Shown here piece by piece: positions 1 through 64,000 of a stretch of 64,000 bases of DNA. Location of the stretch: sequence record ON529855.1; one strand, given 5' to 3'. The position numbers and the translations under genes are program-made. Under the pieces are notes generated by a model. The model ran no database searches. It saw only the letters and a list, made by a program, of their open reading frames with translations, and was not told where the DNA came from. Within the stretch, counting starts at the first letter, position 1. Every line of letters starts with the position of its first letter.

Positions 1-156
1 GCCGAGATGACGCGCGACCGGCGCGCCCTGATCGACAAGATGCGCAAGCGCGCGGACGCGCTGCGCAGCCTGTTCCTGCGCGACGACGCCGACCTGATGG
101 ACCAGGCGGCGCGCGAGATGGAGTATGACCTGCTGGCCTGGGCGGCGCCGCGATGA
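1..156 (+). CDS. 3' end of hypothetical protein (truncated by window)
   Basis: Open frame 1 with phage-like codon usage ending TGA at 154-156 and overlapping the next ATG. Confidence 0.55.
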   Translation, partial: AEMTRDRRALIDKMRKRADALRSLFLRDDADLMDQAAREMEYDLLAWAAPR

Positions 157-287
157 ACGGACCGCCAGAGCCGCCGCCGATGCAGGTCGTGGAGCGCGGC
201 CTGATCGAGCCCTGGGCGATCTGGCCCCTGATGATTCTGATCAGCCTGTCGATCGCCCTGATCCTGTTCGGGCTCGTCCTGGGTTAG
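153..287 (+). CDS. small membrane peptide (44 aa)
   Basis: ATGA overlap with upstream gene; MNGPPEPPPMQVVERGLIEPWAIWPLMILISLSIALILFGLVLG has one hydrophobic helix; not in ORF track. Confidence 0.55.
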   Translation: MNGPPEPPPMQVVERGLIEPWAIWPLMILISLSIALILFGLVLG

Positions 288-475
288 GGCGGGGCCACGC
301 GATCCAGACCGGCGTCGAGGTGGGCGAGCGCGCGTTGCACCCGGTTGGACAGGGCGCGGACCGGAGCGCGCTCGCCCGACGGGGTCTGCTGCCGCAGCGC
401 GCCCAGATCATGCAGCAGGGCGTCGAGGCGCTCCGCAATGGCGTCGGCTTCGCCGATAAGGTCTTCGAGGGTCAT
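284..475 (-). CDS. hypothetical protein
   Basis: 63-aa helical ORF converging on the preceding gene. Confidence 0.5.
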   Translation of the reverse strand: MTLEDLIGEADAIAERLDALLHDLGALRQQTPSGERAPVRALSNRVQRALAHLDAGLDRVAPP

Positions 476-581
476 GGACAGGGTTCCTGGGATGGAGCCT
501 GTCCAGGCGCCGGGATGAAGACCCCTGTCCAGGGACCACGCGAGCCTCAGTCCTAGCGCGACGGGCGCGCGTCGTCAAGGA

Positions 582-605
582 TTTGGCGCGAGATCGTTGA
601 CAGAC
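582..605 (+). promoter_or_regulatory. extended -35 promoter motif TTTGGCGCGAGATCGTTGACAGAC
   Basis: Near-identical copy at 20126-20149 (-); core GAGATCGTTGACAG also at 14642-14655 (-); upstream of gene 655. Confidence 0.6.
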
Positions 606-654
606 TGCACCGACTCGGCTACGCCGGTTCCTGACGAAGACGAAAGGAGGCCGC

Positions 655-957
655 ATGTACGCCATCATCATGTCCGACGCCCGATCGATTGGTAAGAAGC
701 CGGCGCTGAAACTGGGCTGGGTGACCAAGCGCCTGCCCGACGGCAGTCTGCGCGCCAACGTCGCGCCCCTCTCCACCCTGGGCAATCCGAAATGGTCCAA
801 GACCGCGCGCTATGTGCGGGGCAACCAGGTCGCGCAGTTGTTCGGCCCGAACGTCAAGCCGACCTTGGCCGACATCAAGGCCATCCGGGACCGGATGAAG
901 CCCTACCAGCCTCGCGCCGGCGGATTCGACGAAATGGGGCACTACGGCGGCGTTTAA
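655..957 (+). CDS. hypothetical basic protein
   Basis: AAAGGAGG RBS directly upstream; 100-aa ORF. Confidence 0.8.
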   Translation: MYAIIMSDARSIGKKPALKLGWVTKRLPDGSLRANVAPLSTLGNPKWSKTARYVRGNQVAQLFGPNVKPTLADIKAIRDRMKPYQPRAGGFDEMGHYGGV

Positions 958-958
958 C

Positions 959-984
959 TTGACGCCGTGAATCCTGACAGTTAA
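959..984 (+). promoter_or_regulatory. putative promoter TTGACG-N16-TTAA
   Basis: Same architecture recurs at 14623-14648, 58702-58727 and 62405-62430. Confidence 0.55.
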
Positions 985-1038
985 TGACGCTGATAACGGC
1001 AATCACGCCGTCTTCGTCATGCGCCGTTAACCATATTT

Positions 1039-1055
1039 GTTAACCGGTGGTTAAC
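1039..1055. promoter_or_regulatory. CtrA-type binding site (TTAA-N7-TTAAC)
   Basis: GTTAACCGGTGGTTAAC, a perfect inverted repeat matching the Caulobacter CtrA consensus; extra TTAACCAT half site at 1027. Confidence 0.7.
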
Positions 1056-1087
1056 CTTAATGGTCCGGCGCCCTCCAAGGATTCACT

Positions 1088-2476
1088 ATGCCTTTCGTCT
1101 TGATCGGAGGCGCCGTCTTTGGCGTCATTCTGGTGCTCGCCCTTCTGGTCGCGCTCATGCTGCGCCGCGTCGTTCCCACCAACATGGTCCACATCGTCCA
1201 GCGCGGTAAGACGACCATCTCCTACGGCAAGGGCAAGGAAGCCGGCAACGTCTACTACGAGTGGCCCCAGTCGGTGCCGGCGCTGGGCGTGACCGTGACC
1301 CGCTTCCCCGAGAGCGTCTTCGACGTCAGCCTGGCGAACTACGAGGCCTACGACATCGGCCGCCTGCCGTTCGTGGTCGACATCGTCGCCTTCTACCGCG
1401 TCGAGAACTCCGAGACCGCCGCCCAGCGCGTCGCCTCGTTCGACGAACTCCAGCAGCAACTGAAGTCGGTCCTCCAGGGCGCGGTGCGCACCATCCTGTC
1501 GACCAACAAGCTGGAAGAGATCATGCAGGACCGGGCCAAGCTGGGCACCGAGTTCACCGCCGAGGTCAACCACCAGCTTCAGGAATGGGGCGTGACCACC
1601 GTCAAGTCCATCGAGTTCATGGACATTCGCGACAGCAGCGGTTCGAAGGTCATCGCCAATATGATGGCGAAGGAGCAGTCGCGCATCGAGAAGGAAAGCC
1701 GCATCACCGTCGCGGAAAACCTGCGCGAAGCCGAACTGAAGGAAATCGACGCCGACCGCGTCGTCGAGGTCCAGAAGCAGGACGCCCAGCAGCAACTCGG
1801 CATCCGGACCGCCGAGAAGGAACGCGCCGTCGGCATCGCCGATGAGCAGACGCGCCAGGAAGTCCTGCTGGAAAGCAAGCTGACCGCCGAGCGCCAGATG
1901 GACGTTCAGAAGATCAACGACGTGAAGACGGCCGAGATCGCCAAGGACGTCGCCATCGTCAAGGCCGAGCAGGACCGCGAGGTTCTGGTGGTTAAGTCGG
2001 AAGCCGAGAAGCGCCAGACGGTCATCGCGGCCGAGGCGCAGAAGGAGCGCACCGAAGTCGTCGCCAAGGGCGACCTGGCGGCGGCCCAGAACGAGGCCCT
2101 GGGCCTGCAAGCGATCGGTGAGGCCAAGGCCAAGGCGGAAGAGGCCATCCTGATGGCGCCGGTCACCGCCCAGATCACCCTTGCCAAGGAGATCGGCGAG
2201 AACCAGCCCTACCAGCAGTATCTGATCACGGTTGAGCAGATCAAGGCGGGCCAGGCGGTCGGCACCGAGATGGCCCAGGCCCTGAAGAGCGCCGATCTGA
2301 AGGTCATCGCCAACTCGGGCGACGTCCAGTCGGGCGTGGGCGCCCTGGGCGGCATCCTGTCGCCGGCGGGCGGCACCGCGATCGCCGGCGCCCTGTCGGC
2401 CCTGTCGCAACTGCCCGAAGGCAAGGCCCTGGTGGACCGGCTCACCGGCGCGGACAAGGCGGCGACCTCCGCCTGA
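1088..2476 (+). CDS. SPFH/band 7 (flotillin-like) membrane protein
   Basis: N-terminal TM helix, SPFH domain (VDIVAFYRV...VRTILS...WGVTTVKSIEFMDI), AEA-rich coiled coil. Confidence 0.9.
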   Translation: MPFVLIGGAVFGVILVLALLVALMLRRVVPTNMVHIVQRGKTTISYGKGKEAGNVYYEWPQSVPALGVTVTRFPESVFDVSLANYEAYDIGRLPFVVDIVAFYRVENSETAAQRVASFDELQQQLKSVLQGAVRTILSTNKLEEIMQDRAKLGTEFTAEVNHQLQEWGVTTVKSIEFMDIRDSSGSKVIANMMAKEQSRIEKESRITVAENLREAELKEIDADRVVEVQKQDAQQQLGIRTAEKERAVGIADEQTRQEVLLESKLTAERQMDVQKINDVKTAEIAKDVAIVKAEQDREVLVVKSEAEKRQTVIAAEAQKERTEVVAKGDLAAAQNEALGLQAIGEAKAKAEEAILMAPVTAQITLAKEIGENQPYQQYLITVEQIKAGQAVGTEMAQALKSADLKVIANSGDVQSGVGALGGILSPAGGTAIAGALSALSQLPEGKALVDRLTGADKAATSA

Positions 2477-2498
2477 CGCCTCGGCTTGAGCACGACGG

Positions 2499-2530
2499 AA
2501 ACGGCCGGTCAAATGACCGGCCGTTTTTGT
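2499..2530 (+). terminator. intrinsic terminator
   Basis: AAACGGCCGGTCA-AA-TGACCGGCCGTTTTT hairpin with T-run. Confidence 0.8.
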
Positions 2531-2565
2531 GTGTGAGGGTTGACAGACAGCATTCCTGACAGGTA

Positions 2566-2988
2566 GTGACAATCGCGATGACATTCGTTGCTGACCCTCT
2601 TGAACCGGCGATCAACTCCGTGACCAACGGCCAGATTCTGTGCGAGACCCTGCCGCCGTGCTTCCGGCTGACGTGGCTGGATCATTCGTTCCACGACGCG
2701 CCTAAAGGCGCTGAGGCCGCACCCTACCACCGGGCGCGCGACTTCAAGCATCTTGGCGGCGCGATCGCCTGGGCGCGCCGGAGGATTTTCCACGGAGAAG
2801 CGTTCGGCGACGTGATCGAACTGGTCCGTGTGGACCGACGCCGCCTGAACGGCGTCTACGCCGAGGAGCCTTACGAGGCGCGCGACATCACCCTGGCGGG
2901 CTTCCTGCCCTGGGATCGGAAAAACTGGAGCGGAAGCACCACCGAGGTGGTCCTTTCGCGCCCCCACAAGAGGTGTAACTGGGAATGA
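2566..2988 (+). CDS. hypothetical protein
   Basis: 140-aa ORF after TTGACA promoter-like site; ATGA-coupled to next gene. Confidence 0.7.
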   Translation: MTIAMTFVADPLEPAINSVTNGQILCETLPPCFRLTWLDHSFHDAPKGAEAAPYHRARDFKHLGGAIAWARRRIFHGEAFGDVIELVRVDRRRLNGVYAEEPYEARDITLAGFLPWDRKNWSGSTTEVVLSRPHKRCNWE

Positions 2989-4097
2989 CCCTACGAGGCC
3001 TGAAGAAGAAACCCGACGTGATGGTCTTCATCGGTCGTTTCCAGCCGCTCCATAACGGGCACCTGGACGTGATCGCCCAAGCCCTCTCGGCCGCCGAACG
3101 GCTGATCATCCTGGTGGGCTCGGCCAACCTGGCCCGCGACACCCGCAATCCCTTCACCTACGAAGAGCGCGCTGCCCTGATCCGCACCGCGATCGAGCAG
3201 AAGTTCGGCGCCGAGACCGCCGACCGCGTGGTGGTCTGTCCTGTGCCGGACAGCCCCTACGAACTTCAGGAATGGATCGAGACCGTCCAGATGACGGTCA
3301 AGATGAACACCGTGCCGTTCGTGCGTCCGACGATCAACCTGACCGGACACGATCGCGACGAGACCTCCTTCTATCTGAAGCTGTTCCCGCAGTGGCCCTA
3401 CGCCGGAGCCGAAGGCGCCACCGACCTCAACGCCTCGGCCCTGCGCGCCGACTACTTCAACGGCGGCGTCGACCTCTTCAAGAACGCCTGGCGCGACAGC
3501 GGTCCGGTCTGGCCGGCGGTGGCGCCGCCGGCGACCCTCGCCTTCCTTCAGGCCTTCCGCGATCGCCCCGAATATGCGCGACTGATGCGCGAACTCAAGG
3601 CCGAGCGCGCCTACAAGGCCAAGTACGGTCCAGGCCCTCACGTCACCCTCGACGCGGTGGTGATCCAATCGGGCCACGTCCTGGTCGGACGCCGCAAGGG
3701 TGAATACGGTCACGGCATGCTGGCCCTGCCGGGCGGCTTCTTGGAGGTCAAGCGCAACGAAACCCTGCTGGAGGGGGCCGAACGCGAGTGCTTCGAGGAG
3801 ACCGGGCTGTTCAATCACTTCGGCCCTGACAATCTGATCACCGACGAACGCCGGCGCATGCTGCACACCCACCTGCGAGGGACCGACGTCTTCGGGGACC
3901 CGAACCGTTCGCGGCGCGGACGCCTGATCACCCACGCCCACCTGTTCAAGCTGCCGGACGACTACACCCTGCCGCCGGTCGAGCCTTGGGACGATCTGGA
4001 GGACGTGCACTGGATGCCGATCTCGGACGTCCGCGCCGACGAGTTCTTCGAGGACCACGCCTTCATCATCGAGAAGATGATCCGGCAGTTCCTGTAA
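2985..4097 (+). CDS. nadM: bifunctional NMN adenylyltransferase / Nudix ADP-ribose pyrophosphatase (NadM-Nudix)
   Basis: GRFQPLHNGH nucleotidyltransferase motif, SAN..NPF, Nudix box GGFLEV..ETLLEGAERECFEETG. Confidence 0.93.
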   Translation: MTLRGLKKKPDVMVFIGRFQPLHNGHLDVIAQALSAAERLIILVGSANLARDTRNPFTYEERAALIRTAIEQKFGAETADRVVVCPVPDSPYELQEWIETVQMTVKMNTVPFVRPTINLTGHDRDETSFYLKLFPQWPYAGAEGATDLNASALRADYFNGGVDLFKNAWRDSGPVWPAVAPPATLAFLQAFRDRPEYARLMRELKAERAYKAKYGPGPHVTLDAVVIQSGHVLVGRRKGEYGHGMLALPGGFLEVKRNETLLEGAERECFEETGLFNHFGPDNLITDERRRMLHTHLRGTDVFGDPNRSRRGRLITHAHLFKLPDDYTLPPVEPWDDLEDVHWMPISDVRADEFFEDHAFIIEKMIRQFL

Positions 4098-4131
4098 AAC
4101 CCAACCACATTCACACGAGGGGGAAATCTCC

Positions 4132-5559
4132 ATGGTCATTCGCGACACTGACGATCTGCCGAACTATCTGGCGCCGCTGCCTTACAACCTGATCGCCGAC
4201 ACCGACAGCTACAAGCTGGGTCACTGGACGCTCTATCGGAAGGGCACGACCACCGTCTACAGCTACATCGAGCCGCGCGGCGGGCGTTACCCGGTGGTGA
4301 TGTTCGCCGGACTTCAGAAGCTGCTCTACGAGAAGCTGGGCCAGCCGATCACCCGCGACCAGGTCGAGGAGATGGCGAAGTTCGTGCCCGCGCACGGCTT
4401 CGAGTTCAATCGCGAGGGCTGGGAGATCATCCTGAACGAATACGGCGGCAAGCTGCCGCTGCTGATCAAGGCCGTGCCCGAGGGCCTGGTCCTGCCGGTT
4501 CGCAACGCCCTGTTCACCATCGAAAACCTCGATCCGCGCCTGCCCTGGCTGACCTCCTACCTGGAGACGATGATCCTGCGCGACCTGTGGACGTCGTGCA
4601 CCATCGCCACGCGCATCTTCCTGATGACGCAGCGCATCAAGGGCCATTGGGAGCAGCACTCGGACAATCCCATGAGCCCCTTCGCCCTGCTCGACTTCTC
4701 GTCGCGCGGCACCATGGGCTATGACCACTCGGTCATGGGCGGCATCGCCTACCTGTTCCACTTCATGGGCTCGGACAACGTGCCGGCCGTGCGTGAAGCC
4801 AACTACTACTACTTCGAGGAAATGTCGGCCTATTCGGTGCTGGCCGCCGAGCACTCGATCTCCTGCTCCTTCGGCCGCGACAACGACGACGACTACATCC
4901 GCAACTCGCTGGAGGTCGCCAAGCCGAACTCGCCGCTGTCGCTGGTCGGCGACACCTGGAACATCTTCAAGTTCGCCGAGAAGGTGGTCGCCAACCACAA
5001 GGACCTGATCATCAACAAGGGGATCAAGTTCGTCGCCCGTCCGGATTCCGGCGAGATCGCCGACGTCCTGCCGCCGGTCTTCACCACCCTGGCGAAGGGC
5101 TTCGGCACCGACCGCAACTCCAAGGGCAAGGACGTCATTCGCTACGGCGCCGCCGTCCTGCAAGGCGACGGCATGAACGAGCACTCGCACATGGTGCCCT
5201 TCCAGGTCGCCGACGCCCTCGGCTTGGCCCCGGACAGCGTGATCACGGCGGCCGGCGGCGGCCTGATGACCGCCGACCTCGACCGCGACACCATGAAGTG
5301 GGCGATGAAGGCCTCCGAGATGGTGATCGACGGCGAGCGCGTCGACATCTTCAAGGACCCGATCACCGATCCGGGCAAGCAGTCCAAGCGCGGCCGCTTC
5401 GCCCTGGTGCGCAATGAAGACGGCGAGTTCGCCACCATCAATCGCATCAACGACGCCGAGGACCGCGCCGACCTGCTGGAGCCGCGCTTCCACAAGGGCG
5501 ACGTGATCAACGCCACCACCCTGGCCCAGGTGCGCGAACGCGTCTCGGCCCAACTCTAA
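4132..5559 (+). CDS. nadV: nicotinamide phosphoribosyltransferase (NAMPT)
   Basis: DTDSYKLGH, DFSSRG, AAEHS, RPDSG, QGDG, FKDPITDPGKQSKRG motifs. Confidence 0.95.
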   Translation: MVIRDTDDLPNYLAPLPYNLIADTDSYKLGHWTLYRKGTTTVYSYIEPRGGRYPVVMFAGLQKLLYEKLGQPITRDQVEEMAKFVPAHGFEFNREGWEIILNEYGGKLPLLIKAVPEGLVLPVRNALFTIENLDPRLPWLTSYLETMILRDLWTSCTIATRIFLMTQRIKGHWEQHSDNPMSPFALLDFSSRGTMGYDHSVMGGIAYLFHFMGSDNVPAVREANYYYFEEMSAYSVLAAEHSISCSFGRDNDDDYIRNSLEVAKPNSPLSLVGDTWNIFKFAEKVVANHKDLIINKGIKFVARPDSGEIADVLPPVFTTLAKGFGTDRNSKGKDVIRYGAAVLQGDGMNEHSHMVPFQVADALGLAPDSVITAAGGGLMTADLDRDTMKWAMKASEMVIDGERVDIFKDPITDPGKQSKRGRFALVRNEDGEFATINRINDAEDRADLLEPRFHKGDVINATTLAQVRERVSAQL

Positions 5560-5571
5560 GGACCCCCTCCC

Positions 5572-5937
5572 TTGACCCAGATGATCCTCGAAGGCTCGGC
5601 CTCCACCCATCAGACCCCGCTGGCGCCCAACCGCGCCGTCTGGGTCGTGGACGCCGAGGCCAAGACCGCCACCGCCGAACTCCTCGGCGGTCAGGCGGTC
5701 ATCACCCGCCGCGCCAAGGACAACACCCTGCGCGGCGTCTTCACCCTGCCGGTGGCGCTGGGCGGTCTGGAGCAGTCCTTCTCCCTGGCGGACTGCGCCA
5801 CCGTCTATCTGGCGCAGCAGCGCGCCGAGACGCTGATCCGCGAGACGATGAACAAGACCCATCCGGTCATGTACGCCGACCTCGCCAAGGCCGAGATCGA
5901 AAAGGCCAACGCCGAAGCCGGTCCGGACCCGTTCTGA
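5572..5937 (+). CDS. hypothetical protein
   Basis: TTG-start ORF in tightly packed operon. Confidence 0.65.
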   Translation: MTQMILEGSASTHQTPLAPNRAVWVVDAEAKTATAELLGGQAVITRRAKDNTLRGVFTLPVALGGLEQSFSLADCATVYLAQQRAETLIRETMNKTHPVMYADLAKAEIEKANAEAGPDPF

Positions 5938-6236
5938 TGGCGAACCTGGACGCCGAGGTCGCACGCCTGCCGCCTCGGCTCCAGGCGGCGCACGCCCAGG
6001 GTTACATGGTGACCGATGACCTGGAAGGATTCCCGATCGACAACGCGATGCGCTTCCGGGTCCAGGTCTTCTCCCCGCGTTACGGCTGGGTCAACGCCTG
6101 GAGCACGAAGGGCGAGTTGCACGCCGATACGCCCGACCGCCTGATCAGCATCTGCAACACCCTGGCCGCCCACGGCGACCGGGTCCGAATCATCGAACTT
6201 GTTCCCTCTCTTTACAGGACTTTCGAGCCAGAATGA
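5937..6236 (+). CDS. hypothetical protein
   Basis: TGATG coupling to upstream gene. Confidence 0.7.
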   Translation: MANLDAEVARLPPRLQAAHAQGYMVTDDLEGFPIDNAMRFRVQVFSPRYGWVNAWSTKGELHADTPDRLISICNTLAAHGDRVRIIELVPSLYRTFEPE

Positions 6237-6523
6237 CCCGTTTTACCGCCCGGATCGACGCCGAGTTCGACGTCGAGATTGATGAGAGCAAGGTCACGGC
6301 CGAGGTGCTGGAAGAGTTCAGCGCCTACATCACCTATGTCGGCAACGTCGAGGACCTGGTCGAGTACCTGGCGAACCTCTACGCGCGCGGCGTCATCGAC
6401 GGCTCCGACCGGATGATCGAGGGCCTGGGTCTTCCGTCCGCCTTCGGCCTGAAGTTCATCGGGGCGCACGGCGCCACGGATTTCGGCATGGTCAACGTCA
6501 ATGTCGACATCGAGCGGGCCTGA
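6233..6523 (+). CDS. hypothetical acidic protein
   Basis: ATGA coupling; phage codon usage. Confidence 0.7.
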   Translation: MTRFTARIDAEFDVEIDESKVTAEVLEEFSAYITYVGNVEDLVEYLANLYARGVIDGSDRMIEGLGLPSAFGLKFIGAHGATDFGMVNVNVDIERA

Positions 6524-6524
6524 C

Positions 6525-6719
6525 GTGGTCTCGATCCGCGAACGCTACGCCCGCATCACCAAGCGCGGCAAGGCCGACATCGCCGCCTGGAAGGCGTCGC
6601 TGGAGAAGGCGGTCGCCATGGGCGTGGACGGCGCGGCGGAAGAACTGCGTCTGCTGAACCACTACGAAGCCCGCGCCCGACGCGACTATCGCGCGGCGCC
6701 CAAGCGCAAGGCCGCCTGA
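6525..6719 (+). CDS. hypothetical protein
   Basis: GTG start just after upstream stop (ORF-track start 6501 is probably too early). Confidence 0.6.
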   Translation: MVSIRERYARITKRGKADIAAWKASLEKAVAMGVDGAAEELRLLNHYEARARRDYRAAPKRKAA

Positions 6720-7192
6720 TGTTCCAGCCCATCTACACCGACGAAGCCCAGATCGCCCACTACCCCGAGGACGTGCAGACGCTCATTCGCGGAATCCAGG
6801 CCAAGCTGGATGAGCGTTGGCGCTTCATCATGGAGCAGTATTCTCACAGCGAGACGCTCGACAGCGGGGCGGTGGTCCATCTGTCCAAAGACGGCGCCTA
6901 TATGCAGGAACAGGTCGGCTACTTCTTCAACCTGTCCTACGCCGCCTGGCTCTGCCTGCCGCGCCTGGCGCTTCAGGAGATGCCGCTGGACTGGCAGGCG
7001 CGCTTCGTCGCCCTGATGGAAGAGGGTTATGAGCGCGGACTGACGGGACCGAGCAATGTGTCGGTGGTGCGTAAGAAGGGCGGCAAGTTCGTCAACAACG
7101 ATCACTGGAACAACTATCGACGCGGCACGGTGCGTCACGCCAAGGCCCGCGACGCCGAACTCGGTATTGAGGATTGGACCGACGATGTCTGA
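6719..7192 (+). CDS. hypothetical protein
   Basis: TGATG coupling; 157 aa. Confidence 0.75.
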
Positions 7193-7613
7193 CCGCGACG
7201 CCGAAACAGCCGCCATCGCCATGCTGTCGCATCAAGGCTACGGCTATTACACCGATCCGATGGAGGGCGGGCAGGACGCCTATGATCTCTCCATGCAGAT
7301 GCTGGACCTGGCGGAGGCGGCGGTCAACGCCCTGCGCCGCACTGGAAGACTGGCCTTGAACAACGACGCACCCGCCAATCAATTGCTGTCGGACGAACGC
7401 AGCGACAACGCGCCGCCGGCGATCCGCGCCCTGTTCCGGGAGTACGATCAGGGGTGGGTCTTCAGCGCCCTGTCAGCGGCCGGCATCAACGGCAACCCGG
7501 CGCTCTACACCGAGCGCCAGTTGACCCAAGGCGTGGCTCTCGCCACGGCGCTTCTGGAGGCCCAGCGCCGCCGCGACACCGAGGCTCTTTTTCGGACCCC
7601 GCCTGGCGGTTGA
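7185..7613 (+). CDS. hypothetical protein
   Basis: Start MSDRDAE overlaps upstream stop. Confidence 0.65.
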
Positions 7614-7651
7614 GCGTTGACGGACAAGATTGCTGGTAGTAAGTGTCAGGC

Positions 7652-8176
7652 ATGACGGCAATCACCTCACACGCGATCCTCTCCGAGGAAAATCCGCCCC
7701 TCTACCGCTACTGGCTGGAGCGGGTCTGGGATGAGGCTCTGCCGGTCATGGTCTGGGTGATGCTGAACCCGTCGACGGCCGACCACACCGTCAACGACCC
7801 CACCATCCTGGCCTGTATGGACTTCGCGCGCCGGAACGGCTGCGGATCGATCGCGGTGGTCAATCTCTACGGCTTCCGCTCGCCGCACCCCAAGGTGATG
7901 AAGGCGGCGAAGGACCCGGTCGGCGACCTGACCTACGACTACCTGCAACGGGCGATGCGGATGGTGAGGGATCGTCCGGGCTCGTTGGCGATCTGCGGCT
8001 GGGGCAACGGCGACTTCAACTACATGGCGCTGGGGCTGCGCCGGCATGCCCAGGACGCCGGCGTGACGCTGCATTGCTTCGGCGTCACCAAGGACGGTTC
8101 GCCCAAGCACCCGCTGGCGCGAGGGCTCCACCGCATCCCGCGCGACACCTCGCCCCTGCCCTACGCGATCGTCTGA
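7652..8176 (+). CDS. DUF1643 family protein
   Basis: YRYWLERVWD, WVMLNPSTAD...DPT, VVNLYGFRS, GSPKHPL motifs typical of DUF1643. Confidence 0.85.
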   Translation: MTAITSHAILSEENPPLYRYWLERVWDEALPVMVWVMLNPSTADHTVNDPTILACMDFARRNGCGSIAVVNLYGFRSPHPKVMKAAKDPVGDLTYDYLQRAMRMVRDRPGSLAICGWGNGDFNYMALGLRRHAQDAGVTLHCFGVTKDGSPKHPLARGLHRIPRDTSPLPYAIV

Positions 8177-8985
8177 TGAGCAAGCCGCCGTCGACGCTTC
8201 AGAACCTGTGTCTGGACATACCGCAGTCACCGTCTCCCGCGCCCTACATCATCAGCGTCGATCCGGCGTCAAAGGACTCCAAGTCCTGTGGCATGGCGAT
8301 CCTGCCGCGCAATCGGGTGCCCGCGCCGCCGACTTCGCCTCTGGTCGTGTCCGCGACGCAGCAAACGATCGACTGGAAGTCGGTTTCCGTTGGCGTCGAC
8401 TGGGCGGATGCGGCGGCCGCCATGGCGAAGTACCGTGATGCGATCGCCTCCATTTCTCAGGCTCAAATGAACTCCTACTTCCAGACGAACATTCTCGGCG
8501 CCCATTCCCCCTTCAGAGACCTCAACGAGTCGCGGTTTGCGCCGACGCGGGCGGAAGACCTGGGCTGCGTCACCGCCATGATTCAGGCCGTGCGGGACCA
8601 TTTCGGCTCCGACGACGGCCTGAGCATGGACTACCGCGTGGAGTGCTGGCAGGACGAGAACCCCTACTACCTCAATGCCTGGCTTTTCGGCCCGCGCGGT
8701 GAATTCACCGGATACGCGCGCGTCGACGCGCTCAAGGACGAGTTCAAGCATCACGCGCGCACCGCCCGACGCGGCGACGTCGTGACGGCGAAGCTGAGAG
8801 GCGTTCCGATCCCGGTGACTTTCCGGGTCACGATGCTGGCGGGCCTCGATGACGCCATGCGGGGCAGCCGCCTTTACGGCCGGCGCGACGAACCCCAGGC
8901 CTATTACCAGTTCGCCTCCTACGAAGACTACGCCGCCTGGGAATCCCTGGCGGCCTACGACCGGACCAGCCTCCATGACCTCTAA
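8176..8985 (+). CDS. hypothetical protein
   Basis: TGATG coupling; 269 aa. Confidence 0.65.
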   Translation: MSKPPSTLQNLCLDIPQSPSPAPYIISVDPASKDSKSCGMAILPRNRVPAPPTSPLVVSATQQTIDWKSVSVGVDWADAAAAMAKYRDAIASISQAQMNSYFQTNILGAHSPFRDLNESRFAPTRAEDLGCVTAMIQAVRDHFGSDDGLSMDYRVECWQDENPYYLNAWLFGPRGEFTGYARVDALKDEFKHHARTARRGDVVTAKLRGVPIPVTFRVTMLAGLDDAMRGSRLYGRRDEPQAYYQFASYEDYAAWESLAAYDRTSLHDL

Positions 8986-9508
8986 ACCCGATCGCGCCCT
9001 GGTGCTGGAATTCTCCTCGGCCTTGCAGTTTCTCAAGCCGGATGAGGAGGCGTTCACCCTGTGGCTCAACACCATGGCGGGCGGCGACTACGCCTTCGGC
9101 TACGGCCTGCTGCGCACCTATGAAGACGAGTACGACCCGTGCGGCATTCTGGTGGCGATCAACGGGGGAGACTGGCGGTGGGACGCGCAGGACGAATCCT
9201 GGGCCTACGCGGACTCCGCCACCACCCTGAATCCCATGACTGTGGCGAAATGGCTCGGGATGGCGCGGGACTGGCATTGGCTGAACATCTTCCTGGACTC
9301 CCTCACGCGCCTGAGCGACGAGAGCACCGCCTTTGCACCGATCGTCGCCGTGTTGCGCGAGGCGCTGTCGACGATGCAGACCACGCGTGAGCGCTTCCAT
9401 GACGGCGTACACCTGGCGCACACCTCGGGACGAATGCTTGGACCCGACTCGGACCTGCGGACCAAGAACCTCTTGCGCCGCGACCTCAAGCCCTTCTACG
9501 CCCGATGA
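8975..9508 (+). CDS. hypothetical protein
   Basis: Start MTSKPDR overlaps upstream gene end. Confidence 0.7.
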   Translation: MTSKPDRALVLEFSSALQFLKPDEEAFTLWLNTMAGGDYAFGYGLLRTYEDEYDPCGILVAINGGDWRWDAQDESWAYADSATTLNPMTVAKWLGMARDWHWLNIFLDSLTRLSDESTAFAPIVAVLREALSTMQTTRERFHDGVHLAHTSGRMLGPDSDLRTKNLLRRDLKPFYAR

Positions 9509-9921
9509 GCGCGATCGCCAATATCATCGTCTGCGGCGGCCGGGTCGGGCGCAACCTGACCCAGCAGCGGGTCTGGAAGGTCATGGATACGCTGGCGCCC
9601 AACTGGCCGCGCCCGTTCCGCATCGTCCAGGGCCAGGCGCAGTTCGCCGACAAGTGGAGCGGGCAGTGGGCGCTGAACCGGGGTCACCCGATGCAGCCGG
9701 TTCCGATCGACCCGCGCTTCGATGGCGACGACCTGGACGCGCCCTATCAGCGCAACCAGCGGATGGCGGATCACTTCCCGCCTTACGCCTGCGTCGGCTT
9801 CCCCGGCGGCAACGGCACCCTGAACATGATGACCATCTGCCACGATCTCGGCGTGCCCGTCGCCGACGTCGAACTCAACCATGACGGGACGTTTGCAATC
9901 CATTGGTGGCCTCAGAAATGA
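9505..9921 (+). CDS. SLOG-family (DUF2493/YspA-like) protein
   Basis: IIVCGGR, IVQGQAQFAD (HG.A.GAD-like), RNQRM, FPGGNGT motifs. Confidence 0.8.
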   Translation: MSAIANIIVCGGRVGRNLTQQRVWKVMDTLAPNWPRPFRIVQGQAQFADKWSGQWALNRGHPMQPVPIDPRFDGDDLDAPYQRNQRMADHFPPYACVGFPGGNGTLNMMTICHDLGVPVADVELNHDGTFAIHWWPQK

Positions 9922-11177
9922 CCGACTTCATCCACGCCTACGACCCGGAAGACGCCGCGACCGACGTCGGGCCTGTGCTGCGCCACCGGCCGATCTACAA
10001 GGTCGACGCCCTGGGCAAGATGCGCGTCTGGTTCATGGAGCGTCAGGACGAGAAGCACCGCGTCGTCGCCGGCTTCGACGGCGGGTCGCTGGTGGAAAAC
10101 GCCTGGACCGTGTGCAAGTCCAAGGGCAAGGGCAAGGCCCAGACCACGCCGCTGCAACAATGCGCCAAGGAGGTCGAGGCCCTCTACAAGAAGGCTCTGG
10201 AGCGCGACTATTACGAGACCCACGCCGAGGCCAAGGGTCCGCCGCGCAACTACCTGCCCATGCTGGCCGAAAGCTGGAAGGACACCACCTGGGACAAGTG
10301 GGTCGCCCGCCTGAAGAAGGCGGGCTCCACGCCGCTGCCGGGCACGTCCGGGGTCTACTTCCAGCCCAAGCTGGATGGCTACTGCTGCATTTCCTACGAC
10401 CGCAAGATGCAGTCTCGTGAAGGCCTGCCGATCCTGACGGCGCCCCACGTCGTCGCCGCGCTGGAATCCTTCTATGCGATGTTCCCCGGCCGACCGCTCC
10501 ACGGCGAACTCTACAACCACGACCTCAAGGAAGAGTTCGAGGCCCTGGGTTCGCTTCTGAAAAAGCAAAAGGACATCACCCAGGACCACATCGACGAGGT
10601 CGTCGCCAAGGTCCAGTTCCACATCTACGACTATCCGGGCGCCGGCGAACACCTGCCGTTCGGCGAGCGGATCGCGGCGCTGAAGCGCGACCTGATCGCG
10701 GCCGGCGTCGACCTCGACAGCGGCGTCATCCAGATCGTGGAAACGACCGAGGTCCAGGACGAGGCGCACCTGGAGACCCTGTGCGGGCTCGCCCTGGAAG
10801 CCGGTTATGAAGGCGGCATCGGCCGCCTGCACCTGGCTTACGAAAAGGCCAAGCGTTCCTGGAGCGTCATCAAGATCAAGATTTTCGACGACGCCGAGTT
10901 CGAGGTGGTGCTGGTCCTGGAGGGCGAAGGCAACTACGCCGGCTACGCCAAGGCGGTGGTCTGCTGGCTGCCGGGCGCGGACCAGTCCGAGGGGCCGACC
11001 AAGGACACCACCTTCAAGGCCGGCATCAAGGGCCAGAAAAACCAGCGCCTCAAGGACCTGCTGACCGAGGAGAACCGGATCGTGACGATCCGCTACTTCG
11101 GCTACACCTACGGCGGCACGGGCAAGCCCCGATTCGCGGTCGCCACCAAATGGCACGGCCTGGAACGGGTGCTCTGA
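9918..11177 (+). CDS. lig: ATP-dependent DNA ligase
   Basis: QPKLDG motif I, HGELY, FHIYD, GYEG, KRSW..IKIK, C-terminal OB fold (TIRYFG...KPRF). Confidence 0.92.
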   Translation: MTDFIHAYDPEDAATDVGPVLRHRPIYKVDALGKMRVWFMERQDEKHRVVAGFDGGSLVENAWTVCKSKGKGKAQTTPLQQCAKEVEALYKKALERDYYETHAEAKGPPRNYLPMLAESWKDTTWDKWVARLKKAGSTPLPGTSGVYFQPKLDGYCCISYDRKMQSREGLPILTAPHVVAALESFYAMFPGRPLHGELYNHDLKEEFEALGSLLKKQKDITQDHIDEVVAKVQFHIYDYPGAGEHLPFGERIAALKRDLIAAGVDLDSGVIQIVETTEVQDEAHLETLCGLALEAGYEGGIGRLHLAYEKAKRSWSVIKIKIFDDAEFEVVLVLEGEGNYAGYAKAVVCWLPGADQSEGPTKDTTFKAGIKGQKNQRLKDLLTEENRIVTIRYFGYTYGGTGKPRFAVATKWHGLERVL

Positions 11178-11473
11178 TGGAAACCTTCAATCGCGGCCTT
11201 GAACTGATCGGCACCGGCGCCGCCGGCCTGTTAGCATTGGTGTGCCTCATCTTCGGCGCCTGCTGGTGCGGGATGAAGGTCGGCGGCGTCCTGGAACCGC
11301 TCGTCACCTGCGCCCGCGCCCGCCAGAACGCCTGGACCGCCACGAAGGCCCTGACCCAGGTCCTGTTCTGGATCGTCGTGATCCTGGGCGCGCTGGCGGC
11401 CCTGGGCTGTCTGGTTGAACTCTTCCTCGGCGCGCCCCTGGCGGAGGCCGTCAACACTCTCGCGAGGTCCTGA
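11177..11473 (+). CDS. small membrane protein
   Basis: Two hydrophobic helices; TGATG coupling. Confidence 0.7.
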   Translation: METFNRGLELIGTGAAGLLALVCLIFGACWCGMKVGGVLEPLVTCARARQNAWTATKALTQVLFWIVVILGALAALGCLVELFLGAPLAEAVNTLARS

Positions 11474-11474
11474 C

Positions 11475-11738
11475 ATGGAACCTGACCCCACCTTCATCGA
11501 CGTCGGCATCCTCTACCTGTTCGGCCTGGGGGCTGCGACGGCTCTGATCGTCATGGGCGTCAACCTGGTGCGGCGTTTCTCAACGACCGGGTTCGCAGGC
11601 GTCTGGCGCAGCCTGCGCTATACCGCCATTGGACTTTCCCTGACCATCGCCGCCGGCGGGATCGCCATCGGCGTCCTGTTGGTCCTCGCCTACGCGATCG
11701 GCTGGATCGTCCACCTCCTGGGTTGGTGGCCCTATTGA
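11475..11738 (+). CDS. small membrane protein
   Basis: Two hydrophobic helices. Confidence 0.7.
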   Translation: MEPDPTFIDVGILYLFGLGAATALIVMGVNLVRRFSTTGFAGVWRSLRYTAIGLSLTIAAGGIAIGVLLVLAYAIGWIVHLLGWWPY

Positions 11739-12019
11739 CGGCGGACCTGGAGCGCTACTTCGGCGCCGGGGGCAGCGTCCTGATGGTCCTGTTCCTGATG
11801 GGGTTCGGTTTGTGGTGCGCCTGGCGCGTCTACGTCATCACCCGGACGCGGCGCTGGGGAACAATCCTCCGCATCGTGCATGAGTACGCCGCACCCATCT
11901 ACCCCATGTTTGTCATGCTGGCGTTGTTCGCGGTTCTCGCCGTTCTCAGCGTCGCCATCGGCTGGACCCTGGAACACCTCAACCTCTGGCCTTTTTGGCT
12001 GGCCCCTGCTACAAGCTGA
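11735..12019 (+). CDS. small membrane protein
   Basis: Two hydrophobic helices; TTG start overlapping upstream stop. Confidence 0.65.
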   Translation: MTADLERYFGAGGSVLMVLFLMGFGLWCAWRVYVITRTRRWGTILRIVHEYAAPIYPMFVMLALFAVLAVLSVAIGWTLEHLNLWPFWLAPATS

Positions 12020-12041
12020 GCCGTTAGAAGAAAGTAAGCCG

Positions 12042-12518
12042 ATGAGCACTCTGAAAGACCTCCAAGACCTCGCCCTCCAGCAGCGCAAGGCCGCCGCCCA
12101 GGGCGACGGCGGCGAGCACGCCGTCTTCCTCGCCATGATTCTGTCCGACGCCGCCGGCCTCGCCAAGAGCCAGCAGCGGTCGATGACGGACGAAGACGCC
12201 GAGACCGCCATCCGATCGACCGTCAAGGCGTTCGACAAGACCCTGGCCGGCGACGAGGCCAAGGGGCTCAAGGCGGTCGATCCCGACAGCGACTACGGGC
12301 GCAAGATGATCGCCCAGCGCGACGTCATCGCCGCCCTGGTGCCGGCGCCTCTGGACGGCCACCTGCTCGCGATGGCGATCCGCGACGCCGCCCAGGCGAC
12401 CGAGAGCGAGATCAGCGCCAAGGGCATGGGCAAGATCATGGGCTGGCTGAACGCGCAATACCCTGGCCGGGTTGACGGCGCCAAGGTCAAGGCCGTCCTG
12501 GTCTCGGGCGCCGCCTGA
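12042..12518 (+). CDS. GatB/YqeY-domain-like protein
   Basis: Helical protein with VIAALVPAPLD and KGMGKIMGWL...GRVDGAKV signature of YqeY. Confidence 0.75.
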   Translation: MSTLKDLQDLALQQRKAAAQGDGGEHAVFLAMILSDAAGLAKSQQRSMTDEDAETAIRSTVKAFDKTLAGDEAKGLKAVDPDSDYGRKMIAQRDVIAALVPAPLDGHLLAMAIRDAAQATESEISAKGMGKIMGWLNAQYPGRVDGAKVKAVLVSGAA

Positions 12519-12739
12519 TGAGCGAGGCACAGACGCGAATCGTCTACGGTGAACCCGGTGTCGGCAAGACCACGAACGCCGAACGCCTGCGGCTTAAGTT
12601 CGACTGCACGTCGATCGTCGATGATTGGAACGGGCGAGACCCCTTGGCTGCTGGAGCCCTGGCACTGACCACCTGTCCCGGCCCTTATCGTGATGCGCCG
12701 GATGTCGAGGTGCTGACCTACGAACAGGCGATGGCCTGA
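12518..12739 (+). CDS. very short P-loop protein
   Basis: GEPGVGKTT Walker A and IVDD Walker-B-like in only 73 aa. Confidence 0.7.
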   Translation: MSEAQTRIVYGEPGVGKTTNAERLRLKFDCTSIVDDWNGRDPLAAGALALTTCPGPYRDAPDVEVLTYEQAMA

Positions 12740-12741
12740 AA

Positions 12742-12780
12742 CAAAAGGCCCGCTGGATCACTCCAGCGGGCCTTTTTCTT
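12742..12780. terminator. bidirectional intrinsic terminator
   Basis: AAAAGGCCCGCTGGA-TCAC-TCCAGCGGGCCTTTTT between convergent genes. Confidence 0.85.
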
Positions 12781-13030
12781 ATCGCCGTTTCTTGAACGAC
12801 CGGGTCTTGGGCTTGAACCCCTTCACCATCGGGGCGCCGACGTGCCAATGATCGCCGTGGCGGCAGGGATAGGGCTCGACCGGCGTGGCGCCCGGAAGCG
12901 TCATCAGGTAGGCGGCGTGACGCTCGGCGTCTGTCCGTGACCGCGCGATCTTACCCCGACACTCATTCGGGGGCGCGGGGTCAACCGTTGGTGTCGGCAG
13001 GTCCCGCAAAGAGCGCAGCAGACTACCCAC
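12779..13030 (-). CDS. hypothetical protein (C/H motif, possible Zn-binding)
   Basis: C..GK..RS...A...PYPCRHGDHWH pattern. Confidence 0.7.
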   Translation of the reverse strand: MGSLLRSLRDLPTPTVDPAPPNECRGKIARSRTDAERHAAYLMTLPGATPVEPYPCRHGDHWHVGAPMVKGFKPKTRSFKKRR

Positions 13031-13535
13031 GCGACACCTTGCCCAGTCCCAGCGAGACGTTCTCCATCCGCATGTTCAGGTCGTTGAGCGCGGCGCGGAG
13101 TCCGCCGTAAACCGGGATGCCGTAACGTTCGCCCATGATGTCGATATTGCCCTTGCGCCAGAACCCGTCGGGACAACACACGATCGTCTGTTGAGGCTTG
13201 AGGGCGCAGCACAGGCCGAACTCGGCCATGGTCACGGGGCTCTTGGAGCCCGGAAGGAAGTTGAACAGGACGAAGTCGGCGCGCTCGATCATGTCGAGTT
13301 CCCAGTGGGCCTGGTTGTTGAAGGCCTCACTGTCGATCGACTGCGCCCAGGTCGAGTCCCAGGCGGCCCGGCGCGGATTGTAGATGAATTCCGCCCGCCG
13401 GCCGATGTCCTCCGCCGCCTGGGCCTGCCAGTCCTGGGACTCGCCCATGTCGATGGTGCCCGCAAGAAAGACAGTGGCTTTGCGCGAGAGCGCCCCTTTA
13501 TAGCGGATCAGGGGCGGGTAGACGACGTTGGACAC
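13023..13535 (-). CDS. nucleoside 2-deoxyribosyltransferase-like protein
   Basis: VFLAGTID...WQ, YNPRR, WELDMIERAD, SPVTMAEFG motifs of the NDT-like family. Confidence 0.82.
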   Translation of the reverse strand: MSNVVYPPLIRYKGALSRKATVFLAGTIDMGESQDWQAQAAEDIGRRAEFIYNPRRAAWDSTWAQSIDSEAFNNQAHWELDMIERADFVLFNFLPGSKSPVTMAEFGLCCALKPQQTIVCCPDGFWRKGNIDIMGERYGIPVYGGLRAALNDLNMRMENVSLGLGKVSRG

Positions 13536-13975
13536 TAGACCTCGCGAGGCGGTTGCTGGCCCGGCAGGGGCTCCAGCGCGGTGGTGATGGCGTCAACCGC
13601 CTCGTCGACCTGGGACAGACCGGCGTAGGGCATGCCATGCAGGTTCATCAGCTTGGCGAGCGCGACGATGCGCTCGGTGAGGATGAACTGGAGGTGGCGG
13701 GCGACAGGAGGGTTCAGGTCGCGAGACTTGTTGAGGTAACGCGTGACCTGGGACTTGGAGCAGCCGATCGCCTTGGCGATGTCGGCCTGCCAGTGATCCC
13801 CGTTGAGCGTAGAGCCGATCAGGCGAAAATCCTCAGGGCTCAGAATTGGCGGCGTGGGGGCCACGGCAGCCGTCTTAGCAGGGCGAGCGCTCGCTGCTCG
13901 CGCAGGCCGTCCAGGGGACTTGGCGGGGGCAGTCGCACGGCGGGCGGGGGGCGTAAGGGTGGGGGCGTCCGGCAT
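13535..13975 (-). CDS. HTH DNA-binding protein
   Basis: Low-complexity Ala/Pro/Arg N-terminus then WQADIAKAIGCSKSQVTRYL helix-turn-helix. Confidence 0.75.
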   Translation of the reverse strand: MPDAPTLTPPARRATAPAKSPGRPARAASARPAKTAAVAPTPPILSPEDFRLIGSTLNGDHWQADIAKAIGCSKSQVTRYLNKSRDLNPPVARHLQFILTERIVALAKLMNLHGMPYAGLSQVDEAVDAITTALEPLPGQQPPREV

Positions 13976-13976
13976 G

Positions 13977-14588
13977 TCATGCAGTCTCCGGGAGGGCGCC
14001 GCCGCCTTTGAGCAAGGCGGCGTATTCAAACAGGGTCATGGGGGCGTCAGCGGCGCGATTGGCCCAGGCGGCGGCGGTCCCGCCGACCTGAACGGACGCG
14101 CCGGCGCCAAGGGTTTCCGCCAGAGCGAAGGCCTGAACCCCGACGTCCGTGGGATAGTAGCGGGTCCGGCGCACCTGGAAGCCGACATGCTGATCCGTGG
14201 TGCGCAGCGCGCCGCCCTTCACCAGGCCGCGCACCGCTCCAGGCACGGAGCCGCACAGCGCGGACTGTCCGGTCTGTTCCAGATAGGCTTGGATGTCCTT
14301 GACCGCCACCCCCGGATCGTCCGCGCCCTGCACCCGCAGGGCGGACCAGGCGCTCCAGACGGCCTTGAAGATCGGCAGATGGCTCAGGGTCAGTCTCAGG
14401 GCGGGCTGGTCAGCCTTGCGCAGCACGACGGCGTCGCGTCTCGCCCCCGGCGGACTGCCGCTGATTCGACCTCCGGGGCGCACCGACGCGATCGCCGCCA
14501 TCTCAGCCGGGCGGACGATCTTGCGGCGCGGTCGGGCGCCCACCACTTCGGTGGCGCCGTCGTCGTCGATGTCGTCGAAACCCTGCAT
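13977..14588 (-). CDS. hypothetical protein, probable winged-helix C-terminus
   Basis: Promoter and GGAG RBS upstream; VKDIQAYL...VRGLVKGGAL...RYYPT pattern. Confidence 0.65.
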   Translation of the reverse strand: MQGFDDIDDDGATEVVGARPRRKIVRPAEMAAIASVRPGGRISGSPPGARRDAVVLRKADQPALRLTLSHLPIFKAVWSAWSALRVQGADDPGVAVKDIQAYLEQTGQSALCGSVPGAVRGLVKGGALRTTDQHVGFQVRRTRYYPTDVGVQAFALAETLGAGASVQVGGTAAAWANRAADAPMTLFEYAALLKGGGALPETA

Positions 14589-14622
14589 ATGCACTCCACG
14601 CCCCAGATGGGGATCAAGGGGC

Positions 14623-14655
14623 TTAACCGTATTGGAGACGCCTGTCAACGATCTC
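14623..14655 (-). promoter_or_regulatory. promoter GAGATCG-TTGACA-N16-TTAA
   Basis: Direct motif match; divergent intergenic region. Confidence 0.6.
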
Positions 14656-14735
14656 GGTCAAAAGACGTCGAGTGTTGACTGACAGCAGAGTTATGTCATA
14701 CTTGCGCTTCCCCCGCAACGAAGGAGTATCCCTGC

Positions 14736-15047
14736 ATGCAGATCAACACCCGAGGCGTGCTCCTGATCGCCGCCGTCGCCCTAATCGTGCTCAAGCTGGC
14801 CGGCGTCATCGCCTGGCCCTGGCTTGCGGTTCTCGTCCCCGCCCTGGTCTATCTGGCGCCCTTCATCTGGTCGCTCGCCTGCGCCATCGGCGCGGTCGCC
14901 GTGGGCCTGATCTTCCTGATCGGCATCCTGATCGTGGGCGCCTGCGCCAGCCTGGTTGAGGCGGTGCAGACGCAGCGCTGGAAGGCGGCGCGCCAGGCCC
15001 AGTTGAAGGCCGGCGCCCTGGAAGGCCCCTGGGACCTGCGCGCCTGA
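14736..15047 (+). CDS. membrane protein
   Basis: AAGGAG RBS; hydrophobic helices. Confidence 0.8.
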   Translation: MQINTRGVLLIAAVALIVLKLAGVIAWPWLAVLVPALVYLAPFIWSLACAIGAVAVGLIFLIGILIVGACASLVEAVQTQRWKAARQAQLKAGALEGPWDLRA

Positions 15048-15289
15048 TGGGCATGGCGACCGGATCGTCCGGCTCCAACACCATGCCGGACTGGGTTCAT
15101 GTCTACGACACCGCCGTCAGCCACAATCAGCCCGTCGGCGACGACAAGCCCGCGCCCCCGCCGAAGCGGCGCAAGCGCGCCAAGGCCCGCCAGAAGACGG
15201 TGGAGCACCTCTACGCCGATCTGATCAAGGCGGGGATCGTGCGGATCGAACGCAAGAAGGGGCAGCCGCCTCGGATCATCTGGCTCTGA
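15047..15289 (+). CDS. hypothetical basic protein
   Basis: TGATG coupling; Lys/Arg-rich. Confidence 0.65.
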   Translation: MGMATGSSGSNTMPDWVHVYDTAVSHNQPVGDDKPAPPPKRRKRAKARQKTVEHLYADLIKAGIVRIERKKGQPPRIIWL

Positions 15290-15291
15290 TA

Positions 15292-15330
15292 GAAAAACCC
15301 CGTAGGCGTCAGCCCACGGGGTTTCTTTTT
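15292..15330 (+). terminator. intrinsic terminator
   Basis: GAAAAACCCCGT...ACGGGGTTTCTTTTT. Confidence 0.75.
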
Positions 15331-15542
15331 GCGCCGACCTCCGACGTCGCGAACGCCTGGAGGCCGCCGAGGCCTGACTTTTCGACCGACTTTCACGGTC
15401 GGGTTGGTCAATCACGCCGGCCCACCTAACCCGATGGCCCCTGTTCATGAGGCGCGGCCTTGGCCCGTCGACTGACTGTACCGCACGCCCACCCTAGAGC
15501 GTGACCCGGTCAACGTCAAGATTTACGGCACTGTGAAACGCC

Positions 15543-15573
15543 AAAGGCCCCGGCGACGAGCGCCGGGGCCTTT
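15543..15573 (-). terminator. intrinsic terminator downstream of primase-helicase
   Basis: AAAGGCCCCGGCG-ACGAG-CGCCGGGGCCTTT. Confidence 0.7.
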
Positions 15574-15619
15574 CTGATCCTGCCGTATTCCCACCCGGCA
15601 GGACCGCCCGCCGGTCCCC

Positions 15620-18600
15620 TTAGGCAGCGAGGGGATCGGGCTGAGGCTGTTCTTCGAGGTACTGATCCACCCGTTGCAGGAAGAACATCGGATCGCCTTC
15701 CTCCGACAGACCCGAACGGACCAGATAGTCGAGGTTGTCGATGCGGAAGGCGCGGCCGTCCAGGTTGTGCATCTTCTTCTGGAACATGCGCTTCTTCTGG
15801 TCGTCGTTGTTGCCTTCGATGATGTCCATCTCCATGCCGTAGGCGTGGTTGAACAGGTCGCCGGTGAGCACCTTGTTGAAGCCGTACTTCTTGATCCACT
15901 CCTTCACGAAGGCGCGGATCGCCGTCTCGTCCATGTCGGCGATGGCGCTGGCGCGGTTGTCCAGGAAGCCTTCGATGCCGCAGGCCTGGAGCACGCCGCC
16001 GACCTTGCGCGACCAGTCCTCGAACGAGGCCCGCTTGCGCTCTTCGAACATCGGCTTCTCCAGGTCGATCCAATACTGGATCATCGTCAGGATGTAGCCG
16101 ACGATCTTGGAGCGGTTAGAGTTCAGGAAGTCGGTGAAGTCCTTGTGACGGAACACCCGCGTCTGGATGTCGACCGTCTTGCCGTTCAGACGCACCCAGA
16201 CGATTCGGCGCTCCATTTCCGACAGCACGATCGGGTTGTTGCCGGTGCCGATCCAGTTGAACAGGTTCGGCCGGCTGACATTGGCCGTCTTGCCCAGCAT
16301 GCGCCCGCCGATTTCCTGCGCCGTGATCGACTGGAGCAGGGCGCGGTTATTGAACTCCTTGACGTCGTCGAAGAACAGGTGAGAACGAGTCTCAATAATC
16401 GCCGACAGCAGCGACTTCTGCATCTCCTCCTCGTTCTGCGTATAACGCATCGGGGCGCTCTCCTGGCCGTCGAACAACAGCATCGGCAGCTTGCCCAACA
16501 GGGTGCCGCCGGTGCCGGGGGTCGGTTTGGAGACGAAGAAGACCGGCGTACAGCCGTTGATCATCCGTCGCATGAACGGGGTGATGATCATCGCCAAGGC
16601 GTTGGCCTCGGACGGCCCGCGCCGTTCGTTGCCGTTCGTGTCGTAGTCCAGGAAGGGGAAGTCGATCAGGACCTCTTCGCGCAGGAAGGCGACCGCCTCC
16701 TCCACCTCGTCCCAGGTCGGCGACTGCGGCACCGCGACCGTGAAGTTGATGTTCGCCATCAGGATGTTGAGGTCGGGCTTATAGCCCGGCGTCATCACCA
16801 GATCGCCGTCGGCGGTGAACAGGGGCGTATAGATGATCTCCGGCGATTGCGGCAGTTCATTGTAGCACTGCTGGTAGACGTATTCGCCGACCTCCTTGGG
16901 GATGGCCTCACGCGTGCCGTCGCCCTTCTCGGAGCGCCGCATGAAGGTCATGCGCTTGTTCATCTCCGAGCGCATCGCCGCCTCGTTCAGGACGTCGAAG
17001 GAGATGCGCCCCGTCTTGGCGTTGCGGTTCAGGCGCACGGGATCAGTCTGCACGCAGGAGAAGGTGGGTTCCTTGTCCTTCTTGTTGGTCATGGTCAGGG
17101 TGCGGAAGCAGGCGTCGAAGGCTTCGTCGAAGTTGTAGCTGCTCTCGTACTCGAACACCTCGCGGCCTTTCGGGTCCTTGATCGAGCCCTTTTCGTTCTT
17201 CGCCCGCGAAATCTCCGCGCGCGCCGACTTCAACAGCTTGGTGACGTTGGGCTGAGAGAGTTTCAGCGCCTTCCTGATCTTGGCCTCGATCTGAATGCTG
17301 CGCCGCGTCGGCAGGTTGGCTTCGATCACCGCGCGCAGGCAGTCGTCGACGTCCTCTTCCGAGGAATCCTCCGTCAGGCCGTCGACCAGCTTTTCGTAGA
17401 CCTCGCGGGCGTCGTCCTCGGCCTTGATCTTCTCGCCTTCTTCCGACAGACCTTCGGCGCCTTCCTCCAGAAGGGCGTTGTAGGTCGGGTCGTCGATGGT
17501 GTCGCGGTCGAACCAGTCGTCCTTGAGCATCTTGCCCAGGAAGTCGAGATTGGTGCGCTGCGAGCAGCTATCGTGCTGGCACTTGATGGTGAAGATTTCG
17601 CTGGGACCGTCGCCGGCGTTGACCGCGAAACAGCCCTTGTCTTCAGGATTGCCCGGATCGGAGTGATCCTCGTCGAAGGGGCACTCGATGTCGATCTTGT
17701 GGGCGCCGTTGGTGCGGATGCGGTCGTCGGCGTGATCCTTGATCAGGTCGACGATCTGGAAGCCGCCGGCCGCCTTGATCGACCAGCGGCCGAGATCGCG
17801 CCCTTCCTCGGTGGTGGACTTGGACTTCGGCTTGGTCTTGTCGGTGGCCTTGACCTCGTTGAGCACCAGGTCGAGCAGAGCGTCTCCGGTGGGCGCGTCG
17901 TCAGCGCCGCCCGAGGTCAGTTCCAGCGACTTCCAGTCCAGCAGATCGCCGCCGACGATGCGGGCTTCGAACGGCCGGTTGGCGGCGTGGCGCGGGAAGT
18001 AGAACAGACGCGACGGGTCAACGGCCGACCGGTCGAGCGGCAGGTCGCCCAGGGCCTTCGCCAGCGCGTGGCAGACCTCGCCCCACATCTTCATGCCTTC
18101 GTCGTGGGTCTTCGCCACGGCGGTGGGCACGAAGGGCTCCGTCAACGGCAGCACGATGCGGTGCTTGGGCATCGGGATGTGATCAAGCTGGACCATGAAC
18201 CCTTCCGGGTCATGGACGTCGTCGACGTATTCGACCGTCTTGATGATCGATTCGTCCCAACGCATGGTGGGTTCTTCACGCAGGAAGCGCTCGATCGTCT
18301 GCTGGTTCACGCCCTCGTCGATGTCGTGCTTCTTGCACCACTTGGCGATGCGGTCCTTCAGCATCTTGGTCGAGGTCTTGGCGTGGCTGTGGGTGGTGTA
18401 GCGCACCGCCAGCTTGCCCAGCTTGCTCAGGGCCTCGTCGATCACGGCGCCCGAGACGCCCACGTCGATGTCGAGGCCGACGCCGTAGCAGGCCTTGACG
18501 GCGGCCTTGCGCCGCTGATTGCCGACGATCTCGGCCAGGACGAAGGCCAGGCCGTCCTTGTTCTTGTCTTCGCGGTGACGCGAGAGCATGTCGACGAAGG

Positions 18601-19276
18601 TCCACACCGGCATGGCCTTGGGCGTCCACTTGACGGATTCGCGGTTGGCGCCGATGGAGATGATCATCTCGGGGGCGTAACGCGGATCGTCAAGCTGGAA
18701 CGGGCTCAGCAGCTTGGCGTCGTTGAGCGCGCCGAAGTCTTCCTCTTCCCACGGCAGGGCGTAGCCTTCCGTCTGCACCGCCGGGGCGTCGATCAGGCCT
18801 TCCGGCGCCGGCGGGGCGTCATCGGCGTAGACCTCGGCCAGTTGCGCGAAGGTGACATAGTGTTCCGGATCGAGGTGGACCAGGTCCCAGCCGTTGGCGC
18901 CGGGCGTCGGCACCGGGTCGGTCAGGAAGCCCGCCATCGCCTCGGCGATCGCCGTCACTTCCGGCGTCGCTTGAACCGCCGCATCCAGGGCGTAGGCGCA
19001 GATCAGCAGGCCGTCCTTGAACAGGACCGCCGTGGGCTTGACGACGTCATCCTGCCACTGGTCGGGCTGGGCGTTTTCGGTAAAGGCGTAGAGGAACGGC
19101 ACATCGCCGTTGGCGGTCACCGGGTCCAGATAGAGGGCCTCGGCTCCAGCGGCGGCGGCGGCCGCCTCCAGGGATTCAGGGGTGGTGATTTCTGCGGTGA
19201 CGTCACCGTAGATCAGGCGAAACGCGTCTTCGGTTGCGCTGACCAGCGCCGACAGGAATTCGTTCAGGGCTGCCAT
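15620..19276 (-). CDS. primase-polymerase / helicase-like replication protein (1218 aa)
   Basis: AEP-like motifs GLDID, YTTHSH, HRIVLPL, DPSRLFY; Zn-like CPFDEDH...CQHDSC; C-terminal P-loop-like domain (PGTGGTL, FFDDV). Confidence 0.8.
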   Translation of the reverse strand: MAALNEFLSALVSATEDAFRLIYGDVTAEITTPESLEAAAAAAGAEALYLDPVTANGDVPFLYAFTENAQPDQWQDDVVKPTAVLFKDGLLICAYALDAAVQATPEVTAIAEAMAGFLTDPVPTPGANGWDLVHLDPEHYVTFAQLAEVYADDAPPAPEGLIDAPAVQTEGYALPWEEEDFGALNDAKLLSPFQLDDPRYAPEMIISIGANRESVKWTPKAMPVWTFVDMLSRHREDKNKDGLAFVLAEIVGNQRRKAAVKACYGVGLDIDVGVSGAVIDEALSKLGKLAVRYTTHSHAKTSTKMLKDRIAKWCKKHDIDEGVNQQTIERFLREEPTMRWDESIIKTVEYVDDVHDPEGFMVQLDHIPMPKHRIVLPLTEPFVPTAVAKTHDEGMKMWGEVCHALAKALGDLPLDRSAVDPSRLFYFPRHAANRPFEARIVGGDLLDWKSLELTSGGADDAPTGDALLDLVLNEVKATDKTKPKSKSTTEEGRDLGRWSIKAAGGFQIVDLIKDHADDRIRTNGAHKIDIECPFDEDHSDPGNPEDKGCFAVNAGDGPSEIFTIKCQHDSCSQRTNLDFLGKMLKDDWFDRDTIDDPTYNALLEEGAEGLSEEGEKIKAEDDAREVYEKLVDGLTEDSSEEDVDDCLRAVIEANLPTRRSIQIEAKIRKALKLSQPNVTKLLKSARAEISRAKNEKGSIKDPKGREVFEYESSYNFDEAFDACFRTLTMTNKKDKEPTFSCVQTDPVRLNRNAKTGRISFDVLNEAAMRSEMNKRMTFMRRSEKGDGTREAIPKEVGEYVYQQCYNELPQSPEIIYTPLFTADGDLVMTPGYKPDLNILMANINFTVAVPQSPTWDEVEEAVAFLREEVLIDFPFLDYDTNGNERRGPSEANALAMIITPFMRRMINGCTPVFFVSKPTPGTGGTLLGKLPMLLFDGQESAPMRYTQNEEEMQKSLLSAIIETRSHLFFDDVKEFNNRALLQSITAQEIGGRMLGKTANVSRPNLFNWIGTGNNPIVLSEMERRIVWVRLNGKTVDIQTRVFRHKDFTDFLNSNRSKIVGYILTMIQYWIDLEKPMFEERKRASFEDWSRKVGGVLQACGIEGFLDNRASAIADMDETAIRAFVKEWIKKYGFNKVLTGDLFNHAYGMEMDIIEGNNDDQKKRMFQKKMHNLDGRAFRIDNLDYLVRSGLSEEGDPMFFLQRVDQYLEEQPQPDPLAA

Positions 19277-19386
19277 TCAAACTTCGGGGGCGGGGGTGAG
19301 CCGAGGGTGGGGCCTCGTGATGAAGCCGCACCCTCGTCTATCCCGCCTCGATTGTCAAGATTGACGGCAGTGATTGCCGTGAATTC

Positions 19387-20061
19387 TCACCAGTTTGCGA
19401 CGTTGACCAGATCGCGCTGATAGTCGCTGGGCTCGATGTAGGCAGCGGTGGTTTCCAGCCGCTTGTGCCCCATCAGTTTCTGGACGTCCAGGATGGAGCA
19501 CTTCTTCTGGTTCGCCATGCGGGCGCGCACGGTGCCGAAGGTGCGGCGGCCGCTGTGCGAGGTCGCCCCGTCCAGCGAGGCCTTGGCGTAGAGGCGGCGG
19601 AACCACTGCACCACGGCGTTCGGGGTCACCGAGCCGGGCACGTAGTCGTTGGCGATGGTGGAGACACGCTTCTTGGCGCGGGTCAGTTTCACCGTGCCGT
19701 CAGCGGCCTTGGCCTTGGGCGGCATATAGTTGTGCAGGGCGTAAAAGACATATTCGTCTTCGGGGCGAGCCTTGCGCAGGCGTTGCAGCACCGAGGCCAG
19801 TTCCGGCTCGATCGGGATCAGGCGCTCGACCGAACGCTTGCCGACATCGCCGGTGATCGCCAGGGTCGAGCGGACCTTGCCGCTGGCGTCGAGCACGTTG
19901 GTCCGCCAGCGCAGCTTGGCGATCTCCGAGGCGCGCAGGCCGGCGAAGAAGGACAGGCGCAGCGCCGCTTCGTCGCGCAGCGGGCTGTCGCTGGCGCGCG
20001 TGATCTTCAGGGCCGCCTTGAACTGTTGTCCGGTCAGGGTCTGGGCGCGCTTGGTAGCCAT
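19387..20061 (-). CDS. tyrosine recombinase (catalytic domain only)
   Basis: GLRASE, K in GKRS, HSGRRT, MGH, terminal Y: complete R-K-H-R-H-Y set. Confidence 0.9.
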   Translation of the reverse strand: MATKRAQTLTGQQFKAALKITRASDSPLRDEAALRLSFFAGLRASEIAKLRWRTNVLDASGKVRSTLAITGDVGKRSVERLIPIEPELASVLQRLRKARPEDEYVFYALHNYMPPKAKAADGTVKLTRAKKRVSTIANDYVPGSVTPNAVVQWFRRLYAKASLDGATSHSGRRTFGTVRARMANQKKCSILDVQKLMGHKRLETTAAYIEPSDYQRDLVNVANW

Positions 20062-20125
20062 GGGAAAGTTCCTCCGTTGATGTCGTCACGGAGTCACATA
20101 AAGAAGGTCGACGTGACTGTCAAGC

Positions 20126-20149
20126 GTCTGTCAACGATCTCACGCCAAA
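20126..20149 (-). promoter_or_regulatory. extended -35 promoter motif upstream of recombinase
   Basis: TTTGGCGTGAGATCGTTGACAGAC, 23/24 identical to 582-605; second TTGACA in tandem. Confidence 0.6.
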
Positions 20150-20311
20150 ATCATTTAGATCGGCTTTTTGGCGCGGTTTTTGCCGGCGCGCGCGCCGCAG
20201 TGGCCGCACTTGGCCCCGGCGCGGACGAGCCGGGCGTCGCAGCGACACCAGAAGCTGCGTCCGCGCGGCTGCCGCGAGGCCTCGCGGTTGGTCAGCGGCG
20301 GGTCTTGCACA

Positions 20312-20695
20312 TCAGGCGGGATAGCGGCGGCCGGCGTGGACGCCGTCCTGCGTGGTGGTCGGCGCCGGCTCCACGCCAGTCTTGCCGTCCATGAACCGCG
20401 CGCGATGCGACGCCTTGGCGCCGGCCAAGGCCCTCGCCAGCAGGTCTCGGTCTTCGCCGATCGCCGTCTTGAACGCCGCCTCGAAGCGGTCCATGGCGAC
20501 GTCCAGGTCGACGTCCATCTTCACCTGGTAGATCGGCACGTCCTCATGGACGAACTGGGTCCAGCGCGTTTGGCGTCGGCCCTGGCTGTCGTAGCCCGGC
20601 TTGATGATGTGGAAGGTCTCTCCGCCCATGACGAAGGCGCCGATCTTGTTGGCCTTGAGCGCCCCGGCGTAGAGGGCGTGCGCTTGACGGCTCAA
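20312..20695 (-). CDS. hypothetical protein
   Basis: TTG start overlapping upstream stop; phage codon usage. Confidence 0.7.
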   Translation of the reverse strand: MSRQAHALYAGALKANKIGAFVMGGETFHIIKPGYDSQGRRQTRWTQFVHEDVPIYQVKMDVDLDVAMDRFEAAFKTAIGEDRDLLARALAGAKASHRARFMDGKTGVEPAPTTTQDGVHAGRRYPA

Positions 20696-21135
20696 TGGAC
20701 CGCTCGGCTGTCCGGCAGGAGAATGCCGTGCACGCGCTTGCCGTATTCGCGGTTGAAGGCGCGGTTCCAGTATTCCGCCGCCGCGTGATTCGACCAGGCT
20801 TCCGTGGTCGTCAGTTCGGGGTTCTCATCCAGCAGGCGCGCGAAGAACAACGTGCGCAGGTAGGAGAAGTAGAGCCCCGCGCTGATCAGGCTCAGGTCGT
20901 CGGACAGTTGCCAGTCATCGAGCGGCAGGGGCAGGTCGAGGTGGAAGTGGTCCGGGTGCAGGCGCAGGGCCTCGGCGATGTAGGCCACCTTGTCCTTGTT
21001 GCTGATGCGCGACTGGAAGGCCTCGTCCGGCGAATCGTCGCTCAGGACGGCGGCGTGGAGTTTGTCGTACTGGTGTCCGTAGCTGGGGATTCGCTGGGGT
21101 CCGTCACCGTCACCGTGATTCCGTGAATTTCGCAT
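20692..21135 (-). CDS. hypothetical protein
   Basis: GGAAG RBS-like; 147 aa. Confidence 0.7.
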   Translation of the reverse strand: MRNSRNHGDGDGPQRIPSYGHQYDKLHAAVLSDDSPDEAFQSRISNKDKVAYIAEALRLHPDHFHLDLPLPLDDWQLSDDLSLISAGLYFSYLRTLFFARLLDENPELTTTEAWSNHAAAEYWNRAFNREYGKRVHGILLPDSRAVH

Positions 21136-21417
21136 GACTTCCTCGCGTACCAGACAGGCCGCGACGCATCGTCGGGGCCGAAGATTTCGACAAACTCATT
21201 CCGGGCTGCGCGCTCTTGGCAGATGCAGCCTTCCACACCACGCTGGGGGAGTTCGGGATGATGAGGAAAACGCCCGCGCACCTTGGCGGGGGTGGTTTCC
21301 TGCGTGATGTTTCGCATTCAGTAATTCTGACTGAAATCGTCCCGATCGTCAAGAATTACGGCATAGTTCGGTGCTCAGGTGGCGTTTATGCGTTGACAGT
21401 CGGCGTCCACAAGGCCT

Positions 21418-23607
21418 ATGCCGTTAATACCGTCATCGCCTACCGGAGTTCCCGCCTTGCGCTACGCCTACAAGCCCGACCACATGGAGGCCTCGGGCGT
21501 CCTGGCTGTCCGGAAATCGTCCACGCACACCTCGCGCAAGACGATTCGCATGCAGATCAACGATCTCTATTCCGACAAGGTCGGCGCGATCGTGCGCGAG
21601 ATCACCGCCAACGCCGATGATTCGCACCGTCGCGCCGGTCAGGAGCGACCCTTCTACGTTCACGTCCCCACGGCCCTGGAGCCGGAGTTCTTCGTGCGCG
21701 ATTTCGGCTGCGGCATGACCGACCAGGTCATGGAAGAGGTCTACATCGTCATCGGACTGAGCGACAAGGACGAGAGCGACGCCGAGACCGGCATGTGGGG
21801 CCTGGGCTCGAAGACGCCCTTCTCCTACGCGGACCAATACACCATCACCTGCTTCGACGGCGAGACCGCGCGCCACTACGGCTACGGCATCGCCGATGAC
21901 GGCATCCCCAATCTCTACACTCTGGCGATCGAGCCTTCCGACGAGCCCTGCGGCGTGCGCATCGGCCTGGCGGTCGAGGCCCAGGACTTCCACCTGTTCG
22001 AGACGGCGGTCAAGCACAGCGCCGTCGCCCATGAAGGTCGGTTCGAGCACAATCTGGGCGAGATCAAAACCGGATCGGTGGCCTACCAGGGCGCCGGATG
22101 GACCGCGCTCTCCGAGGCCCCCTTGACCGGCGCCAGCACCTACAACGACACCTGGTGGGTGCGACAGGGCTGCGTCGTCTATCCGCTCAAGGACTCGCAG
22201 ATCACCCTGCCGCAGAGTTCGCGGATGGACGGGCGGCTCGCCTACATCCTGGACTGCCCGATCGGTTCGGTGCGCATGACCCCGTCGCGTGAAGCCCTCC
22301 AGTATGACGCGGAAGGGGTTGAATACCTCAAGGCGCGCATCGAGAGCGTCAAGGCGGAGATCGGCGACGCCGTGCATGAGGCGACCAAGGACATCGTTTC
22401 GGTCGTCGACTATTTCGAGAAGGTGGCGAAACTCAAGCCCTCCTTTCTCCAGCGCAACTTCACCCACCCGCTTACCGGCTTGACGACCTGCGCGCTCCAC
22501 CTGGGCTGGCCCTCCCTGCTCTACAGCGCCGAACGCCGGGCCACCGGGGAGTGGGCGTTCGACATGCCGGGCGCCCTCGACCTGCGCTTCACCCGAACCG
22601 ATCATCGCCGGGTGTTCATTCTGGACGACATCCAGCCCTTGCTCGATCCGTCGCGGGGGGAAAAGGACGCCAAGACGGGCGACACCAAATGGCTGACGCG
22701 CAGCGAACTGCGCCGGGTGAGCCGTTTCGTGCGTCACTTCCTGGAATCGAAGCGCATCAACAACGCCTACCTGGTGTGCAACGTCGATTGGAGCGACGAG
22801 TTCATCCAGGCCTTTAGCCACCAGAAAGGACATCCGGTCGCCGCCTTCGAGCGACTGTCGTTCGAAGACCTGCGGGCGGCGGTCCCCCGTCGCGTGGCGC
22901 CGCCCACGCCGGCGGCCGCCACGCCTCCGATCCGGGGCCTCGCCCTCGCCAAGGCCGCCGGCGAGCAGAAGCCGGTGTTCTCGGTGCATGAGGCGAATGA
23001 GAAATACGCCTGGGTCGCGTCTGATGAATACCGCAAACAGGCGGGCGCGCTGTTCAAACTGGCGCGCAAGGCGGGGGTCGAGGCCCTCTATATCGCCGCC
23101 GAAGGCGACGCCCAAAAGCAGGTGATCGACGCGGGGCACCCCCACTTGTCGGTCTTCCTGGAGAAGATGTTCACCCGCGCCGGCTGGACCATGGCGACCC
23201 ATGAGTTCGTGCGCCTGACCTTCCCGTCGGACTACTCGAACAAGACGTCGGAGTTCCTGCGCATGCTGAAGCAGGTCAACCCCGAACAGTACGACCGCCT
23301 CGCCAAGGGCGACGGCGTCTATTCCGAACTGGCGACGGCCTTGAGCAAGGTCATCGCCAAGCCGCTGGTCCCTTTGACGGACGATGAGCGCCGGGTGATG
23401 GAAACCCTGCTGCCCAAGCCCGAGATCAAGGTGACCAAGAAGCTTCAGGCGGCCAAGGTGCTCTACAATTCCCTGGAGTCCCACTACTACAACCCGACGA
23501 GCAAGTTCGTCAGCGAACTGAAACTCACCAAGGACCGGGCCGAGGACTACGTCAGCGCCATTCTGGCGCTCCAGTCCATCATCCCGCCCACCGCCCGCCA
23601 CTCCTGA
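21418..23607 (+). CDS. rIIA: rIIA-like protein (GHKL ATPase N-terminus)
   Basis: LYSDKVGAIVREITANADD, VRDFGCGM, GMWGLGSKTPFSY; directly upstream of rIIB. Confidence 0.88.
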   Translation: MPLIPSSPTGVPALRYAYKPDHMEASGVLAVRKSSTHTSRKTIRMQINDLYSDKVGAIVREITANADDSHRRAGQERPFYVHVPTALEPEFFVRDFGCGMTDQVMEEVYIVIGLSDKDESDAETGMWGLGSKTPFSYADQYTITCFDGETARHYGYGIADDGIPNLYTLAIEPSDEPCGVRIGLAVEAQDFHLFETAVKHSAVAHEGRFEHNLGEIKTGSVAYQGAGWTALSEAPLTGASTYNDTWWVRQGCVVYPLKDSQITLPQSSRMDGRLAYILDCPIGSVRMTPSREALQYDAEGVEYLKARIESVKAEIGDAVHEATKDIVSVVDYFEKVAKLKPSFLQRNFTHPLTGLTTCALHLGWPSLLYSAERRATGEWAFDMPGALDLRFTRTDHRRVFILDDIQPLLDPSRGEKDAKTGDTKWLTRSELRRVSRFVRHFLESKRINNAYLVCNVDWSDEFIQAFSHQKGHPVAAFERLSFEDLRAAVPRRVAPPTPAAATPPIRGLALAKAAGEQKPVFSVHEANEKYAWVASDEYRKQAGALFKLARKAGVEALYIAAEGDAQKQVIDAGHPHLSVFLEKMFTRAGWTMATHEFVRLTFPSDYSNKTSEFLRMLKQVNPEQYDRLAKGDGVYSELATALSKVIAKPLVPLTDDERRVMETLLPKPEIKVTKKLQAAKVLYNSLESHYYNPTSKFVSELKLTKDRAEDYVSAILALQSIIPPTARHS

Positions 23608-23620
23608 TCGGACCCCTCTG

Positions 23621-25186
23621 ATGACCGACACCACCGCCACGCCGCCGGCGCCTGCCGCCATGCCGATCGCCTTCATGATCGGCAAGGAACGCGTCAGCTT
23701 CGTGCTGAACTCCCGCCACCGGTCCTACCACCTGAAATCCCAGCAGGGCCAGGACCTGGTCGCCCTGCTGCGCGCCGAGCCCCAGGACGTCGAGCGGATC
23801 GGCGAACTGGCCGACATCATCACCTATATCGCCAAGCAGTCGAACGGCCGCGTGACGGTGGATGATTGCGACCGCCTGCGCCTGGACGGCAAGCTGATCG
23901 ACTACGGCCTGTCGGGGCGGATGGCCCAGGTCGTTGAGGCGGGCGTGCCGTTCGACGCGCTCAGCCGCTTCATCGAGAAGGTCTCCGAGAACCCCGACAA
24001 GACGGTGGCGGAAGACCTTTATCGCTTCATGGAGAAGGGCGGCATCCCGCTGACTCCCGACGGCAACATCCTGGTCTTCAAGAAGGTCGATCCGAACTAC
24101 TACTCCTATGCCTCGGGCACCACGATGGCCCGCGCCACCCTGGCCGACGGCACCGTCAAGGAGATGACCGGCAAGGTCCTCTATCCGTTGGGCGGCTATG
24201 TCGAGATGGATCGCGAAGACTGCGATCCAAACCGCCAGCGCACCTGTTCCAAGGGCCTGCACGGCTGCTCGCCGGAATACCTGAACTTCTGGTATAAGCA
24301 GGCCGGCATCGTCCTGATCGGCGAGGTCGACCCCAAGGACGTCACCGCCATCCCGGCGGACCACAACGACCAGAAGCTGCGCTGCTGCCGCATGAAGATC
24401 GTCGGGGAAATCCCCGAGGACGACGCCAAGACCCACTTCCCCTCGGTGGTCGAGCGGCGCTATGAGACGTCCTACCCGACCTGGGACCTGTCGGACGACG
24501 GCCGCCGCGCCGGCGGTCCGGCGCTGGACGCCGAAGGCCGGACGCAGGCCTGGATCAAACGCGATGCCGTCATGATCTGGGGCGTGGAAGGCGCGTCGGA
24601 CGACGAGGGCTCCGCGCCCACGGCGCCGGCGGACGCCGTCAACGACCGCGCCCCCGCCGAGCCGGAGGCCCATACGCCGCTCCAGTTCGTCGCCACGGAC
24701 GAGGACGACAACGAGTTCGACGCCTGGGGCTGCGGCGAGGGCGAGGGGCTCATCGCCGGGCGTCAGGACAAGGCGAACGGCTATCCGGCCGACGACACCA
24801 TCCTCAGTGAACCGCGCAACCTCGACGCTGACGACCTGAAATTCTATCGTGAGGGTTACGCCGACGGCTATGCCAGGGGTTACGCCGAGCCCGCCGACGA
24901 GACCCTGGCTGACGCCGACGGCGAAGGTCGCTGGACCCTGGCGCGTGTGCTCCAGGAGGCCCGCAAGGCGGGGTCGGACGAGGCCAAGAACAATGCGGTC
25001 GCGGACCTGGACTACACCAACGACCCCTGGGACGCCAACGCCCTGGCGACGTTGTCCGAGTGGCTGAACGACGTTCTGCCGGACGACGCCAATACGGAAG
25101 ACCACGCCTTCATCAAGGCGTTCGAGCGGGCCTACCGCGACGCCTACCATACGGCCTGGAACGCGCATGAGGACGCGGCCGCCTGA
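23621..25186 (+). CDS. rIIB: rIIB-like protein with acidic C-terminal extension
   Basis: DLYRFM...LTPDGNILVFKKV, CDPNR.RTCSKGLH, VDPKDVTAIP.DHN..KLRCC motifs. Confidence 0.9.
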   Translation: MTDTTATPPAPAAMPIAFMIGKERVSFVLNSRHRSYHLKSQQGQDLVALLRAEPQDVERIGELADIITYIAKQSNGRVTVDDCDRLRLDGKLIDYGLSGRMAQVVEAGVPFDALSRFIEKVSENPDKTVAEDLYRFMEKGGIPLTPDGNILVFKKVDPNYYSYASGTTMARATLADGTVKEMTGKVLYPLGGYVEMDREDCDPNRQRTCSKGLHGCSPEYLNFWYKQAGIVLIGEVDPKDVTAIPADHNDQKLRCCRMKIVGEIPEDDAKTHFPSVVERRYETSYPTWDLSDDGRRAGGPALDAEGRTQAWIKRDAVMIWGVEGASDDEGSAPTAPADAVNDRAPAEPEAHTPLQFVATDEDDNEFDAWGCGEGEGLIAGRQDKANGYPADDTILSEPRNLDADDLKFYREGYADGYARGYAEPADETLADADGEGRWTLARVLQEARKAGSDEAKNNAVADLDYTNDPWDANALATLSEWLNDVLPDDANTEDHAFIKAFERAYRDAYHTAWNAHEDAAA

Positions 25187-25590
25187 TGCCGGTCCTGTTC
25201 CAGAAGATCGTCAAGCGCGAGGACCTGCGGCGTAATCCGCAGGTGCTCTACGTGTTCGGCGACAACGTCCAGCGCGTGGGTCTGGGCGGCCAGGCCGGCG
25301 AGATGCGGCGCGAGGTCAACGCCGTCGGTGTGGCGACGAAATACTCGCCCGCCGACTACTTCGGCGAAGACCCCGCCGAGGTCGCGGCGCAGAACCGGAT
25401 CATCGACCAGGATATGCGGCCCTTGTTCGAGAAGGTGAACCAGGGCGGCATCGTCGTCTGGCCCGCCGACGGGATCGGCACCGGCCTGGCGGACCTGCCG
25501 CGTGTGGCGCCCTCGACCTTCGCCTACCTCAACCAGAAACTGGCGGCCCTGCTGAAGGCGGCCGACCTGTTCGACAAGGAGACGGCATGA
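25186..25590 (+). CDS. conserved phage protein, macrodomain-like fold suspected
   Basis: LYVFGDN...GLGGQA..MR, GIGTGLADLP motifs. Confidence 0.7.
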   Translation: MPVLFQKIVKREDLRRNPQVLYVFGDNVQRVGLGGQAGEMRREVNAVGVATKYSPADYFGEDPAEVAAQNRIIDQDMRPLFEKVNQGGIVVWPADGIGTGLADLPRVAPSTFAYLNQKLAALLKAADLFDKETA

Positions 25591-25859
25591 CCTTGCCCGC
25601 CCTGACCGTGGATCACTACGGACGCGCCGCCGAGCGCGCCAAGCCGGTGCTGAAGCGCGGCGACAAGGTCTACATGATCGCGCACGGCGCCGACGGCAAC
25701 GGCTTCGCCACCTACACCTTCGACCACTGGGACGAACACTCGCCCGGCGGCGACTTCTTCGTGTCGAAGTCGGGGATCGACGAACTGCATCCCTTCAACA
25801 TCGCACGCCTCAACGGCGCGACGATCAGCTTCCGGGACGAGGGTCATGTCGCGGTCTGA
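25587..25859 (+). CDS. hypothetical protein
   Basis: ATGA coupling. Confidence 0.7.
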   Translation: MTLPALTVDHYGRAAERAKPVLKRGDKVYMIAHGADGNGFATYTFDHWDEHSPGGDFFVSKSGIDELHPFNIARLNGATISFRDEGHVAV

Positions 25860-26079
25860 GCCTGAAGAAAATCCGTTCGATTCCATCCACGCCTGCATCG
25901 CCTTCTCGCCGCACGACTGGTCCCAGCACCACCGTATGGCGTGGATTTACGGCATCGTGTGCGGCTGGGACGCCGCGTCGATGAAGACGGTGGCGGCCAA
26001 GCACCGCTGGGGACCGGATGAAGTCGCGCGTCTGAAGCGGCTGCACATCCGCTACCAGGCGCAGAAGAAGGACGCCTGA
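25846..26079 (+). CDS. hypothetical protein
   Basis: GAGG RBS; 77 aa. Confidence 0.7.
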   Translation: MSRSEPEENPFDSIHACIAFSPHDWSQHHRMAWIYGIVCGWDAASMKTVAAKHRWGPDEVARLKRLHIRYQAQKKDA

Positions 26080-26080
26080 C

Positions 26081-26677
26081 ATGGCGAACTACTGGAGCCC
26101 GCTCTTCTACACCAAGGCGGACTACGACGGGTTCATGGTCCCGGCGGCCGAGGGCGGCCGAGGCCCCGACAACGCGCGCCACGAACTGGGGCTGGAGATC
26201 GACCACCACGCCGGCATGAAGACGGTGGTGCTGCTGCCGGGCGAGAGCGTCGAGCAGGCCGCCTATCGCGCCATGCGTGAGAGCCACGCCTTCCTGACCG
26301 ACGACAATCACGCCTGGGAGGTCGTTCCGGGCCAGCAGGCGCACTGGATGTCGCGCCTGCGGGTCATCAAGAACGAAAAGTCCGGCTACTTCACCCGCAT
26401 CCCCGGCCTGTCGTGGATGATCCTGGAGGACGGACCTGGCGCCCACTGGTTCGACATGCACTTTCGCCTCGCCACCGTCGGCATGATCGCCGCCGAGATC
26501 GAGGCGGACCGAGTGTCGTCCTTGAAGTATGACGCCGAGGCGGACGCCTGCAACGATTCCATCCGGGGCCGCAAGCGCGCCCGGACGGCGCGCAATTGCG
26601 CCCATTCGGCCCGGTTTCGCGGCGAGGTCGCGCCGGGGCGGCGCTGGCCGAACCACTTCCCCCGCGAGGCGGCGTGA
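26081..26677 (+). CDS. hypothetical protein
   Basis: 198-aa ORF in operon. Confidence 0.7.
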   Translation: MANYWSPLFYTKADYDGFMVPAAEGGRGPDNARHELGLEIDHHAGMKTVVLLPGESVEQAAYRAMRESHAFLTDDNHAWEVVPGQQAHWMSRLRVIKNEKSGYFTRIPGLSWMILEDGPGAHWFDMHFRLATVGMIAAEIEADRVSSLKYDAEADACNDSIRGRKRARTARNCAHSARFRGEVAPGRRWPNHFPREAA

Positions 26678-27225
26678 TGAAGGTCGTCTTGCTGGACCCT
26701 GCGGGCGTCGTTGTCGGTTATACGGCGGTGGCGCCCTTGCCGGCCGAGGCCCCGCAGCAAATCCCCGACCTGCTGGAGCATCGCCACGTCTTCTACGCCC
26801 TGCAACCGCGCGAAGCCTATCCTGAGGCCTTGTGGAATTGCGAAGCGGCCTTTAAGGAAGTCATCTGCGGCGACATCACGACCCCGGTCTATGCCGACAA
26901 GGTCGACGGTCTGGCGCTGAGGACGCTGCAAGACCTGAAGTGGTTTCTGTCGCAACCGCGCAGCGCCGTCCTGATCGATGATCCGCAGACGGAGGCCGTA
27001 GTTGCTCGGGGTGAAGCCCTTCTGGCGGCGACGACGCCTCTGCGCCCACACAACGCTCAGGTCCTTCAGGACCTCCGCGTCGCAGTCGCCGAGGCCCGCT
27101 ACTGGATGAAACCCGACCCCGGCACCGCCAGGGCCGTGGTCCAGGCGCGCGATCGTCGCCACATCGCTGGCGCCCGGACGGACTTCGCCAAGGCGTTGCT
27201 CCACACACGAGACGAGAGACCCTGA
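26677..27225 (+). CDS. hypothetical protein
   Basis: TGATG coupling (start MKVVLLD). Confidence 0.65.
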   Translation: MKVVLLDPAGVVVGYTAVAPLPAEAPQQIPDLLEHRHVFYALQPREAYPEALWNCEAAFKEVICGDITTPVYADKVDGLALRTLQDLKWFLSQPRSAVLIDDPQTEAVVARGEALLAATTPLRPHNAQVLQDLRVAVAEARYWMKPDPGTARAVVQARDRRHIAGARTDFAKALLHTRDERP

Positions 27226-27539
27226 TGAACTGGATCATGAACGGGCAGGACCCTGACGCACCGCGCGGGCCGTGTCGCCGTCGATACCTGCCGATCGCCT
27301 TGGCGGCGGCCGCCGCCCTGTCGGGCTGCAAGGGCGTGGCCGAGGAAATCCACGCCGTCGGATTGCAGGCCCGCGACGATCTGATCGCGGGGAACACCTA
27401 CCACTACGACCCCCGCGTGAACCTCTGTTTCGCGGTCGGGGCCTACGCCCGTACCGGCAACTTCACCGACAATCTGACCCAGACCTATGTGCCATGCACC
27501 GACGAGGTCATGGCCCAAGCCCTGAAAGACGCTCCGTGA
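27225..27539 (+). CDS. putative lipoprotein
   Basis: Signal-like segment ending LSGC (lipobox). Confidence 0.65.
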   Translation: MNWIMNGQDPDAPRGPCRRRYLPIALAAAAALSGCKGVAEEIHAVGLQARDDLIAGNTYHYDPRVNLCFAVGAYARTGNFTDNLTQTYVPCTDEVMAQALKDAP

Positions 27540-28393
27540 GTTACATCGCCCCCGTCCTGCCGCACGACGTCTACGGCGAGGCCAATGTGCGCCTCGGCCG
27601 CGTAGAGGCTGAAGAGAACGTCACCATCCTGTTCGCGGTGGAGTCCGGGTCGCGCGCCTGGGGCTTCCCTTCGCCCGACAGCGACAACGACGTGCGCTTC
27701 TTCTACGTGCGCCCGATCAGTCACTACCTGGGCCTGGAGTCTCCGCGCGACGTGATCGAACGTCCGATCGAGGACCCGTGGGACCTGAACGGCTGGGACC
27801 TGCGCAAGGCGCTGCAACTGCTGGTCAAGGGCAACGCCACCGCCATGGAATGGCTGTCGAGCCCGCTGATCTACCGTGAGCACGGCCCGCTGCCGGCGCG
27901 CCTGCGCGACCTGATCAAGCGGCACGCCTCGCCGGAATCCAGCGCGCGGCACTACTTCGGCCTGACCCGGCAATGCTACGCCGGCGAAATCAGCAACCGG
28001 CCGACCGCCGCCCAGAACGCCCAGAACGAGGCTGACGGGGTCATCGTCAAGGGCCTGACCCAGGTCAACCTGAAGAAGTACCTCTATGCGGTGCGCGGCG
28101 CCATGTCGATCGCCTGGATCGCCCGCTACAAGGAGGTGCCGCCGATGACCATGCCGGCGCTGATGAGCCATGCCGTGGCCTCCGAAGCCGTCGCGGCCGA
28201 GATCACCACCCTGCTGCGGCGCAAGTCGACCATGGGCGAGTTCGGTCACGGCGACCGCATCGCGGTGCTGGATGAGTTCATCGAAGCCCAAATGGAATGG
28301 GTCAAGGCCCAGGGCTTCGACCGGCTGCCGATGAGCGAGGCCTTCGCCGCCGAGGCCGAACAGCTTCTGCTCGACGCCCTGGGGATCGGCTGA
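27536..28393 (+). CDS. DNA polymerase beta-superfamily nucleotidyltransferase (YcgL-like)
   Basis: ESGSRAWGFPSPDSDNDVRF, DLNGWDLRKAL.LL.KGN, KKYLYAVR motifs; GTG start. Confidence 0.88.
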   Translation: MSYIAPVLPHDVYGEANVRLGRVEAEENVTILFAVESGSRAWGFPSPDSDNDVRFFYVRPISHYLGLESPRDVIERPIEDPWDLNGWDLRKALQLLVKGNATAMEWLSSPLIYREHGPLPARLRDLIKRHASPESSARHYFGLTRQCYAGEISNRPTAAQNAQNEADGVIVKGLTQVNLKKYLYAVRGAMSIAWIARYKEVPPMTMPALMSHAVASEAVAAEITTLLRRKSTMGEFGHGDRIAVLDEFIEAQMEWVKAQGFDRLPMSEAFAAEAEQLLLDALGIG

Positions 28394-28608
28394 TGGGGAT
28401 GCTTCGTCTGCGCATCGTCGAGGTCGGCGCCGAAGGCGGCTTCCTGATCGAGCGGCGCCGGTGGTGGGGATGGGACGCCGTCGCCGTGCATGATTCTGTG
28501 TCCGAAGCCCATGACGACGCGATCACCATGGGCGTGATGTGGCGGCGGGTCCGAGGCTACGCGGATACGGCCCGCGTGCGCATCGTTGCGAACCACGCCT
28601 ACGCATGA
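28393..28608 (+). CDS. hypothetical protein
   Basis: TGATG coupling. Confidence 0.6.
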   Translation: MGMLRLRIVEVGAEGGFLIERRRWWGWDAVAVHDSVSEAHDDAITMGVMWRRVRGYADTARVRIVANHAYA

Positions 28609-28856
28609 GCGCCCAGGCCATTCATCTGCTGGCGTTGATCGTGCTGTTTCCGGCCACGATCGCGTCGTTCGTCTGGTTCCTCATGGCGTGGGGATTCAGG
28701 GGCGGCTTCGGCGTCACCTGGCGCTCGGTCATCCTGTCCGGCGGCGTCTTCCTGACGCTGTTCATCGCCCTGGGCGTGGTCCTCTACCATCCCTACGCCC
28801 TGCCGAACCTCCTGTCCGGCATCGTCCTGCCGCCCAACCCCTTCAAGGTGTCCTAG
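28605..28856 (+). CDS. small membrane protein
   Basis: ATGA coupling; two TM helices. Confidence 0.7.
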   Translation: MSAQAIHLLALIVLFPATIASFVWFLMAWGFRGGFGVTWRSVILSGGVFLTLFIALGVVLYHPYALPNLLSGIVLPPNPFKVS

Positions 28857-28857
28857 C

Positions 28858-29199
28858 ATGTTGACCGAGGTCTACTGCGCCCAGAAAACGATCGATGATC
28901 GCGGCGCGCTCGGCGCCGTCATCGGCTATTTCAGCACCGAACCCGCCGCCACCCTCGCGGCGGCGAAACAGGGCTGGTACGGCGGCGACGGTCGGGTCAC
29001 GCGCTGCTGGATCATCGCCCATGAGGGCCGCTTCTATCCGATCGAACGGGGCATGGAGAAGGGCATGCTGCTCGCCCTGCTCGACCAGAACATCCCCGAG
29101 GAAACCAAGCGCCTGCGCGCGGCGGCCTGGATCAAGGTCACCGAGGCGCTCAGCCCCGATGAACGAGACCTCCTGGGTCTCCAGGAGCCGAAGTCATGA
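28858..29199 (+). CDS. hypothetical protein
   Basis: Packed ORF, phage codon usage. Confidence 0.7.
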   Translation: MLTEVYCAQKTIDDRGALGAVIGYFSTEPAATLAAAKQGWYGGDGRVTRCWIIAHEGRFYPIERGMEKGMLLALLDQNIPEETKRLRAAAWIKVTEALSPDERDLLGLQEPKS

Positions 29200-29561
29200 C
29201 CAATCCCGTCGTCCTGATCGTCGAGGAGACGATCCAGCGCGCCTATAAGCTGGACCTCGACGATCCCGCCCACGTCGAAATGGTGGACCGGGTGCTGAAC
29301 AACCCCCTGGATCGACCGGCGGTGTTCGCCTTCGAGCGTCACACGCCGCCGGCCTTGTTGGGCAAGCGCGCCCTCAAGGGCAACCGCACGCCCTGGATCA
29401 GCGCCACGAACGCCAAGGGCCACCAGGTGCGCCTGGACCCGGACGCCGAACACGCCGTCAACTCGACGATGACGCTGCTGCACGTCGACGAGAAGGGCAA
29501 GGCCTACCACCAGGTCAAGGTGAAGCGCACCACGGTAGAACGCGGGCCGGTGAAGTCGTGA
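29196..29561 (+). CDS. hypothetical protein
   Basis: GGAG RBS, ATGA coupling. Confidence 0.75.
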   Translation: MTNPVVLIVEETIQRAYKLDLDDPAHVEMVDRVLNNPLDRPAVFAFERHTPPALLGKRALKGNRTPWISATNAKGHQVRLDPDAEHAVNSTMTLLHVDEKGKAYHQVKVKRTTVERGPVKS

Positions 29562-29875
29562 GTTCGGCGATGCTGTGTCCTGAAAACGCCATGACGGTGG
29601 TCGGCGCGCCGCGCGACAAGAGCGGCCCGATCATCCTGCGCCTGCACGCCAGTCACTACGCCCAGGCGGTGCAGGCGCTCCTGGAAGAGACGGCCGCCGA
29701 CCTGCGCGACGACCTGAGCCCCGAGGAAGAGGCGGACCCGCAGGCCCAGGCGGACGCGGACCACCAGGCCTGGAACGACGCCTGCGATCACTTCACCTCG
29801 GTGAAGGTCTATCGCGGACACCCGCTTGAAGGGTCGGACGTCGTGACGCCGCTCCAACTGATCCACGAGGAATAG
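29558..29875 (+). CDS. hypothetical acidic protein
   Basis: GTGA coupling. Confidence 0.65.
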   Translation: MSSAMLCPENAMTVVGAPRDKSGPIILRLHASHYAQAVQALLEETAADLRDDLSPEEEADPQAQADADHQAWNDACDHFTSVKVYRGHPLEGSDVVTPLQLIHEE

Positions 29876-30118
29876 ATGCACCCTGGATTCTATGTCGTGC
29901 GGATGCCGAAGAACGGCGCTGGCAGCCGCTTGATTGTGGAGAGCCGACCGTTCCGAAAGATCGCCTGGATCGAGGCGGAAGAGCCCGGCTACGCGCGCCG
30001 CCAGGCCGAAAGCTGGCGTGACTTCGTCCAGGACGAGCATCCCAAGGATGACGTCTTCGTCATCGAGCGTGAAGGCCCGATGGACGAATCCCCGCGTCCT
30101 CCTCGGCGGACGGACTGA
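29876..30118 (+). CDS. hypothetical protein
   Basis: GAGG RBS; abuts upstream stop. Confidence 0.7.
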   Translation: MHPGFYVVRMPKNGAGSRLIVESRPFRKIAWIEAEEPGYARRQAESWRDFVQDEHPKDDVFVIEREGPMDESPRPPRRTD

Positions 30119-30666
30119 TGGAGCCGCCCTGCAAGAAACGCTTCCTGGCGAAGTCCATCCAGGACTTGGGGGAGTTCACGCGCCATTACGGCCTGACGCC
30201 GCCCGAGGGCCATGACCGGAGCCTGAAGGCTCTGGAGCAGAAATCCTGGGCGTGGTTCGCCAAATCGCTTCACGACGTCAGCGGCGAGATTTACAGCGCC
30301 AGCATCGACGCCTACCTGCGCCCGATGGATCGTCAGTGGGGCACGGCCATGGCGATCGCCTACGAGCCTGTGCGCGTCGGCGGGCTGGTCTTCATCTGGG
30401 ACGCGCGTCCCTGTGGAAATCTGGATCGCTACTTGGACGCCGTCGGCGTCCTGGTGAAGATCGATCGGGAGAAGAACCCCAACCGCCTTTACGAAGAGGA
30501 CGGCGGACCCGCCAGTTGCGGTCAGCGCTACCACCTCCAGAAACTGGACGGGTCAACCGTCTCCTGGGGCAACTGCGCCCCGCGCAATGTGGTCTCACAC
30601 CGGATCACCGAAATGAACCGACAGATCGTCAAGGACCTGGCAAGAGCCCGATGGCCGACCCTCTGA
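30118..30666 (+). CDS. hypothetical protein
   Basis: TGATG coupling; 182 aa. Confidence 0.7.
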   Translation: MEPPCKKRFLAKSIQDLGEFTRHYGLTPPEGHDRSLKALEQKSWAWFAKSLHDVSGEIYSASIDAYLRPMDRQWGTAMAIAYEPVRVGGLVFIWDARPCGNLDRYLDAVGVLVKIDREKNPNRLYEEDGGPASCGQRYHLQKLDGSTVSWGNCAPRNVVSHRITEMNRQIVKDLARARWPTL

Positions 30667-30917
30667 CCCCCGCCGAGATCGATGAAGGCTGGATGGCCGA
30701 GCCCTGCGGCTGCGCCTACCATCCCGGCTCCAGCACCCCGCGCGACCTCGGCGGCGGCATGATCGTGGTCAACGAAGGGTTCCGCCGCCGGTGGTGCCAG
30801 ACGCACACCGATGAACTCATGCGCGATCGTGCGGCGCTGCGCTATCGGTTGTTCGAAGCGCCAGACTCTCCGGCGCCTAGCCCGATGGAACACTGGCTCC
30901 GGCGCAACCGCTGCTGA
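30651..30917 (+). CDS. small Cys-containing protein (CGC...C..H)
   Basis: Start MADPLT; possible Zn ligands. Confidence 0.6.
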   Translation: MADPLTPAEIDEGWMAEPCGCAYHPGSSTPRDLGGGMIVVNEGFRRRWCQTHTDELMRDRAALRYRLFEAPDSPAPSPMEHWLRRNRC

Positions 30918-30918
30918 C

Positions 30919-31389
30919 ATGGCGGTTCTCGACATCGGCTCATGGAAGCCCTGGCCCTCGGGCGCCCTGTCCAACTTCCCACCCCACGCCTTCGTGTTCG
31001 AGGACGTCGAATGCGCCTCCATGGAGGGGCTGGTCCAGGCGTTCAAGTTCAACGAGCCCTACAAACAGGTCATCACCTGCAAGGCCGTGGGCGAGGCCGC
31101 CAAGAACATGGGACGGCGACGCAACCTGCACTGGCAGCGCGTCCAGACCCTGTGGTGGAAGTCGGACGCCTACGACCGTCACAGCCCCGAATACCAGGCG
31201 CTGCTGGATCGCGCCTACAACGCCCTGGCGACCAACCAAGACTTCCGCAACGCCTTGCTCGCGACGGGCGATCACTTCCTGACCCATTCGATCGGCGGAC
31301 GTGATCCACACGAGACCATCCTGACCGAAGCCGAGTTCTGCACCCGGCTGATGCGGCTGCGCCGCGAAATCCGCGAAGGCCTGAGATGA
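30919..31389 (+). CDS. NADAR superfamily protein (T4 gp30.3-like)
   Basis: ALSNFPPHAFVFEDVECASMEGLVQAFKF, TLWW, ALLATG..LTHSIG...ETILTE.EF..RL motifs. Confidence 0.85.
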   Translation: MAVLDIGSWKPWPSGALSNFPPHAFVFEDVECASMEGLVQAFKFNEPYKQVITCKAVGEAAKNMGRRRNLHWQRVQTLWWKSDAYDRHSPEYQALLDRAYNALATNQDFRNALLATGDHFLTHSIGGRDPHETILTEAEFCTRLMRLRREIREGLR

Positions 31390-31640
31390 CCGCTCCTTGC
31401 ATCTATCTTACGGCCCCGGCCGAACTGCATGAGGCCAAGCGCTTTGGCGACGGTTGGCGCCAGGTAGCGCAGCCGGAGCGCTTCCTGTGCGCCTGGGCCA
31501 CCTACCACGAGGACGCCGTCACGGCGCTGTCGAAGGCGCCACCCTGGCTGGTGACCAATGCGCTCGCCGGGCACCTGGTGCGCGCCGACAAGGATTGCCC
31601 GCGCTGCCCCTACTACAAGGCCGGCGATCCGGTCGAATAG
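31386..31640 (+). CDS. hypothetical protein (C-terminal CxxC)
   Basis: ATGA coupling. Confidence 0.65.
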   Translation: MTAPCIYLTAPAELHEAKRFGDGWRQVAQPERFLCAWATYHEDAVTALSKAPPWLVTNALAGHLVRADKDCPRCPYYKAGDPVE

Positions 31641-31672
31641 CCGGAAATCCTGACATCTTCTGCCGTATTTCT

Positions 31673-31701
31673 TGACACCTACGGCGGCGTTAACCATAGT
31701 C
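31673..31701 (+). promoter_or_regulatory. sigma70-like promoter with CtrA half site
   Basis: TTGACA-N17-CATAGT containing TTAACCAT, upstream of RNA ligase. Confidence 0.55.
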
Positions 31702-31733
31702 CGAGGCTTGAACCCCCGACCTCAGGACTAGCC

Positions 31734-32972
31734 GTGAGCACCTTTGCTGTTCCGATCCTCGCGATCGACGACGTCTACGATCACCCCAACGCTGATCGCC
31801 TCTCCATCATCCGCATTCGCGGCTACGAAGCCGTCGCCGGCAAGGCCGAGGACGGATCGCACCGCTTCGTCAAGGGGGAGCGCATCATCTACGTGCCCGA
31901 GGGCGCGGTGGTGCCGGCCGCGCACCTGAAGGAGCGCGGCTACTGGAACGAGGCCAAGGACATCGGCCTGCTGGCGGGAACCAAGGGCAACCGCGTCAAG
32001 GCGATCACCCTGCGTGGCGTGCTGAGCCAGGGCCTTGTGTGGAAGACCGAACCCCTCGTCGGTGCAAAGGTCAAGGATCGCGCGACCGGAGACATCGTCG
32101 CCCAGGTGAATCCGGAGAAGCCTGCGCTGGCGGTCGCCACGGCCGAAGACGGCTCGAAAACGGCGGTGATGGTTGATTTCGGCGACGACGTCGCCGACTT
32201 CTTCGGCATCACCAAATACGACCCGCCGATCCCTCCGGGCCTGGACGGCGACGTCTTTGGCCTGTTCGAGGCGATGTTCAACTACGACATCGAGAACGCC
32301 AAGGCCTTCCCGAACCTGTTCACCGAGGACGACGTCGTCACGGTGACGGAGAAGCTGCACGGCACCTTCTGCCGGATGACCTACATGCCCGGCATCGAGC
32401 CGCGCGAGGACCTGTTCGGCGACGGCCGCGTGGCGATCACCTCCAAGGGCCTGGGCGCCGACGGCCTGGTGTTCAAGAACACCGCCTTCAACCGCCAGAA
32501 GAACGTCTACGTGCGCAACATGCTGCCGCTGGTGGACCACTTCGTCTCGGCCTGCAACCAGGACGCCAAGGGCCTGACGGTCCACCTGATGGGCGAGGTC
32601 TACGGCGCCGGCGTGCAGGACCTCAAGTACGGCCGCACCGAAGACCAGGGCTTCGCCGCCTTCGACGTCTGGATCGAGAAGTCGGGCTTCCTGGCCGAGG
32701 TCGAGAAGGATTACGCCTGCATCGCCTTCGGGGTGGAGCGGGTGCCGGTGCTGTTCGAGGGCTTCTACGACAAGGCGCTGATCGAAGACTTCGCCAAGGG
32801 CGACACCACGATCGACGGCGCCGCGAACATCCGCGAGGGCGTCGTCGTGACCCTGACCGGCGAGCAGGACAAACGCCCTGACGGCAACGGCCTGGGCGGC
32901 ACCCTGCGCCCGATCTGCAAGGTCGTGTCGGAAGCCTACCTGACCCGCAAGGGCGGGACCGAACTGCAATAG
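31734..32972 (+). CDS. RNA ligase, DRB0094 (Rnl2-related) family
   Basis: HPNADRL, LRGVLSQGL, TEKLHGT motif I, GEVYG.GVQ, FDV, REGVV, terminal K.VS..YL. Confidence 0.92.
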   Translation: MSTFAVPILAIDDVYDHPNADRLSIIRIRGYEAVAGKAEDGSHRFVKGERIIYVPEGAVVPAAHLKERGYWNEAKDIGLLAGTKGNRVKAITLRGVLSQGLVWKTEPLVGAKVKDRATGDIVAQVNPEKPALAVATAEDGSKTAVMVDFGDDVADFFGITKYDPPIPPGLDGDVFGLFEAMFNYDIENAKAFPNLFTEDDVVTVTEKLHGTFCRMTYMPGIEPREDLFGDGRVAITSKGLGADGLVFKNTAFNRQKNVYVRNMLPLVDHFVSACNQDAKGLTVHLMGEVYGAGVQDLKYGRTEDQGFAAFDVWIEKSGFLAEVEKDYACIAFGVERVPVLFEGFYDKALIEDFAKGDTTIDGAANIREGVVVTLTGEQDKRPDGNGLGGTLRPICKVVSEAYLTRKGGTELQ

Positions 32973-32987
32973 GAGTCACGTTTTCCG

Positions 32988-33332
32988 ATGCAGTCGCTTC
33001 AGGACGGCCTGGTCGAATGGGCCACCTACGCCTTCGGGCGTGAAACGATCGACGATCAGCGTCAGCGCGCCATGCGCTGCCTGGAAGAGGCGGTCGAACT
33101 GGCCCAGGCCCTGGGCGTGGATGAGGCGGCCTGCCATCGGCAGGTCGTCCACACCTACGGCCGCCCCGTCGGCGATCCCGCCCAGGAGGTCGCCGGCGTC
33201 ATCAACGGCGCCTTGATGGCGGCCGAGAGCATCGGCGTCGACGGCCTGCTGGTCGCCGAGGCCGAACTGGAGCGGGTCTGGCTCTGCGTGGACGACATCC
33301 GCGTCAAACAACTGGCGAAGGTTCAGCCCTAA
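32988..33332 (+). CDS. MazG-like NTP pyrophosphohydrolase
   Basis: W...AFG...R..R.LEEA.EL all-helical motif. Confidence 0.7.
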   Translation: MQSLQDGLVEWATYAFGRETIDDQRQRAMRCLEEAVELAQALGVDEAACHRQVVHTYGRPVGDPAQEVAGVINGALMAAESIGVDGLLVAEAELERVWLCVDDIRVKQLAKVQP

Positions 33333-33335
33333 GCC

Positions 33336-36314
33336 GTGGCCCACATCGACTATGAGAACAACCTGTTTCTCGGACGCGGCACGTTCGAGGAGCGGGAAAT
33401 CTTCCGTGATGTCCTGGGCAAGTTCCAGGGCTTCACCTTCTCCAAGGAATACGGCTGCTGGACGACCGGCGACGTCGTGATGGCCCAGGCGGTCAAGGGC
33501 GTGGTCTGGACCGACCGCGCCATGGCGCGTCTGCGCACCCTGCTGGAAGCCGCCAAGATCAGCGAAGAACTGTCGTGGCGATCGGATACGACCTATGTGC
33601 CGCCGTCGCCGCCGGGGTTGAGTTACCTCCCCTACCAGCGCGCCGGCATCGAATACGCACTGATGCGCAAGGACACGCTGATCGCCGATCAGCCCGGCCT
33701 GGGCAAGATGGCGAGCGTCAATACGCCCGTACTAACCCCGTCTGGGTGGCGCCGTATGGGCGATCTGGCCGTGGGTGACGACGTGATCGCCGTTGATGGT
33801 CAGTCCACGCGGGTCATCGGGGTCTATCCCCAAGGCATTCTGCCAAACTATCGGGTTCGATTCCGGGACGGCACGACGACCAACTGCGGCGCCGACCATC
33901 TCTGGGCCGTCGGAAGCCCGACGCGTCGAAACCGCGCAAAAGCGATGGGCAGGCCAGACTACGAATACACGGTCAAGTCCCTGCAAGAACTGATGGACGG
34001 CGGGCTCACCTCGTCTCCCGACGGCGTCCGCGTGGGGGCGAAATGGTATGTGCCTCTGGTCGAGCCGGTCGCGCACCCCGCGCGGGACCTGCCGATCGAC
34101 CCCTACATTCTCGGCGTTCTCCTGGGCGACGGCGCCTTGACCTCCTGCGGCACCGGGTTCTCCAACCCGGACATCGACGCGGACATTCGCGACGAAGTCT
34201 CACGGCGCCTGCCCGACGGCTACCACCTGCGCGTGGACCGATCTTCGGGCTGCCCGCGCGGCATGATCGTATCGGAGACGCACAAGGTTCACGCGCTCAA
34301 GGCCGCGCTCCGTGACCTGGGGCTGAACGTCCTCAGCGGCGATCGCTTCATCCCTGAAGGCTATATCCTCGCCTCCGTCGAACAGCGGCTGAGCCTGCTG
34401 CGCGGGCTCATGGATACGGACGGCTCATCGAGCGGAAACCGGATCGCCTTCCACACGACGTCGCCCAGGTTGGCGGCGGGGGTGGCCGAACTCGTCCGCT
34501 CGCTGGGAGGCGTAGCGATCGAACGGTGGTATGACCGCGAGGCTGAGGGTAAGCCTGCCGAATGTCAGGTCAACGTGAAGATGGCGATCTGCCCCTTCTT
34601 CGCACGACGCAAGGCCCGCAACTGGTCACCCCAAAACCCGCGCCGATACATTCATGCCGTTGAGCGGATCGAGGACTGCGAGCAGGTCTGCATCGCGGTC
34701 GATCACCCTCGCCGGCTCTATGTCGCCGAGCACTACATCGTCACGCACAACACGATTCAGGCGATCGGCGTCCTGAACGCTGACGAGACCATCAACAGCG
34801 CCCTGTTCATCGTACCGGCCTCGCTGAAGATCAACTGGCACCGCGAGATCGACAAGTGGATGCTGCCCAACCTGACCTTCGGCATCGCCGAGGCCAAGCG
34901 GATCGACAAGGAGTTGATCGGTTACGCCAAGGCCTATGAATATGTCGAGGACGGGGTCTACAAGACCGGGGCCAAGGCGGGCCAGCCCAAGTTCAAGAAG
35001 GTCGAGGTCCAGGGCAAGCCCAAGTATCGCAACGTCGAGACGTCCGACTACTGGCCCGACACCGACGTCGTCATCATCAACTACGACATCCTGGAGCGCT
35101 TCGCGGTCCAGATCAAGGAACGCAACTGGGATTACCTAGTCTGTGACGAATGCCATGCGCTGAAGAGCGCCGCCACCGGCCGCACCCTGTTCGTCCTCGG
35201 CGGAAAGCAGGAGTTCAACAAGGCCCAGCGCGACAAGCGCAAGGCCGAAGGCCTGTCGTCGCGACCGATCTGGCATCGCGCCATCGACGCCAACCGTCGC
35301 GTCTTCCTGTCCGGCACGCCGATGATGTCGCGGCCGGTGGAGTTGTGGCCCGTCGCCCACGCCTTCAACCCCTCCGACCTGGGTCGCGACTATGTCGACT
35401 TCGCCTACCGCTACTGCGCCGCCTGGACGACCGCCTACGGTCTGGACGTTTCGGGCGCCTCGAACCTGGAGGAGTTGGGCCAGAAGGCCCGCGCCAGCTT
35501 CATGGTGCGCCGGCTGAAACGCGAGGTGCTGCCGGAACTGCCGCCCAAGCGCCGCATCGTCGTCACCTTGGATAGCCCTGAAATCCGCGAACTGGTCGCC
35601 CGTGAAGACGAACTGGCCCAGGCGTTGCGCCTCTACGAGAACGTCACCCTCAACAAGGGCGTGGTGGTCGACGAGATCAACCACGGCATCCAGATCGTCA
35701 ACCACATGACGCGGATGGGGATGACGGACGAGTTCGATCCCGACAATCCGAACTGGCGCTCGCTCGACCTCGACTACGCCGCCTCGGTCGCCGGTCTGGA
35801 GCCGCCGGCCGTCGCCATCCTGTTCGAGGAAATGGCGAAGGTGCGCCGCGATCTCGGGCTCGCCAAGCTGAGCGCGCTCAAGCCGTGGATGGATGACTTC
35901 CTGGAGGGCGGCGAGAAGCTGCTGATGTTCGCCTACCACTCCGACGTGGTCAAGGCGCTGGCCCTGGCGGCCGAGAAGTGGAACCCGGCGGTGATCTGGG
36001 GCGGCACGCCCCTGCACAAGCGCCAAGGCGAGGTCGACAAGCTGCAAGGCGACGAAAGCTGCCGCCTGTTTATCGGCAACATCCAGGCGGCCGGCGTCGG
36101 CTTCACCATGACGCGCGCCCATGACGTCGCCTTCGCCGAGGGCGACTGGGTGCCCAGCCAGATTGAGCAGTGTGAGGACCGCGCCTGCCGCATCGGCCAG
36201 ACGGCCGAGAAGATCAACAGCTACTTCCTGGTCGCCAACGGCTCGCTCGATTCCCGCATCGCCCAGGCCGCCAAGGCCAAGGAAGACAACATCAACCTGG
36301 CGATGGGGGCGTGA
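33336..36314 (+). CDS. SNF2-family helicase containing an intein
   Basis: Extein join DQPGLGK|TIQAI (motif I), DECH, LSGTP, HelicaseC GVGFTMT and QCEDRACRIGQ. Confidence 0.93.
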   Translation: MAHIDYENNLFLGRGTFEEREIFRDVLGKFQGFTFSKEYGCWTTGDVVMAQAVKGVVWTDRAMARLRTLLEAAKISEELSWRSDTTYVPPSPPGLSYLPYQRAGIEYALMRKDTLIADQPGLGKMASVNTPVLTPSGWRRMGDLAVGDDVIAVDGQSTRVIGVYPQGILPNYRVRFRDGTTTNCGADHLWAVGSPTRRNRAKAMGRPDYEYTVKSLQELMDGGLTSSPDGVRVGAKWYVPLVEPVAHPARDLPIDPYILGVLLGDGALTSCGTGFSNPDIDADIRDEVSRRLPDGYHLRVDRSSGCPRGMIVSETHKVHALKAALRDLGLNVLSGDRFIPEGYILASVEQRLSLLRGLMDTDGSSSGNRIAFHTTSPRLAAGVAELVRSLGGVAIERWYDREAEGKPAECQVNVKMAICPFFARRKARNWSPQNPRRYIHAVERIEDCEQVCIAVDHPRRLYVAEHYIVTHNTIQAIGVLNADETINSALFIVPASLKINWHREIDKWMLPNLTFGIAEAKRIDKELIGYAKAYEYVEDGVYKTGAKAGQPKFKKVEVQGKPKYRNVETSDYWPDTDVVIINYDILERFAVQIKERNWDYLVCDECHALKSAATGRTLFVLGGKQEFNKAQRDKRKAEGLSSRPIWHRAIDANRRVFLSGTPMMSRPVELWPVAHAFNPSDLGRDYVDFAYRYCAAWTTAYGLDVSGASNLEELGQKARASFMVRRLKREVLPELPPKRRIVVTLDSPEIRELVAREDELAQALRLYENVTLNKGVVVDEINHGIQIVNHMTRMGMTDEFDPDNPNWRSLDLDYAASVAGLEPPAVAILFEEMAKVRRDLGLAKLSALKPWMDDFLEGGEKLLMFAYHSDVVKALALAAEKWNPAVIWGGTPLHKRQGEVDKLQGDESCRLFIGNIQAAGVGFTMTRAHDVAFAEGDWVPSQIEQCEDRACRIGQTAEKINSYFLVANGSLDSRIAQAAKAKEDNINLAMGA
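33708..34751 (+). mobile_element. class 3-type intein with LAGLIDADG homing endonuclease (348 aa)
   Basis: Starts with Met after PGLGK; block B NCGADHLW; LAGLIDADG-like LGVLLGDG and LRGLMDTDG; block F QVCIAV; ends VTHN before Thr+1. Confidence 0.9.
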
Positions 36315-36733
36315 CCTCCCGCACCGCGTGGCAAAAAGAGGTCGACGACCTGTTCTGGGGCGGCGAGCCGTTCGCCGCCCGCCAGCGCCGGGTCGAGACT
36401 GAACGCCGCGAGCGGTGGTCCCAGGAAGTGCGCATCAATCCGTCGGCCGAGGTCTTGGTCGGGCTGTGCCGTAAAGCGCGGTCGCAGGGTCTGCGCGGCA
36501 TGTTGCACCAGGGCGACCTCTACTGGTGGCAGGCCTATTACGCCACGCACCACGACGTCCTTCACTGGATGGCGATCCCCGGCAACAAACTGGCGACCGG
36601 CGTGGAGTTGCACGTCTTCGATGACGGAGCCGTCGGCCTGACCACGTTCGACCGGACGACCTTCGAGGCGTGCTTGATCCATCCGAGTCTGATCGGCCGG
36701 ATCGACGCTGAAGGCGTGCTGATCAGCCGCTGA
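36311..36733 (+). CDS. hypothetical protein
   Basis: GTGA coupling. Confidence 0.65.
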   Translation: MTSRTAWQKEVDDLFWGGEPFAARQRRVETERRERWSQEVRINPSAEVLVGLCRKARSQGLRGMLHQGDLYWWQAYYATHHDVLHWMAIPGNKLATGVELHVFDDGAVGLTTFDRTTFEACLIHPSLIGRIDAEGVLISR

Positions 36734-36814
36734 CAGGCGCCGGCGTTTTCGGCGCCGCAACAAAACTGTGATAGGGGCGTTGGTCAGGTTGTAGTTTTTG
36801 CCTTCAGGACCCCT

Positions 36815-37144
36815 ATGCATACCCGACAACCCGAAGAGTTCGCCCGAATCCTCGACGAGGCGGCCGAGCATATCGCACGCCAACCCATCCATCCCGGCCA
36901 ATCCCTGCCGGGGTTATGGAACCTGGACGACGATTCGCACGAGCCGGCGCGCCTGATCGGCGTCATCGTGGCCTCGGCCCTGGCCCAGGTCTGCAAGACC
37001 GGCGATTGCGACCTGCAAGAGGCGCTCGCCAGCTATGCGGCGGTCTCTCACAACATCCCCCTGGTCGCCAAGGGCGGTCCGGACGTGATCGCGGCGCAGA
37101 ACCTGCGCGACGCCGCCCGGACCCTGCGCGAAGCGCGCCATTGA
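36815..37144 (+). CDS. hypothetical protein
   Basis: AGGA RBS; 109 aa. Confidence 0.7.
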   Translation: MHTRQPEEFARILDEAAEHIARQPIHPGQSLPGLWNLDDDSHEPARLIGVIVASALAQVCKTGDCDLQEALASYAAVSHNIPLVAKGGPDVIAAQNLRDAARTLREARH

Positions 37145-37147
37145 CGC

Positions 37148-37183
37148 AAAAAGGCCCGTCGCTGTCGAGCGCCGGGCCTTTAA
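37148..37183. terminator. probable bidirectional terminator
   Basis: AAAAAGGCCCG...CGGGCCTTTAA between convergent protein and RNA genes. Confidence 0.65.
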
Positions 37184-37186
37184 TGT

Positions 37187-37273
37187 TGGAGGTGCGACCT
37201 GGACTCGAACCAGGATGAGGGTTTCCCCTACGGCTTATGAGGCCGCTGCCTATTCCAGCCGCGCCACCGCACC
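37187..37273 (-). tRNA. tRNA with CAT anticodon, long variable arm and U73 (Met/Ile2 identity uncertain)
   Basis: GGTGCGG acceptor stem; GCGGC-CTCATAA-GCCGT; V-arm AGGG-GAAA-CCCT; CCTGG-TTCGAGT-CCAGG; encoded TCCA end. Confidence 0.85.
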
Positions 37274-37284
37274 AAAAAGAAGTC

Positions 37285-37363
37285 CAGGCGTGCTCCCGTT
37301 ACACTAAACCGGCGAGGGTCATGACCCTCGGGCGCCGGCTGCGGGATCGAACCGCTCTACCTG
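37285..37363 (-). ncRNA. circularly permuted tRNA-like element
   Basis: Order T-arm (GCGG-TTCGATC-CCGC), acceptor-like stem GCCGGCG/CGCCGGT capped by a hairpin, D-arm (GTGT-AACGGGA-GCAC); closed by CAGG/CCTG. Confidence 0.7.
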
Positions 37364-37367
37364 TGTA

Positions 37368-37436
37368 TCCGCTGTCCGCGCCACGCCAGCGTCCGCCGCT
37401 AAGCGGGCGCCTGGAGAGTCGAACTCCGACAACGAA
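37368..37436 (-). ncRNA. second permuted tRNA-like element
   Basis: 9-bp closing stem TTCGTTGTC/GACAGCGGA, T-arm GGAG-TTCGACT-CTCC, capped acceptor-like stem; D-arm degenerate. Confidence 0.55.
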
Positions 37437-37504
37437 GATTCGGACCAGCCCGTCGGCCGGTCCACGAACGCCGCGACGCCGAGGGAGGCGTCGGGGCGGT
37501 CGAA

Positions 37505-37582
37505 TGGGAGCGGGGACACGATTCGAACGTGCGATCTCTTGGTTATGAGCCAAGAATGTTGACCGGGCTACACTACCCCGCG
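37505..37582 (-). tRNA. tRNA-Met (CAT), initiator-like
   Basis: 5' CGCGGGG with 1:72 mismatch, CTTGG-CTCATAA-CCAAG, T-loop TTCGAAT, encoded CCA. Confidence 0.9.
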
Positions 37583-37593
37583 ACTCTTAGGCG

Positions 37594-37894
37594 CCAGTTC
37601 CGACGGCAGTGCGCCGGCTGGTACTCAACGGGCTCCTCCGCCGACCCTGCGCCAGGAACCATGGCGGGCACAGGATCAAGACGGAGGCGTTGCTTTACAC
37701 CCACCTTGGACGTCGGACCCGTCGGGCCGACGAAACTTTGACCAGGGGTTGTGGGACGAGTAATCCCGCCCTCTGGCCCGGCGGACTACTAGGCCTGCCC
37801 TTGCCTGGGCTCCCCCAGGCGTCCGGCACGACTTTTGGTCAACCAACCTTTACTCACGAAGACGGACGTAGCACCCGGCGTGGATCGGAACTGG
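37594..37894 (-). ncRNA. unidentified structured RNA (about 300 nt)
   Basis: 10-bp terminal stem CCAGTTCCGA/TCGGAACTGG, nested CGCCGG/CCGGCG and TTGACCA/TGGTCAA stems, internal hairpins; no credible ORF. Confidence 0.55.
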
Positions 37895-37974
37895 TAGGCC
37901 CCTCTCCTGAACGGGCCGCCGTGCTCTGGCGGGGGTCCGTCGTCATCGCCGCCGGCGTCCGCCTGCGAGAGTAA

Positions 37975-38312
37975 AGTGGGGAACTTTCTGTTCCAAGGCC
38001 CGGCAAGCCGGGGTTCCCCATACCCGTGGTCGCCCTTAGGCGGCCAGGAGGACTCGTTCGCCAGCGGCGAAGTTGTCGTTGGAAGCTTCGACAGTTGTCA
38101 AAGTTGGATCGTGAGCGGCCGAAACCGCCATGCAGACCCTAGCACTCGCCATTCAATCCCGTCACCAACGTCAATCGATACTGTTCGGCCCCTCAAACCG
38201 CGCCCGTCTCCCATCATAGGAGGGGGATTGGTGGAGCCGACGGGATTCGCACCCGTGTCTTGCCCGTCTGTTTCGTTCTCTCTGCTTCGGACCGAAGTCC
38301 TCCGCGCGACGA
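37975..38312 (-). ncRNA. ssrA: tmRNA, circularly permuted two-piece form
   Basis: Acceptor piece ends CGGCTCC-A-CCA at 38229; 36-nt spacer; coding piece starts GGGGCCG at 38192 (G3:U70); tag frame ...SNDNFAAGERVLLAA-stop (38036-38083); outer ends approximate. Confidence 0.9.
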
Positions 38313-38318
38313 AATGCC

Positions 38319-38347
38319 TGTATACAGAGTCCGTTTTGGAGTGTCAA
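38319..38347 (-). promoter_or_regulatory. sigma70 promoter of tmRNA
   Basis: TTGACA-N17-TATACA immediately upstream of the acceptor piece. Confidence 0.75.
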
Positions 38348-38366
38348 GGATTACGTCAAAGATTTT

Positions 38367-38453
38367 TGGAGGGACGGGTGAGAATCGAACTCACGCCAGG
38401 CTTTCGCCAGGAGGATTTGCAGTCCCCCGCCTTACCACTCGGTCCACCGTCCC
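38367..38453 (-). tRNA. tRNA-Cys (GCA) with long variable arm
   Basis: GGGACGG/CCGTCCC acceptor, GGGGA-CTGCAAA-TCCTC, V-arm GGC-GAAA-GCC, T-loop TTCGATT, U73 and CCA. Confidence 0.9.
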
Positions 38454-38463
38454 CTGGCATCGA

Positions 38464-38598
38464 TCTGGAAAGGGGTACCCGCCCGTGCCCGCCGCAGGTC
38501 CCGTGGTCGGTCCCGGCGGCGTCAGGGTTTCACGGCCCCAGGTCGACCCGCTCCCGTGATAGAGGGCGATACGCTGCGGGCGGGCTCGCCTTTCCAGA
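38464..38598 (-). ncRNA. unidentified stem-loop RNA (about 135 nt)
   Basis: Terminal stems TCTGGAAAGG/CCTTTCCAGA and CCCGCCCG/CGGGCGGG; lies between promoter and tRNA-Cys. Confidence 0.5.
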
Positions 38599-38658
38599 CG
38601 AAAAGGACCGCCCTGTTGCACTCCCCGGAGGGATCGTGTGACGGCCCGTGACCCTCGT

Positions 38659-38687
38659 CTTATAGCGGAAGCGGTCGGGGCAGGCAA
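38659..38687 (-). promoter_or_regulatory. sigma70 promoter for RNA cluster
   Basis: TTGCCT-N17-TATAAG (GCTATAAG, Caulobacter-style -10). Confidence 0.65.
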
Positions 38688-38832
38688 GTTCGAAAACGCG
38701 CGGGTGTCAAAAATCTCGGCACTTCGTCAGGATTCTGCCGCTAAAATGTCGATTGAACTTTATGTTAAGTCGTGCTAAGGTCCTCATGCAGTCGTCAGCA
38801 ACAGACTGCGTCCTGCCAACGGAGACATACAG

Positions 38833-39570
38833 ATGCTGCACAGTGTTCATGGTACGGTTCCTAAGCTTAAACGATGGTGCGGCCCCTCCGCCATCTCCAT
38901 CATTACAGGCCAGCCCTATCACCACGCTTTGGCGTTGCTTAAGGACGTCAAGGCCGCCAGACGAACCTACCGCGTAACGAAGGCGCCGATTGTCAAGGGC
39001 GCGTCATCGCCTAGCGTGCGCGCCGTTCTGAAGAGCCTGGGTTATCTGACGACGCAGCGGGTGACGCCGGCAGGGATCACCGTCGCGGCCTGGCTGGCGG
39101 CGCGTCCTCCCGCCGACCAGTTCACCACCTTCCTGATCGTGGCGGCCAACCACTGGATGGTGGTGCGCGGCGACGAGGCCTGCTGCGGCATTCTCGGGAC
39201 GCCGACGCCGGTCGAGCGCATGAAGTTCCGACGCGGCGTCGTCACCGAATGCTGGGTCGTCACGCCGTCCTCGCAGGGCGTGGCCCCGATCGTGACCGAG
39301 GCGCGCAAGCCGTCCGCTCGGGCAGCGTCCTCCTGGGACCGCAGCGAGGCGCGCGACCGCCGCGCCTTCGTCAAGCTGGCGCGCCAGCACGCGTTCACCT
39401 ACGACATCGTCCGGGATTGCGACACGATCCGCTACATGGAGATCGCGCCCTGCGCCGTCTTCCCCAAGGGGCTGGACACCCTGCACCATGACTGGGCGGA
39501 AACCCTGGATCGGGTCCGGCATTGCCTCGATCACCCCGAGGACGCCGCCTCGGGCAGCTACGGCCGCTGA
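38833..39570 (+). CDS. hypothetical protein, papain/C39-like Cys-His pattern
   Basis: GGAGA RBS; WCGPSAISIITG and NHWMVV; own promoter-like site and terminator. Confidence 0.75.
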   Translation: MLHSVHGTVPKLKRWCGPSAISIITGQPYHHALALLKDVKAARRTYRVTKAPIVKGASSPSVRAVLKSLGYLTTQRVTPAGITVAAWLAARPPADQFTTFLIVAANHWMVVRGDEACCGILGTPTPVERMKFRRGVVTECWVVTPSSQGVAPIVTEARKPSARAASSWDRSEARDRRAFVKLARQHAFTYDIVRDCDTIRYMEIAPCAVFPKGLDTLHHDWAETLDRVRHCLDHPEDAASGSYGR

Positions 39571-39574
39571 ACGC

Positions 39575-39610
39575 AAGAGCCCCGACCGATCACTCGGTCG
39601 GGGCTTTTTC
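39575..39610 (+). terminator. intrinsic terminator
   Basis: AAGAGCCCCGACCGA-TCAC-TCGGTCGGGGCTTTTT. Confidence 0.85.
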
Positions 39611-40560
39611 TCGCGCCATCGTCTGTGTCTCGGCCGGCGCAGCGTCAGAAGGGTGTGTCGCGAGACCTCCGTCGCGGTCCCAGGGCACTGGGGCTCCCTG
39701 GAACAAACCTCACCTGAACGTGGCTTTCCTCCCCAAGGGGCTGAAGGTGGCGGGGTCCAGGCGACCCTGTGGGGCTCACACGGCAAGGCCTCTTCTCAAT
39801 GCCAGGCATAGAAGTAGGCAGAGAGCATAGGTTCTTCCTACCCTCGTCATTGTCGTGGTCCGTTTTCCGTCTATCACAGCCTCTGGCTGCCGTCACGCCT
39901 GGTTCCCATTTCTAGGACGGCGTTCCCCTCAGAAGACGGGTCCTGGTAGACCGCGTGTGGCTCTTCAGCGCCTGACGGAACTCGACGACGTGGTTGCCGG
40001 CCGTCTGAACTAGCGTCCCCAAGCGCCCCCATGGACATGCCGTAGGGGTGTGGCAGGGTCCGCCCCACGCTGTGTCAGGATATACGACAATGAAGAGGGG
40101 GAGGTCAATACCGCCTCTGGCGGCCGTCACGCCTAATCGTTCGTCTCGGGCGGCGTTCCCGTCAGGCCTGATTGTCCCCGGCCGAGGTTTGTTCGGGGGA
40201 GCGGTGCGGTCAATCACCCCGACTCACGTTCTCTCGTAACCCGACAGCACGGGCTTAAGCGCGCACGAGCGCTGTGATACAGTCACGCGGTGGTCGACCT
40301 ATGGTGAGGTCATCGAGCCCAGTCGCGCAATCCCACCCTGTATGACGGGATTCATGGCTATCGTCAAGGGGTAACGGGCGCTCTCTCCCGGTCACGCCTC
40401 GTCCTGATGTCTCAGCCGGCGTTCGCTTCAGACAGTACGGCAATCTCGGGGCCGTCCCACGCTCCCGCTGTCGTCGGGCCTGTTCCCAGAGGAAGGTCTA
40501 CTCCAGGGCAGTCTGCTCCAGAGGCCAGGTCAGGGCGAACCCTGTGTGCTGCGCCTAAGG
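39600..40560 (-). ncRNA. array of four homologous unidentified structured RNA units
   Basis: Conserved core CTGA-N3-(GAA)CGCCG-NN-YRAG-A-N8-11-GGCGYGA at 39611-39648, 39893-39932, 40127-40165 and 40392-40431; long closing stems; no credible ORF. Confidence 0.65.
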
Positions 40561-40607
40561 ACCTTCAGCAAGATTGAAGCCTACCAGAACAAACCGAAAC
40601 GGGCAAA

Positions 40608-40640
40608 GAAAAACGGCCCCGATCCGAAGATCGGGGCCGC
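40608..40640 (-). terminator. terminator downstream of Ro60
   Basis: GCGGCCCCGATC-TTCG-GATCGGGGCCG-TTTTTCTTT on minus strand. Confidence 0.8.
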
Positions 40641-40697
40641 ATCGTTCTTTACGCGACAGCGTAATTCCGCGAACGGATTACGAATACCCGTATTGGA

Positions 40698-42083
40698 TCA
40701 GCCGCCGACGAGGCCGTCGTCGAACTCCATCGCCTCGACCTCACGGATATAGCGCAGGACGCTCTCCGAGAAGCCGTCGATGTGGACCCATCCGTTGCCG
40801 TAGCCGATGCCATGCGCATAGCTGGCGACGTTGATCATATAGGCCTTGCCGGCCTTGGGCGCCGGCAGTCGCCCGCCGCCCATGCCGCTGCTCAGCGTTC
40901 CCGACGCCTGTTCGTCGGTGATGACGATCAGGCGGTCGCAGGCGAACTGACGGTTCACCACGTCCACGGCCTGGGCCAGGGCGGTGCCCTGGTGCGGCTG
41001 CGAACGGATCACCGCCTCGACGCCCGCCATGCCCTTGCGGGCCGGGACCTCGACCAGACCGTTGGAGAAGGTCACGACGCGCACGTCGCCCGGCAGGATC
41101 GCCGCCAGCGTCGCCGCCGCATCCATCCGGGTCAGGTCCGACTTTCCGGACAGTTTTTGCCGCATGGAGTAGGAGACGTCGACCATGACCACGGTCGAAC
41201 CCTTCAAGGGTTCGGCCTGATCAATCGTCGCCACGAGGGCGTCGTCCAGCGCCCGCTCGAACGAGGGCGCATAACGCGCCGCCGCCGTGAAGCGGAAGGG
41301 CAGGACGCGGTCCGCGCCCTTGCGCGCGCGGATCGCAGCATTGACCAGATCGCGGTCGACGCCGGCCTGATCCATGTTGCGCAGGTTGCGCAGCAGGGCG
41401 AGGTAGCCCAGCTTGCCGTCGGCCAGCAGACGCGTGAACGTCGCCTTCTTGTCGGCGCCGCCCGACAGGGCGACTTCCCAGGTGTCGGGCGCCGTCAGTT
41501 CATTGTCGACCAGCTTCTTGTAGAGGGCCTCGCGGTCGTCGTTCGCCGGCTTGGCGTGCGCCAGGAACAGAACGTCGCGCAGGCGCACGGACTTGGCCCG
41601 GTCGTACTTGGCGATCTGATAGGCGTCGAAGTTGCCGAAGGCCAGCGACAGCCCCTTCTTCACCTGAGCGGACAGCGGCGCCTTCTTGCCGTCGGCGCGC
41701 ACCGGGTTGAGCGCCCAGTAGAGGGCCAGGAACTCGCTCAGTTCATCGGCGCGTTGGATGACGCGGGCGATGGTCAGCGACACCAGGGCCGAGCCGGACC
41801 CGCGTTGGGCCAGAACGACGAGCAGCAGAAGGGGGACGTGACGCAGCTTGGCGTCCTCACGCGCTTCAATCGCGATCTGGGCGAGGGTCTCGACCGGAAC
41901 TTCCTTGGCGAGGCTCTGGATACGGTCGGCGATCGACACGCCGCTCTCGTAGAAATTGTCTTCCCACAGCAGGCAGGACATGACCGACCGGCGCAGGGCC
42001 TGGGTCTTGGTCATCCGATCGGCCGGTGCGCCTTCATGGGTGCGCGCGGTGGTCGTCTTGGGCTTTGCGTTGATCGACGCCAT
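40698..42083 (-). CDS. rsr: Ro60 / TROVE-vWA RNA-binding protein
   Basis: TROVE motifs (CLLWEDNFYE, R...KLRHVP, YQIAKY, TWE..LS, ALLRNLRN, VLPFRF) and vWA MIDAS VDVSYSM...VITDEQ; GAGGAG RBS before ATG 42083. Confidence 0.95.
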   Translation of the reverse strand: MASINAKPKTTTARTHEGAPADRMTKTQALRRSVMSCLLWEDNFYESGVSIADRIQSLAKEVPVETLAQIAIEAREDAKLRHVPLLLLVVLAQRGSGSALVSLTIARVIQRADELSEFLALYWALNPVRADGKKAPLSAQVKKGLSLAFGNFDAYQIAKYDRAKSVRLRDVLFLAHAKPANDDREALYKKLVDNELTAPDTWEVALSGGADKKATFTRLLADGKLGYLALLRNLRNMDQAGVDRDLVNAAIRARKGADRVLPFRFTAAARYAPSFERALDDALVATIDQAEPLKGSTVVMVDVSYSMRQKLSGKSDLTRMDAAATLAAILPGDVRVVTFSNGLVEVPARKGMAGVEAVIRSQPHQGTALAQAVDVVNRQFACDRLIVITDEQASGTLSSGMGGGRLPAPKAGKAYMINVASYAHGIGYGNGWVHIDGFSESVLRYIREVEAMEFDDGLVGG

Positions 42084-42111
42084 AATGGGTCCCCTCCTCG
42101 TCTGGTCAAGC

Positions 42112-42279
42112 GACCAAGAGGTCGGGGAGGAACAAGCACGAGCCCGGTTCATCCGGTGCGTCTACCACTTCCGCCACCTGCACCAGAGATGCAGGCCAGG
42201 ACTTGAACCTGGATACCCTTGACGGGCGCCGGCTCCAGCGAAGTATAGGCTCGTTACGCCATCCCCGACCTCGCGGTCA
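42112..42279 (-). ncRNA. Y RNA (YrlA-like) 1, tRNA-Leu-derived permuted module
   Basis: Long terminal stem; V-arm, T-arm CCAGG-TTCAAGT-CCTGG, capped acceptor CCTGCA/TGCAGG, Leu-like D-arm GCGGAAGTGGTAGACGC. Confidence 0.85.
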
Positions 42280-42285
42280 GTGAAC

Positions 42286-42428
42286 TCCGGCGCTCTGGTA
42301 GGAAGGCGGGGGAACATGCGCGACCGGATGCGGGATCGAACCGCGAGACCGGGGGTTTGAATCCCGGCTTATCAACCAGCGATGTAACCGACCGCTCTCA
42401 CCACCCGCCCACCAACCAGGGCGCCGGA
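42286..42428 (-). ncRNA. Y RNA-like 2, non-permuted tRNA-like module with TCA loop
   Basis: Terminal stem TCCGGCGC/GCGCCGGA; same TGGTG / TGTTCC motif; D-arm, GGG-ATTCAAA-CCC, T-arm in normal order. Confidence 0.7.
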
Positions 42429-42436
42429 AAAGCAGA

Positions 42437-42591
42437 AACATGAAGGCGGCGGGGGAATAAGCGACCCCACTCTTTTTTAGGCGTGCTACCGTTACACCAA
42501 ACGCCGCTAGGCGACGTTGCGGAATCGAACCGCTCATCCCGCTCCACATGCGATGAAAGTGACGTCTATCGCCACCCACCGCCTTCATGTT
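42437..42591 (-). ncRNA. Y RNA (YrlA-like) 3
   Basis: 13-bp terminal stem AACATGAAGGCGG/CCGCCTTCATGTT; T-arm GCGG-TTCGATT-CCGC, capped acceptor CGTCGC/GCGGCG, D-arm GTGT-AACGGTA-GCAC. Confidence 0.85.
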
Positions 42592-42599
42592 GTTGGCTC

Positions 42600-42774
42600 A
42601 GAAGCGTGTGGTGGATCGACAGGGGAACCGGCGGAAAGGCGCCGTTTGGACTATCGTTCTACCAACTGAACTACCGCCGCGCCCGAAGGTGCGCCGAGTG
42701 GGATTCGAACCCACGACCTACAGTTTGCGAAGAAGGCCTCTCCCTCACCACCTGTCGATCCGCCACACGCTTCT
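42600..42774 (-). ncRNA. Y RNA (YrlA-like) 4
   Basis: 24-bp terminal stem; ACTGT-AGGTC, T-arm GTGGG-TTCGAAT-CCCAC, capped acceptor, D-arm GTTC-AGTTGGTA-GAAC, ATAGT: a tRNA opened at the anticodon loop. Confidence 0.88.
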
Positions 42775-42780
42775 CAACCC

Positions 42781-42930
42781 TGTCCTAGACAGACCCGAGG
42801 ACCCAACCCCGGACGAGGAACCGAAGTTCCCCGGCGGGATCAGGATCGTCCGGGAATAGGCGGAACCGAGAGCGGGGCCAAGGCCCCCACGTACCAAAAA
42901 CGAAGAACTCGGTCCCTGTCGCCACGGACA
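42781..42930 (-). ncRNA. structured leader RNA upstream of the Y RNA array
   Basis: TGTCC/GGACA and GACAG/CTGTC outer stems; 9-bp GGGACCGAG/CTCGGTTCC and CCCGGACGA/TCGTCCGGG; UUCG hairpin. Confidence 0.5.
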
Positions 42931-42934
42931 ATGA

Positions 42935-42964
42935 CTGTGTGCCCGATCCCGGTTCAGGTGTCAA
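42935..42964 (-). promoter_or_regulatory. putative promoter of Y RNA-Ro60 operon
   Basis: TTGACA at 42959-42964 followed at 16-17 nt by a weak GCACACA -10. Confidence 0.45.
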
Positions 42965-42996
42965 CAACAACGGCAGAAAAAGTTGAGATTACCGGC

Positions 42997-43030
42997 AAAA
43001 AGAAAACCCCCGGCCGAAGCCAGGGGTTTC
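42997..43030 (-). terminator. terminator after repressor-like gene
   Basis: GGAAACCCCTGGC-TTCG-GCCGGGGTTTCTTTTT. Confidence 0.75.
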
Positions 43031-43062
43031 CACGACATCTGACGTCGGCGGGGGTTCCAGGG

Positions 43063-43842
43063 TCAGACGCCGATCTTGCCCACCACCTTGCCCAGCAGGG
43101 TGAGGCTCTTGGCCGGAACGTCGCGGTGGCTGCGACGGTCCTGATCGAAAATGCGGTAGGGGCCGTTGGCGCTGGGGCGGGTCAGGTGGTCGACGCGGAC
43201 CTCGCCGTCCAGGGCGTAGACAAAGGTGGCGCCGGTGGGGGTGGGGGTCGCCTCGCGTTGGACGAAGGCCATTTCGCCCGGTTGCAGGTTCTCGGCGAAA
43301 TCGTCGATTCGGATCAGGGCGAGGGATTCGGTCGGCACGTCGAACTGGGTTTGCAGCCAATCGGCGAACATGGGCCAGGCGCGGGCGGCGGTGAATCCCT
43401 TGCGGACGCCGAAGTATTCCACCTCTTGCAGGGTGACGAGGTCGTCGATCCCGTCGGCCAGCCACTGCGGCGCGGTTTGCAGCGCCTCGGCCAGAATGTC
43501 TTCCTTCTGGGTGCCGAACGCCAGCCATTCCGGCGAACATTGCAGCGCCTCGGCCAGGGTCACGATCTTGTCAATGTCCGGCAAGACGTCGCCGGTCTCA
43601 TACATGCAGTAGGCCGAGCGGGACAGCACCTTCCACTCGCCCTGGCGTTTGTTGAAGAACCTGATCTTGGCCGCCACTTCGGCCTGGGACATGTCCAGTT
43701 CCATGCGGCGCGACGTCATGCGCTCCTGCATGGTGGTGGGATTATCGATCATCCCCTTGAGCGAACCCTTGCGATGCATGGGTCCCTTCTCCTTGACAAC
43801 GGCAGACTTGGTCGTGCGGGTCGCTTCCAGCGTGCTCGGCAT
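43063..43842 (-). CDS. XRE-family HTH regulator with degenerate S24-like C-terminal domain (CI-like)
   Basis: MSQAEVA...SRSAYCMYETG..LPD...LAEALQCSPEWLAFG; C-terminal LLGKVVG. Confidence 0.85.
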   Translation of the reverse strand: MPSTLEATRTTKSAVVKEKGPMHRKGSLKGMIDNPTTMQERMTSRRMELDMSQAEVAAKIRFFNKRQGEWKVLSRSAYCMYETGDVLPDIDKIVTLAEALQCSPEWLAFGTQKEDILAEALQTAPQWLADGIDDLVTLQEVEYFGVRKGFTAARAWPMFADWLQTQFDVPTESLALIRIDDFAENLQPGEMAFVQREATPTPTGATFVYALDGEVRVDHLTRPSANGPYRIFDQDRRSHRDVPAKSLTLLGKVVGKIGV

Positions 43843-44178
43843 TTCGTATAGTCCTCTTCTCAGGCGACCGGTCTCCCGGCCTGCGGCGCCATGTCAACAG
43901 CGGTAACCGCGACTGACAGGAATGGTTGCAGAGGCTTGTAACGATTGTCTGGCAACGAATCAACGCCAGACAACGAAAAAACCCCGGCGACACGCAAAAT
44001 CAGCGCGGCCGCCGGGGCTTCAACCATCAGTATGAGGCGATCTTGTGACGAACTTGCGGACGTTAAATGCCCGCCCGAACACGGATATTGGTGTTTTTCC
44101 TGACGGAAGCCGCCAAACATCCTCACAGGGTTGGGGTGCGACAATCTGCCTCACCCTAATCCACGCAACTTTACGCGA

Positions 44179-44823
44179 TCAGGCTTGACCGGTGGAACCG
44201 AATCCGCCTGCGCCCCGCGCCGTGGGGCTCAAGGCCTCCACCTCCACCCAGCGCGCCTGGACGACCGGCGCCACCACGGCCTGGGCGATTCGATCGCCGC
44301 GTGCGATGTGGAACGTCTCCTCGCCGGCATTGAACAGGATGACCTTGATCTCGCCGCGATAGTCGGCGTCGATCGTGCCTGGCGCATTCAGGACGAAGAC
44401 GCCGTGTTTGGCCGCCAGGCCCGATCGCGACCGGACCTGGAGTTCATACCCGGCGGGGACGGCGACATTGAACCCCGTGGGCACCATGGCCCGCGCGCCC
44501 GGCTTGAGATAGATGCTGGAGTGCTCCATGATCGCCGCCCGCAGGTCCATGCCGGCGGCCTGGGCCGTCTCATAGGCCGGCATGGGCAGATCGACGCCAT
44601 AGGGCAGGGCGACGAACTCGATCGGCACGGCCTTGTCGAGCCCATGCAGGTAGAGCGCGGCGTCGTGCCAGGTCATCCGCGTGCCCGAGGGCAGGACGAC
44701 GACGTCCTGCTCGCCGTAACCGACGTGGATGTTGTCGAAGCCGGCGGCGACGAACTGCCGACGCAGGGCCTCGGCCGCCTCATGGCGACCGGACCGCACG
44801 TACTGGATCAGAACCTCGCTCAC
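44179..44823 (-). CDS. dut: dUTPase with N-terminal extension
   Basis: [42 protein letters not shown] motifs. Confidence 0.95.
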
Positions 44824-46154
44824 GCGGTCAGGACCTTTTCGAGTTCGGCCGCGCCGCCGAGGAAATCGGCCTCGTGGAAGAACTCCTCGGTGCCGACGCC
44901 GACACCGGCGTGGACGGCGCCGACGTCGAACACCAGCGGGAAGGTGCGCCAGCCCGGTTTGGCTGCTTCCTTGAGACGCGCGCGTTCTTCCGCGTCCTCG
45001 ATCAGATGGAACTCGACCTTATGGTCCGATCCCAGCAGCAGGGCCTTGGCCTTGTCGCAGTAGGGGCAGTTCGGCATGGTGTAGACCACGAACGCCTTCG
45101 GCAGGGCCGTAATCAGCGTCTTGGCGATCTTGCCGGCGCCGCCCTCGACCAGCAACGGACCGCGCTTCAGGAAGCTGAAGGCGTTATCCCAGCCCTGGGT
45201 CTCGCCCTTGCCGTATTCCGTCGAGCGCTGCTCGAAGAAGTTGGTGTGGGTCGGGGCGTTCATGATCCAGTCGAGCCAGTCGAACGGGTTCTCCTTGACG
45301 CCGTAGTTGGCCTTCAGGCCCAGTTGCAGCAGGCGGCGGTCGGCGATGTAACGGATATAGGCCTTGGCCTCGGCGGGCGTGACGCCCTCCACGCCGCCCA
45401 GGGAGAAGGCTTGGTCGATGAAGGCGTCTTCCAGGTCCACCATGTCGCGGCAGGCCTGATAGATGCGCTGCTTGGTCTCGTCGTTCCAGATGCGCGGATG
45501 CTCCTTGATCAGTTCGTGGAGCAGCTTGATCATCGATTCGACGTGGTGGCTCTCATCGCGGATCGACCACTCGACGATCGTCGTCATGCCCTTCATCAGG
45601 CCGCGACGCTGGAACGACATCAGCAGGGCGAACGACGAGAACAACTGCATGCCTTCGCCGAAGGCCGAGAAGACGGCGATGTCGACGGCCAGATCGGAGA
45701 TGCCCTTGCCGGTGTTGCGCTCGAACATGTATTCGTGCTTGGAGCGCATAGCGGCGTAGTCCTGGAACGCCTTGAACTCGATTTCAGGCAGGCCAAGCGT
45801 GTCGATCAGAGTTGCGTAGGCGTCGATATGGTTCGCCTCGGCAGCAATGAACGACCCGATCATCATGCGCAGTTCAGGATGTTGGAAGCGCAGGGCGTAC
45901 TTCTCGAAGTAACCGCGCGCTACATCGACGTCCGCCTGAGTAAAGAACCGAAAAAGCTGGGTGAGGAGCGACTTTTCATTGTCGTTCAACTTCTTCTGCC
46001 AGTCCTTGACGTCTTCCGCCATAGGGGCTTCGTGCGGCAGCCAGTGCATGGACTGCATCGTCTTGTAGGCCTGGTAGGCCCAGGGGTAGGCGAAGGGCTT
46101 GTAGTAGTCGCGGGGCTCAAGGAGCGAAGGCTGAACGTGGGGGGCGGTGGTCAT
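44820..46154 (-). CDS. nrdB: class Ia ribonucleotide reductase beta subunit fused to C-terminal glutaredoxin
   Basis: [36 protein letters not shown]; then [13 protein letters not shown]...WRTFPLVF. Confidence 0.93.
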
Positions 46155-46161
46155 GTCTATC

Positions 46162-46731
46162 TCAGATGTGGATGGGGTCGGGGGCTTGGTTGCCCCACAG
46201 AGCCCAGCCGGGTCGGGCGCGGCGGGCGAAAAGTTCGATCTTGGACGCCTCGGGGTAGAGAGCCTCGATCCGTTCGTGGACGTCGTCCGGTTTGCGGGAA
46301 TGTTCGGTTCGGGGCGCGAAGACGGTCTGGACCACCTTCTCGCTCGCCAGCTTCATCGGGCGGCCCTTGGCGACCGGAGAGGCCGCCAGGACGTATTCGG
46401 TCAGCGGCTTCACGATGGAGGGGCGCACCCCCTGGGCGCCGATGGGCGTGCCGTCCATCTTGGTCTTGATCCAGACGAACGCCACGCCGCGATAGTGCAG
46501 CTTCCAGGCGCGCAGGCAGTCGATCGCGAAGTCGAGACGCGGCGCCGTCACCCACATGAACAGGACGCCGTTGTCGGACAGTAGCTGGCGCATGGGAAAC
46601 GCCAGCAGGTCCGCGTCGGGCATCGTGGGGTAGTGGTTCGCCGCCGCGCCCATCTTGTCCTGCTGGCCGTGGTATTCCCACGGCGGGTCGGCCAGCACGA
46701 CATCGAAGGTCCCCTGAGGGAGGGCGATCAC
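46162..46731 (-). CDS. MT-A70-family adenine methyltransferase
   Basis: VLADPPW, LFMWVT, WIKT, EHSRKPD, KIELFARR...WGNQ. Confidence 0.92.
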   Translation of the reverse strand: MIALPQGTFDVVLADPPWEYHGQQDKMGAAANHYPTMPDADLLAFPMRQLLSDNGVLFMWVTAPRLDFAIDCLRAWKLHYRGVAFVWIKTKMDGTPIGAQGVRPSIVKPLTEYVLAASPVAKGRPMKLASEKVVQTVFAPRTEHSRKPDDVHERIEALYPEASKIELFARRARPGWALWGNQAPDPIHI

Positions 46732-46735
46732 GCCC

Positions 46736-49561
46736 TTACCCTTCGCACGCGATGCAGGTGCTGTCGTCGAGCGGGTTGGCGCTGAGGCCGTTCGACGGCG
46801 GCGCCTCGTAGGCCTCGATCACCTTGCGCTCCACCTTGGAGTTGGTGTTCTCGGCGCGACGCGGCGTCGTCGAACGGTAATAGTAGAGGCTCTTCAGCGG
46901 CGCGCCCTCGCCGTCCGGGTCCCAGGCCATGTAGTGGACCTCGGTCGCATAGCCGGCGTCGGCGTCGTGCGGGAAGGCCAGGTTGATCGACTGCGCCTGG
47001 TCGATTTCACCCTGACGGTCACGGGCGTGCTGGACGACCCAGCGCATATCCAGTTCCGTGAAGGTCTTGAACACGGCGCGGACGTGATCCCAGTCGTCGG
47101 CGTCCACGAAGGTGCCGAAGATGTCGTAGACCGCCGGCTCGCCCAGCTTCTCGATACGCACGCCCAGGTTCTGGATCGACCCCTCGTCCGCGACGATGGC
47201 CTTCCAGACCTCGGCCGTATCCAGGTTCCGCTTGCGCAGTTCACGGATCAGGAAGGGGTTCTTGACCGCGAAGGACCCCGACAGGGTCTTCTGGAGGTAG
47301 GCGTTGGCGCGCCAGGGTTCGACCGACGGCGAGGTGTTGCCGCACAGGATCGAGGACGAGGCGTTCGGCGCGATCGCCAGCTTGTGGGCGAAGCGTTCGC
47401 CGGTGCCGGCCATGTCCGGAGCCTCGCCGCGCTCGGCGCCCAGGACCAGCGAAGCCTGATCGGCGTCCGCCCGGATGTGGCGGAAGATCAGCTTGTTGAT
47501 CTCGCGCGCCGCATTCGATTCGAACGCGATCATCTTGCGCTGGAGCAGGGCGTGGAAGCCGAGCAGGCCCAGACCCACCGACCGCTCCTGGGTCGCCGAA
47601 TAGACCGCATAGGCCAGTTCCGGCGGGGCGTCGTTGATGAAGACCTCCAGGCAGTTGTCAAGCATCCGCATCAGGTCAGGGATGAACTCCGGCACCGTGC
47701 TCCACTCGGGATACTTCTCGCCGTTCACCGACGACAGGCAGCAGACGGCGGTGCGCTTGGCGCCCGTGTCGTCGCGGCCGGTCGCCAGGGTGATTTCGGT
47801 GCAGTTGCCGGTCAGCAGGCCGTTGAAGACGCCGCGCGACCGCTGGGATTCGGTGAAGCAGAAGGTGTCCGACTTCCAGGCGAGAGGCTGGACGTCGACG
47901 ACGACCGGCAGAGGGGTCAGCTTGCCGATGTGATCTTCCGGCAAACGTGACTCCTGCTTGACCAGCAGGCCCTTGTTCGCCAGGCGATGCACGTCATAGA
48001 CGTTCAGCATGAAGCCGGCGCCGGTGTCGGTGATGCGCACGCGCGGGGTCAGACCGGCCTCCAGGGCCGCCAGGCGCATTTCGCGCACCAGGTCGGCGTC
48101 GGTCGTGGCGACCGACAGGTAATCCCGGAACCCGGTGGCGTCCGCCTGGTCCAGTTCGATCCACTCGCCCGCCGCATCCATGACGCCGGCGAACCAGGCC
48201 AGACGCGCCTCTTGCGACCAGCGCAGGGGCGCGCGGCCCGACGGGATCGTCTGGGGTTCGAAGCGGATGTAGAGACCTTCCGCGACCGTGTCGGCCTGGG
48301 AGTCCACCGACACCGACAACAGCCGCTTCAGGACGCCCACGTCGGTCTCCCGCGCGAACACCGACAGGCGGTTCTTGTCCTCGAAACCGGTGAAGGTCGC
48401 ATAGCCCGCCGTGTAGGCGGTGTCGATCGAATGGGCGGCGTCGTTCGGGTTGACGACGGTCGGATGGTTGGCCGGCTCCAGGCGCAGGCCCGGCGTCAGT
48501 TCGCCGGCGCGTTTCAGGCCTTCGGTGGTGTAGAACTTGTGGTGGGGCGTGCAGTCCAGATGCGAACCGTCTTCAAACCAGACGCGCACCAGTTCCTGGG
48601 CCGTGCCGGTCTGCTCGACGGTGGTGACGCTCCAGTCCTCGCCGTTCCAGACCTCGACCTGCCGGCCCTTGAGGGCGCCGATCGGCGCATAACCGTCGCG
48701 GGTCAGGATTTCCGTCTGCGGCGTGACGCACAGGTTGGACTGATTGACGCGCAGGCCCTTGGCCTTCTGCGTCGCCGGCAGGGCGGCGTTGGCGTGATCG
48801 ACGAAGAACAGATAGGGCTCGCCCGTCTGCTTGCGGGTCTCGATGATCAGGCGCCACAGAGCGCGGGCGTCCACCGTCTCGGTGACCGCCTTGGTCTTCG
48901 GGTCGACCAGATCGAACGTGCCTTCATCGCCGACGGCCCGCATGAACTCGTCGGTGATGCAGACGGCGTTGTGCAGGTTGGTGAACTTGCGGTTCTCGTC
49001 GCCGCCCGTCGGCTTGCGACCGGTGATGAACTCGACCACCTCGGGGTGGCTGATGTCCAGGTAGGCCGCGTAGGAGCCGCGACGGGTGCCGCCCTGGCTG
49101 ACCGACAGGATCAGGCGGTCGACGGTGGCGATGAAGGGGACGACGCCGGTCGAGGCCGAGCCCTTGGAGGTCTTGGCGCCGTTCGAGCGCAGGCCGCCCC
49201 AGTAGCCGCCGACGCCGCCGCCGACCGACGACAGCCAACCCGTCTCGGCCCAGTGATCGAAGATGCCGGCGCGGCTGTCTTCGGCGGTGGTCAAGAAGCA
49301 GGAGATCGGCAGGCCGCGATCGGTGCCGCCGTTCGACAGCAGCGGCGTAGCGAACATGAACCAGCCCTGGGACACGTAGTCGTACAGGCGCTGGGCATGG
49401 GCTTCATCGTCGGCGAAGGCGGCCGAGGCGCGCGCGAAGGCCTCCTGAGGCGAGGTCTCGCCAGGGATCAGGTAGCGGTCCCGGAACGTCTGAAGGGTGA
49501 ATTCATCGAACACCTCGTCGCGCGTGAGATTGAGACGAAGAGACGAGCGATCGACAGACAT
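46736..49561 (-). CDS. nrdA: class I ribonucleotide reductase alpha subunit containing an intein
   Basis: FATPLLSN, ISCF, SQGGTRRGS, extein join QSNL|CTEI, CCLSS, AIAPNASSS, KSLYYYRS, terminal CIACEG. Confidence 0.95.
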   Translation of the reverse strand: MSVDRSSLRLNLTRDEVFDEFTLQTFRDRYLIPGETSPQEAFARASAAFADDEAHAQRLYDYVSQGWFMFATPLLSNGGTDRGLPISCFLTTAEDSRAGIFDHWAETGWLSSVGGGVGGYWGGLRSNGAKTSKGSASTGVVPFIATVDRLILSVSQGGTRRGSYAAYLDISHPEVVEFITGRKPTGGDENRKFTNLHNAVCITDEFMRAVGDEGTFDLVDPKTKAVTETVDARALWRLIIETRKQTGEPYLFFVDHANAALPATQKAKGLRVNQSNLCVTPQTEILTRDGYAPIGALKGRQVEVWNGEDWSVTTVEQTGTAQELVRVWFEDGSHLDCTPHHKFYTTEGLKRAGELTPGLRLEPANHPTVVNPNDAAHSIDTAYTAGYATFTGFEDKNRLSVFARETDVGVLKRLLSVSVDSQADTVAEGLYIRFEPQTIPSGRAPLRWSQEARLAWFAGVMDAAGEWIELDQADATGFRDYLSVATTDADLVREMRLAALEAGLTPRVRITDTGAGFMLNVYDVHRLANKGLLVKQESRLPEDHIGKLTPLPVVVDVQPLAWKSDTFCFTESQRSRGVFNGLLTGNCTEITLATGRDDTGAKRTAVCCLSSVNGEKYPEWSTVPEFIPDLMRMLDNCLEVFINDAPPELAYAVYSATQERSVGLGLLGFHALLQRKMIAFESNAAREINKLIFRHIRADADQASLVLGAERGEAPDMAGTGERFAHKLAIAPNASSSILCGNTSPSVEPWRANAYLQKTLSGSFAVKNPFLIRELRKRNLDTAEVWKAIVADEGSIQNLGVRIEKLGEPAVYDIFGTFVDADDWDHVRAVFKTFTELDMRWVVQHARDRQGEIDQAQSINLAFPHDADAGYATEVHYMAWDPDGEGAPLKSLYYYRSTTPRRAENTNSKVERKVIEAYEAPPSNGLSANPLDDSTCIACEG
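47804..48730 (-). mobile_element. intein in NrdA active-site loop (309 aa), degenerate endonuclease
   Basis: Starts CVTPQTEILT, block B CTPHHKF, ends TFCFTE...GLLTGN before Cys+1; LAGLIDADG motifs eroded (YTAGYATFTG, FAGVMDAAG). Confidence 0.9.
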
Positions 49562-49732
49562 AGGCGTTTCCGAAGAAAAGGCTCTGCCCAGCAAAAAGTG
49601 CTGTCTAAACAGAGCCTTAGAGATTTAGTGAAAGGTGGTCACTCTATCGAGAAACCGGTTGATTGTCAATTATTACGGCAGTCAGTTGGGGAGATTGATT
49701 CCTTGACAGGCACTCATCCCGAAACGTGACTC

Positions 49733-49954
49733 TTACTCGTCCGCGTACTTCAGATTGGCCGCGCGCAGGATGTCCCTGACATTGCACAGCTTTCCATCCA
49801 GGGTGTAGCCCAGCTTGGTCTCCTTCATACGGGGACCGAGAATCGTCTGGGCGATCTCCATCAGAGGCGGCGGGTCGTTGAAAGGCACGACGGGGTGGTT
49901 GTCCTCGCGCGGCAGGCGCTTGGACAGTTTCTCGTTGACGGGTTTGCGAGCCAT
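49733..49954 (-). CDS. hypothetical protein
   Basis: 73 aa, packed with upstream gene. Confidence 0.7.
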   Translation of the reverse strand: MARKPVNEKLSKRLPREDNHPVVPFNDPPPLMEIAQTILGPRMKETKLGYTLDGKLCNVRDILRAANLKYADE

Positions 49955-49957
49955 AGG

Positions 49958-50239
49958 CTAGGCGGCCCCTTTACAGGTCTTGGGATGGGCGTTGTCCGGG
50001 ACGACGCAGGTGCGCTCGGTGCGGACGCAGATTTGGCGCGGATGATCGACGTCGATCCACTGTCCCTGGACCAGGCGACGGACCTGGCCCAGTTCGGTGC
50101 GGTAGGCGGCGCAGGTCGTCTCCCAGTACGGCCGGGGCTTGATCACCCCGACCGCTTTGGAGACCTCGTAGGCGCCCCCGGCCGCGCCGGCGAGCGCCAC
50201 GAACCAGAACGCGACGCGTAGCTGAGTGACGATGCGCAT
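49958..50239 (-). CDS. membrane-anchored small protein with Cys pairs
   Basis: N-terminal hydrophobic segment; four Cys. Confidence 0.65.
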   Translation of the reverse strand: MRIVTQLRVAFWFVALAGAAGGAYEVSKAVGVIKPRPYWETTCAAYRTELGQVRRLVQGQWIDVDHPRQICVRTERTCVVPDNAHPKTCKGAA

Positions 50240-50670
50240 CAGGCGCCGCGCACCCGGTCGGGATAGGCGGTATGGATCGGGCTCGGGGCCGTGATCTTGA
50301 CCTTGGTGATCCGATGCGGCGGATAGTGGACCAGCACATGCGGCTGGTTCGTCTGGACCGAGCGATAGCCCGTCGCGATGATGGCCGAGACGTGCTCGCG
50401 CGCCGCCGGCATCGACGGCAGGTCGTATTCGTAGACGAGGCCGTCGTCGATATAGACCGAGACGACCCAGTTCTGCGGAATCGTGCCGCCGCCGGCCGCA
50501 GCGGCGTCGCCAGGGCCTCCCCGATAAACGTCGCGGGGCACGGCGCTGCCGCCGCCGAGGGTCGAGACCGCCGCCTCGCCGCCGCCCACGACGACGGGAA
50601 CGTCAGCGGCGGAGGCGTAGGGACGTCCGGACGCGTCTTCGCGCCCCATGCCGAGGAAACCGGGGCTCAC
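50239..50670 (-). CDS. hypothetical protein
   Basis: GTG start, TGATG coupling. Confidence 0.65.
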   Translation of the reverse strand: MSPGFLGMGREDASGRPYASAADVPVVVGGGEAAVSTLGGGSAVPRDVYRGGPGDAAAAGGGTIPQNWVVSVYIDDGLVYEYDLPSMPAAREHVSAIIATGYRSVQTNQPHVLVHYPPHRITKVKITAPSPIHTAYPDRVRGA

Positions 50671-50673
50671 GCC

Positions 50674-51048
50674 CTAGCCCTCGACGGTCGAGACGGCCCC
50701 GGCCAGGGCTTCGTCGGCGGCGTCGGCGATCGCGTCTTCCGCCTCGCCGGCTTCAAGCTGCTGCGTGACGCTGCGCAGGGTCTCATTGACCAGGTTGACG
50801 GCGCTGCGGAAGTCTTCCGGCTGCGTCTGGATGATGTTCGACACCGCCAGGGCGATCACGTCGACGATCGACACCGGGAACGACTTGTCCGGGTAGAGTT
50901 CGTTCATCTTGGCGCCGTGCAGGCCCAGGCCGACGGTGAAACCGCCGCCGGGGGCTTCGGTCAGGGTGATGATGGCCTTGGGGGCTTCGGTCATGGCGGA
51001 CTTCTTGGCTTGACGGCGCTGGAGGCGCGACTTGGAGGAGGTGGTCAT
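50674..51048 (-). CDS. hypothetical protein
   Basis: 124 aa, phage codon usage. Confidence 0.75.
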   Translation of the reverse strand: MTTSSKSRLQRRQAKKSAMTEAPKAIITLTEAPGGGFTVGLGLHGAKMNELYPDKSFPVSIVDVIALAVSNIIQTQPEDFRSAVNLVNETLRSVTQQLEAGEAEDAIADAADEALAGAVSTVEG

Positions 51049-51060
51049 GAGACTCTTGGG

Positions 51061-51363
51061 TTAGGCGCCGAGCGGTTCGTCTTCTCGGCGCAGCAGGTGT
51101 TGAATGCGGTTGGCGGCGTCGACCTCGTTGATCGAGCCCGACGCCAGCAGTTCATCCATGCGGTCGGCGATCAGGCCCTCTTCGTCGAGGGTCAGGACCG
51201 CGAGGAGGTAGAGACCCGCCAGCGAGACGTGCTTGCGGATGTCCGGCCGTTCAGGGAAGTTGACGATCAGTTCCACGTCGGCTTCTTCGTCGTCGCCGAC
51301 GTCAAAGAGGTCCAGCGTGTATTGCCGCAGCGCGAACAGATCGTCGGTGGGGGTAGAGGACAT
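51061..51363 (-). CDS. hypothetical acidic protein
   Basis: GGAG RBS before MSSTPT. Confidence 0.7.
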   Translation of the reverse strand: MSSTPTDDLFALRQYTLDLFDVGDDEEADVELIVNFPERPDIRKHVSLAGLYLLAVLTLDEEGLIADRMDELLASGSINEVDAANRIQHLLRREDEPLGA

Positions 51364-51445
51364 GACCGGCGGTCTCCAGAACGTCATTGCCGTGATTGTT
51401 GTCAATCATTGTCATGATGGCTGGCGCCGGTCAACGGTGTTTCCC

Positions 51446-51715
51446 CTAAGAAACCCTGTCGGTTGAGGGAGTTGACCCGAAGCGCGCAGGAGGGTGCGGC
51501 AGCGGAGTCCACCATTCGTGATAGCCCGGCCAACCGCCCAGATTGACCACGGCGGTGAAGTCGCCGATCGACAGTTCGTAGCCCCGGCCCAGGCACAGGG
51601 GCGAACCGACATAGGGCGCCTCGGTGACCGGGTTGGTCCACCACAGAACGTCGCCCATGTCCTCGTGCCACTCGTCGATATGTCGGGCGTCAGGGGACGG
51701 CGGGCGCGCGGTCAT
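51446..51715 (-). CDS. hypothetical Trp/Pro-rich protein
   Basis: GGGAG RBS; ATGA coupling; C-terminal part of ORF-track 51446..52318. Confidence 0.65.
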   Translation of the reverse strand: MTARPPSPDARHIDEWHEDMGDVLWWTNPVTEAPYVGSPLCLGRGYELSIGDFTAVVNLGGWPGYHEWWTPLPHPPARFGSTPSTDRVS

Positions 51716-51933
51716 GCCCATTCTCCCTGATGCAGGCGGCTGTCGCCGTATTGGCGCTCCAGCGGGGCCTTGAAAACGACGTCCTGGGGGCCGGCGACCT
51801 TCTTGGCGTAGGGCGGGATGAAGAGCCCGGACATGCCGGGCTCGTCGATCCAATCCTGCCACTCCGACCGCGCCGCCTGCTCGACCAGATACCACTGATC
51901 GCGCACCTGGGAGAGGAAGTAGTAGCCTCGCAT
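51712..51933 (-). CDS. hypothetical protein
   Basis: TGATG coupling to thyX-like gene. Confidence 0.65.
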   Translation of the reverse strand: MRGYYFLSQVRDQWYLVEQAARSEWQDWIDEPGMSGLFIPPYAKKVAGPQDVVFKAPLERQYGDSRLHQGEWA

Positions 51934-52868
51934 CACAGGCACTCGTTCGGCACGAACTTGCGGAACTGGGCGAAGCCCTTGAGATTGCCCTGCACCCAGT
52001 CAGGCTCGACGTCGAAGGCGATGCGGGCCTGGTGCTCCAGCGGCGAGGCGTGCAACGGCGTGGCGCCGGCCAGGCGCAGATAGAGGTTGAGATCAGTGTC
52101 GATCTCGGGACGGGCGCCGTCGTGCTTGGAATAGCTGACGCGGCAGCAGCGGGCGGTGGAGATCGCCAGCAGCAGAGCATCGACCGGCGACACGCGTTCG
52201 AACGGTCCGCCCAGGTTCTTGACGCCGCACAGGGTGTCGATGATCTGGTAGGCGAGCGGATGACGATTGAGTTCGAGGACCACCCGCTTGGCGTCGGCGA
52301 TGTCGTCTTCGGTGACATAGGGCAGATGCCAGTCGCCTTCGCGCAGCAGGCGCGGTTCGGCGTCCTGGCGCGCCTGCTTGATCGCCTGGGCCAGATGCAT
52401 GATCTCGTCCTGGGCGTCGGTGTGGTCGCGCAGGGCGTCGAAGTTCGACCAGGTGGTCGAGGTGGCGACCACCTCGATATAGCCGAACCACTCCAGCGGC
52501 CGGTTGACCCACTGCTTGTGCACGTTCAGGCCGTCCTTGGCCGCCAGCAGACGGGTCTTCTCCAGGACGAAGTCCGCCATCTCTCGCCAGATCGCCTCGG
52601 CCTCGGCCTGCTTGTCCGGCGACAGGAAGTCCCCCGGCTGCATGCCGGGCTGATTGACGCGGAACTGCGGGACGTAGATGTCGGCGTCGCGGATCGTCAG
52701 CGAGGCGTGAGGAATGGCGCGGCTCGACGAAGCGTTGCGGCTGAAGACGCGGTGCGTCATGAAGTCGGCGTGCACCATGCGCGGGTAGCGCAGTTGCAGG
52801 GTGTCGATGCGCTCGCCGTCCTCGGTGATCGAGGAGGCGATGGATTTAGCGGTGATTTGAGGAATCAT
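51933..52868 (-). CDS. thyX: flavin-dependent thymidylate synthase-like (ThyX/Thy1)
   Basis: HADFMTHRVFSRNASSSRAIP, HKQWVNRPLE, STARCCRVSY, HASPLEH. Confidence 0.85.
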   Translation of the reverse strand: MIPQITAKSIASSITEDGERIDTLQLRYPRMVHADFMTHRVFSRNASSSRAIPHASLTIRDADIYVPQFRVNQPGMQPGDFLSPDKQAEAEAIWREMADFVLEKTRLLAAKDGLNVHKQWVNRPLEWFGYIEVVATSTTWSNFDALRDHTDAQDEIMHLAQAIKQARQDAEPRLLREGDWHLPYVTEDDIADAKRVVLELNRHPLAYQIIDTLCGVKNLGGPFERVSPVDALLLAISTARCCRVSYSKHDGARPEIDTDLNLYLRLAGATPLHASPLEHQARIAFDVEPDWVQGNLKGFAQFRKFVPNECL

Positions 52869-53107
52869 TCGGAAGGCTTCCAGTCCTTGGACCAGCTTTG
52901 CTTGATCGCGGCGGTGAAGAGTTGAACGGGGCGGCTGTAGAAGTCGGCGAAGGCCTCCCAGGCGTCGCCCAGGGCGCTGGGAAGGACCCAAAGGACGGTC
53001 GGGGCCATGCCGACCACCATCACCGGCACGGCGATGAAGATCACCGCCAGGCGTCGCAGGAAGGTGGAGCGGATGCCGCCGATCAGGCCGTTGGGTCCGG
53101 GAGCCAT
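52865..53107 (-). CDS. small membrane protein
   Basis: One long hydrophobic segment; coupled at both ends. Confidence 0.65.
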   Translation of the reverse strand: MAPGPNGLIGGIRSTFLRRLAVIFIAVPVMVVGMAPTVLWVLPSALGDAWEAFADFYSRPVQLFTAAIKQSWSKDWKPSE

Positions 53108-53727
53108 CAGACGATGGCCGGGCCGGTGGTGAAGGTCGCCAGCGGCACGGCGTGCGCCGGCGCCAGCAGCAGGGCGGTGTCACGCAGTTCGCGAACCGTG
53201 CGATCGTTGACGATCGTCAGGTCGACCCGCAGCAAGGGGATTTCGCGTTCCGAGGCGTGGGCGCCGTAGACGTCCATGATCTTCTGATCGTCGCCGTGGT
53301 TGTTCATCTTGCGCGGGTCGGTGATCTTGACCAGAGACGCGCCCATGGAGCGCAGCATGGCCGCCTCGTTCAGGAAGCGGCAGTCGGAACAGATCACGCC
53401 TTCGGCCCCATCACGCAGCAGGTCAGAGACCGTGCGTTCGAACGCCTTGACCCAGGTATCGTCGAGGTAGCCCCGGAACATCTCGGTGCCGATCCGCTGA
53501 AGCAGTTCGCGCGGCGATTTGAACGGATAGCGATCCAGCGGCGTCTCTTTCAGCACCGGGTCGAGCATCTCGATGTAGGAGACGCCGTAGACGCGATGGC
53601 AGACGTCCCGCACCGGGTCGGCGAAGTTGACGTGGGCGTAGCCGTAGGTTTCGGTCAGGGCTTCGGCGGCGGTGGTCTTGCCATGGCCGCGCAGTCCGGT
53701 GAACGCGATGATGGGGCGGGCGCTCAT
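53107..53727 (-). CDS. deoxynucleoside monophosphate kinase
   Basis: TGLRGHGKTT, FADPVR, SPRELLQRIGTE, SDCRFLNEA, HASE. Confidence 0.9.
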   Translation of the reverse strand: MSARPIIAFTGLRGHGKTTAAEALTETYGYAHVNFADPVRDVCHRVYGVSYIEMLDPVLKETPLDRYPFKSPRELLQRIGTEMFRGYLDDTWVKAFERTVSDLLRDGAEGVICSDCRFLNEAAMLRSMGASLVKITDPRKMNNHGDDQKIMDVYGAHASEREIPLLRVDLTIVNDRTVRELRDTALLLAPAHAVPLATFTTGPAIV

Positions 53728-53751
53728 GGGCGCAGTCCTTTCAGGCAAGGG

Positions 53752-55116
53752 TCAAACGAGGATTTTGAGGGTTTCAGCGGCGCGGGTGATGCCGGTGTAG
53801 AGGTGCTTGTCCGCGTCCTCCCGGAAGCAGCCCGACTCGTCGATGAGCACGACATGGTCCGACTGCGAGCCCTGGAAGTTGTGCACCGTCAGCGCATAGG
53901 CCCAGTCGAGTTGGATCAGACGCTGCTTGGCCCGGTAGGCCGAGCGGCTGTCGGTCGAGAAGGAGTTCTTCTTGGTCGTGTAGTGCTCTTCGAACAGGCC
54001 CTGGAAGACGGCCTTGTCCATGTATTGCGCGCCGTCCTCGTCCTCGAACGACATGCGGCAGGCGTTCTGACCCGGCGAGAGATGGACCTGTTCCGACAGG
54101 CAGGTCGCCAGGGCGCCGTTGACCAGAGCCGGGTGCTCCTTGGAGTTCTTGCGCACGATCAGCGGCTCGCCGCCGACCGGACCGGAGGCCAGGCCTTCGC
54201 GGTACATGCGCGTGATGCGCCAACGCGTCCGGTTGGTGCCGCACAGCACCTGGGGCACCTCGACGTCGAGACCTTGGCGGCGATCCGCCGACGCCTGGAT
54301 CGCGCTCTCGGGATCATAGTCGCGTCGGCTCAAGACCTCGGCGCGGACGACGCCGGAGGAATCCTTGAACTGCCCCATCGGCAGGTCCTTGCCCTGGCGG
54401 GCCAGGGTGGCAAGCTGGATGATCGGGTTGTCGGCCGCCTGGCGGTGGATTTCCGTCAGGAAGAAATCGGGATCGCCCGCCGTCAGGCCCGGCTTGTCGC
54501 CGACCGGAGGAAGCTGACCCGGATCGCCCATGGCGATGATCGGCACCTTGAACGACATCAGGTCGCGCGTCATCTGGAGGCCCACCATGGAGGCCTCGTC
54601 GACGACGATCACCTTCTTGTTGGCGATCGCGCTGTCGCCGTTAAGCTGGAAGTTGATGCGGTCCTCGACGTAGCAGTTCTCCAGGTCGGCTTCGAGGCGG
54701 CGGATCGTGGCCTGGACCTTGACGATCTCGGCATGAGCGCCGCCCGACTTCAGCAGGGCGTCGCGCGCGACCTGGGCGGCGTACAGTTCGTTTTCCAATT
54801 GCCCCACCGGCGCCGGCTTGGCGCGGTAGATGGCCGAATGGATCGTCGAGGCGAACGGCAGGGCGAACTTCTGCGCCTTCAGCTTGGCGCTCATGATCTT
54901 GGCGGCCTTGCCGGTCGGCGCACAGAAGCCGATCTCTTCCGGCTTGAAGCCCAGATCATCCAGAATGAACGGCAGGATGGTCGACTTACCGGTGCCCGCG
55001 TAGCCGCCGATATAGGTGACGTCCTCCGGATACTCGCCTTTCAGGCGGGCCGTGACGACGCGCACGGCGTCGCCCTGGTGTTCGGTAAGGGTGGTCATAT
55101 CCGAAAGGTGCGCCAA
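53752..55116 (-). CDS. SF1 helicase, Dda/RecD-like
   Basis: GYAGTGKST, APTGKAA, DEASMV, GDPGQLPPV, EIHRQ, YALTVHNFQGSQ, LYTGITRA. Confidence 0.92.
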   Translation of the reverse strand: MAHLSDMTTLTEHQGDAVRVVTARLKGEYPEDVTYIGGYAGTGKSTILPFILDDLGFKPEEIGFCAPTGKAAKIMSAKLKAQKFALPFASTIHSAIYRAKPAPVGQLENELYAAQVARDALLKSGGAHAEIVKVQATIRRLEADLENCYVEDRINFQLNGDSAIANKKVIVVDEASMVGLQMTRDLMSFKVPIIAMGDPGQLPPVGDKPGLTAGDPDFFLTEIHRQAADNPIIQLATLARQGKDLPMGQFKDSSGVVRAEVLSRRDYDPESAIQASADRRQGLDVEVPQVLCGTNRTRWRITRMYREGLASGPVGGEPLIVRKNSKEHPALVNGALATCLSEQVHLSPGQNACRMSFEDEDGAQYMDKAVFQGLFEEHYTTKKNSFSTDSRSAYRAKQRLIQLDWAYALTVHNFQGSQSDHVVLIDESGCFREDADKHLYTGITRAAETLKILV

Positions 55117-55223
55117 GGGGTCTTGGACGGGATCACACTGAAGGAGGTCGGCGGCCGTTCAGGCGCACGCACGCTCCCCCAGTCGAACCGACTGAGAGCG
55201 ATGAAGAGGAAACGGGTGAGAAG

Positions 55224-55258
55224 GAAGCGCCCCGCCCGGTGAACCGGGCGGGGCCTTC
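55224..55258 (-). terminator. GC-rich hairpin after ssb (terminator or processing site)
   Basis: GCCCCGCCCGGT-TC-ACCGGGCGGGGC stem with weak pyrimidine tail. Confidence 0.5.
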
Positions 55259-55269
55259 AGCCACGTCGC

Positions 55270-56103
55270 TTAGAAGCGACGGCCACGGCCGGCGGGGGCC
55301 GCCGCAGCGGGAGCGGCTTGCTCCTGGGTTTCCGCCGGAGCGGCGTTGGCCGAGCGGGGGGTGCCCGCCGAGGCCGGGGCGTCGCGACGTCCGCCACGCT
55401 TCGGGGCTTCAGCGGCCGGTTCCGGGGTGGGTTCCGGCGCCGGCAGAGCGGCTTGCTGGCTCACTTCGTCGGCGACGTAGTCGTCGGCGTTCGAGCCTTC
55501 ACCTTCCTTGTAGCCGGCGAACTCGTCCTGGGTGATCCAGCCCTTGATCGTGAACTTCGGCGCATGCTTCTTGACCTTGCGGCCGCCGTCGCGGGGCTTG
55601 GCTTCGAACTCGTTGGCGCTGAGTTCGATGACCGGGACCATGCCGGGGTTGCTCTTGAACTGACGCGCGAAGTCTTTCATGACCGCTTCCAGAGCGTTCA
55701 TCTTCGAGCGGTTGTTCGCCTGGAACAGCAGGGCCGGGGCGTCGCCCTCGATCGGGACGAACTCGATCGTCTTCTGCTCCGACCAGCCGTCGTCCTGGCC
55801 GTAGGGGCCGTAGTCGGGCAGCAGGTGCTTCTGCGGCGGGACGCCCTCTTCGAGGGTCATCATGATCTCTTCCTGGACCTTGCCGTCCTTCCAGCAAATC
55901 CAGCCGCGCTTCAGCGTGCGCGGGTCCATCGCCGCCTGGGTGCCGATCTCCAGATCGGTGTCATCGGCGCCGTAGCTGTAATAGCCGTCATTGCCGTTGA
56001 ACTTCAGGAAGGCCGATCCGCCGCCACCGCCACGGTAGCTTTGGGCTTCGGCCGCGAGGGCGGCGTAATAGTCGTCCGTGGACGTAACGAGAGCGTTGCT
56101 CAT
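55270..56103 (-). CDS. single-stranded DNA-binding protein (putative)
   Basis: FLKFNGNDG..SYG, GWICWKDG, P.F.I.GW and acidic/low-complexity tail; position between exonuclease and helicase. Confidence 0.7.
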   Translation of the reverse strand: MSNALVTSTDDYYAALAAEAQSYRGGGGGSAFLKFNGNDGYYSYGADDTDLEIGTQAAMDPRTLKRGWICWKDGKVQEEIMMTLEEGVPPQKHLLPDYGPYGQDDGWSEQKTIEFVPIEGDAPALLFQANNRSKMNALEAVMKDFARQFKSNPGMVPVIELSANEFEAKPRDGGRKVKKHAPKFTIKGWITQDEFAGYKEGEGSNADDYVADEVSQQAALPAPEPTPEPAAEAPKRGGRRDAPASAGTPRSANAAPAETQEQAAPAAAAPAGRGRRF

Positions 56104-56114
56104 CTTCTTCTACT

Positions 56115-56202
56115 TCTAAATCTAAGACTAAGTCTAAGGGGTTGGGGGTTTCCCGCCCGACTACGCGCCGGGCGGGAGTTGTCCTCCCGACTACGCGCCG
56201 GG
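56115..56202 (-). repeat. ssb leader repeats: 4x CTAA hexamer and 2x 17-bp hairpin repeat
   Basis: TCTAAA-TCTAAG-ACTAAG-TCTAAG (56115-56138); CCCGACTACGCGCCGGG at 56156-56172 and 56186-56202. Confidence 0.8.
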
Positions 56203-56309
56203 TGAACGGGGTCTTTCGTCAGACCATTTTGCGTTTTGTTGTTATTGTCGAGAGGTGGCTTCGACGAATATAGTCTTAGCACAAATCTCATCTTGGCGGA
56301 AGTAAAACG

Positions 56310-57407
56310 CTACTCCTCGTCAGAGATTTTTGGACCCTTTTCCTTAATGGTGAGGCGATCGTGACCTTCCGACGTCTTGGTGAAATCATCCACCGGAAGC
56401 CCTGCGGCCCGCATGGCTTCAACGTCGTAGGTCTTCCTGCCCTTCATCCAGGAGAGGGAAACCTTCGCCAGACCGGGCACCTCGGCCCGACGAACTCCAA
56501 CGTCGCGGAACCAGGCCTTAAGTCTCTCTGAGGCTGACCTGTATGCCGCTTCCGAGGCCTTGCGCGCTGCGGACGCCGCCCGCTCTTCGCGCAAGATGTC
56601 CTCGAATTCCTTCATGATCGGCATCGCCATATTGCTGGCGTTGGCTTCACCCTGGGTCGGCGTGGAAAGCCGCGACGCCTTGGCGCAAGCCTGGGTGAAC
56701 TTGCAGTAGGTGCAGCCGCCGTCGACCTTGCCCTCGGGATAGACCTGGCCGACATCCTTGATGGTGTAGACCGATCGGGCGCGCTCCTTGGCGATGTCGT
56801 AGGTGTGCTGATCGAACGGGATCACGAACACTTCGATGTCGTCGAAGAAGGAGGCGTCGATGTAGACGATCACCGCATAGTTCGGCCGATAGTCGGTCGT
56901 CTCGCGGATCGTGCCCATCTGCACCTGGGTCTGGCCCCGGTGAATCCCCTTCTCCTCCTTCAGATTTACGCGGGGATCGATCGACTTGATCTCAAAGTTG
57001 AAGCATCCCGTGCCGCCCAGGCTGGGAATGCCGTAGACGGCGAGGGCGTCGTCGTCGGCGTCGATGACCAGACCGTCCGGCGTGGCGGTGAGAGGCGCGT
57101 CGGCGGCTCGGAACGTCTGCTGGTCGTCGCCGCCCCAGATCAGGCGGGTGTCCCAGAAGTAGTTCTCCAGAAACCACTTGACCGCCGGCTCGGCGAAGTG
57201 CTGCTCGATCAGGTCGCCGCGTTGCAGGGCGCCCCAGCTTTCGACATAGTCCTTGTCGACCTCGCCGCCGTGCTTGGCGAACCACGTCTTGCGCAGACAG
57301 CCGAACGCCTCCGAGGCGCCGACCGTCTTGGAGCGGTCATGCGCCCAGACTTTCTGGTGGCCCTTGACGTAGGTGTCGTAGGCTTCCTTGAAGTCGATTT
57401 CAGCCAT
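56310..57407 (-). CDS. Cas4-like PD-(D/E)XK exonuclease with Fe-S cysteines
   Basis: GASEAFGCLRK, ATPDG, FEIKS, Q.QVQM, CTYCKFTQAC. Confidence 0.88.
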   Translation of the reverse strand: MAEIDFKEAYDTYVKGHQKVWAHDRSKTVGASEAFGCLRKTWFAKHGGEVDKDYVESWGALQRGDLIEQHFAEPAVKWFLENYFWDTRLIWGGDDQQTFRAADAPLTATPDGLVIDADDDALAVYGIPSLGGTGCFNFEIKSIDPRVNLKEEKGIHRGQTQVQMGTIRETTDYRPNYAVIVYIDASFFDDIEVFVIPFDQHTYDIAKERARSVYTIKDVGQVYPEGKVDGGCTYCKFTQACAKASRLSTPTQGEANASNMAMPIMKEFEDILREERAASAARKASEAAYRSASERLKAWFRDVGVRRAEVPGLAKVSLSWMKGRKTYDVEAMRAAGLPVDDFTKTSEGHDRLTIKEKGPKISDEE

Positions 57408-57550
57408 TACGGATTTCGTGACTCATTCAGACCGGCGCGGCGCCGGACATGTTGGGCGGGTCGCCGGGCATGAAGAGCGCGACGAGCAAGAGCAGGAGGG
57501 CGAGGGCTTCCATCACAACAACAGGATGAAGCGCGGCAGGAGCGTCTCGG

Positions 57551-58165
57551 TCACGTCGCCGCCTCGGCCTTGGCGGCGCGCTCGGCCGCCAGGTGGTCCT
57601 GGATGAACCAGAAGAGGTCACGGCAGTCGATCACGTCGCCGATCGCCTGGTGAGCCGAGGTCGGTTCACGCCCCAGCAGCTTGCGCACCGCGTCTTCCAG
57701 CTTGGGCCAGGCGTAGCCCTGATAGCCGTTCTTGTTGGGGAACTTGCAGATCGGAATGCCGGTCTGCATGGTGCAGAACTGCTGCTTGCCCTGGAAGACG
57801 TCGAGGGCCGGATTGCCCGACAGCAGACGCGCCGCGTTGTTGACGATGTTGACGTCGAACTCGATGTTGTGCGCCACCAGAACATCGGCGACCGCGACCA
57901 TGTCGCAGAACACATCCAGAACCGGTCCTTCCGTCAGGCCGATCGCCTGAGACACCGCCGTGGTGGTGCCGTGGACGTTGGACGAGGCCAGCGGAATGGG
58001 CTGGTCGCGGTAGACGATCAGGTCCATGCGCATGAGTTCGGCGCGCGTGTCGCTGTCCTGAAGGATCGCGGCGATCTGGACGATGCGCGGTTGAGCCTCG
58101 TGGCCGCACGGCGAACGCTTGTCCCAGAGGCCGGTGGTTTCGGTGTCGAAGAAGAGCAGGTTCAC
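57551..58165 (-). CDS. DEDDh 3'-5' exonuclease (epsilon-like)
   Basis: FFDTETTG, AHNIEFD, AHQAIGDV. Confidence 0.92.
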   Translation of the reverse strand: MNLLFFDTETTGLWDKRSPCGHEAQPRIVQIAAILQDSDTRAELMRMDLIVYRDQPIPLASSNVHGTTTAVSQAIGLTEGPVLDVFCDMVAVADVLVAHNIEFDVNIVNNAARLLSGNPALDVFQGKQQFCTMQTGIPICKFPNKNGYQGYAWPKLEDAVRKLLGREPTSAHQAIGDVIDCRDLFWFIQDHLAAERAAKAEAAT

Positions 58166-58166
58166 G

Positions 58167-58673
58167 TCACGCGTCTCCCGACGGAGTCGGATTCTTCAAG
58201 GCGTCAAGACGCTCCTTGAGGAAGTCGGTCATGTAGGCGACGGTCCCCTCGGGCGCGGGGCGTTCCGACGCCTCCGTCGCACGGACCATGGCGTGGATTT
58301 GATCCTGAGCCGCGCAGGCGGCGTTGGCCTGCGCCTGGGCGTAGGCCGCCATGGTCGTCAGGATGTGGGCCGCCACCAGGGTGTAGCCCTCGAACATCCC
58401 GCGCGTCCGGACGGCGGCCGCGTGATTGATCAACGCCCAGGCGGCGTTGAAAACGAACCAGCCGATCGCCGCCAGCATGGTGACGCGGAGCAGACCGGCG
58501 GATGGCGCGCCGATGAGGCCGGGCGCCAGGGCGTGCCCGATCGTGAAGAACAGAGTCAGGCCGCAGGCGACCAGCAACAGCAGCGAGGTCAGGGCGCGAA
58601 AGCCCGCCGCGTCCGCCGCAGGCTGATGCGGCGTTGGTTTCACCGGCTTGTTGAGGGGAGTGTCGGAGGACAT
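58167..58673 (-). CDS. membrane protein
   Basis: Start MSSDTPL downstream of promoter; two TM helices plus coiled tail. Confidence 0.7.
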   Translation of the reverse strand: MSSDTPLNKPVKPTPHQPAADAAGFRALTSLLLLVACGLTLFFTIGHALAPGLIGAPSAGLLRVTMLAAIGWFVFNAAWALINHAAAVRTRGMFEGYTLVAAHILTTMAAYAQAQANAACAAQDQIHAMVRATEASERPAPEGTVAYMTDFLKERLDALKNPTPSGDA

Positions 58674-58701
58674 CGGGGCGTCTCGTTCTTGAGGGTCTTT
58701 G

Positions 58702-58727
58702 TTAACCATATTGGCGATGAATGTCAA
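58702..58727 (-). promoter_or_regulatory. promoter TTGACA-N16-TTAA
   Basis: Shares CCAATAYGGTTAA with the 14623 copy. Confidence 0.6.
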
Positions 58728-58764
58728 CATTCCCGGCAATGAAATGCCGGAAAATGTGACTCCA

Positions 58765-61248
58765 TCAGTGCGTTTCAGACCAGCGACGGCCGAACTTGGT
58801 GTCCACGTCGACGGGCAGGCGGAAGCCGAAGCCGGCGCCGGCGTCGTAGGCCGCGTCCCTGATGTTTTTCTCGCAGATCGCCATGATCCGGGCGTCGTCG
58901 CGAACGGCGACCTGGAGTTCGTCGTGAATCCAGGCGACGATGGCGAAATCGCCGTCCCAGCCATGTTTCAGGCCGTCTTCCAGGCAGTATTCGTGGAAGT
59001 TCACGCACCACTGCTTGGCGATGGTGGCGCCGGCGCCCTGAAGCAGGGTGTTCAAGGCGGCGTGCTGCGCCCGCACGAACAGTCGACGCCCATCCATCGC
59101 GTCCAGCATGCCGGACTTGGCCTGCTTCTGGATATTCTTGACCACCATGCCCAGGGCGGGAATGCGGGTCATCAGGCGACGGCGCATTTCGGCGCCGACC
59201 TTCTTGGCCTCGGTCGGCCGCAGCGCCAGCGCCGGGTCGATGACCGTGCCCAGCTTGAAGTCCTGGGCGCCGTAGATCAGGGCGTAGATGAAGGTCTTGG
59301 CCGTGTCGCGGTTGTTCAGTTCCAGCGCGGCGGTGTGCAGGTCGTGAGGATCGGATTCGACCACCAGGCGGCCGTAGACGCCGTCGTCGAACTCCGCCAT
59401 GAAGTGACCGAGGGCGCGCAGTTCGATGCCCTTCTGGTCGGAACCCATCAGAATCCAGCCCTTGGGCACGATGAACAGGTCGCGGCAGTTCCAGCCGTGA
59501 TCGCCGGGGCGGCCCTTGAGCATCTGCTTCTTGGTCAGAATCTTCTGACCCTCGTCCAGCAGATACCAGCCGTCACGGCCGTCGATCGCCTCGACCCGGA
59601 CGAACTCGCCCGCCTCGTTGAGATAGCCGTTCAGGCCGTCGCGCACGATGACGTCCAGCGCCGAGCCGTCCTTCATCTTGGCCTTGGCGGGGTTTCCTTC
59701 AAGCTGCTTGCCGGTCAACGGATCGAGCAGCGGCGTCAGATCGGCGCGGTGCTCGAAGACCTGCTTGTCGTCAGGGCCGTCGACCCAGTAGCCGTAGATG
59801 ATCTTGCCCTGCTGGAAGTCGATGCCGACGCCCGGCTCCAGCCACTGCTTCAGCTTCTTGAAGACGACGCGAGGGACCTGGGCGATGTTCGGGTTGGCGT
59901 GCGAGGCGCGGTTGGTCACCGTCCCGCCGACGTTGAACGTCGGGTGGATGCGTCCGTCGCCGCGCTCCAGGGCCTTGCCGATCCAGCCGTTCTTGCCGTC
60001 GACAAGCTGGCCGAGCCGCTTGTTGTAGTAGAAGAGTTCGGCCAGTTCGTCGCAGATCGGAATCGTCTGGGCGAGGTCGCGCAGGATTTCGTCGTTGACG
60101 GCGATGCCGCCGGTTTCCGTCTTGTCGCGGTCGTCGTGATCCCAGCCGTAGACCTTTTCCAGTCGCTCGATGATCTGCGGGCGCGAGCCGGGGTTGAACT
60201 CCTTCAGTTCCACCGGGCAGTAGGCGCAGCCTTCCATCCGGTCCGGCTTGCCCGAGCCCGGCTTGAACTTCATCGTCTTCTTGGGAACCGTGATGTCGCC
60301 CCAGTTGGAGCGGCCCAGGTCTTCGCCGTGCTCGGTGCGCGGCTTGTAGGCGATCTTGGTCTTCTTGATCTTCCCGTCATCGTCCAGCAGGGGCTTGCCG
60401 GTCTCGGGATCAAGCATCTCGACCGTGTATTCCTTGCCGACGGTCTTCCACTTCGAGGGCACCCACCACTCGCCGAAGTGCGCGATCGCCTTGCGCTGCT
60501 TCTCGTCGACGACTTCGCGCAGTTCGGCCTCAAGGGCGCGCGCGGCCTCCATGTCGAAGGGGAAGCCGTTGTTGGTGACCTCCTCCATCAGGGCGTGGAC
60601 GCGGTGCTCCAGCGTGATCGACTGTTCGGAGTGCCGGCGCGGGTCGGCCTCCATCAACCGCCACAGGGCCTCGTTGACGTTCAAGTCCTGAACGCAGTAG
60701 TCCTCCATCTCCTGGTTCCATTCGGACCAGACGAGACGGATCAGTTCTTCCTTCGGGTAGTCCGGGTAGAGGGACTTGTAGTAGGCCTGCTGGGTCTTGG
60801 CGTAGTCGCCCTTGGGGAAGCCCAGGCGCTGGCCCCAGGCCTCAAGGCCGTGACGGCCGATCTGGGCGCCCTCGATCTCGTCGCGCTTGAAGCGGCGGAA
60901 GTCGCGTTCCTTCTCGTCCGCATAGAAGATGCGGCTCAGCACCATGGTGTCGCGCACCAGGGCGTTGCACTGGAACTGCGGGTAGAGCAGTTCGATCGCG
61001 GGAATATCGAAGCCCACGATGTTGTGCCCGACCAGCAGGTCGGCCTCGGCCAGCATCGCCACGCCGCGCGCGATCTGGTCCGTCCGCTTGTTCTTGCGGA
61101 AGACGTGCGTCTGACGCGTGGTCAGATCGCGGATCGCGAGGATGTGGATACGGCTCTTGACGTCGTCGCCCTTGTGGGCGGTCAGATAGGGCAGCAGGCC
61201 CGTCGTTTCGATGTCGAAGAGGTACTGCTTACCGGGGGGCAGTTGCAT
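58765..61248 (-). CDS. family A DNA polymerase (T7-like) with 3'-5' exonuclease
   Basis: FDIETTG, GHNIVGFD, YCVQD, motif A DQKGIELR, motif B AKTFIYALIYG, motif C HDE. Confidence 0.95.
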   Translation of the reverse strand: MQLPPGKQYLFDIETTGLLPYLTAHKGDDVKSRIHILAIRDLTTRQTHVFRKNKRTDQIARGVAMLAEADLLVGHNIVGFDIPAIELLYPQFQCNALVRDTMVLSRIFYADEKERDFRRFKRDEIEGAQIGRHGLEAWGQRLGFPKGDYAKTQQAYYKSLYPDYPKEELIRLVWSEWNQEMEDYCVQDLNVNEALWRLMEADPRRHSEQSITLEHRVHALMEEVTNNGFPFDMEAARALEAELREVVDEKQRKAIAHFGEWWVPSKWKTVGKEYTVEMLDPETGKPLLDDDGKIKKTKIAYKPRTEHGEDLGRSNWGDITVPKKTMKFKPGSGKPDRMEGCAYCPVELKEFNPGSRPQIIERLEKVYGWDHDDRDKTETGGIAVNDEILRDLAQTIPICDELAELFYYNKRLGQLVDGKNGWIGKALERGDGRIHPTFNVGGTVTNRASHANPNIAQVPRVVFKKLKQWLEPGVGIDFQQGKIIYGYWVDGPDDKQVFEHRADLTPLLDPLTGKQLEGNPAKAKMKDGSALDVIVRDGLNGYLNEAGEFVRVEAIDGRDGWYLLDEGQKILTKKQMLKGRPGDHGWNCRDLFIVPKGWILMGSDQKGIELRALGHFMAEFDDGVYGRLVVESDPHDLHTAALELNNRDTAKTFIYALIYGAQDFKLGTVIDPALALRPTEAKKVGAEMRRRLMTRIPALGMVVKNIQKQAKSGMLDAMDGRRLFVRAQHAALNTLLQGAGATIAKQWCVNFHEYCLEDGLKHGWDGDFAIVAWIHDELQVAVRDDARIMAICEKNIRDAAYDAGAGFGFRLPVDVDTKFGRRWSETH

Positions 61249-61383
61249 CAGAAGTGACCAGTTGGCGCAGGTCCCCGGCCGTGATCGGGCCGGGGCTGAG
61301 CAGTTGTTGGATCAGGGCGGCTGGCGTGCCCGCCGCCCTAAGCATCGTCGCGGGGTCGCGAGACATCAGCAGCGGCGGAGGAG

Positions 61384-62391
61384 TCACGCTGCTTCGCGTT
61401 TCATGACTCTATCCAGACGTTCGCCGAGCCAGCGGACGACCGGAACAGCCAGGGAGTTGCCGATGGCGGTGCGGCGCGCCGTGACCGAGGCGCCGGGGAT
61501 GTCGGTGTAGCCGTCCGGCATCCCTTGCAGGCGCTCGTATTCCACCGGGGTCAGGGCGCGCACGACCCAGCGCCCTTCATGCTGGGTCAGGACCTGGGCG
61601 ACGGACCCGCCGCCGGCGGCCGTGCGCAGGCAGTTGGAAACCTCGTCGCCCTGCTCGATCTGCTGGGCCTTGACGCCCTTCAGGAGGCGTCCACGGATGG
61701 CGATGCGATAGGCAGGGGCGATAGCGCCTCCAGCAGTTCCGGCGACAGGGTCCGTCCCGCCGCCCGCGCGTTCGCCAGCAGCGTCGCCTTGCGATCCTCG
61801 CTCAAAAAGAACGTCGCGGGGATCGATTCCGCCCCGAGGACACGCGACAACGTAGACGCGCTCGCGTTGTTGGGGCAGGCCGAAGTGTTGTGCGTCCAGG
61901 ACTCGCCAAGCAATGGCCCGTTTGGGGCCAAGCACATAACCAGCGTTCGTCCACCGATCCCCTGACGGGACGAGGTTCCCAAACTCTCCGGCCAGGGCTC
62001 CGAGGAATTGTCCAAAGGCGTTGCAGTCATCGGTGAGCAGTCCGGGCACGTTTTCGAAGAAGAAGACATCAGGATCGATTTCGTCGATCAGCTTGATGCC
62101 GGCGAGGGTGAGGAAGCCACGGCCGCCGTCGACACCGGCCTTCTTGCCGGCCTCGGAAAAATCCTGACAGGGGAAGGAGGCCCACAGGATGTTGACGGCC
62201 TTGCGGAAGGCTTCGCCGTCGATCGTCAGCAGGTTGCCCAGGTTGGGCGTTTCGCCGTAGCGGTGATGCAGAAATCGGGTCGGGAAGGCGGCGTTGTCGG
62301 CAAAGAATACCGGCTTCAGCTTGAGGTCCTTCCACGCCAGAGACACGGCTTCAATGCCGGAGCAGAGGGTGGCGAAGGTGGGTTGGGTCAT
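61384..62391 (-). CDS. C5-cytosine DNA methyltransferase
   Basis: TLCSGIEA, SFPCQDFS, ENVPG, QQRERV, RALTPVEYERLQG, IGNS; start MTQPTF after promoter. Confidence 0.93.
   Translation of the reverse strand: MTQPTFATLCSGIEAVSLAWKDLKLKPVFFADNAAFPTRFLHHRYGETPNLGNLLTIDGEAFRKAVNILWASFPCQDFSEAGKKAGVDGGRGFLTLAGIKLIDEIDPDVFFFENVPGLLTDDCNAFGQFLGALAGEFGNLVPSGDRWTNAGYVLGPKRAIAWRVLDAQHFGLPQQRERVYVVACPRGGIDPRDVLFERGSQGDAAGERAGGGTDPVAGTAGGAIAPAYRIAIRGRLLKGVKAQQIEQGDEVSNCLRTAAGGGSVAQVLTQHEGRWVVRALTPVEYERLQGMPDGYTDIPGASVTARRTAIGNSLAVPVVRWLGERLDRVMKREAA
61680..62069 (-). CDS. overprinted alternate-frame ORF resembling the beta polypeptide of split C5-MTases
   Basis: PDCS...SS..W....GE.W..NT...P.....TLS.VL....P..FFLS......L...RA pattern recalled from M.EcoHK31I beta-type proteins; entirely inside the MTase gene. 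Confidence 0.6.
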   Translation of the reverse strand: MSSSSKTCPDCSPMTATPLDNSSEPWPESLGTSSRQGIGGRTLVMCLAPNGPLLGESWTHNTSACPNNASASTLSRVLGAESIPATFFLSEDRKATLLANARAAGRTLSPELLEALSPLPIASPSVDAS

Positions 62392-62404
62392 GGGTCCGGT
62401 ATGG

Positions 62405-62430
62405 TTAACGAATGCCGTAGATGGAGTCAA
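62405..62430 (-). promoter_or_regulatory. promoter TTGACT-N16-TTAA
   Basis: Direct motif match upstream of the MTase start. Confidence 0.55.
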
Positions 62431-62452
62431 GGATTGACGGGAAAACTGACAA

Positions 62453-63229
62453 TCACTCCACCTGACCCGGCCAGACACGGTCCGCCAGCCGCAGCAGGGC
62501 GCCGATGACCAGCTTCTTGTCCTTACCGTTGACGAAGGGGCTCATCGTCTCAGGCCAGCGCGGCGGCAGGCCCAGGAAGGGCAGGGTGCGCTCGGCCGCC
62601 TCGAACTCCGAGGCGGCGAAGGCGGCGACCTGCTGAAGACCGACGGCGTAGGAATGCAGGCCGTACTGCTTCGCGTTGCCGCCGTCGTGGTAGCCCATGC
62701 CCAGGCGGATTTTCTCGATCTCGCTGTCGTAGGCCATCCAGCAGAACCGGCCGTCGGGCAGGTCGAGGTGCTGGGTGTCCCAGTCCAGCGGATGGCCGAA
62801 GGCGTCGATGCGGCAGCGGTCGACGGCCTGGGAGAAGGGCTCCAGGCGGCCGATCGCCTTGATGGTGGAGACCAGAGGCATGAAGCGGCCCGCCGCCAGT
62901 TCCAGGCACGGGGTCTGGTCCAGCAGGGCGCGGTATTCCGCCACGGTTTGCCCGGCGCTCGACAGCGGATGGCGCTTGCCCTCGATCTGCTCGCGCAGCA
63001 GCAGGCCGTCGATCGGATCACGCGCCGCCAGCCATTCCACAAAGGCCGAGACGTGATACTCGTGCACCTGAGGCCCCAGAATGTGGGCGCGCTGGAGTTC
63101 GTTGACCGATTCCATGCCAAAGCCGATGTGCAGGCTGTTGTTCTCGTCCTGGTGCAGGGCGTAGAGGAACAGCCGACTGGCGCCGGTGGCCTTCAGCGGC
63201 GTGCGTTCATAGGCGTTGAGGAGGCTCAC
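62453..63229 (-). CDS. hypothetical protein
   Basis: GTG start overlapping upstream stop; about 258 aa. Confidence 0.7.
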   Translation of the reverse strand: MSLLNAYERTPLKATGASRLFLYALHQDENNSLHIGFGMESVNELQRAHILGPQVHEYHVSAFVEWLAARDPIDGLLLREQIEGKRHPLSSAGQTVAEYRALLDQTPCLELAAGRFMPLVSTIKAIGRLEPFSQAVDRCRIDAFGHPLDWDTQHLDLPDGRFCWMAYDSEIEKIRLGMGYHDGGNAKQYGLHSYAVGLQQVAAFAASEFEAAERTLPFLGLPPRWPETMSPFVNGKDKKLVIGALLRLADRVWPGQVE

Positions 63230-64000
63230 AGGCGCCACTTCGCTCCCTGCATGGTGATGATCTGGCGCTGGCCGTTGTGCAGGGTCACGACGTGGCTGTG
63301 CGACCACGACGAGAGGCCCTTGTTGTAGCCCATGTCCAGCTTGGAGGTGGTGCCTGACACGAAGGCCCCGTCGATGATCTGACACGAATGGGTGTGCCCG
63401 GTGGTCGACTTGGCGCCGGCGCGGGTGAACTGCCGGGGATTGCCGCGCGCGCCATTGGCGCCCAGGTGCCCGTGCATGCCCTTTTCGATGTCCATCACCT
63501 GGAAGGACTCGTCCTCGCGCAGGAAGCGCACGCCTTCGCAGGCGATGTCGTCGAAATAGTCCGTCAGGACATATTCGAACACCGAGAAGTCGCCGTCATG
63601 TTCGCGGATCGCCTGGTAGGCGCGCCGCTGGCAGGCCAGGAAGAACTCGGCGTTGCGCGGATCGTGGCGATAGTCGGCTTCCTTGAGCCAGCGCTTCAGC
63701 GCCAGGTCATGGTTGGACTCCACCACGACCGTCTTGCAGAAATCCCGTCGCGTGGATTCGATGAAGGACGCCACCTCGCGCAGTTCCGTCTCGACGGAGT
63801 CGGCGCCGGCCACGAACAGGGCGAACATGTGGTGGGGATCGCGCAGATTGTGGTGGTTGCGCGCCTGGAAGTCGCAGACGTCGTGATAGAACTGGTACGA
63901 CGGCCGCAGCGCGTCCAGGATCGGCATCGGATCGCTCTCGCCCGAGGTCGCCCAGCGCCGGCCGGACCCGCGCCCCTTGGCGTCAAGCGGGTAGAAGCCG
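63226..64000 (-). CDS. metallophosphoesterase-like protein, T5 A1-like (5' truncated)
   Basis: SNHD, MHGHLGANGARG, TGHTHS, KLDMGYNKGLSSW motifs. Confidence 0.78.
   Translation of the reverse strand, partial: GFYPLDAKGRGSGRRWATSGESDPMPILDALRPSYQFYHDVCDFQARNHHNLRDPHHMFALFVAGADSVETELREVASFIESTRRDFCKTVVVESNHDLALKRWLKEADYRHDPRNAEFFLACQRRAYQAIREHDGDFSVFEYVLTDYFDDIACEGVRFLREDESFQVMDIEKGMHGHLGANGARGNPRQFTRAGAKSTTGHTHSCQIIDGAFVSGTTSKLDMGYNKGLSSWSHSHVVTLHNGQRQIITMQGAKWRL

What the first reader, a model, noticed from the sequence alone, without database searches (positions are those of the whole stretch)
37187..42964. A 5.8-kb RNA island that may form one translation-rescue and RNA-repair system
Seen: three tRNAs, tmRNA, two free tRNA mimics, at least two orphan structured RNAs, a four-unit ncRNA array, Ro60 and four Y RNAs are contiguous, co-oriented and driven by at least three sigma70-like promoters. 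An RNA ligase (31734), a Pol-beta nucleotidyltransferase (27536) and a YqeY-like tRNA-binding domain (12042) lie elsewhere in the window. Established: Ro60/Y RNA loci co-occur with RNA-repair genes, and many host defences cleave tRNA. Inference: together these form a counter-defence module that decoys, repairs and bypasses host tRNA or ribosome damage.
Basis: inference. Interest (0 to 1): 0.75.

Follow-up and report, generated by a model that had tools for sequence, protein, structure and literature searches.

The report
Phage stable-RNA cluster: two separable modules
A giant Brevundimonas phage carries a real, dense cluster of small-RNA genes (five Y RNAs with their Ro60 protein, an unannotated tmRNA, three tRNAs, tRNA look-alikes and a new repeated small-RNA family). 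Related phages show that this is two independent modules lying side by side, not one proven anti-defence machine.

Summary
The window is Brevundimonas phage vB_BpoS-Domovoi, a 352.7-kb jumbo phage.

**Confirmed:**
- Three tRNAs.
- A two-piece (permuted) tmRNA. It is absent from the GenBank record.
- A Ro60 gene (TROVE and vWA domains).
- Four Y RNAs with covariation-supported stems, plus a fifth, Y0.
- One complete and one partial free tRNA-like module.
- A repeated small-RNA array (three strong units and one weak unit) that shares a 61-nt 3' motif absent from Rfam.
- The RNA ligase, RlaP nucleotidyltransferase and YqeY genes elsewhere in the window.

**Corrections:**
- A plus-strand protein gene (38833-39570) interrupts the island.
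- There are at least four or five transcription units.
- Part of the 'orphan' RNA is probably the 3' domain of the tmRNA.

- In CcrColossus the Ro60/Y operon lies about 24 kb from the tRNA/tmRNA block.
- 26 Caulobacter phage records hold the tmRNA and two-tRNA-Met stretch, and the four phiCbK-type loci examined also carry the long-arm tRNA-Cys. Only Colossus and PW have Ro60.
- A 43-kb Xanthomonas phage carries a Y-array and Ro60 with no tmRNA or true tRNA nearby.

**Best reading:** a mobile Ro60/Y RNP operon sits next to a conserved translation-supply and ribosome-rescue RNA cassette. A counter-defence role remains untested.

The parts
42936..42964 (-). Putative sigma70-type promoter of the Y-RNA/Ro60 operon (-35 TTGACA, 17-nt spacer, weak -10 CACACA)
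   Evidence: Relaxed pattern scan. It lies just after the terminator of the upstream HTH gene at 43002-43031. A TTGACA hexamer sits at the same place in CcrColossus. The pattern was chosen post hoc, so this is inference.
42845..42932 (-). Y0: short Y-type RNA without a tRNA-like domain (YrlB-like). It has the motif UGGCGACAG and an invariant closing stem.
   Evidence: 93% identical to Kikimora where the flanks are 55-67%. Present in Colossus and PW, with 3 compensatory pairs in the inner helix.
42600..42774 (-). Y1: Y RNA with a 25-bp bulged closing stem and a T-arm / stem / D-arm tRNA-like domain
   Evidence: Fold. 14 compensatory pairs. Best Rfam YrlA hit in the window: 27.1 bits, E 0.016, below the gathering score of 69.
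42438..42590 (-). Y2: Y RNA with a tRNA-like domain
   Evidence: Fold. 7 compensatory pairs. Detected by the stem/motif scan.
42285..42429 (-). Y3: Y RNA with a long closing stem and two T-arm-like hairpins but no clear D-arm
   Evidence: Fold. 3 compensatory pairs, with a closing stem that is almost invariant. Weak tRNA-Sec-like hit of 21.8 bits.
42118..42272 (-). Y4: Y RNA with a tRNA-Leu-like D-arm. It ends about 35 nt before the Ro60 start codon.
   Evidence: Fold. 17 compensatory pairs. YrlA 13.6 bits.
40698..42083 (-). Ro60 (TROVE HEAT-repeat ring plus vWA domain), 461 aa
   Evidence: Pfam TROVE 9.6e-12, VWA_2 and vWA_Ro60. PHROG 850. PDB 9KOP/9L5Y, a TROVE-domain protein, at 1.3e-20 over residues 11-452. 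Codon-periodic substitutions of 24/7/81 against Bambus.
40613..40640 (-). Intrinsic terminator that ends the Y-RNA/Ro60 operon
   Evidence: 12-bp GC-rich stem followed by a T-run.
40373..40612 (-). Array unit A, with the R1 3' motif at 40373-40433
   Evidence: R1 covariance model, 64.8 bits. Unit alignment.
40108..40367 (-). Array unit B: promoter (-35 at 40362-40367, -10 at 40339-40344), body, and R1 motif at 40108-40167
   Evidence: (74.5 bits).
39874..40108 (-). Array unit C: promoter (-35 at 40103-40108, -10 at 40079-40084), body, and R1 motif at 39874-39934
   Evidence: (75.1 bits).
39586..39873 (-). Array unit D, with a degenerate R1 motif (39607-39650) and a bidirectional terminator (39586-39601)
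   Evidence: R1 16.3 bits, E about 1e-3. Terminator. Array substitutions are not codon-periodic (39/36/31) and the indels are out of frame.
38833..39570 (+). Opposite-strand protein gene (DOMOVOI_04130, 245 aa, function unknown) that interrupts the island
   Evidence: Annotation. Codon-periodic substitutions and in-frame indels. No Pfam or PHROG hit. Homologues in all 7 Brevundimonas giants, Erythrobacter phage XM05 and Roseobacter phage CRP-901, and a weak one at the same place in L018. The AlphaFold2 model is unusable, with pLDDT 38.
38454..38687 (-). Putative promoter (TTGCCT, 17-nt spacer, TATAAG; 38659-38687) and a roughly 200-nt conserved leader RNA ahead of tRNA-Cys
   Evidence: The promoter was read by eye. 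The conserved core is 80% identical to Kikimora at 38504-38563. The consensus fold has 5 compensatory pairs but a positive covariation term. No Rfam match. The R1 model does not detect it.
38367..38453 (-). tRNA-Cys (GCA), 87 nt, with an unusual long variable arm, U73 and an encoded CCA
   Evidence: ARAGORN and Rfam tRNA, 46.8 bits. The same 87-89-nt form occurs in Colossus, Karma, BL10, Rogue and L018.
38319..38347 (-). Promoter of the tmRNA unit (TTGACA, 17-nt spacer, TATACA)
   Evidence: Both hexamers are conserved in Kikimora and Gurke (columns 14-41).
37740..38312 (-). Two-piece (permuted) tmRNA precursor. The acceptor piece ends in CCA at 38229-38231. The coding piece starts at about 38192. 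The tag ORF is 38036-38086. A conserved 3' domain runs to about 37740; its extent is uncertain.
   Evidence: RF04321, 60.2 bits against a gathering score of 47. Alpha_tmRNA 47.8 bits. A G3:U70 pair is read from the alignment. Tag. 75-100% identity to Kikimora across 38149-37734. Consensus fold. ARAGORN misses it.
37505..37582 (-). tRNA-Met (CAU), 78 nt, with a C1xU72 mismatch at the top of the acceptor stem
   Evidence: (53.2 bits).
37368..37436 (-). M1: partial tRNA-like element (T-arm plus a stem, inside a 9-bp closing helix)
   Evidence: Consensus fold with compensatory pairs. A counterpart in Colossus was seen by eye.
37285..37363 (-). M2: complete free tRNA-like module (5-bp closing stem, T-arm, acceptor-like stem, D-arm) with no Ro60-type long stem
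   Evidence: One search shows compensatory pairs in the closing stem and the acceptor-like stem. 21-24-nt stretches are 92-95% identical to parts of Y2 and Y3 (families D2 and D9). The Karma counterpart scores 29.7 bits on YrlA. The Domovoi copy is not scored by Rfam.
37187..37273 (-). tRNA with a CAU anticodon, 87 nt, long variable arm, U73 and an encoded CCA (Met or Ile2; identity unclear)
   Evidence: (38.5 bits).
37154..37170 (-). Terminator that closes the tmRNA/tRNA unit, convergent with the plus-strand gene block ending at 37144
31734..32972 (+). Rnl-type RNA ligase (outside the island, opposite strand)
   Evidence: PF09414 at 1.3e-16 plus an OB-fold domain. The order ligase / small gene / helicase / tRNA block is also found in Colossus.
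27536..28393 (+). RlaP-family Pol-beta nucleotidyltransferase (outside the island)
   Evidence: PF10127 at 2e-72. PHROG 14344.
12042..12518 (+). YqeY-like domain protein (outside the island)
   Evidence: PF09424 at 3.3e-9.

Best explanation
The region is a genuine cluster of stable-RNA genes on the minus strand of a jumbo phage. It is made of two modules with separate evolutionary histories, which happen to be neighbours in the Brevundimonas giant phages.

**Module A (42964-40613)** is a self-contained operon: promoter, five different Y RNAs (Y0-Y4), Ro60, terminator.
- Shown: the genes, the RNA structures, and the occurrence of the same layout in other phages.
- Inferred: the Y RNAs are cut out of the transcript. 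They bind the phage Ro60 ring through their bulged closing stems, which carry a shared UGGYG motif on the 5' side and a UUCC motif on the 3' side. As in bacterial Ro60/Y/PNPase particles and the Thermus phage phiLo Ro60-Yrl-PNPase complex, the RNP would couple to host exoribonucleases or tRNA-binding enzymes and so reshape the handling of structured RNA during infection.

**Module B (40612-37154)** is a translation-supply and ribosome-rescue cassette found throughout the Dolichocephalovirinae.
- It holds small-RNA units that each end in a conserved 61-nt 'R1' structure, then tRNA-Cys, a two-piece tmRNA, tRNA-Met, two tRNA-like elements and a second CAU tRNA.
- Shown: the genes, their order, and their conservation.
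- Inferred: the tmRNA is charged with alanine (it has a G3:U70 pair) and, together with host SmpB, frees stalled ribosomes and tags the unfinished peptides with ...VLLAA. The tRNAs top up decoding. RNase P cleavage at the tRNA 5' ends releases the upstream RNAs.

No evidence ties the two modules into one machine, and no evidence ties either module to defence evasion.
For: **Identity of the window.** 100% match to ON529855.1.

**Module A**
- Ro60 domains and PDB relatives.
- Covariation in Y0-Y4.
- A stem/motif scan finds Y1-Y4 on the island strand and only one other hit in the 64-kb window on both strands.
- The same promoter / Y-array / Ro60 / terminator layout occurs in Colossus and PW, with eight Y RNAs read by eye (6-7 found by the scan), and in Xanthomonas phage Sopo, with about five.
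- Published Ro60 / Y-like RNA / PNPase complex from a Thermus phage (PMC12135203).
- YrlA-type RNAs reported next to Ro60 in 22 phages (PMC4201824).

**Module B**
- tmRNA above the Rfam gathering score, and its tag.
- tRNAs.
- M1/M2 covariation.
- The R1 model gives three strong hits and one weak hit here and none elsewhere in the window.
- The same gene order occurs in Kikimora/Gurke, Colossus and contig L018; Karma, BL10 and Rogue carry the same genes but with tRNA-Cys on the opposite strand.

**Separability**
- The modules are 24 kb apart in Colossus.
- 26 Caulobacter phage records carry the tmRNA block, but only Colossus and PW have Ro60.

**Separate transcription units.** Terminators, promoter-like sites and an opposite-strand coding gene.
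Against: - No expression, RNA-end or binding data exist for any of these RNAs.
- Every Y RNA scores below the Rfam YrlA gathering score, and their 5' motif is only a variant of the published GNCGAA(N)G.
- The promoter calls rest on a pattern defined after seeing the sites. The strict scan is at chance level.
- All seven Brevundimonas giants keep the two modules adjacent and on the same strand. This could reflect shared regulation or function in that lineage.
- Colossus, PW and the Brevundimonas giants all possess both modules, so a functional interaction in trans is not excluded.
- The ligase / helicase / tRNA-block order is conserved between Domovoi and Colossus. This is compatible with a repair link, or simply with a collinear genome backbone.
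Confidence: 0.7

Rival explanations
1. The whole island, together with the RNA ligase, RlaP and YqeY genes, is one counter-defence system. tRNA mimics and Y RNAs act as decoys for host tRNA nucleases. The ligase and nucleotidyltransferase repair cut tRNAs. The tmRNA rescues ribosomes stalled by the damage.
For: - All the named parts exist.
- RlaP is a family named for its association with RNA-repair ligases (Pfam description).
- Jumbo-phage RNA ligases and TROVE proteins have been discussed as RNA-repair and conflict systems (PMC7824862).
- The two modules are adjacent in seven Brevundimonas giants.
- The ligase / helicase / tRNA-block order is shared with Colossus.
Against: - The modules are not co-conserved or co-located in relatives.
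- They lie in separate transcription units with an opposite-strand gene between them.
- M1, M2 and Y1-Y4 lack an anticodon stem-loop in the normal position, so they are poor decoys for anticodon nucleases.
- The ligase, RlaP and YqeY genes are on the other strand, 4-25 kb away, inside blocks of unrelated genes.
- There is no RtcB, and no kinase/phosphatase partner was identified next to the island.
Confidence: 0.1
2. The 'array' is not a set of small-RNA genes. It is a stack of tandem promoters, each preceded by an R1 structure that works as an insulator, a processing site or a non-canonical terminator. Ancestrally this stack drove high-level transcription into the tRNA-Cys / tmRNA operon. The variable 'bodies' are spacers with no function of their own.
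For: - In Colossus and in contig L018 the array is co-oriented with tRNA-Cys and directly upstream of it. The last R1 copy abuts the tRNA 5' end.
- R1 is followed within 1-14 nt by a TTGAC -35 hexamer in five of the cases inspected.
- The bodies are not alignable between lineages, whereas R1 is.
- No antisense targets for the bodies were found in the window.
Against: - The distance between R1 and the promoter varies, and some copies have no promoter after them (Domovoi unit C to D, and Colossus copy 3).
- The bodies are 75-100% identical between Domovoi and Bambus, often higher than neighbouring coding DNA, and they fold stably.
- In Domovoi the array is cut off from tRNA-Cys by a terminator and an opposite-strand gene, yet it is retained.
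Confidence: 0.2

Closest known systems
Bacterial and phage Ro60 (Rsr) with YrlA/YrlB-type Y RNAs (Chen, Sim, Wolin 2014, PMC4201824; Thermus phage phiLo Ro60-Yrl1/2, PMC12135203)
   Same: - A Ro60 with TROVE and vWA domains.
- Y RNAs on the same strand within 1 kb.
- A long bulged closing stem.
- An internal T-arm / stem / D-arm tRNA-like domain in Y1, Y2 and Y4.
- One short Y RNA without that domain, like YrlB.
- CcrColossus, a relative, is already listed in the literature as a phage with Ro60 and Y-like RNAs.
   Different: - There are five distinct Y RNAs in one tandem operon (eight in Colossus), rather than one or two.
- The 5' motif is a variant (GGCGAUAG, GGCGACAG, GGUGAGG) of the published GNCGAA(N)G.
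- Every copy is far below the Rfam gathering score of 69 (best 27 bits).
- No RtcB/RtcA repair genes are in the operon.
- None of these RNAs is annotated in the seven Brevundimonas phage records.
Two-piece (permuted) tmRNA of Alphaproteobacteria and their phages (Rfam RF04321 and RF01849; phage examples Lacusarx and Shash)
   Same: - Permuted gene order, with the acceptor piece ending in CCA ahead of the coding piece.
- A G3:U70 pair.
- A tag with an ANDNFA-type start and an LAA-type end.
- The score is above the family's gathering score.
   Different: - ARAGORN does not detect it, and the genome paper reports no tmRNA.
- About 300 nt of highly conserved sequence follows the tag. In Karma, ARAGORN's tmRNA gene runs only about 90 nt past the tag.
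- It is embedded between unusual tRNAs and tRNA-like elements.
Phage T4 tRNA gene cluster with its co-transcribed stable RNAs of unknown function (species 1 and 2, or band C and D RNAs). This comparison comes from my own knowledge and was not tested here.
   Same: Extra stable, structured small RNAs are interleaved with tRNA genes. They are presumably released by the same processing enzymes that mature the tRNAs.
   Different: The RNAs here share a defined 61-nt 3' module (R1), several have their own promoters, and the cluster also holds a tmRNA and permuted tRNA-like modules.
Salmonella rsr-yrlBA-rtcBA RNA-repair operon (PMC7790460, listed)
   Same: Ro60, Y RNAs and an RNA ligase are encoded in one genome.
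   Different: - The ligase here is Rnl-type, not RtcB.
- It lies on the opposite strand, 7.7 kb from Ro60, and is not in the operon.
- In Colossus it lies about 28 kb from Ro60.

Membership tests
Y RNA, YrlA type (Rfam RF02553; Chen et al. 2014) | Scores at or above the Rfam gathering score (69 bits) | tested here: not met
   Y1 scores 27.1 bits (E 0.016) and Y4 scores 13.6 bits. Y2, Y3, Y0 and M2 are not reported. Relatives reach 42 bits (Colossus), 39 bits (Kikimora) and 52 bits (Xanthomonas phage Sopo).
Y RNA, YrlA type | Encoded within 4 kb of Ro60 on the same strand | tested here: met
   Y0-Y4 lie 35-850 nt upstream of the Ro60 start on the minus strand. M1 and M2 are 3.3 kb downstream of the Ro60 stop, in another transcription unit.
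Y RNA, YrlA type | Internal T-arm and D-arm stem-loops separated by an acceptor-like stem | tested here: met
   Met for Y1, Y2 and Y4 and for M2. Partly met for Y3, which has two T-like arms and no D-arm. Not met for Y0.
Y RNA, YrlA type | GNCGAA(N)G motif near the 5' end, in the Ro60-binding region | tested here: inconclusive
   Variants only, read: GGUGAGG (Y1, Y3), GGCGAUAG (Y2), GGCGUAACG (Y4) and GGCGACAG (Y0). All are followed by a YUUCG or CAUCG block, and a UUCC motif lies on the 3' strand.
Y RNA (any type) | Physically bound by Ro60 | not testable with these tools
   This needs binding or co-purification data.
Ro60 / TROVE protein | TROVE HEAT-repeat ring followed by a vWA domain | tested here: met
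   TROVE 45.2 bits (cut-off 23). VWA_2 27.7 bits (cut-off 27). vWA_Ro60 20.3 bits, which is below its cut-off. Full-length match to PDB 9KOP/9L5Y at 1.3e-20.
Two-piece tmRNA (RF04321) | Gathering score reached, with permuted order, an acceptor end with CCA, and a tag ORF with a stop | tested here: met
   60.2 bits against 47 over the full model, positions 1-213. CCA at 38229-38231 and a G3:U70 pair, read from the alignment. The tag is a 16-codon ORF ending LAA*.
Two-piece tmRNA | Partner protein SmpB available | not tested
   No SmpB search of the phage genome was made. Host SmpB is assumed.
Rtc-type Ro60-linked RNA-repair operon | RtcB (and RtcA) co-transcribed with Ro60 and the Y RNAs | tested here: not met
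   The operon holds only the Y RNAs and Ro60, between a promoter and a terminator. The only ligase in the window is Rnl-type (PF09414) and lies on the other strand.
GOLLD RNA (RF02032) | Rfam gathering score of 150 bits | tested here: not met
   There is no GOLLD hit in the window at the gathering threshold or at E up to 10. Caulobacter virus Karma has one (171 bits) between its tRNA-Cys and tmRNA.
Canonical class I tRNA-Cys and tRNA-Met | Short (4-5 nt) variable region | tested here: not met
   The tRNA(GCA) and one tRNA(CAU) are 87 nt long, with a stem-loop variable arm and a 3-bp D-stem. Which amino acids they accept cannot be told from sequence.

The most novel reading that the evidence does not exclude
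The R1-terminated units are a new class of phage small RNA. Each has a variable body of about 150-220 nt and a conserved 61-nt 3' handle. The handle consists of a 5-bp helix flanked by invariant GA/GA dinucleotides, which could form a kink-turn-like motif, followed by a hairpin with an AGAG-type loop. The units mature in part through RNase P cleavage of the tRNA that directly follows them. Together with the Ro60-independent tRNA-like module M2, the tmRNA and two long-arm tRNAs, they would form a conserved 'stable-RNA cassette' of the Dolichocephalovirinae. In the Brevundimonas giants, this cassette's highly structured RNAs would be clients or partners of the adjacent Ro60/Y RNP.
Probability: 0.15. 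Interest if true: 0.7.

Novelty: new member of a known kind. Interest (0 to 1): 0.45.

Why it matters
**Annotation.** The Domovoi record (and, where checked, those of Kikimora, Gurke, Bambus, Kabachok and Marchewka) lacks annotation for a tmRNA, the Y RNAs and several other conserved structured RNAs. Some neighbouring records call Y-RNA domains 'tRNA-Ser' or 'tRNA-Gln'.

**Biology.**
- In this Ro60 clade, a promoter / multi-Y-RNA array / Ro60 operon behaves as a mobile module. It occurs in phages from 43 kb to 357 kb.
- A tmRNA / tRNA / tRNA-mimic cassette with a repeated RNA motif absent from Rfam is conserved across a whole phage subfamily, with or without Ro60.
- This gives concrete RNA targets for asking what phage Ro60 particles and phage tmRNAs do.
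- It also warns against reading physical clustering of RNA genes as evidence of one system.

Tried and rejected
Pfam and PHROGs gave nothing. Single-sequence AlphaFold2 gave pLDDT 38, so no fold search was run.
2. I suspected that the leader before tRNA-Cys is a fifth, diverged R1 unit. The R1 model does not detect it at E up to 5. The idea rests only on position: R1 abuts tRNA-Cys in Colossus and L018.
3. Hammerhead or another known ribozyme or riboswitch for R1: there are no Rfam hits in the array on the RNA strand, even at E up to 10. Rejected.
4. GOLLD or ROOL in the window: none.
5. Antisense targets of the array bodies, the leader and Y0 within the 64-kb window: only chance-level matches of 14 nt or less.
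6. Small proteins encoded in the array: substitutions are not codon-periodic and the indels are out of frame. Rejected.
7. A cross-lineage alignment of M2 (Domovoi, Kikimora, Colossus, Karma, BL10) was too poor to build a model, and a hand-written T-arm/D-arm scanner returned nothing because its rules were too strict. M2 therefore rests plus the Karma YrlA hit.
8. A scan of 596 Gb of bacterial genomes for the R1 core gave 21 hits. They score only 17-30 bits on the full model and come from unrelated taxa, so I treat them as chance.
9. Two Y-RNA reviews could not be read because they are not held, and the supplement of Chen et al. 2014 is not held either. I could not check how many Y RNAs per phage were already reported.

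Full report
**Source and setting**

The window matches Brevundimonas phage vB_BpoS-Domovoi (ON529855.1; 352,705 bp; Dolichocephalovirinae) at 100% identity. Window position equals record position minus 186,000. The island lies at the end of a minus-strand gene block (ribonucleotide reductase, dUTPase, an HTH protein). That block converges on a plus-strand block ending at 37144. In this stretch the GenBank record annotates only three tRNAs, one plus-strand hypothetical gene and one minus-strand hypothetical gene, which is Ro60. The genome paper states that ARAGORN found no tmRNA (PMC10070969).

**Checking the observation**

- *tRNAs.* ARAGORN and Rfam confirm tRNA(CAU) at 37187-37273, tRNA-Met(CAU) at 37505-37582 and tRNA-Cys(GCA) at 38367-38453, all on the minus strand.
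- *tmRNA.* Rfam's permuted-tmRNA model matches 38036-38291 end to end at 60.2 bits, against a gathering score of 47. The alignment shows a T-arm, an acceptor 3' strand with CCA, a 5' GGGGCCG strand that gives a G3:U70 pair, and a tag reading frame. The frame translates to ASNDNFAAGERVLLAA*.
- *Ro60.* The gene at 40698-42083 has TROVE and vWA domains, matches PHROG 850 'RNA-binding protein' at 8e-61, and matches two PDB TROVE-domain entries, 9KOP and 9L5Y, at 1e-20 over its whole length. These are the codes deposited for the Thermus phage phiLo Ro60.

**The Y RNAs**

Between the HTH gene's terminator and the Ro60 start codon lie four RNAs of 145-175 nt. Each is closed by a long bulged helix.

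Against the 35-45% diverged Kikimora/Gurke lineage, the predicted pairs carry 14 (Y1), 7 (Y2), 3 (Y3) and 17 (Y4) double-sided compensatory changes. Y1, Y2 and Y4 contain a T-arm, an acceptor-like stem and a D-arm in the permuted order that defines YrlA RNAs (PMC4201824). Y3 has two T-like arms.

A fifth element, Y0 (about 42845-42932), lies upstream of Y1.
- It has no tRNA-like part.
- It is 93% identical between lineages where its flanks are 55-67% identical.
- It recurs in CcrColossus and CcrPW, with three compensatory pairs in its inner helix and an invariant closing stem.

All five RNAs share a UGGYG block on the 5' side, a YUUCG or CAUCG block a little further in, and a UUCC block on the 3' side. 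This is a variant of the published GNCGAA(N)G Ro60-site motif. A crude scan for 'UGGYG ... UUCC flanked by 12 or more complementary bases' finds Y1-Y4 and only one other site in both strands of the window.

None reaches the Rfam YrlA gathering score of 69. Y1 scores 27 bits and Y4 scores 14 bits. Formal family membership by that model is therefore not met, although the architecture fits.

**The tRNA mimics**

Two conserved elements lie between tRNA-Met and the last tRNA.
- M2 (37285-37363) is a complete T-arm / stem / D-arm module closed by only 5 bp.
- M1 (37368-37436) has a T-arm and a stem inside a 9-bp helix.

Both show compensatory changes. Stretches of M2 are 92-95% identical to parts of Y2 and Y3. 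Rfam YrlA does not score M2 in Domovoi. It does score the equivalent element in Caulobacter virus Karma at 29.7 bits, and Karma has no Ro60.

**The array**

Region 40612-39586 contains units of 207-300 nt whose bodies are unrelated. Each ends in the same motif: CUGA-N-G-N-GA, a 5-bp helix (ACGCC/GGCGU), a 20-nt loop with a conserved GNCNGAGA, then GAC and a GC-rich hairpin with an AGA or AGAGAG loop.
- On 11 copies from three lineages, 91% of cells pair, against 33-50% when the partner columns are slid. Four pairs show double-sided changes.
- A covariance model (R1) finds three copies at 65-75 bits and a fourth at 16 bits in the window, with nothing else above 12 bits in 64 kb.
- Substitutions in the array show no codon periodicity and the indels are out of frame. 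Ro60 and the plus-strand ORF show clear coding signatures.
- Rfam has no match.

**Corrections to 'contiguous, co-oriented, at least three promoters'**

- A plus-strand protein gene (38833-39570) sits between the array and tRNA-Cys. Its function remains unknown.
- Intrinsic terminators lie at 40613-40640, 39586-39601 and 37154-37170.
- The tool's strict promoter scan is at chance level.
- A relaxed pattern (TTGACN, 16-18 nt, [TCA]A[TC]ANN) hits at 42964, 40367, 40108 and 38347, each just ahead of an RNA unit. It hits four times in the remaining 122 kb of both strands. That pattern was chosen after I had seen the sites.
- The tmRNA promoter hexamers are conserved in Kikimora.
- A fifth candidate promoter (TTGCCT, 17 nt, TATAAG) precedes the tRNA-Cys leader.

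The island is therefore at least four or five transcription units.

**'Orphan' RNAs**

The stretch after the tmRNA tag (38035 to about 37740) is 75-97% identical to Kikimora, which is more than Ro60 itself. It folds into extended helices and has recognisable counterparts in Colossus. The economical reading is that it is the pseudoknot domain of the tmRNA coding piece. In Karma, however, ARAGORN's tmRNA extends only about 90 nt past the tag, so part of the Domovoi stretch may be a separate RNA.

The roughly 200-nt leader before tRNA-Cys has a conserved core but weak covariation support and no Rfam match.

**Comparative test of 'one system'**

- *CcrColossus.* The HTH / Y-array / Ro60 / terminator unit is followed by the lysis cassette. 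Reading by eye gives eight tandem Y RNAs there. The R1 array, long-arm tRNA-Cys, tmRNA (83.8 bits), tRNA-Met, M1/M2 and long-arm tRNA(CAU) lie about 24 kb away, next to the helicase and RNA ligase.
- *phiCbK-type phages.* In Karma, BL10 and Rogue the tmRNA block and R1 are present. In all, 26 Caulobacter phage records hold the tmRNA plus two-tRNA-Met stretch. A tblastn search of the same collection with Ro60 returns only Colossus and PW among Caulobacter phages.
- *The reverse case.* The 43.9-kb Xanthomonas phage Sopo has a Ro60 that is 59% identical. It is preceded by about five Y RNAs (YrlA 52 and 37 bits) and followed by a lysin, with no tmRNA and no convincing tRNA in the 7.9 kb examined.
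- *An uncultivated relative.* The 20-kb viral contig L018 repeats the Domovoi layout of module B: an R1 array, an opposite-strand homologue of the 245-aa ORF, R1 abutting tRNA-Cys, tmRNA, tRNA-Met, and R1 abutting the long-arm tRNA.

Two modules are therefore each conserved as a unit and occur independently of each other. The array belongs with the tmRNA/tRNA module, not with Ro60.

**How it most likely works**

*Module A.* The operon structure, the RNA folds and the distribution are shown. It is inferred that the five Y RNAs are excised and bind Ro60 through the motif-bearing stem. By analogy with bacterial Ro60/Y/PNPase particles and the phiLo complex, the RNP would then engage host exoribonucleases or tRNA enzymes.

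*Module B.* The genes and their order are shown. It is inferred that the tmRNA, alanine-charged and using host SmpB, rescues ribosomes on the damaged or truncated mRNAs that are abundant late in infection. The tRNAs would supplement decoding. RNase P cleavage would release the R1 units and M1/M2.

What R1 and M1/M2 do is unknown. The invariant GA dinucleotides on both flanks of the R1 helix suggest tandem sheared pairs, a kink-turn-like protein-binding site. That is inference only.

**Comparison with known systems**

Phage Ro60 with Y RNAs is known: 22 phages in 2014, with CcrColossus named. Phage tmRNAs in alphaproteobacterial phages are also known. Domovoi is a new, unannotated member of both kinds. 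The R1 family and the Ro60-independent M2 module are not in Rfam and I found no paper on them, but my literature access was limited.

The Salmonella-type Ro60/Y/RtcB repair operon is not reproduced. The ligase is Rnl-type, lies on the opposite strand and is outside the operon.

**Verdict**

The unifying interpretation is not supported by co-conservation or by operon structure, and it remains an untested possibility at about 0.1. Interest is moderate. It rests on the unannotated tmRNA, the multi-Y arrays as a mobile module, and a new conserved RNA motif tied to tmRNA/tRNA cassettes across a phage subfamily.

Noticed in passing
L012 3261-3747 (-), which is Caulobacter virus Karma at about 102.9-103.3 kb: A GOLLD RNA (RF02032; 171 bits against a gathering score of 150; E 1e-46) with an embedded tRNA-Lys (3610-3683). 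It sits between tRNA-Cys and the tmRNA of a phiCbK-type phage. No GOLLD hit occurs in Domovoi, Kikimora or Colossus at the equivalent place.
   Followed up: partly
window 38367-38453 and 37187-37273: The tRNA(GCA) and one tRNA(CAU) are 87 nt long. Each has a stem-loop variable arm with a GAAA-type loop, a 3-bp D-stem, U73 and an encoded CCA. These are class-II-like bodies carrying anticodons that normally sit on class-I tRNAs. The same forms are conserved in Colossus, Karma, BL10, Rogue and contig L018. Which amino acid they accept is unknown.
   Followed up: partly
window 37505-37582: This tRNA-Met has a C1xU72 mismatch at the top of the acceptor stem. That feature is reminiscent of bacterial initiator tRNA, but only two G-C pairs lie next to the anticodon loop. 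The Colossus counterpart appears to have a normal G1-C72 pair.
   Followed up: no
L002 7148-7222 and L007 7149-7223 (Kikimora and Gurke 'tRNA-Ser'); L003 8120-8187 (CcrColossus 'tRNA-Gln'): These annotated tRNAs lie inside Y RNAs upstream of Ro60. They are most likely the tRNA-like domains of Y RNAs that were mis-called as tRNA genes. ARAGORN as run here does not call the Colossus one.
   Followed up: partly
window 33336-36314 (+): The SNF2-type helicase next to the island carries a LAGLIDADG homing-endonuclease segment at residues about 344-397. Residues 125-471 have no counterpart in the Kikimora, Colossus or BL10 helicases. This suggests an intein-type insertion.
   Followed up: no
L018 1109-6988 (IMG/VR contig UViG_3300033068_001629, 20.4 kb): An uncultivated relative carries eight R1 motifs in 6 kb. 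Two of them end exactly at, or within 8 nt of, the first base of a tRNA (tRNA-Cys and the long-arm tRNA-Met).
   Followed up: partly
window 39586-39601: A single hairpin appears to serve as a bidirectional terminator, for the minus-strand array and for the convergent plus-strand 245-aa gene.
   Followed up: no
L003 7360-8740 (CcrColossus) and L013 2380-3053 (Xanthomonas phage Sopo): The number of tandem Y RNAs ahead of Ro60 varies between phages of this Ro60 clade: about eight in Colossus, five in Domovoi and about five in Sopo. In both Colossus and Sopo the operon is followed by the lysis genes.
   Followed up: partly

Follow-up and report, generated by a model that had tools for sequence, protein, structure and literature searches.

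A circularly permuted two-piece tmRNA gene in the giant Brevundimonas phage vB_BpoS-Domovoi and its counterparts in phiCbK-like phages

The window analysed here is a stretch of 64,000 nucleotides from record ON529855.1, the genome of the giant Brevundimonas phage vB_BpoS-Domovoi. The features of the minus-strand locus are collected in Table 1. As judged from its sequence, the locus is a complete and conserved circularly permuted two-piece tmRNA (ssrA) gene. An earlier note, made from the letters of this DNA, had listed a promoter, a T-arm, an acceptor 3' strand with CCA, a 36-nt intervening sequence (IVS), the strand GGGGCCG and a tag frame; all of these were found, on the minus strand between 38347 and 37975. 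The gene adjoins roughly 25 phage tRNA genes.

Table 1. Features of the Domovoi tmRNA locus, in order of transcription (positions in the window).
Feature	Position	Strand	Basis or remark
Promoter-like element TTGACA, 17-nt spacer, TATACA	38347-38342 (TTGACA), 38324-38319 (TATACA)	-	read from sequence
Predicted transcription start	near 38312	-	inferred
Acceptor piece, ~84 nt	38229..38312	-	RF04321 and RF01849 alignments
5' hairpin GGAC-UUCG-GUCC	38300-38289	-	compensatory A-U to U-A change among sister phages
GCAGA, tentative outer P2 strand	38285-38281	-	partner UCUGC; tentative pairing
P2a strand CGG-G-CAA	38266-38260	-	covariation
T-arm ACGGG, loop UGCGAAU, CCCGU	38256-38252, 38251-38245, 38244-38240	-	sequence, covariation
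Acceptor 3' strand CGGCUCC; discriminator A73; CCA	38239-38233; 38232; 38231-38229	-	
IVS, exactly 36 nt	38193..38228	-	predicted removed in maturation; small hairpin CUCC...GGAG
Coding piece, ~218 nt	37975..38192	-	predicted; ends by homology with model
Acceptor 5' strand GGGGCCG	38192-38186	-	opens coding piece
D-loop analogue	38185-38175	-	
P2a strand UUG-ACG	38174-38169	-	
UUCG-capped hairpin GGCGGU/GCCGCU	38129-38114	-	well supported by pairing-preserving changes
Tentative resume hairpin CUUUGAC-AACU-GUCGAAG	38086..38103	-	positions -4 to -1 in loop
Tag reading frame	38036..38092	-	ARAGORN -ps95 and context homology
3' domain stem GGGGAAC/GUUCCCC	38019-38013/37984-37978	-	loop motif AACAGAAA
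Coding-piece 3' end ...CCCCACU	37975	-	alpha_tmRNA model end on host-type tmRNAs (homology)

The promoter hexamers are kept in the seven phages of the Domovoi group with a variable spacer between them, the -35 hexamer being TTGACT in Gurke and Kikimora. The pattern TTGACA-N17-TA... is also found upstream of the tmRNA in CcrPW, Colossus, CcrBL10, Rogue and phiCbK. The promoter was not called by a simple scan for the sigma-70 consensus, because TATACA lacks the final T.

The permuted order is seen at positions 38256-38186: first the T-arm, the acceptor 3' strand and CCA, then the IVS, and downstream of it the acceptor 5' strand. The strands GGGGCCG and CGGCUCC form seven of seven pairs in the acceptor stem, including G3:U70, and are followed by A and an encoded CCA. 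For the study of covariation, 15 phages of at least six lineages were aligned with three host-type genes. The G3:U70 pair is invariant in all 18 genes, and all 15 base pairs of the acceptor stem, T-stem and P2a are paired throughout the set. Changes on both sides of a pair occur at acceptor pair 5:68 (C-G/G-C), at T-stem pairs 1 and 2, and in P2a (CAA/UUG, CUG/CAG, CCG/CGG). The host-type genes used for comparison came from one Brevundimonas MAG and several Phenylobacterium and Caulobacterales genomes, by a pattern scan of genome contigs.

The IVS has a length of 36 nt in five of the seven Domovoi-group phages. In Gurke and Kikimora its place is taken by an unrelated sequence of 126 nt, and the flanks are about 97-100% identical. 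A swapped spacer between near-identical mature parts is the pattern expected for a spacer that is discarded. In the host-type genes the IVS is 27-31 nt long.

The best supported element within the coding piece is the UUCG-capped hairpin. Among the seven phages the substitutions, including wobble changes, preserve its pairing, and an insertion of 2 nt adds exactly one extra pair. A search for the pseudoknots PK1, before the tag, and PK2, after it, gave candidate first stems: this hairpin with a possible enclosing stem GGGUC/GAUCC, and the 3' stem with a host-like AACAGAA loop. The Domovoi gene lacks an equivalent of the middle P2 helix found in host tmRNAs. The left edge that the earlier note had given to its feature, 37975, coincides with the ...CCCCACU end.

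The tag frame reads ...ACU GUC GAA GCU UCC AAC GAC AAC UUC GCC GCU GGC GAA CGA GUC CUC CUG GCC GCC UAA. The resume codon is assigned to GUC (Val, 38092-38090), from which 18 codons, VEASNDNFAAGERVLLAA, lead to the stop codon UAA at 38038-38036. The peptide appended to a stalled product is predicted to be A-VEASNDNFAAGERVLLAA. The resume context in Domovoi is ACAACU|GUC. All 15 subfamily phages have the form A(A/C)U|GUC, and the host counterpart is ACAACU|GCG. Both GCU and UCC were considered as resume codons; GUC was preferred over them on context, as seen in 14 other phage genes and the host genes, and on the ARAGORN call. The codon UCC is the one aligned with the Rfam consensus GCA. The earlier note had written the start of the tag as (TVEA...). 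Its claim of a tag frame belonging to the phage tmRNA, which ends in LLAA-UAA, holds, but the bracketed T is the -1 triplet and the tag begins with Val.

Of the alphaproteobacterial tmRNAs with NDNF tags (85 ARAGORN calls, 101 genome loci), about 80 start with Ala and none with Val. Valine resume codons are functional elsewhere, as GUA in H. pylori and as GUA or GUC in E. coli tmRNA (PMC2862035). The Domovoi tag has four additional residues (VEAS) ahead of the host-like NDNFA core. It was correctly described in the earlier note as longer than the host type; it has 18 encoded residues against 13 in the Brevundimonas MAG tag ANDNFAGDVALAA. Every phage tag compared ends in a hydrophobic residue and Ala-Ala before the stop codon. 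Among the sister phages the tag changes at two codons, GCU to GCA, which is synonymous, and UCC to CAC, which replaces Ser by His; no frameshift occurs.

The resume codon forms the start of the 3' strand of the tentative resume hairpin. Seven of seven pairs are possible in Domovoi, a number reached by 7 of 2000 shuffled sequences. RB23 also has seven of seven pairs and CcrPW, CcrBL10 and Bajun have six, with weaker pairing in Rogue and phiCbK. No such hairpin was found in the three host-type genes examined.

The tmRNA signal in Domovoi exceeds chance: the model RF04321 (tmRNA_permuted) gives 60.2 bits, with a gathering cut-off of 47 and E = 3.7e-9 over the 64-kb window. The same model matches all six sister phages with 57-60 bits. 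The model RF01849 (alpha_tmRNA) gives 47.8 bits with a cut-off of 50, in a local match covering only the tRNA-like domain (model positions 73-180); the host-type genes score 199-263 bits on this model. ARAGORN rejects the Domovoi tmRNA at default settings. At the 95% threshold (-ps95) it calls a permuted tmRNA at 37945-38325 with the tag VEASNDNFAAGERVLLAA, flagged 'tmRNAp' (below threshold). The Rfam and ARAGORN check that the earlier note had proposed thus gave a divided result, positive for tmRNA_permuted and for ARAGORN at 95%, and negative for ARAGORN at default and for the alpha_tmRNA gathering score. The two positive results support its reading of a phage-encoded permuted ssrA of alpha type with its own tag. 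A G at T-loop position 55 was considered as a phage oddity behind the ARAGORN miss, and this was rejected since the host Caulobacterales tmRNAs share the UGCGA loop.

Thermodynamic folding of the precursor was no better than that of shuffled sequences (z = 0.18). In the precursor folding and in RNAalifold on the seven sister genes, the predicted long-range pairs took in promoter and trailer sequence, and they were dropped from the model. When the two mature pieces were cofolded under constraints, the pairings obtained in the PK1 region were tentative only. No other Rfam family, Y-RNA or riboswitch was found adjoining the Domovoi tmRNA.

The mature parts of the tmRNA are 96-100% identical in the seven Domovoi-group phages. 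Orthologues occupy the same slot in eight further phages, phiCbK, Magneto, Rogue, CcrBL10, RB23, CcrPW, Colossus and Bajun. The order tRNA-Met, tRNA-fMet, tmRNA, tRNA-Cys is seen in CcrPW, Colossus, CcrBL10, Rogue and RB23; in Bajun, phiCbK and Magneto, where shorter stretches were compared, tRNA-Met adjoins the tmRNA. This cluster lies downstream of an SNF2-type helicase gene. By its sequence, the Domovoi gene is an orthologue of a gene that the whole phiCbK-like subfamily, the Dolichocephalovirinae, carries at one syntenic site. Beyond the 3' end, about 240 nt are conserved in the Domovoi group only (83.5% to Gurke, with 1-nt indels), a level no higher than the genome background.

A search of IMG/VR with resume-site patterns and an ARAGORN filter gave at least about ten further permuted tmRNAs with a Val resume codon among the matches listed, and no tmRNA of the Domovoi type was among these matches. 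A generic pattern for permuted tmRNA gave 61 ARAGORN-positive viral contigs. Many of these may be host flanks of prophages, and therefore no prevalence figure is given.

The earlier note had found no SmpB in the window. This was confirmed by tblastn with E. coli SmpB (E <= 0.01), which gave no match in the window and none among the records of Brevundimonas and Caulobacter phages. The phage tmRNA would therefore have to rely on host SmpB and host alanyl-tRNA synthetase. The lack of a phage SmpB fits the host-identical acceptor stem and the near-identical T-arm.

Established tmRNA biology allows us to propose how the gene may work. The precursor, about 338 nt long (38312 to 37975), would be cut by the host enzymes of tRNA processing: RNase P would act at G1, where the coding piece begins, and the acceptor piece would be trimmed back to CCA at its 3' end. 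The 36-nt spacer would be released, leaving pieces of about 84 and 218 nt joined via the acceptor stem and helix P2. The phage tmRNA would be charged with Ala by the alanyl-tRNA synthetase of the host, whose SmpB and EF-Tu would bring it to ribosomes that have stalled on an mRNA that is broken or has no stop codon. Translation would restart at GUC, appending A-VEASNDNFAAGERVLLAA, and the C-terminal LAA would pass the tagged product to ClpXP-type proteases. The host tmRNA of Caulobacter is unstable, and it is cell-cycle regulated in C. crescentus. The benefit to the phage may be that transcription from its genome upholds the capacity for ribosome rescue as the RNA synthesis of the infected host breaks down and its tmRNA is not renewed. 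The earlier note had proposed that the phage tmRNA may stand in for host tmRNA degraded in the course of the cell cycle, or may change what becomes of tagged proteins. Trans-translation can matter to phages, as the plating of lambda-immP22 is down to about 1e-5 without it (PMC2862035). A working phage ssrA gene encoding a two-piece permuted tmRNA is very probably the best explanation of the locus, function being read here from sequence.

Such a tmRNA could do more than supply rescue capacity. Its distinct tag might alter the fate of the tagged proteins, through the use of SspB, the speed of degradation or the discrimination of phage from host products. The length of the tag (18 residues against 13), its Val start and the extra residues VEAS before NDNFA would agree with this, as would the use of GUC in 15 of 15 subfamily phages against none of the 85 alphaproteobacterial genes, and a resume-codon hairpin that is present in phage genes and not in host genes. 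However, the NDNF core and the C-terminal LAA, the parts in common with host tags, are both kept in the phage tag. This suggests that phage-tagged and host-tagged proteins go to the same adaptor and protease; no partner of either kind was identified in the phage. We consider altered fate as the role of the gene unlikely. A broader proposal is that the phiCbK-like phages keep a phage-specific design of trans-translation, in which a small conserved hairpin presents GUC at its base and the tags, lengthened by residues ahead of the NDN core, would alter the handling of tagged proteins. This is also rather unlikely. If it is true, such a design could bring, for example, different SspB/ClpXP kinetics or a discrimination between phage and host tags, and the phage tmRNA would serve for take-over rather than as a spare part.

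A second alternative is that the phage RNA acts as a decoy, titrating host SmpB or competing with host tmRNA and so damping host trans-translation. This role has been proposed for the TLD-only tmRNA of mycobacteriophage DS6A (PMC4131195), and in E. coli, tmRNA is inhibited by a molecule that consists of the TLD only (PMC4131195, PMC11915505). The Domovoi phage lacks its own SmpB, and the tRNA-like domain with its host-identical acceptor stem and near-identical T-arm means that the RNA must compete for host SmpB. However, the 15 phages have all kept an entire tag frame, with a conserved context at the resume codon, a degron-like end and a stop codon, and a decoy could do without these. The changes of the frame within the Domovoi group are one synonymous and one at a conservative position. 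The Domovoi gene is also not of the TLD-only (DS6A) type, as it has a full coding piece with a frame of 18 codons. A decoy is very unlikely.

It is highly improbable that the locus is a decaying relic, that is, a non-functional fragment of host ssrA excised imprecisely or an attachment-site copy. Prophages often integrate at tmRNA genes, and phages with fragments of ssrA are known (PMC9004378); the below-threshold flag of ARAGORN could be taken in the same sense. However, both pieces, the promoter and the full tag frame are present, and phages of different genera keep the gene in a single syntenic position, with compensatory changes in its stems. Its identity to host-type genes is only about 77% in the tRNA-like domain and about 63% in the rest, and it is therefore not a recent capture. 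In place of an attachment-site fragment there is a complete gene within a tRNA cluster, whose annotated neighbours are the helicase and hypothetical proteins. That the region codes for protein is scarcely credible: long ORFs are listed on both strands, among them a + strand ORF at 37976-38641 (221 aa), but this ORF has no Pfam match, crosses the tRNA-Cys gene and is broken by a 2-nt indel in Marchewka and Bambus and by the spacer replacement in Gurke and Kikimora, GenBank has no CDS here, and spurious ORFs are expected at 65% G+C.

The preferred reading of a working two-piece tmRNA changes the existing record. The Domovoi tmRNA is unannotated in GenBank, and the paper on the Domovoi genome reported that no tmRNA was detected (PMC10070969). 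The founding paper on phiCbK genomics reported no RNA elements besides tRNAs (PMC3556154). Among about 40 matching GenBank records of the subfamily, a tmRNA feature is annotated only in Bajun. The record is here corrected for seven giant Brevundimonas phages of 313-357 kb, and the gene gives a concrete case of a divergent permuted tmRNA that is missed by ARAGORN at default and found by the newer Rfam model tmRNA_permuted. This whole subfamily of large Caulobacterales phages appears to share, as part of its conserved core, a tmRNA that has a lineage-specific Val resume codon and no SmpB partner from the phage. The genetics of ssrA, smpB, sspB and clpX is established in C. crescentus. This tractable host, with its cell-cycle-regulated tmRNA, and phiCbK thus offer a suitable setting for the question of why a phage should have a ribosome-rescue RNA of its own.

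The gene looks functional, and it would be a further member of the phage two-piece tmRNAs already described. A survey of 2022 listed 53 distinct ones (PMC9004378), so the earlier note had rated the novelty of the locus too high. Table S1 of that survey lists phiCbK, Karma, Magneto, Swift, CcrSC, CcrBL9 and CcrPW, all of Domovoi's subfamily, as 'Permuted' (PMC9004378). Since relatives such as phiCbK have a like gene in the same position, the result is a solid correction of annotation and not a new kind of thing.

Compared with the other Dolichocephalovirinae, the Domovoi gene has the same syntenic slot, permuted order, TTGACA promoter of its own and lack of a phage SmpB. The resume codon GUC after A(A/C)U, the NDN core and the hydrophobic and Ala-Ala end of the tag are also shared. 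Identity is about 77-81% in the tRNA-like domain and about 63-67% in the rest. The tag VEA(S/H)NDNFAAGERVLLAA is unique to the Domovoi group within this comparison. The spacer is short and host-like at 36 nt, while it is 81-126 nt in the others, and the 5' region of the acceptor piece is longer than in the Caulobacter phages. The Domovoi gene also differs in being both missed by default ARAGORN and unannotated.

The functional prototype of the alphaproteobacterial two-piece form is the ssrA of Caulobacter crescentus, reported by Keiler, Shapiro and Williams in 2000 according to the summary in PMC3985003. The Domovoi gene and the host genes of RF01849 share the permutation, an identical acceptor stem GGGGCCG/CGGCUCC and the NDNFA tag core. 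The P2a layout CGG-N-xxx / xxx-ACG, the 3' stem-loop with ...AACAGAA... and the end CCACU are also common to both. The T-loop is UGCGAAU in Domovoi and UGCGAUU in the hosts. The Domovoi gene has a Val resume codon in place of Ala and a tag of 18 residues instead of 13; it lacks the middle P2 helix and the long stretch between the stop codon and the 3' domain. Unlike the host genes, it is encoded by a virus and would depend on host SmpB.

The marine phages, namely the OM43 phage Melnitz, the pelagimyophages HTVC008M and Mosig and cyanophages, also carry a permuted ssrA of alphaproteobacterial descent (PMC9004378). Like Domovoi, they are large phages with tRNAs. However, they are an unrelated lineage, and their tags start with Ala (PMC9004378). 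The Melnitz gene has a glutamine riboswitch (PMC9004378), whereas no known riboswitch was found at the Domovoi gene. The mycobacteriophages of cluster C (Bxz1 and others), Bacillus phage G and DS6A (PMC4131195) likewise have a phage tmRNA and no phage SmpB. Their tmRNA genes have the standard order, while that of Domovoi is permuted, and DS6A lacks the tag frame that the Domovoi gene possesses.

The Domovoi tmRNA gene is real but divergent. The earlier note had read a permuted two-piece tmRNA at 37975-38312 from the sequence alone, and its elements were all found on the minus strand: promoter, T-arm, CGGCUCC-A-CCA, 36-nt spacer, GGGGCCG with G3:U70, and tag frame. The Rfam model tmRNA_permuted (RF04321) covers 38291-38036 with 60.2 bits, above the gathering score of 47 (E = 3.7e-9 over the window). 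Two other checks proposed in that note gave a divided result. The older model alpha_tmRNA (RF01849) aligned the tRNA-like domain only (model positions 73-180), and its 47.8 bits fall below the cut-off of 50; host-type genes from Brevundimonas, Caulobacterales and Phenylobacterium MAGs score 199-263 bits. ARAGORN with default settings called three tRNAs only at the locus and missed the tmRNA; once its thresholds were lowered to 95%, it called a permuted tmRNA (37945-38325, tag VEASNDNFAAGERVLLAA).

Features of the tmRNA locus and its neighbourhood (window positions)
Feature	Position	Strand	Basis or remark
Promoter-like TTGACA, 17 nt, TATACA	38347-38342, 38324-38319	minus	direct sequence reading
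T-arm ACGGG/UGCGAAU/CCCGU	38256-38240	minus	direct sequence reading
CGGCUCC-A-CCA	38239-38229	minus	direct sequence reading
Spacer between CCA and GGGG, 36 nt	38228-38193	minus	direct sequence reading
GGGGCCG	38192-38186	minus	7/7 pairing with CGGCUCC, G3:U70
Hairpin GGCGGU-UUCG-GCCGCU	38129-38114		sister-phage comparison
Possible resume hairpin	38086-38103	minus	
Resume codon GUC	38092-38090	minus	phage and host contexts
Tag frame end ...GUC CUC CUG GCC GCC UAA	stop 38038-38036	minus	direct sequence reading
Segment after tmRNA 3' end, ~240 nt	37730-37974	minus	
'tRNA-Met' (CAU), 87 nt	37187-37273	minus	flanks tmRNA
'tRNA-Cys' (GCA), 87 nt	38367-38453	minus	flanks tmRNA
Terminator-like hairpin	39580-39611	plus	Rfam scan
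484-aa ORF	40698-42152	minus	TROVE and vWA domains
SNF2-type helicase, 992 aa	33336-36314	plus	

Domovoi (ON529855.1, 352,705 bp) is a member of Dolichocephalovirinae, and its record positions 223900-224500 equal window 37900-38500 at 100% identity. The GenBank features at the locus are two tRNA-Met genes and one tRNA-Cys with nothing between. The genome paper of the group ran ARAGORN for tRNAs and tmRNAs and states of tmRNA '(none could be detected)' (PMC10070969); the gene was overlooked because its sequence is divergent. About 40 subfamily records were matched in GenBank, and a tmRNA feature is annotated only in that of Bajun. According to the phiCbK genomics paper, Rfam gave no RNA beyond tRNAs (PMC3556154). 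Of 18,146 phage genomes in one survey, 402 had tmRNA, with 53 distinct two-piece forms, and the 'Permuted' entries of its Table S1 include phiCbK, Karma, Magneto, Swift, CcrSC, CcrBL9 and CcrPW (PMC9004378). There are 79 phage sequences in the tmRNA database, and a tmRNA was reported in Caulobacter phage Shash. The Domovoi gene is a new, divergent, unannotated tmRNA of this already catalogued phage type.

The gene is also present in six other B. pondensis phages: Papperlapapp, Kabachok, Marchewka, Bambus, Gurke and Kikimora. Aligned across the seven, both mature pieces show 96-100% identity. In Gurke and Kikimora the segment from CCA to GGGG measures 126 nt and is unrelated to the 36-nt version of the other five; a swapped spacer between conserved mature pieces is the pattern expected of a discarded intervening sequence. 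The few substitutions within the mature parts keep the pairing. The 5' hairpin GGAC-UUCG-GUCC becomes GGUC-UUCG-GACC with pairing preserved, replacements of U.G by C-G and the reverse occur in the hairpin GGCGGU-UUCG-GCCGCU, and 2 nt inserted there in Marchewka and Bambus form exactly one extra C-G pair. Both hexamers of the promoter are conserved (the -35 hexamer is TTGACT in Gurke and Kikimora) and the spacer between them is variable. A plus-strand ORF at 37976-38641 was rejected as coding: it is broken by the 2-nt indel and the spacer swap, has no Pfam match and crosses the tRNA-Cys gene.

The 126-nt spacer of Gurke (locus L002) and Kikimora (L007) is 73% identical to the 118-nt spacer of Bajun (L233), whose host species is different. 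Spacers in all Caulobacter phages compared are 81-104 nt with a long closing stem, and the short, host-like 36-nt form is found only in the Domovoi/Kabachok/Marchewka clade. The long structured spacer looks ancestral within the phage lineage.

The order tRNA-Met, tRNA-fMet, gap, tRNA-Cys is repeated in the Caulobacter phages CcrPW, Colossus, CcrBL10, Rogue and RB23, and tRNA-Met adjoins the tmRNA in Bajun, phiCbK and Magneto (shorter stretches compared); a permuted tmRNA fills the gap in every one of these subfamily phages. RF04321 gives 90.4 bits for CcrPW and 83.8 for Colossus, ARAGORN calls the tmRNA in CcrPW, RB23 and Bajun, and the remaining ones were found by anchor search. Covariation was tabulated for 15 phage and 3 host-type genes. 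Throughout these 18 genes, 15 of 15 base pairs in the acceptor stem, T-stem and P2a (the first segment of helix P2, which joins the two pieces) stay paired, and G3:U70 is invariant. Acceptor pair 5:68 changes on both sides (GGGGCCG/CGGCUCC versus GGGGGCG/CGCCUCC), as does P2a (CAA/UUG, CUG/CAG, CCG/CGG); T-stem pair 1 occurs as A-U, G-C, C-G and U-A, and pair 2 is also changed on both sides. From sequence comparison, the gene architecture, conservation, structural covariation and intact tag frame can be regarded as established, and it is highly probable that Domovoi carries a genuine tmRNA gene under selection.

The homologous resume point reads A(A/C)U|GUC in all 15 phage genes. The Domovoi context, ACAACU|GUC, matches these and the ACAACU|GCG of a Caulobacterales host gene; the resume codon is therefore GUC, and the encoded tag is VEASNDNFAAGERVLLAA. 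The tag starts VEAH... in Kabachok, Marchewka and Bambus, and a synonymous GCU to GCA change among the sister phages places that codon within the tag frame. The codon UCC was rejected; the Rfam consensus GCA lands there only because RF04321 aligns on AACGACAAC. The tags elsewhere in the subfamily are VNDNDAPVMEQRLAA (CcrPW), VNDNDAPVMEQLLAA (Colossus), VASNDNDVVAYASAREAIAA (CcrBL10), VNASNDNDVVVSTMTSVKLAA (RB23), VAANDNAPFAVREAIAA (Rogue, Bajun) and VAANDNDVVAFASAREAIAA (phiCbK). Among 85 ARAGORN tmRNA calls from 101 alphaproteobacterial genome loci chosen for NDNF-type tags, the first residue is Ala in about 80 and Val in none. Valine codons are known elsewhere: GUA in H. pylori, and GUA or GUC functional in E. 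coli tmRNA (PMC2862035). About 10 further Val-resume permuted tmRNAs occur in IMG/VR contigs among the matches listed (loci L265, L271, L321, L382, L387, L414, L438, L445 and L461), with tags including VNDNDEVLRLAA, VASNDNYVMGTELQAA and VAANDNNVDLALAA. These viral metagenome contigs, candidate phage or host flank, suggest a lineage wider than the cultured phiCbK-like phages.

The resume codon opens the 3' strand of a small hairpin, possibly a resume hairpin, with homologous sites at loci L231, L228, L233, L230, L232 and L235. The third base of tag codon 2 lies in its outermost pair and varies synonymously, in covariation with its partner, among Rogue, CcrBL10 and phiCbK; GCU, GCA and GCC pair with A, U and G, respectively. 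It was not seen in three host-type tmRNAs examined. As far as could be found, neither the Val resume codon shared by the subfamily, nor the possible hairpin at that codon, nor the spacer swap has been described before; they are modest additions to known phage tmRNAs.

No SmpB was found in the phage. The E. coli protein was compared by tblastn with 50,697 phage records (E <= 0.01); 68 matched, with a reach extending to Gram-positive SmpBs at about 45% identity, and no Brevundimonas or Caulobacter phage was among them. The RNA thus has to rely on SmpB from the host, in keeping with the nearly host-identical sequence of those parts that SmpB and alanyl-tRNA synthetase contact. Following established tmRNA biology (PMC3985003, PMC11915505), transcription would yield a precursor of about 338 nt, which tRNA-processing enzymes would cut into pieces of about 84 and 218 nt. 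After alanylation through G3:U70 and delivery by SmpB and EF-Tu, translation would resume at GUC and append A-VEASNDNFAAGERVLLAA, whose C-terminal LAA would direct degradation by ClpXP-type proteases; SspB is the adaptor for degradation in Caulobacter (PMC8138137, PMC9393093). The phage might maintain rescue capacity in this way while host RNA synthesis is shut down. Caulobacter tmRNA undergoes cell-cycle-dependent degradation by RNase R (PMC3985003), and a strong dependence on trans-translation is known from some phages (PMC2862035).

Both flanking tRNAs have a long variable arm (type II shape), discriminator U and encoded CCA. In bacteria this shape is normally limited to Leu, Ser and Tyr. 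The two are conserved in Caulobacter phages with the same synteny, and tRNA-Tyr is absent from every phage of the group according to the phiCbK paper (PMC3556154). The amino-acid identity of the 'tRNA-Met' and 'tRNA-Cys' annotations is worth checking. The 484-aa ORF, 2.4 kb from the tmRNA and annotated as hypothetical only, is a Ro60/Rsr-like protein. Bacterial Ro60 proteins partner with Y RNAs bearing tRNA-like modules. In the adjoining 1.1 kb (39571-40697), where no gene is annotated, scanning with Rfam by E-value revealed only the terminator-like hairpin and no Y RNA. LAGLIDADG and Hom_end match residues 344-397 of the SNF2-type helicase, whose orthologue is shorter in Gurke, Kikimora, CcrPW and Colossus, at about 645 aa; the Domovoi gene probably carries an inserted intein or homing endonuclease. 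Domovoi and Gurke share 83.5% identity in the segment after the tmRNA, which is unlikely to be coding because of single-base indels, and gave no Rfam match or significant fold (z = -1.4). Downstream of the tmRNA, Domovoi, phiCbK, CcrBL10 and Rogue share the short motif (U/C)UCGCAGG(C/U)GG, of which CcrPW and Colossus have a variant.

Host genes have a middle P2 helix and a long stretch from stop codon to 3' domain that the Domovoi gene lacks, and pseudoknots could not be placed in it by folding and alignment of the sister genes. Against host-type genes it is only about 77% identical over the tRNA-like domain and about 63% over the rest, and it is equally distant from other phage genes; judged by these identities, it represents a phage lineage of long standing, not one captured recently. 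However, it resembles Caulobacterales tmRNAs in the acceptor stem and D-loop analogue, in the type of T-loop (UGCGAAU versus UGCGAUU in the hosts), in how P2a is laid out, including its G.A mismatch, and in the NDNFA core and 3' stem-loop ending ...AACAGAA...CCACU.
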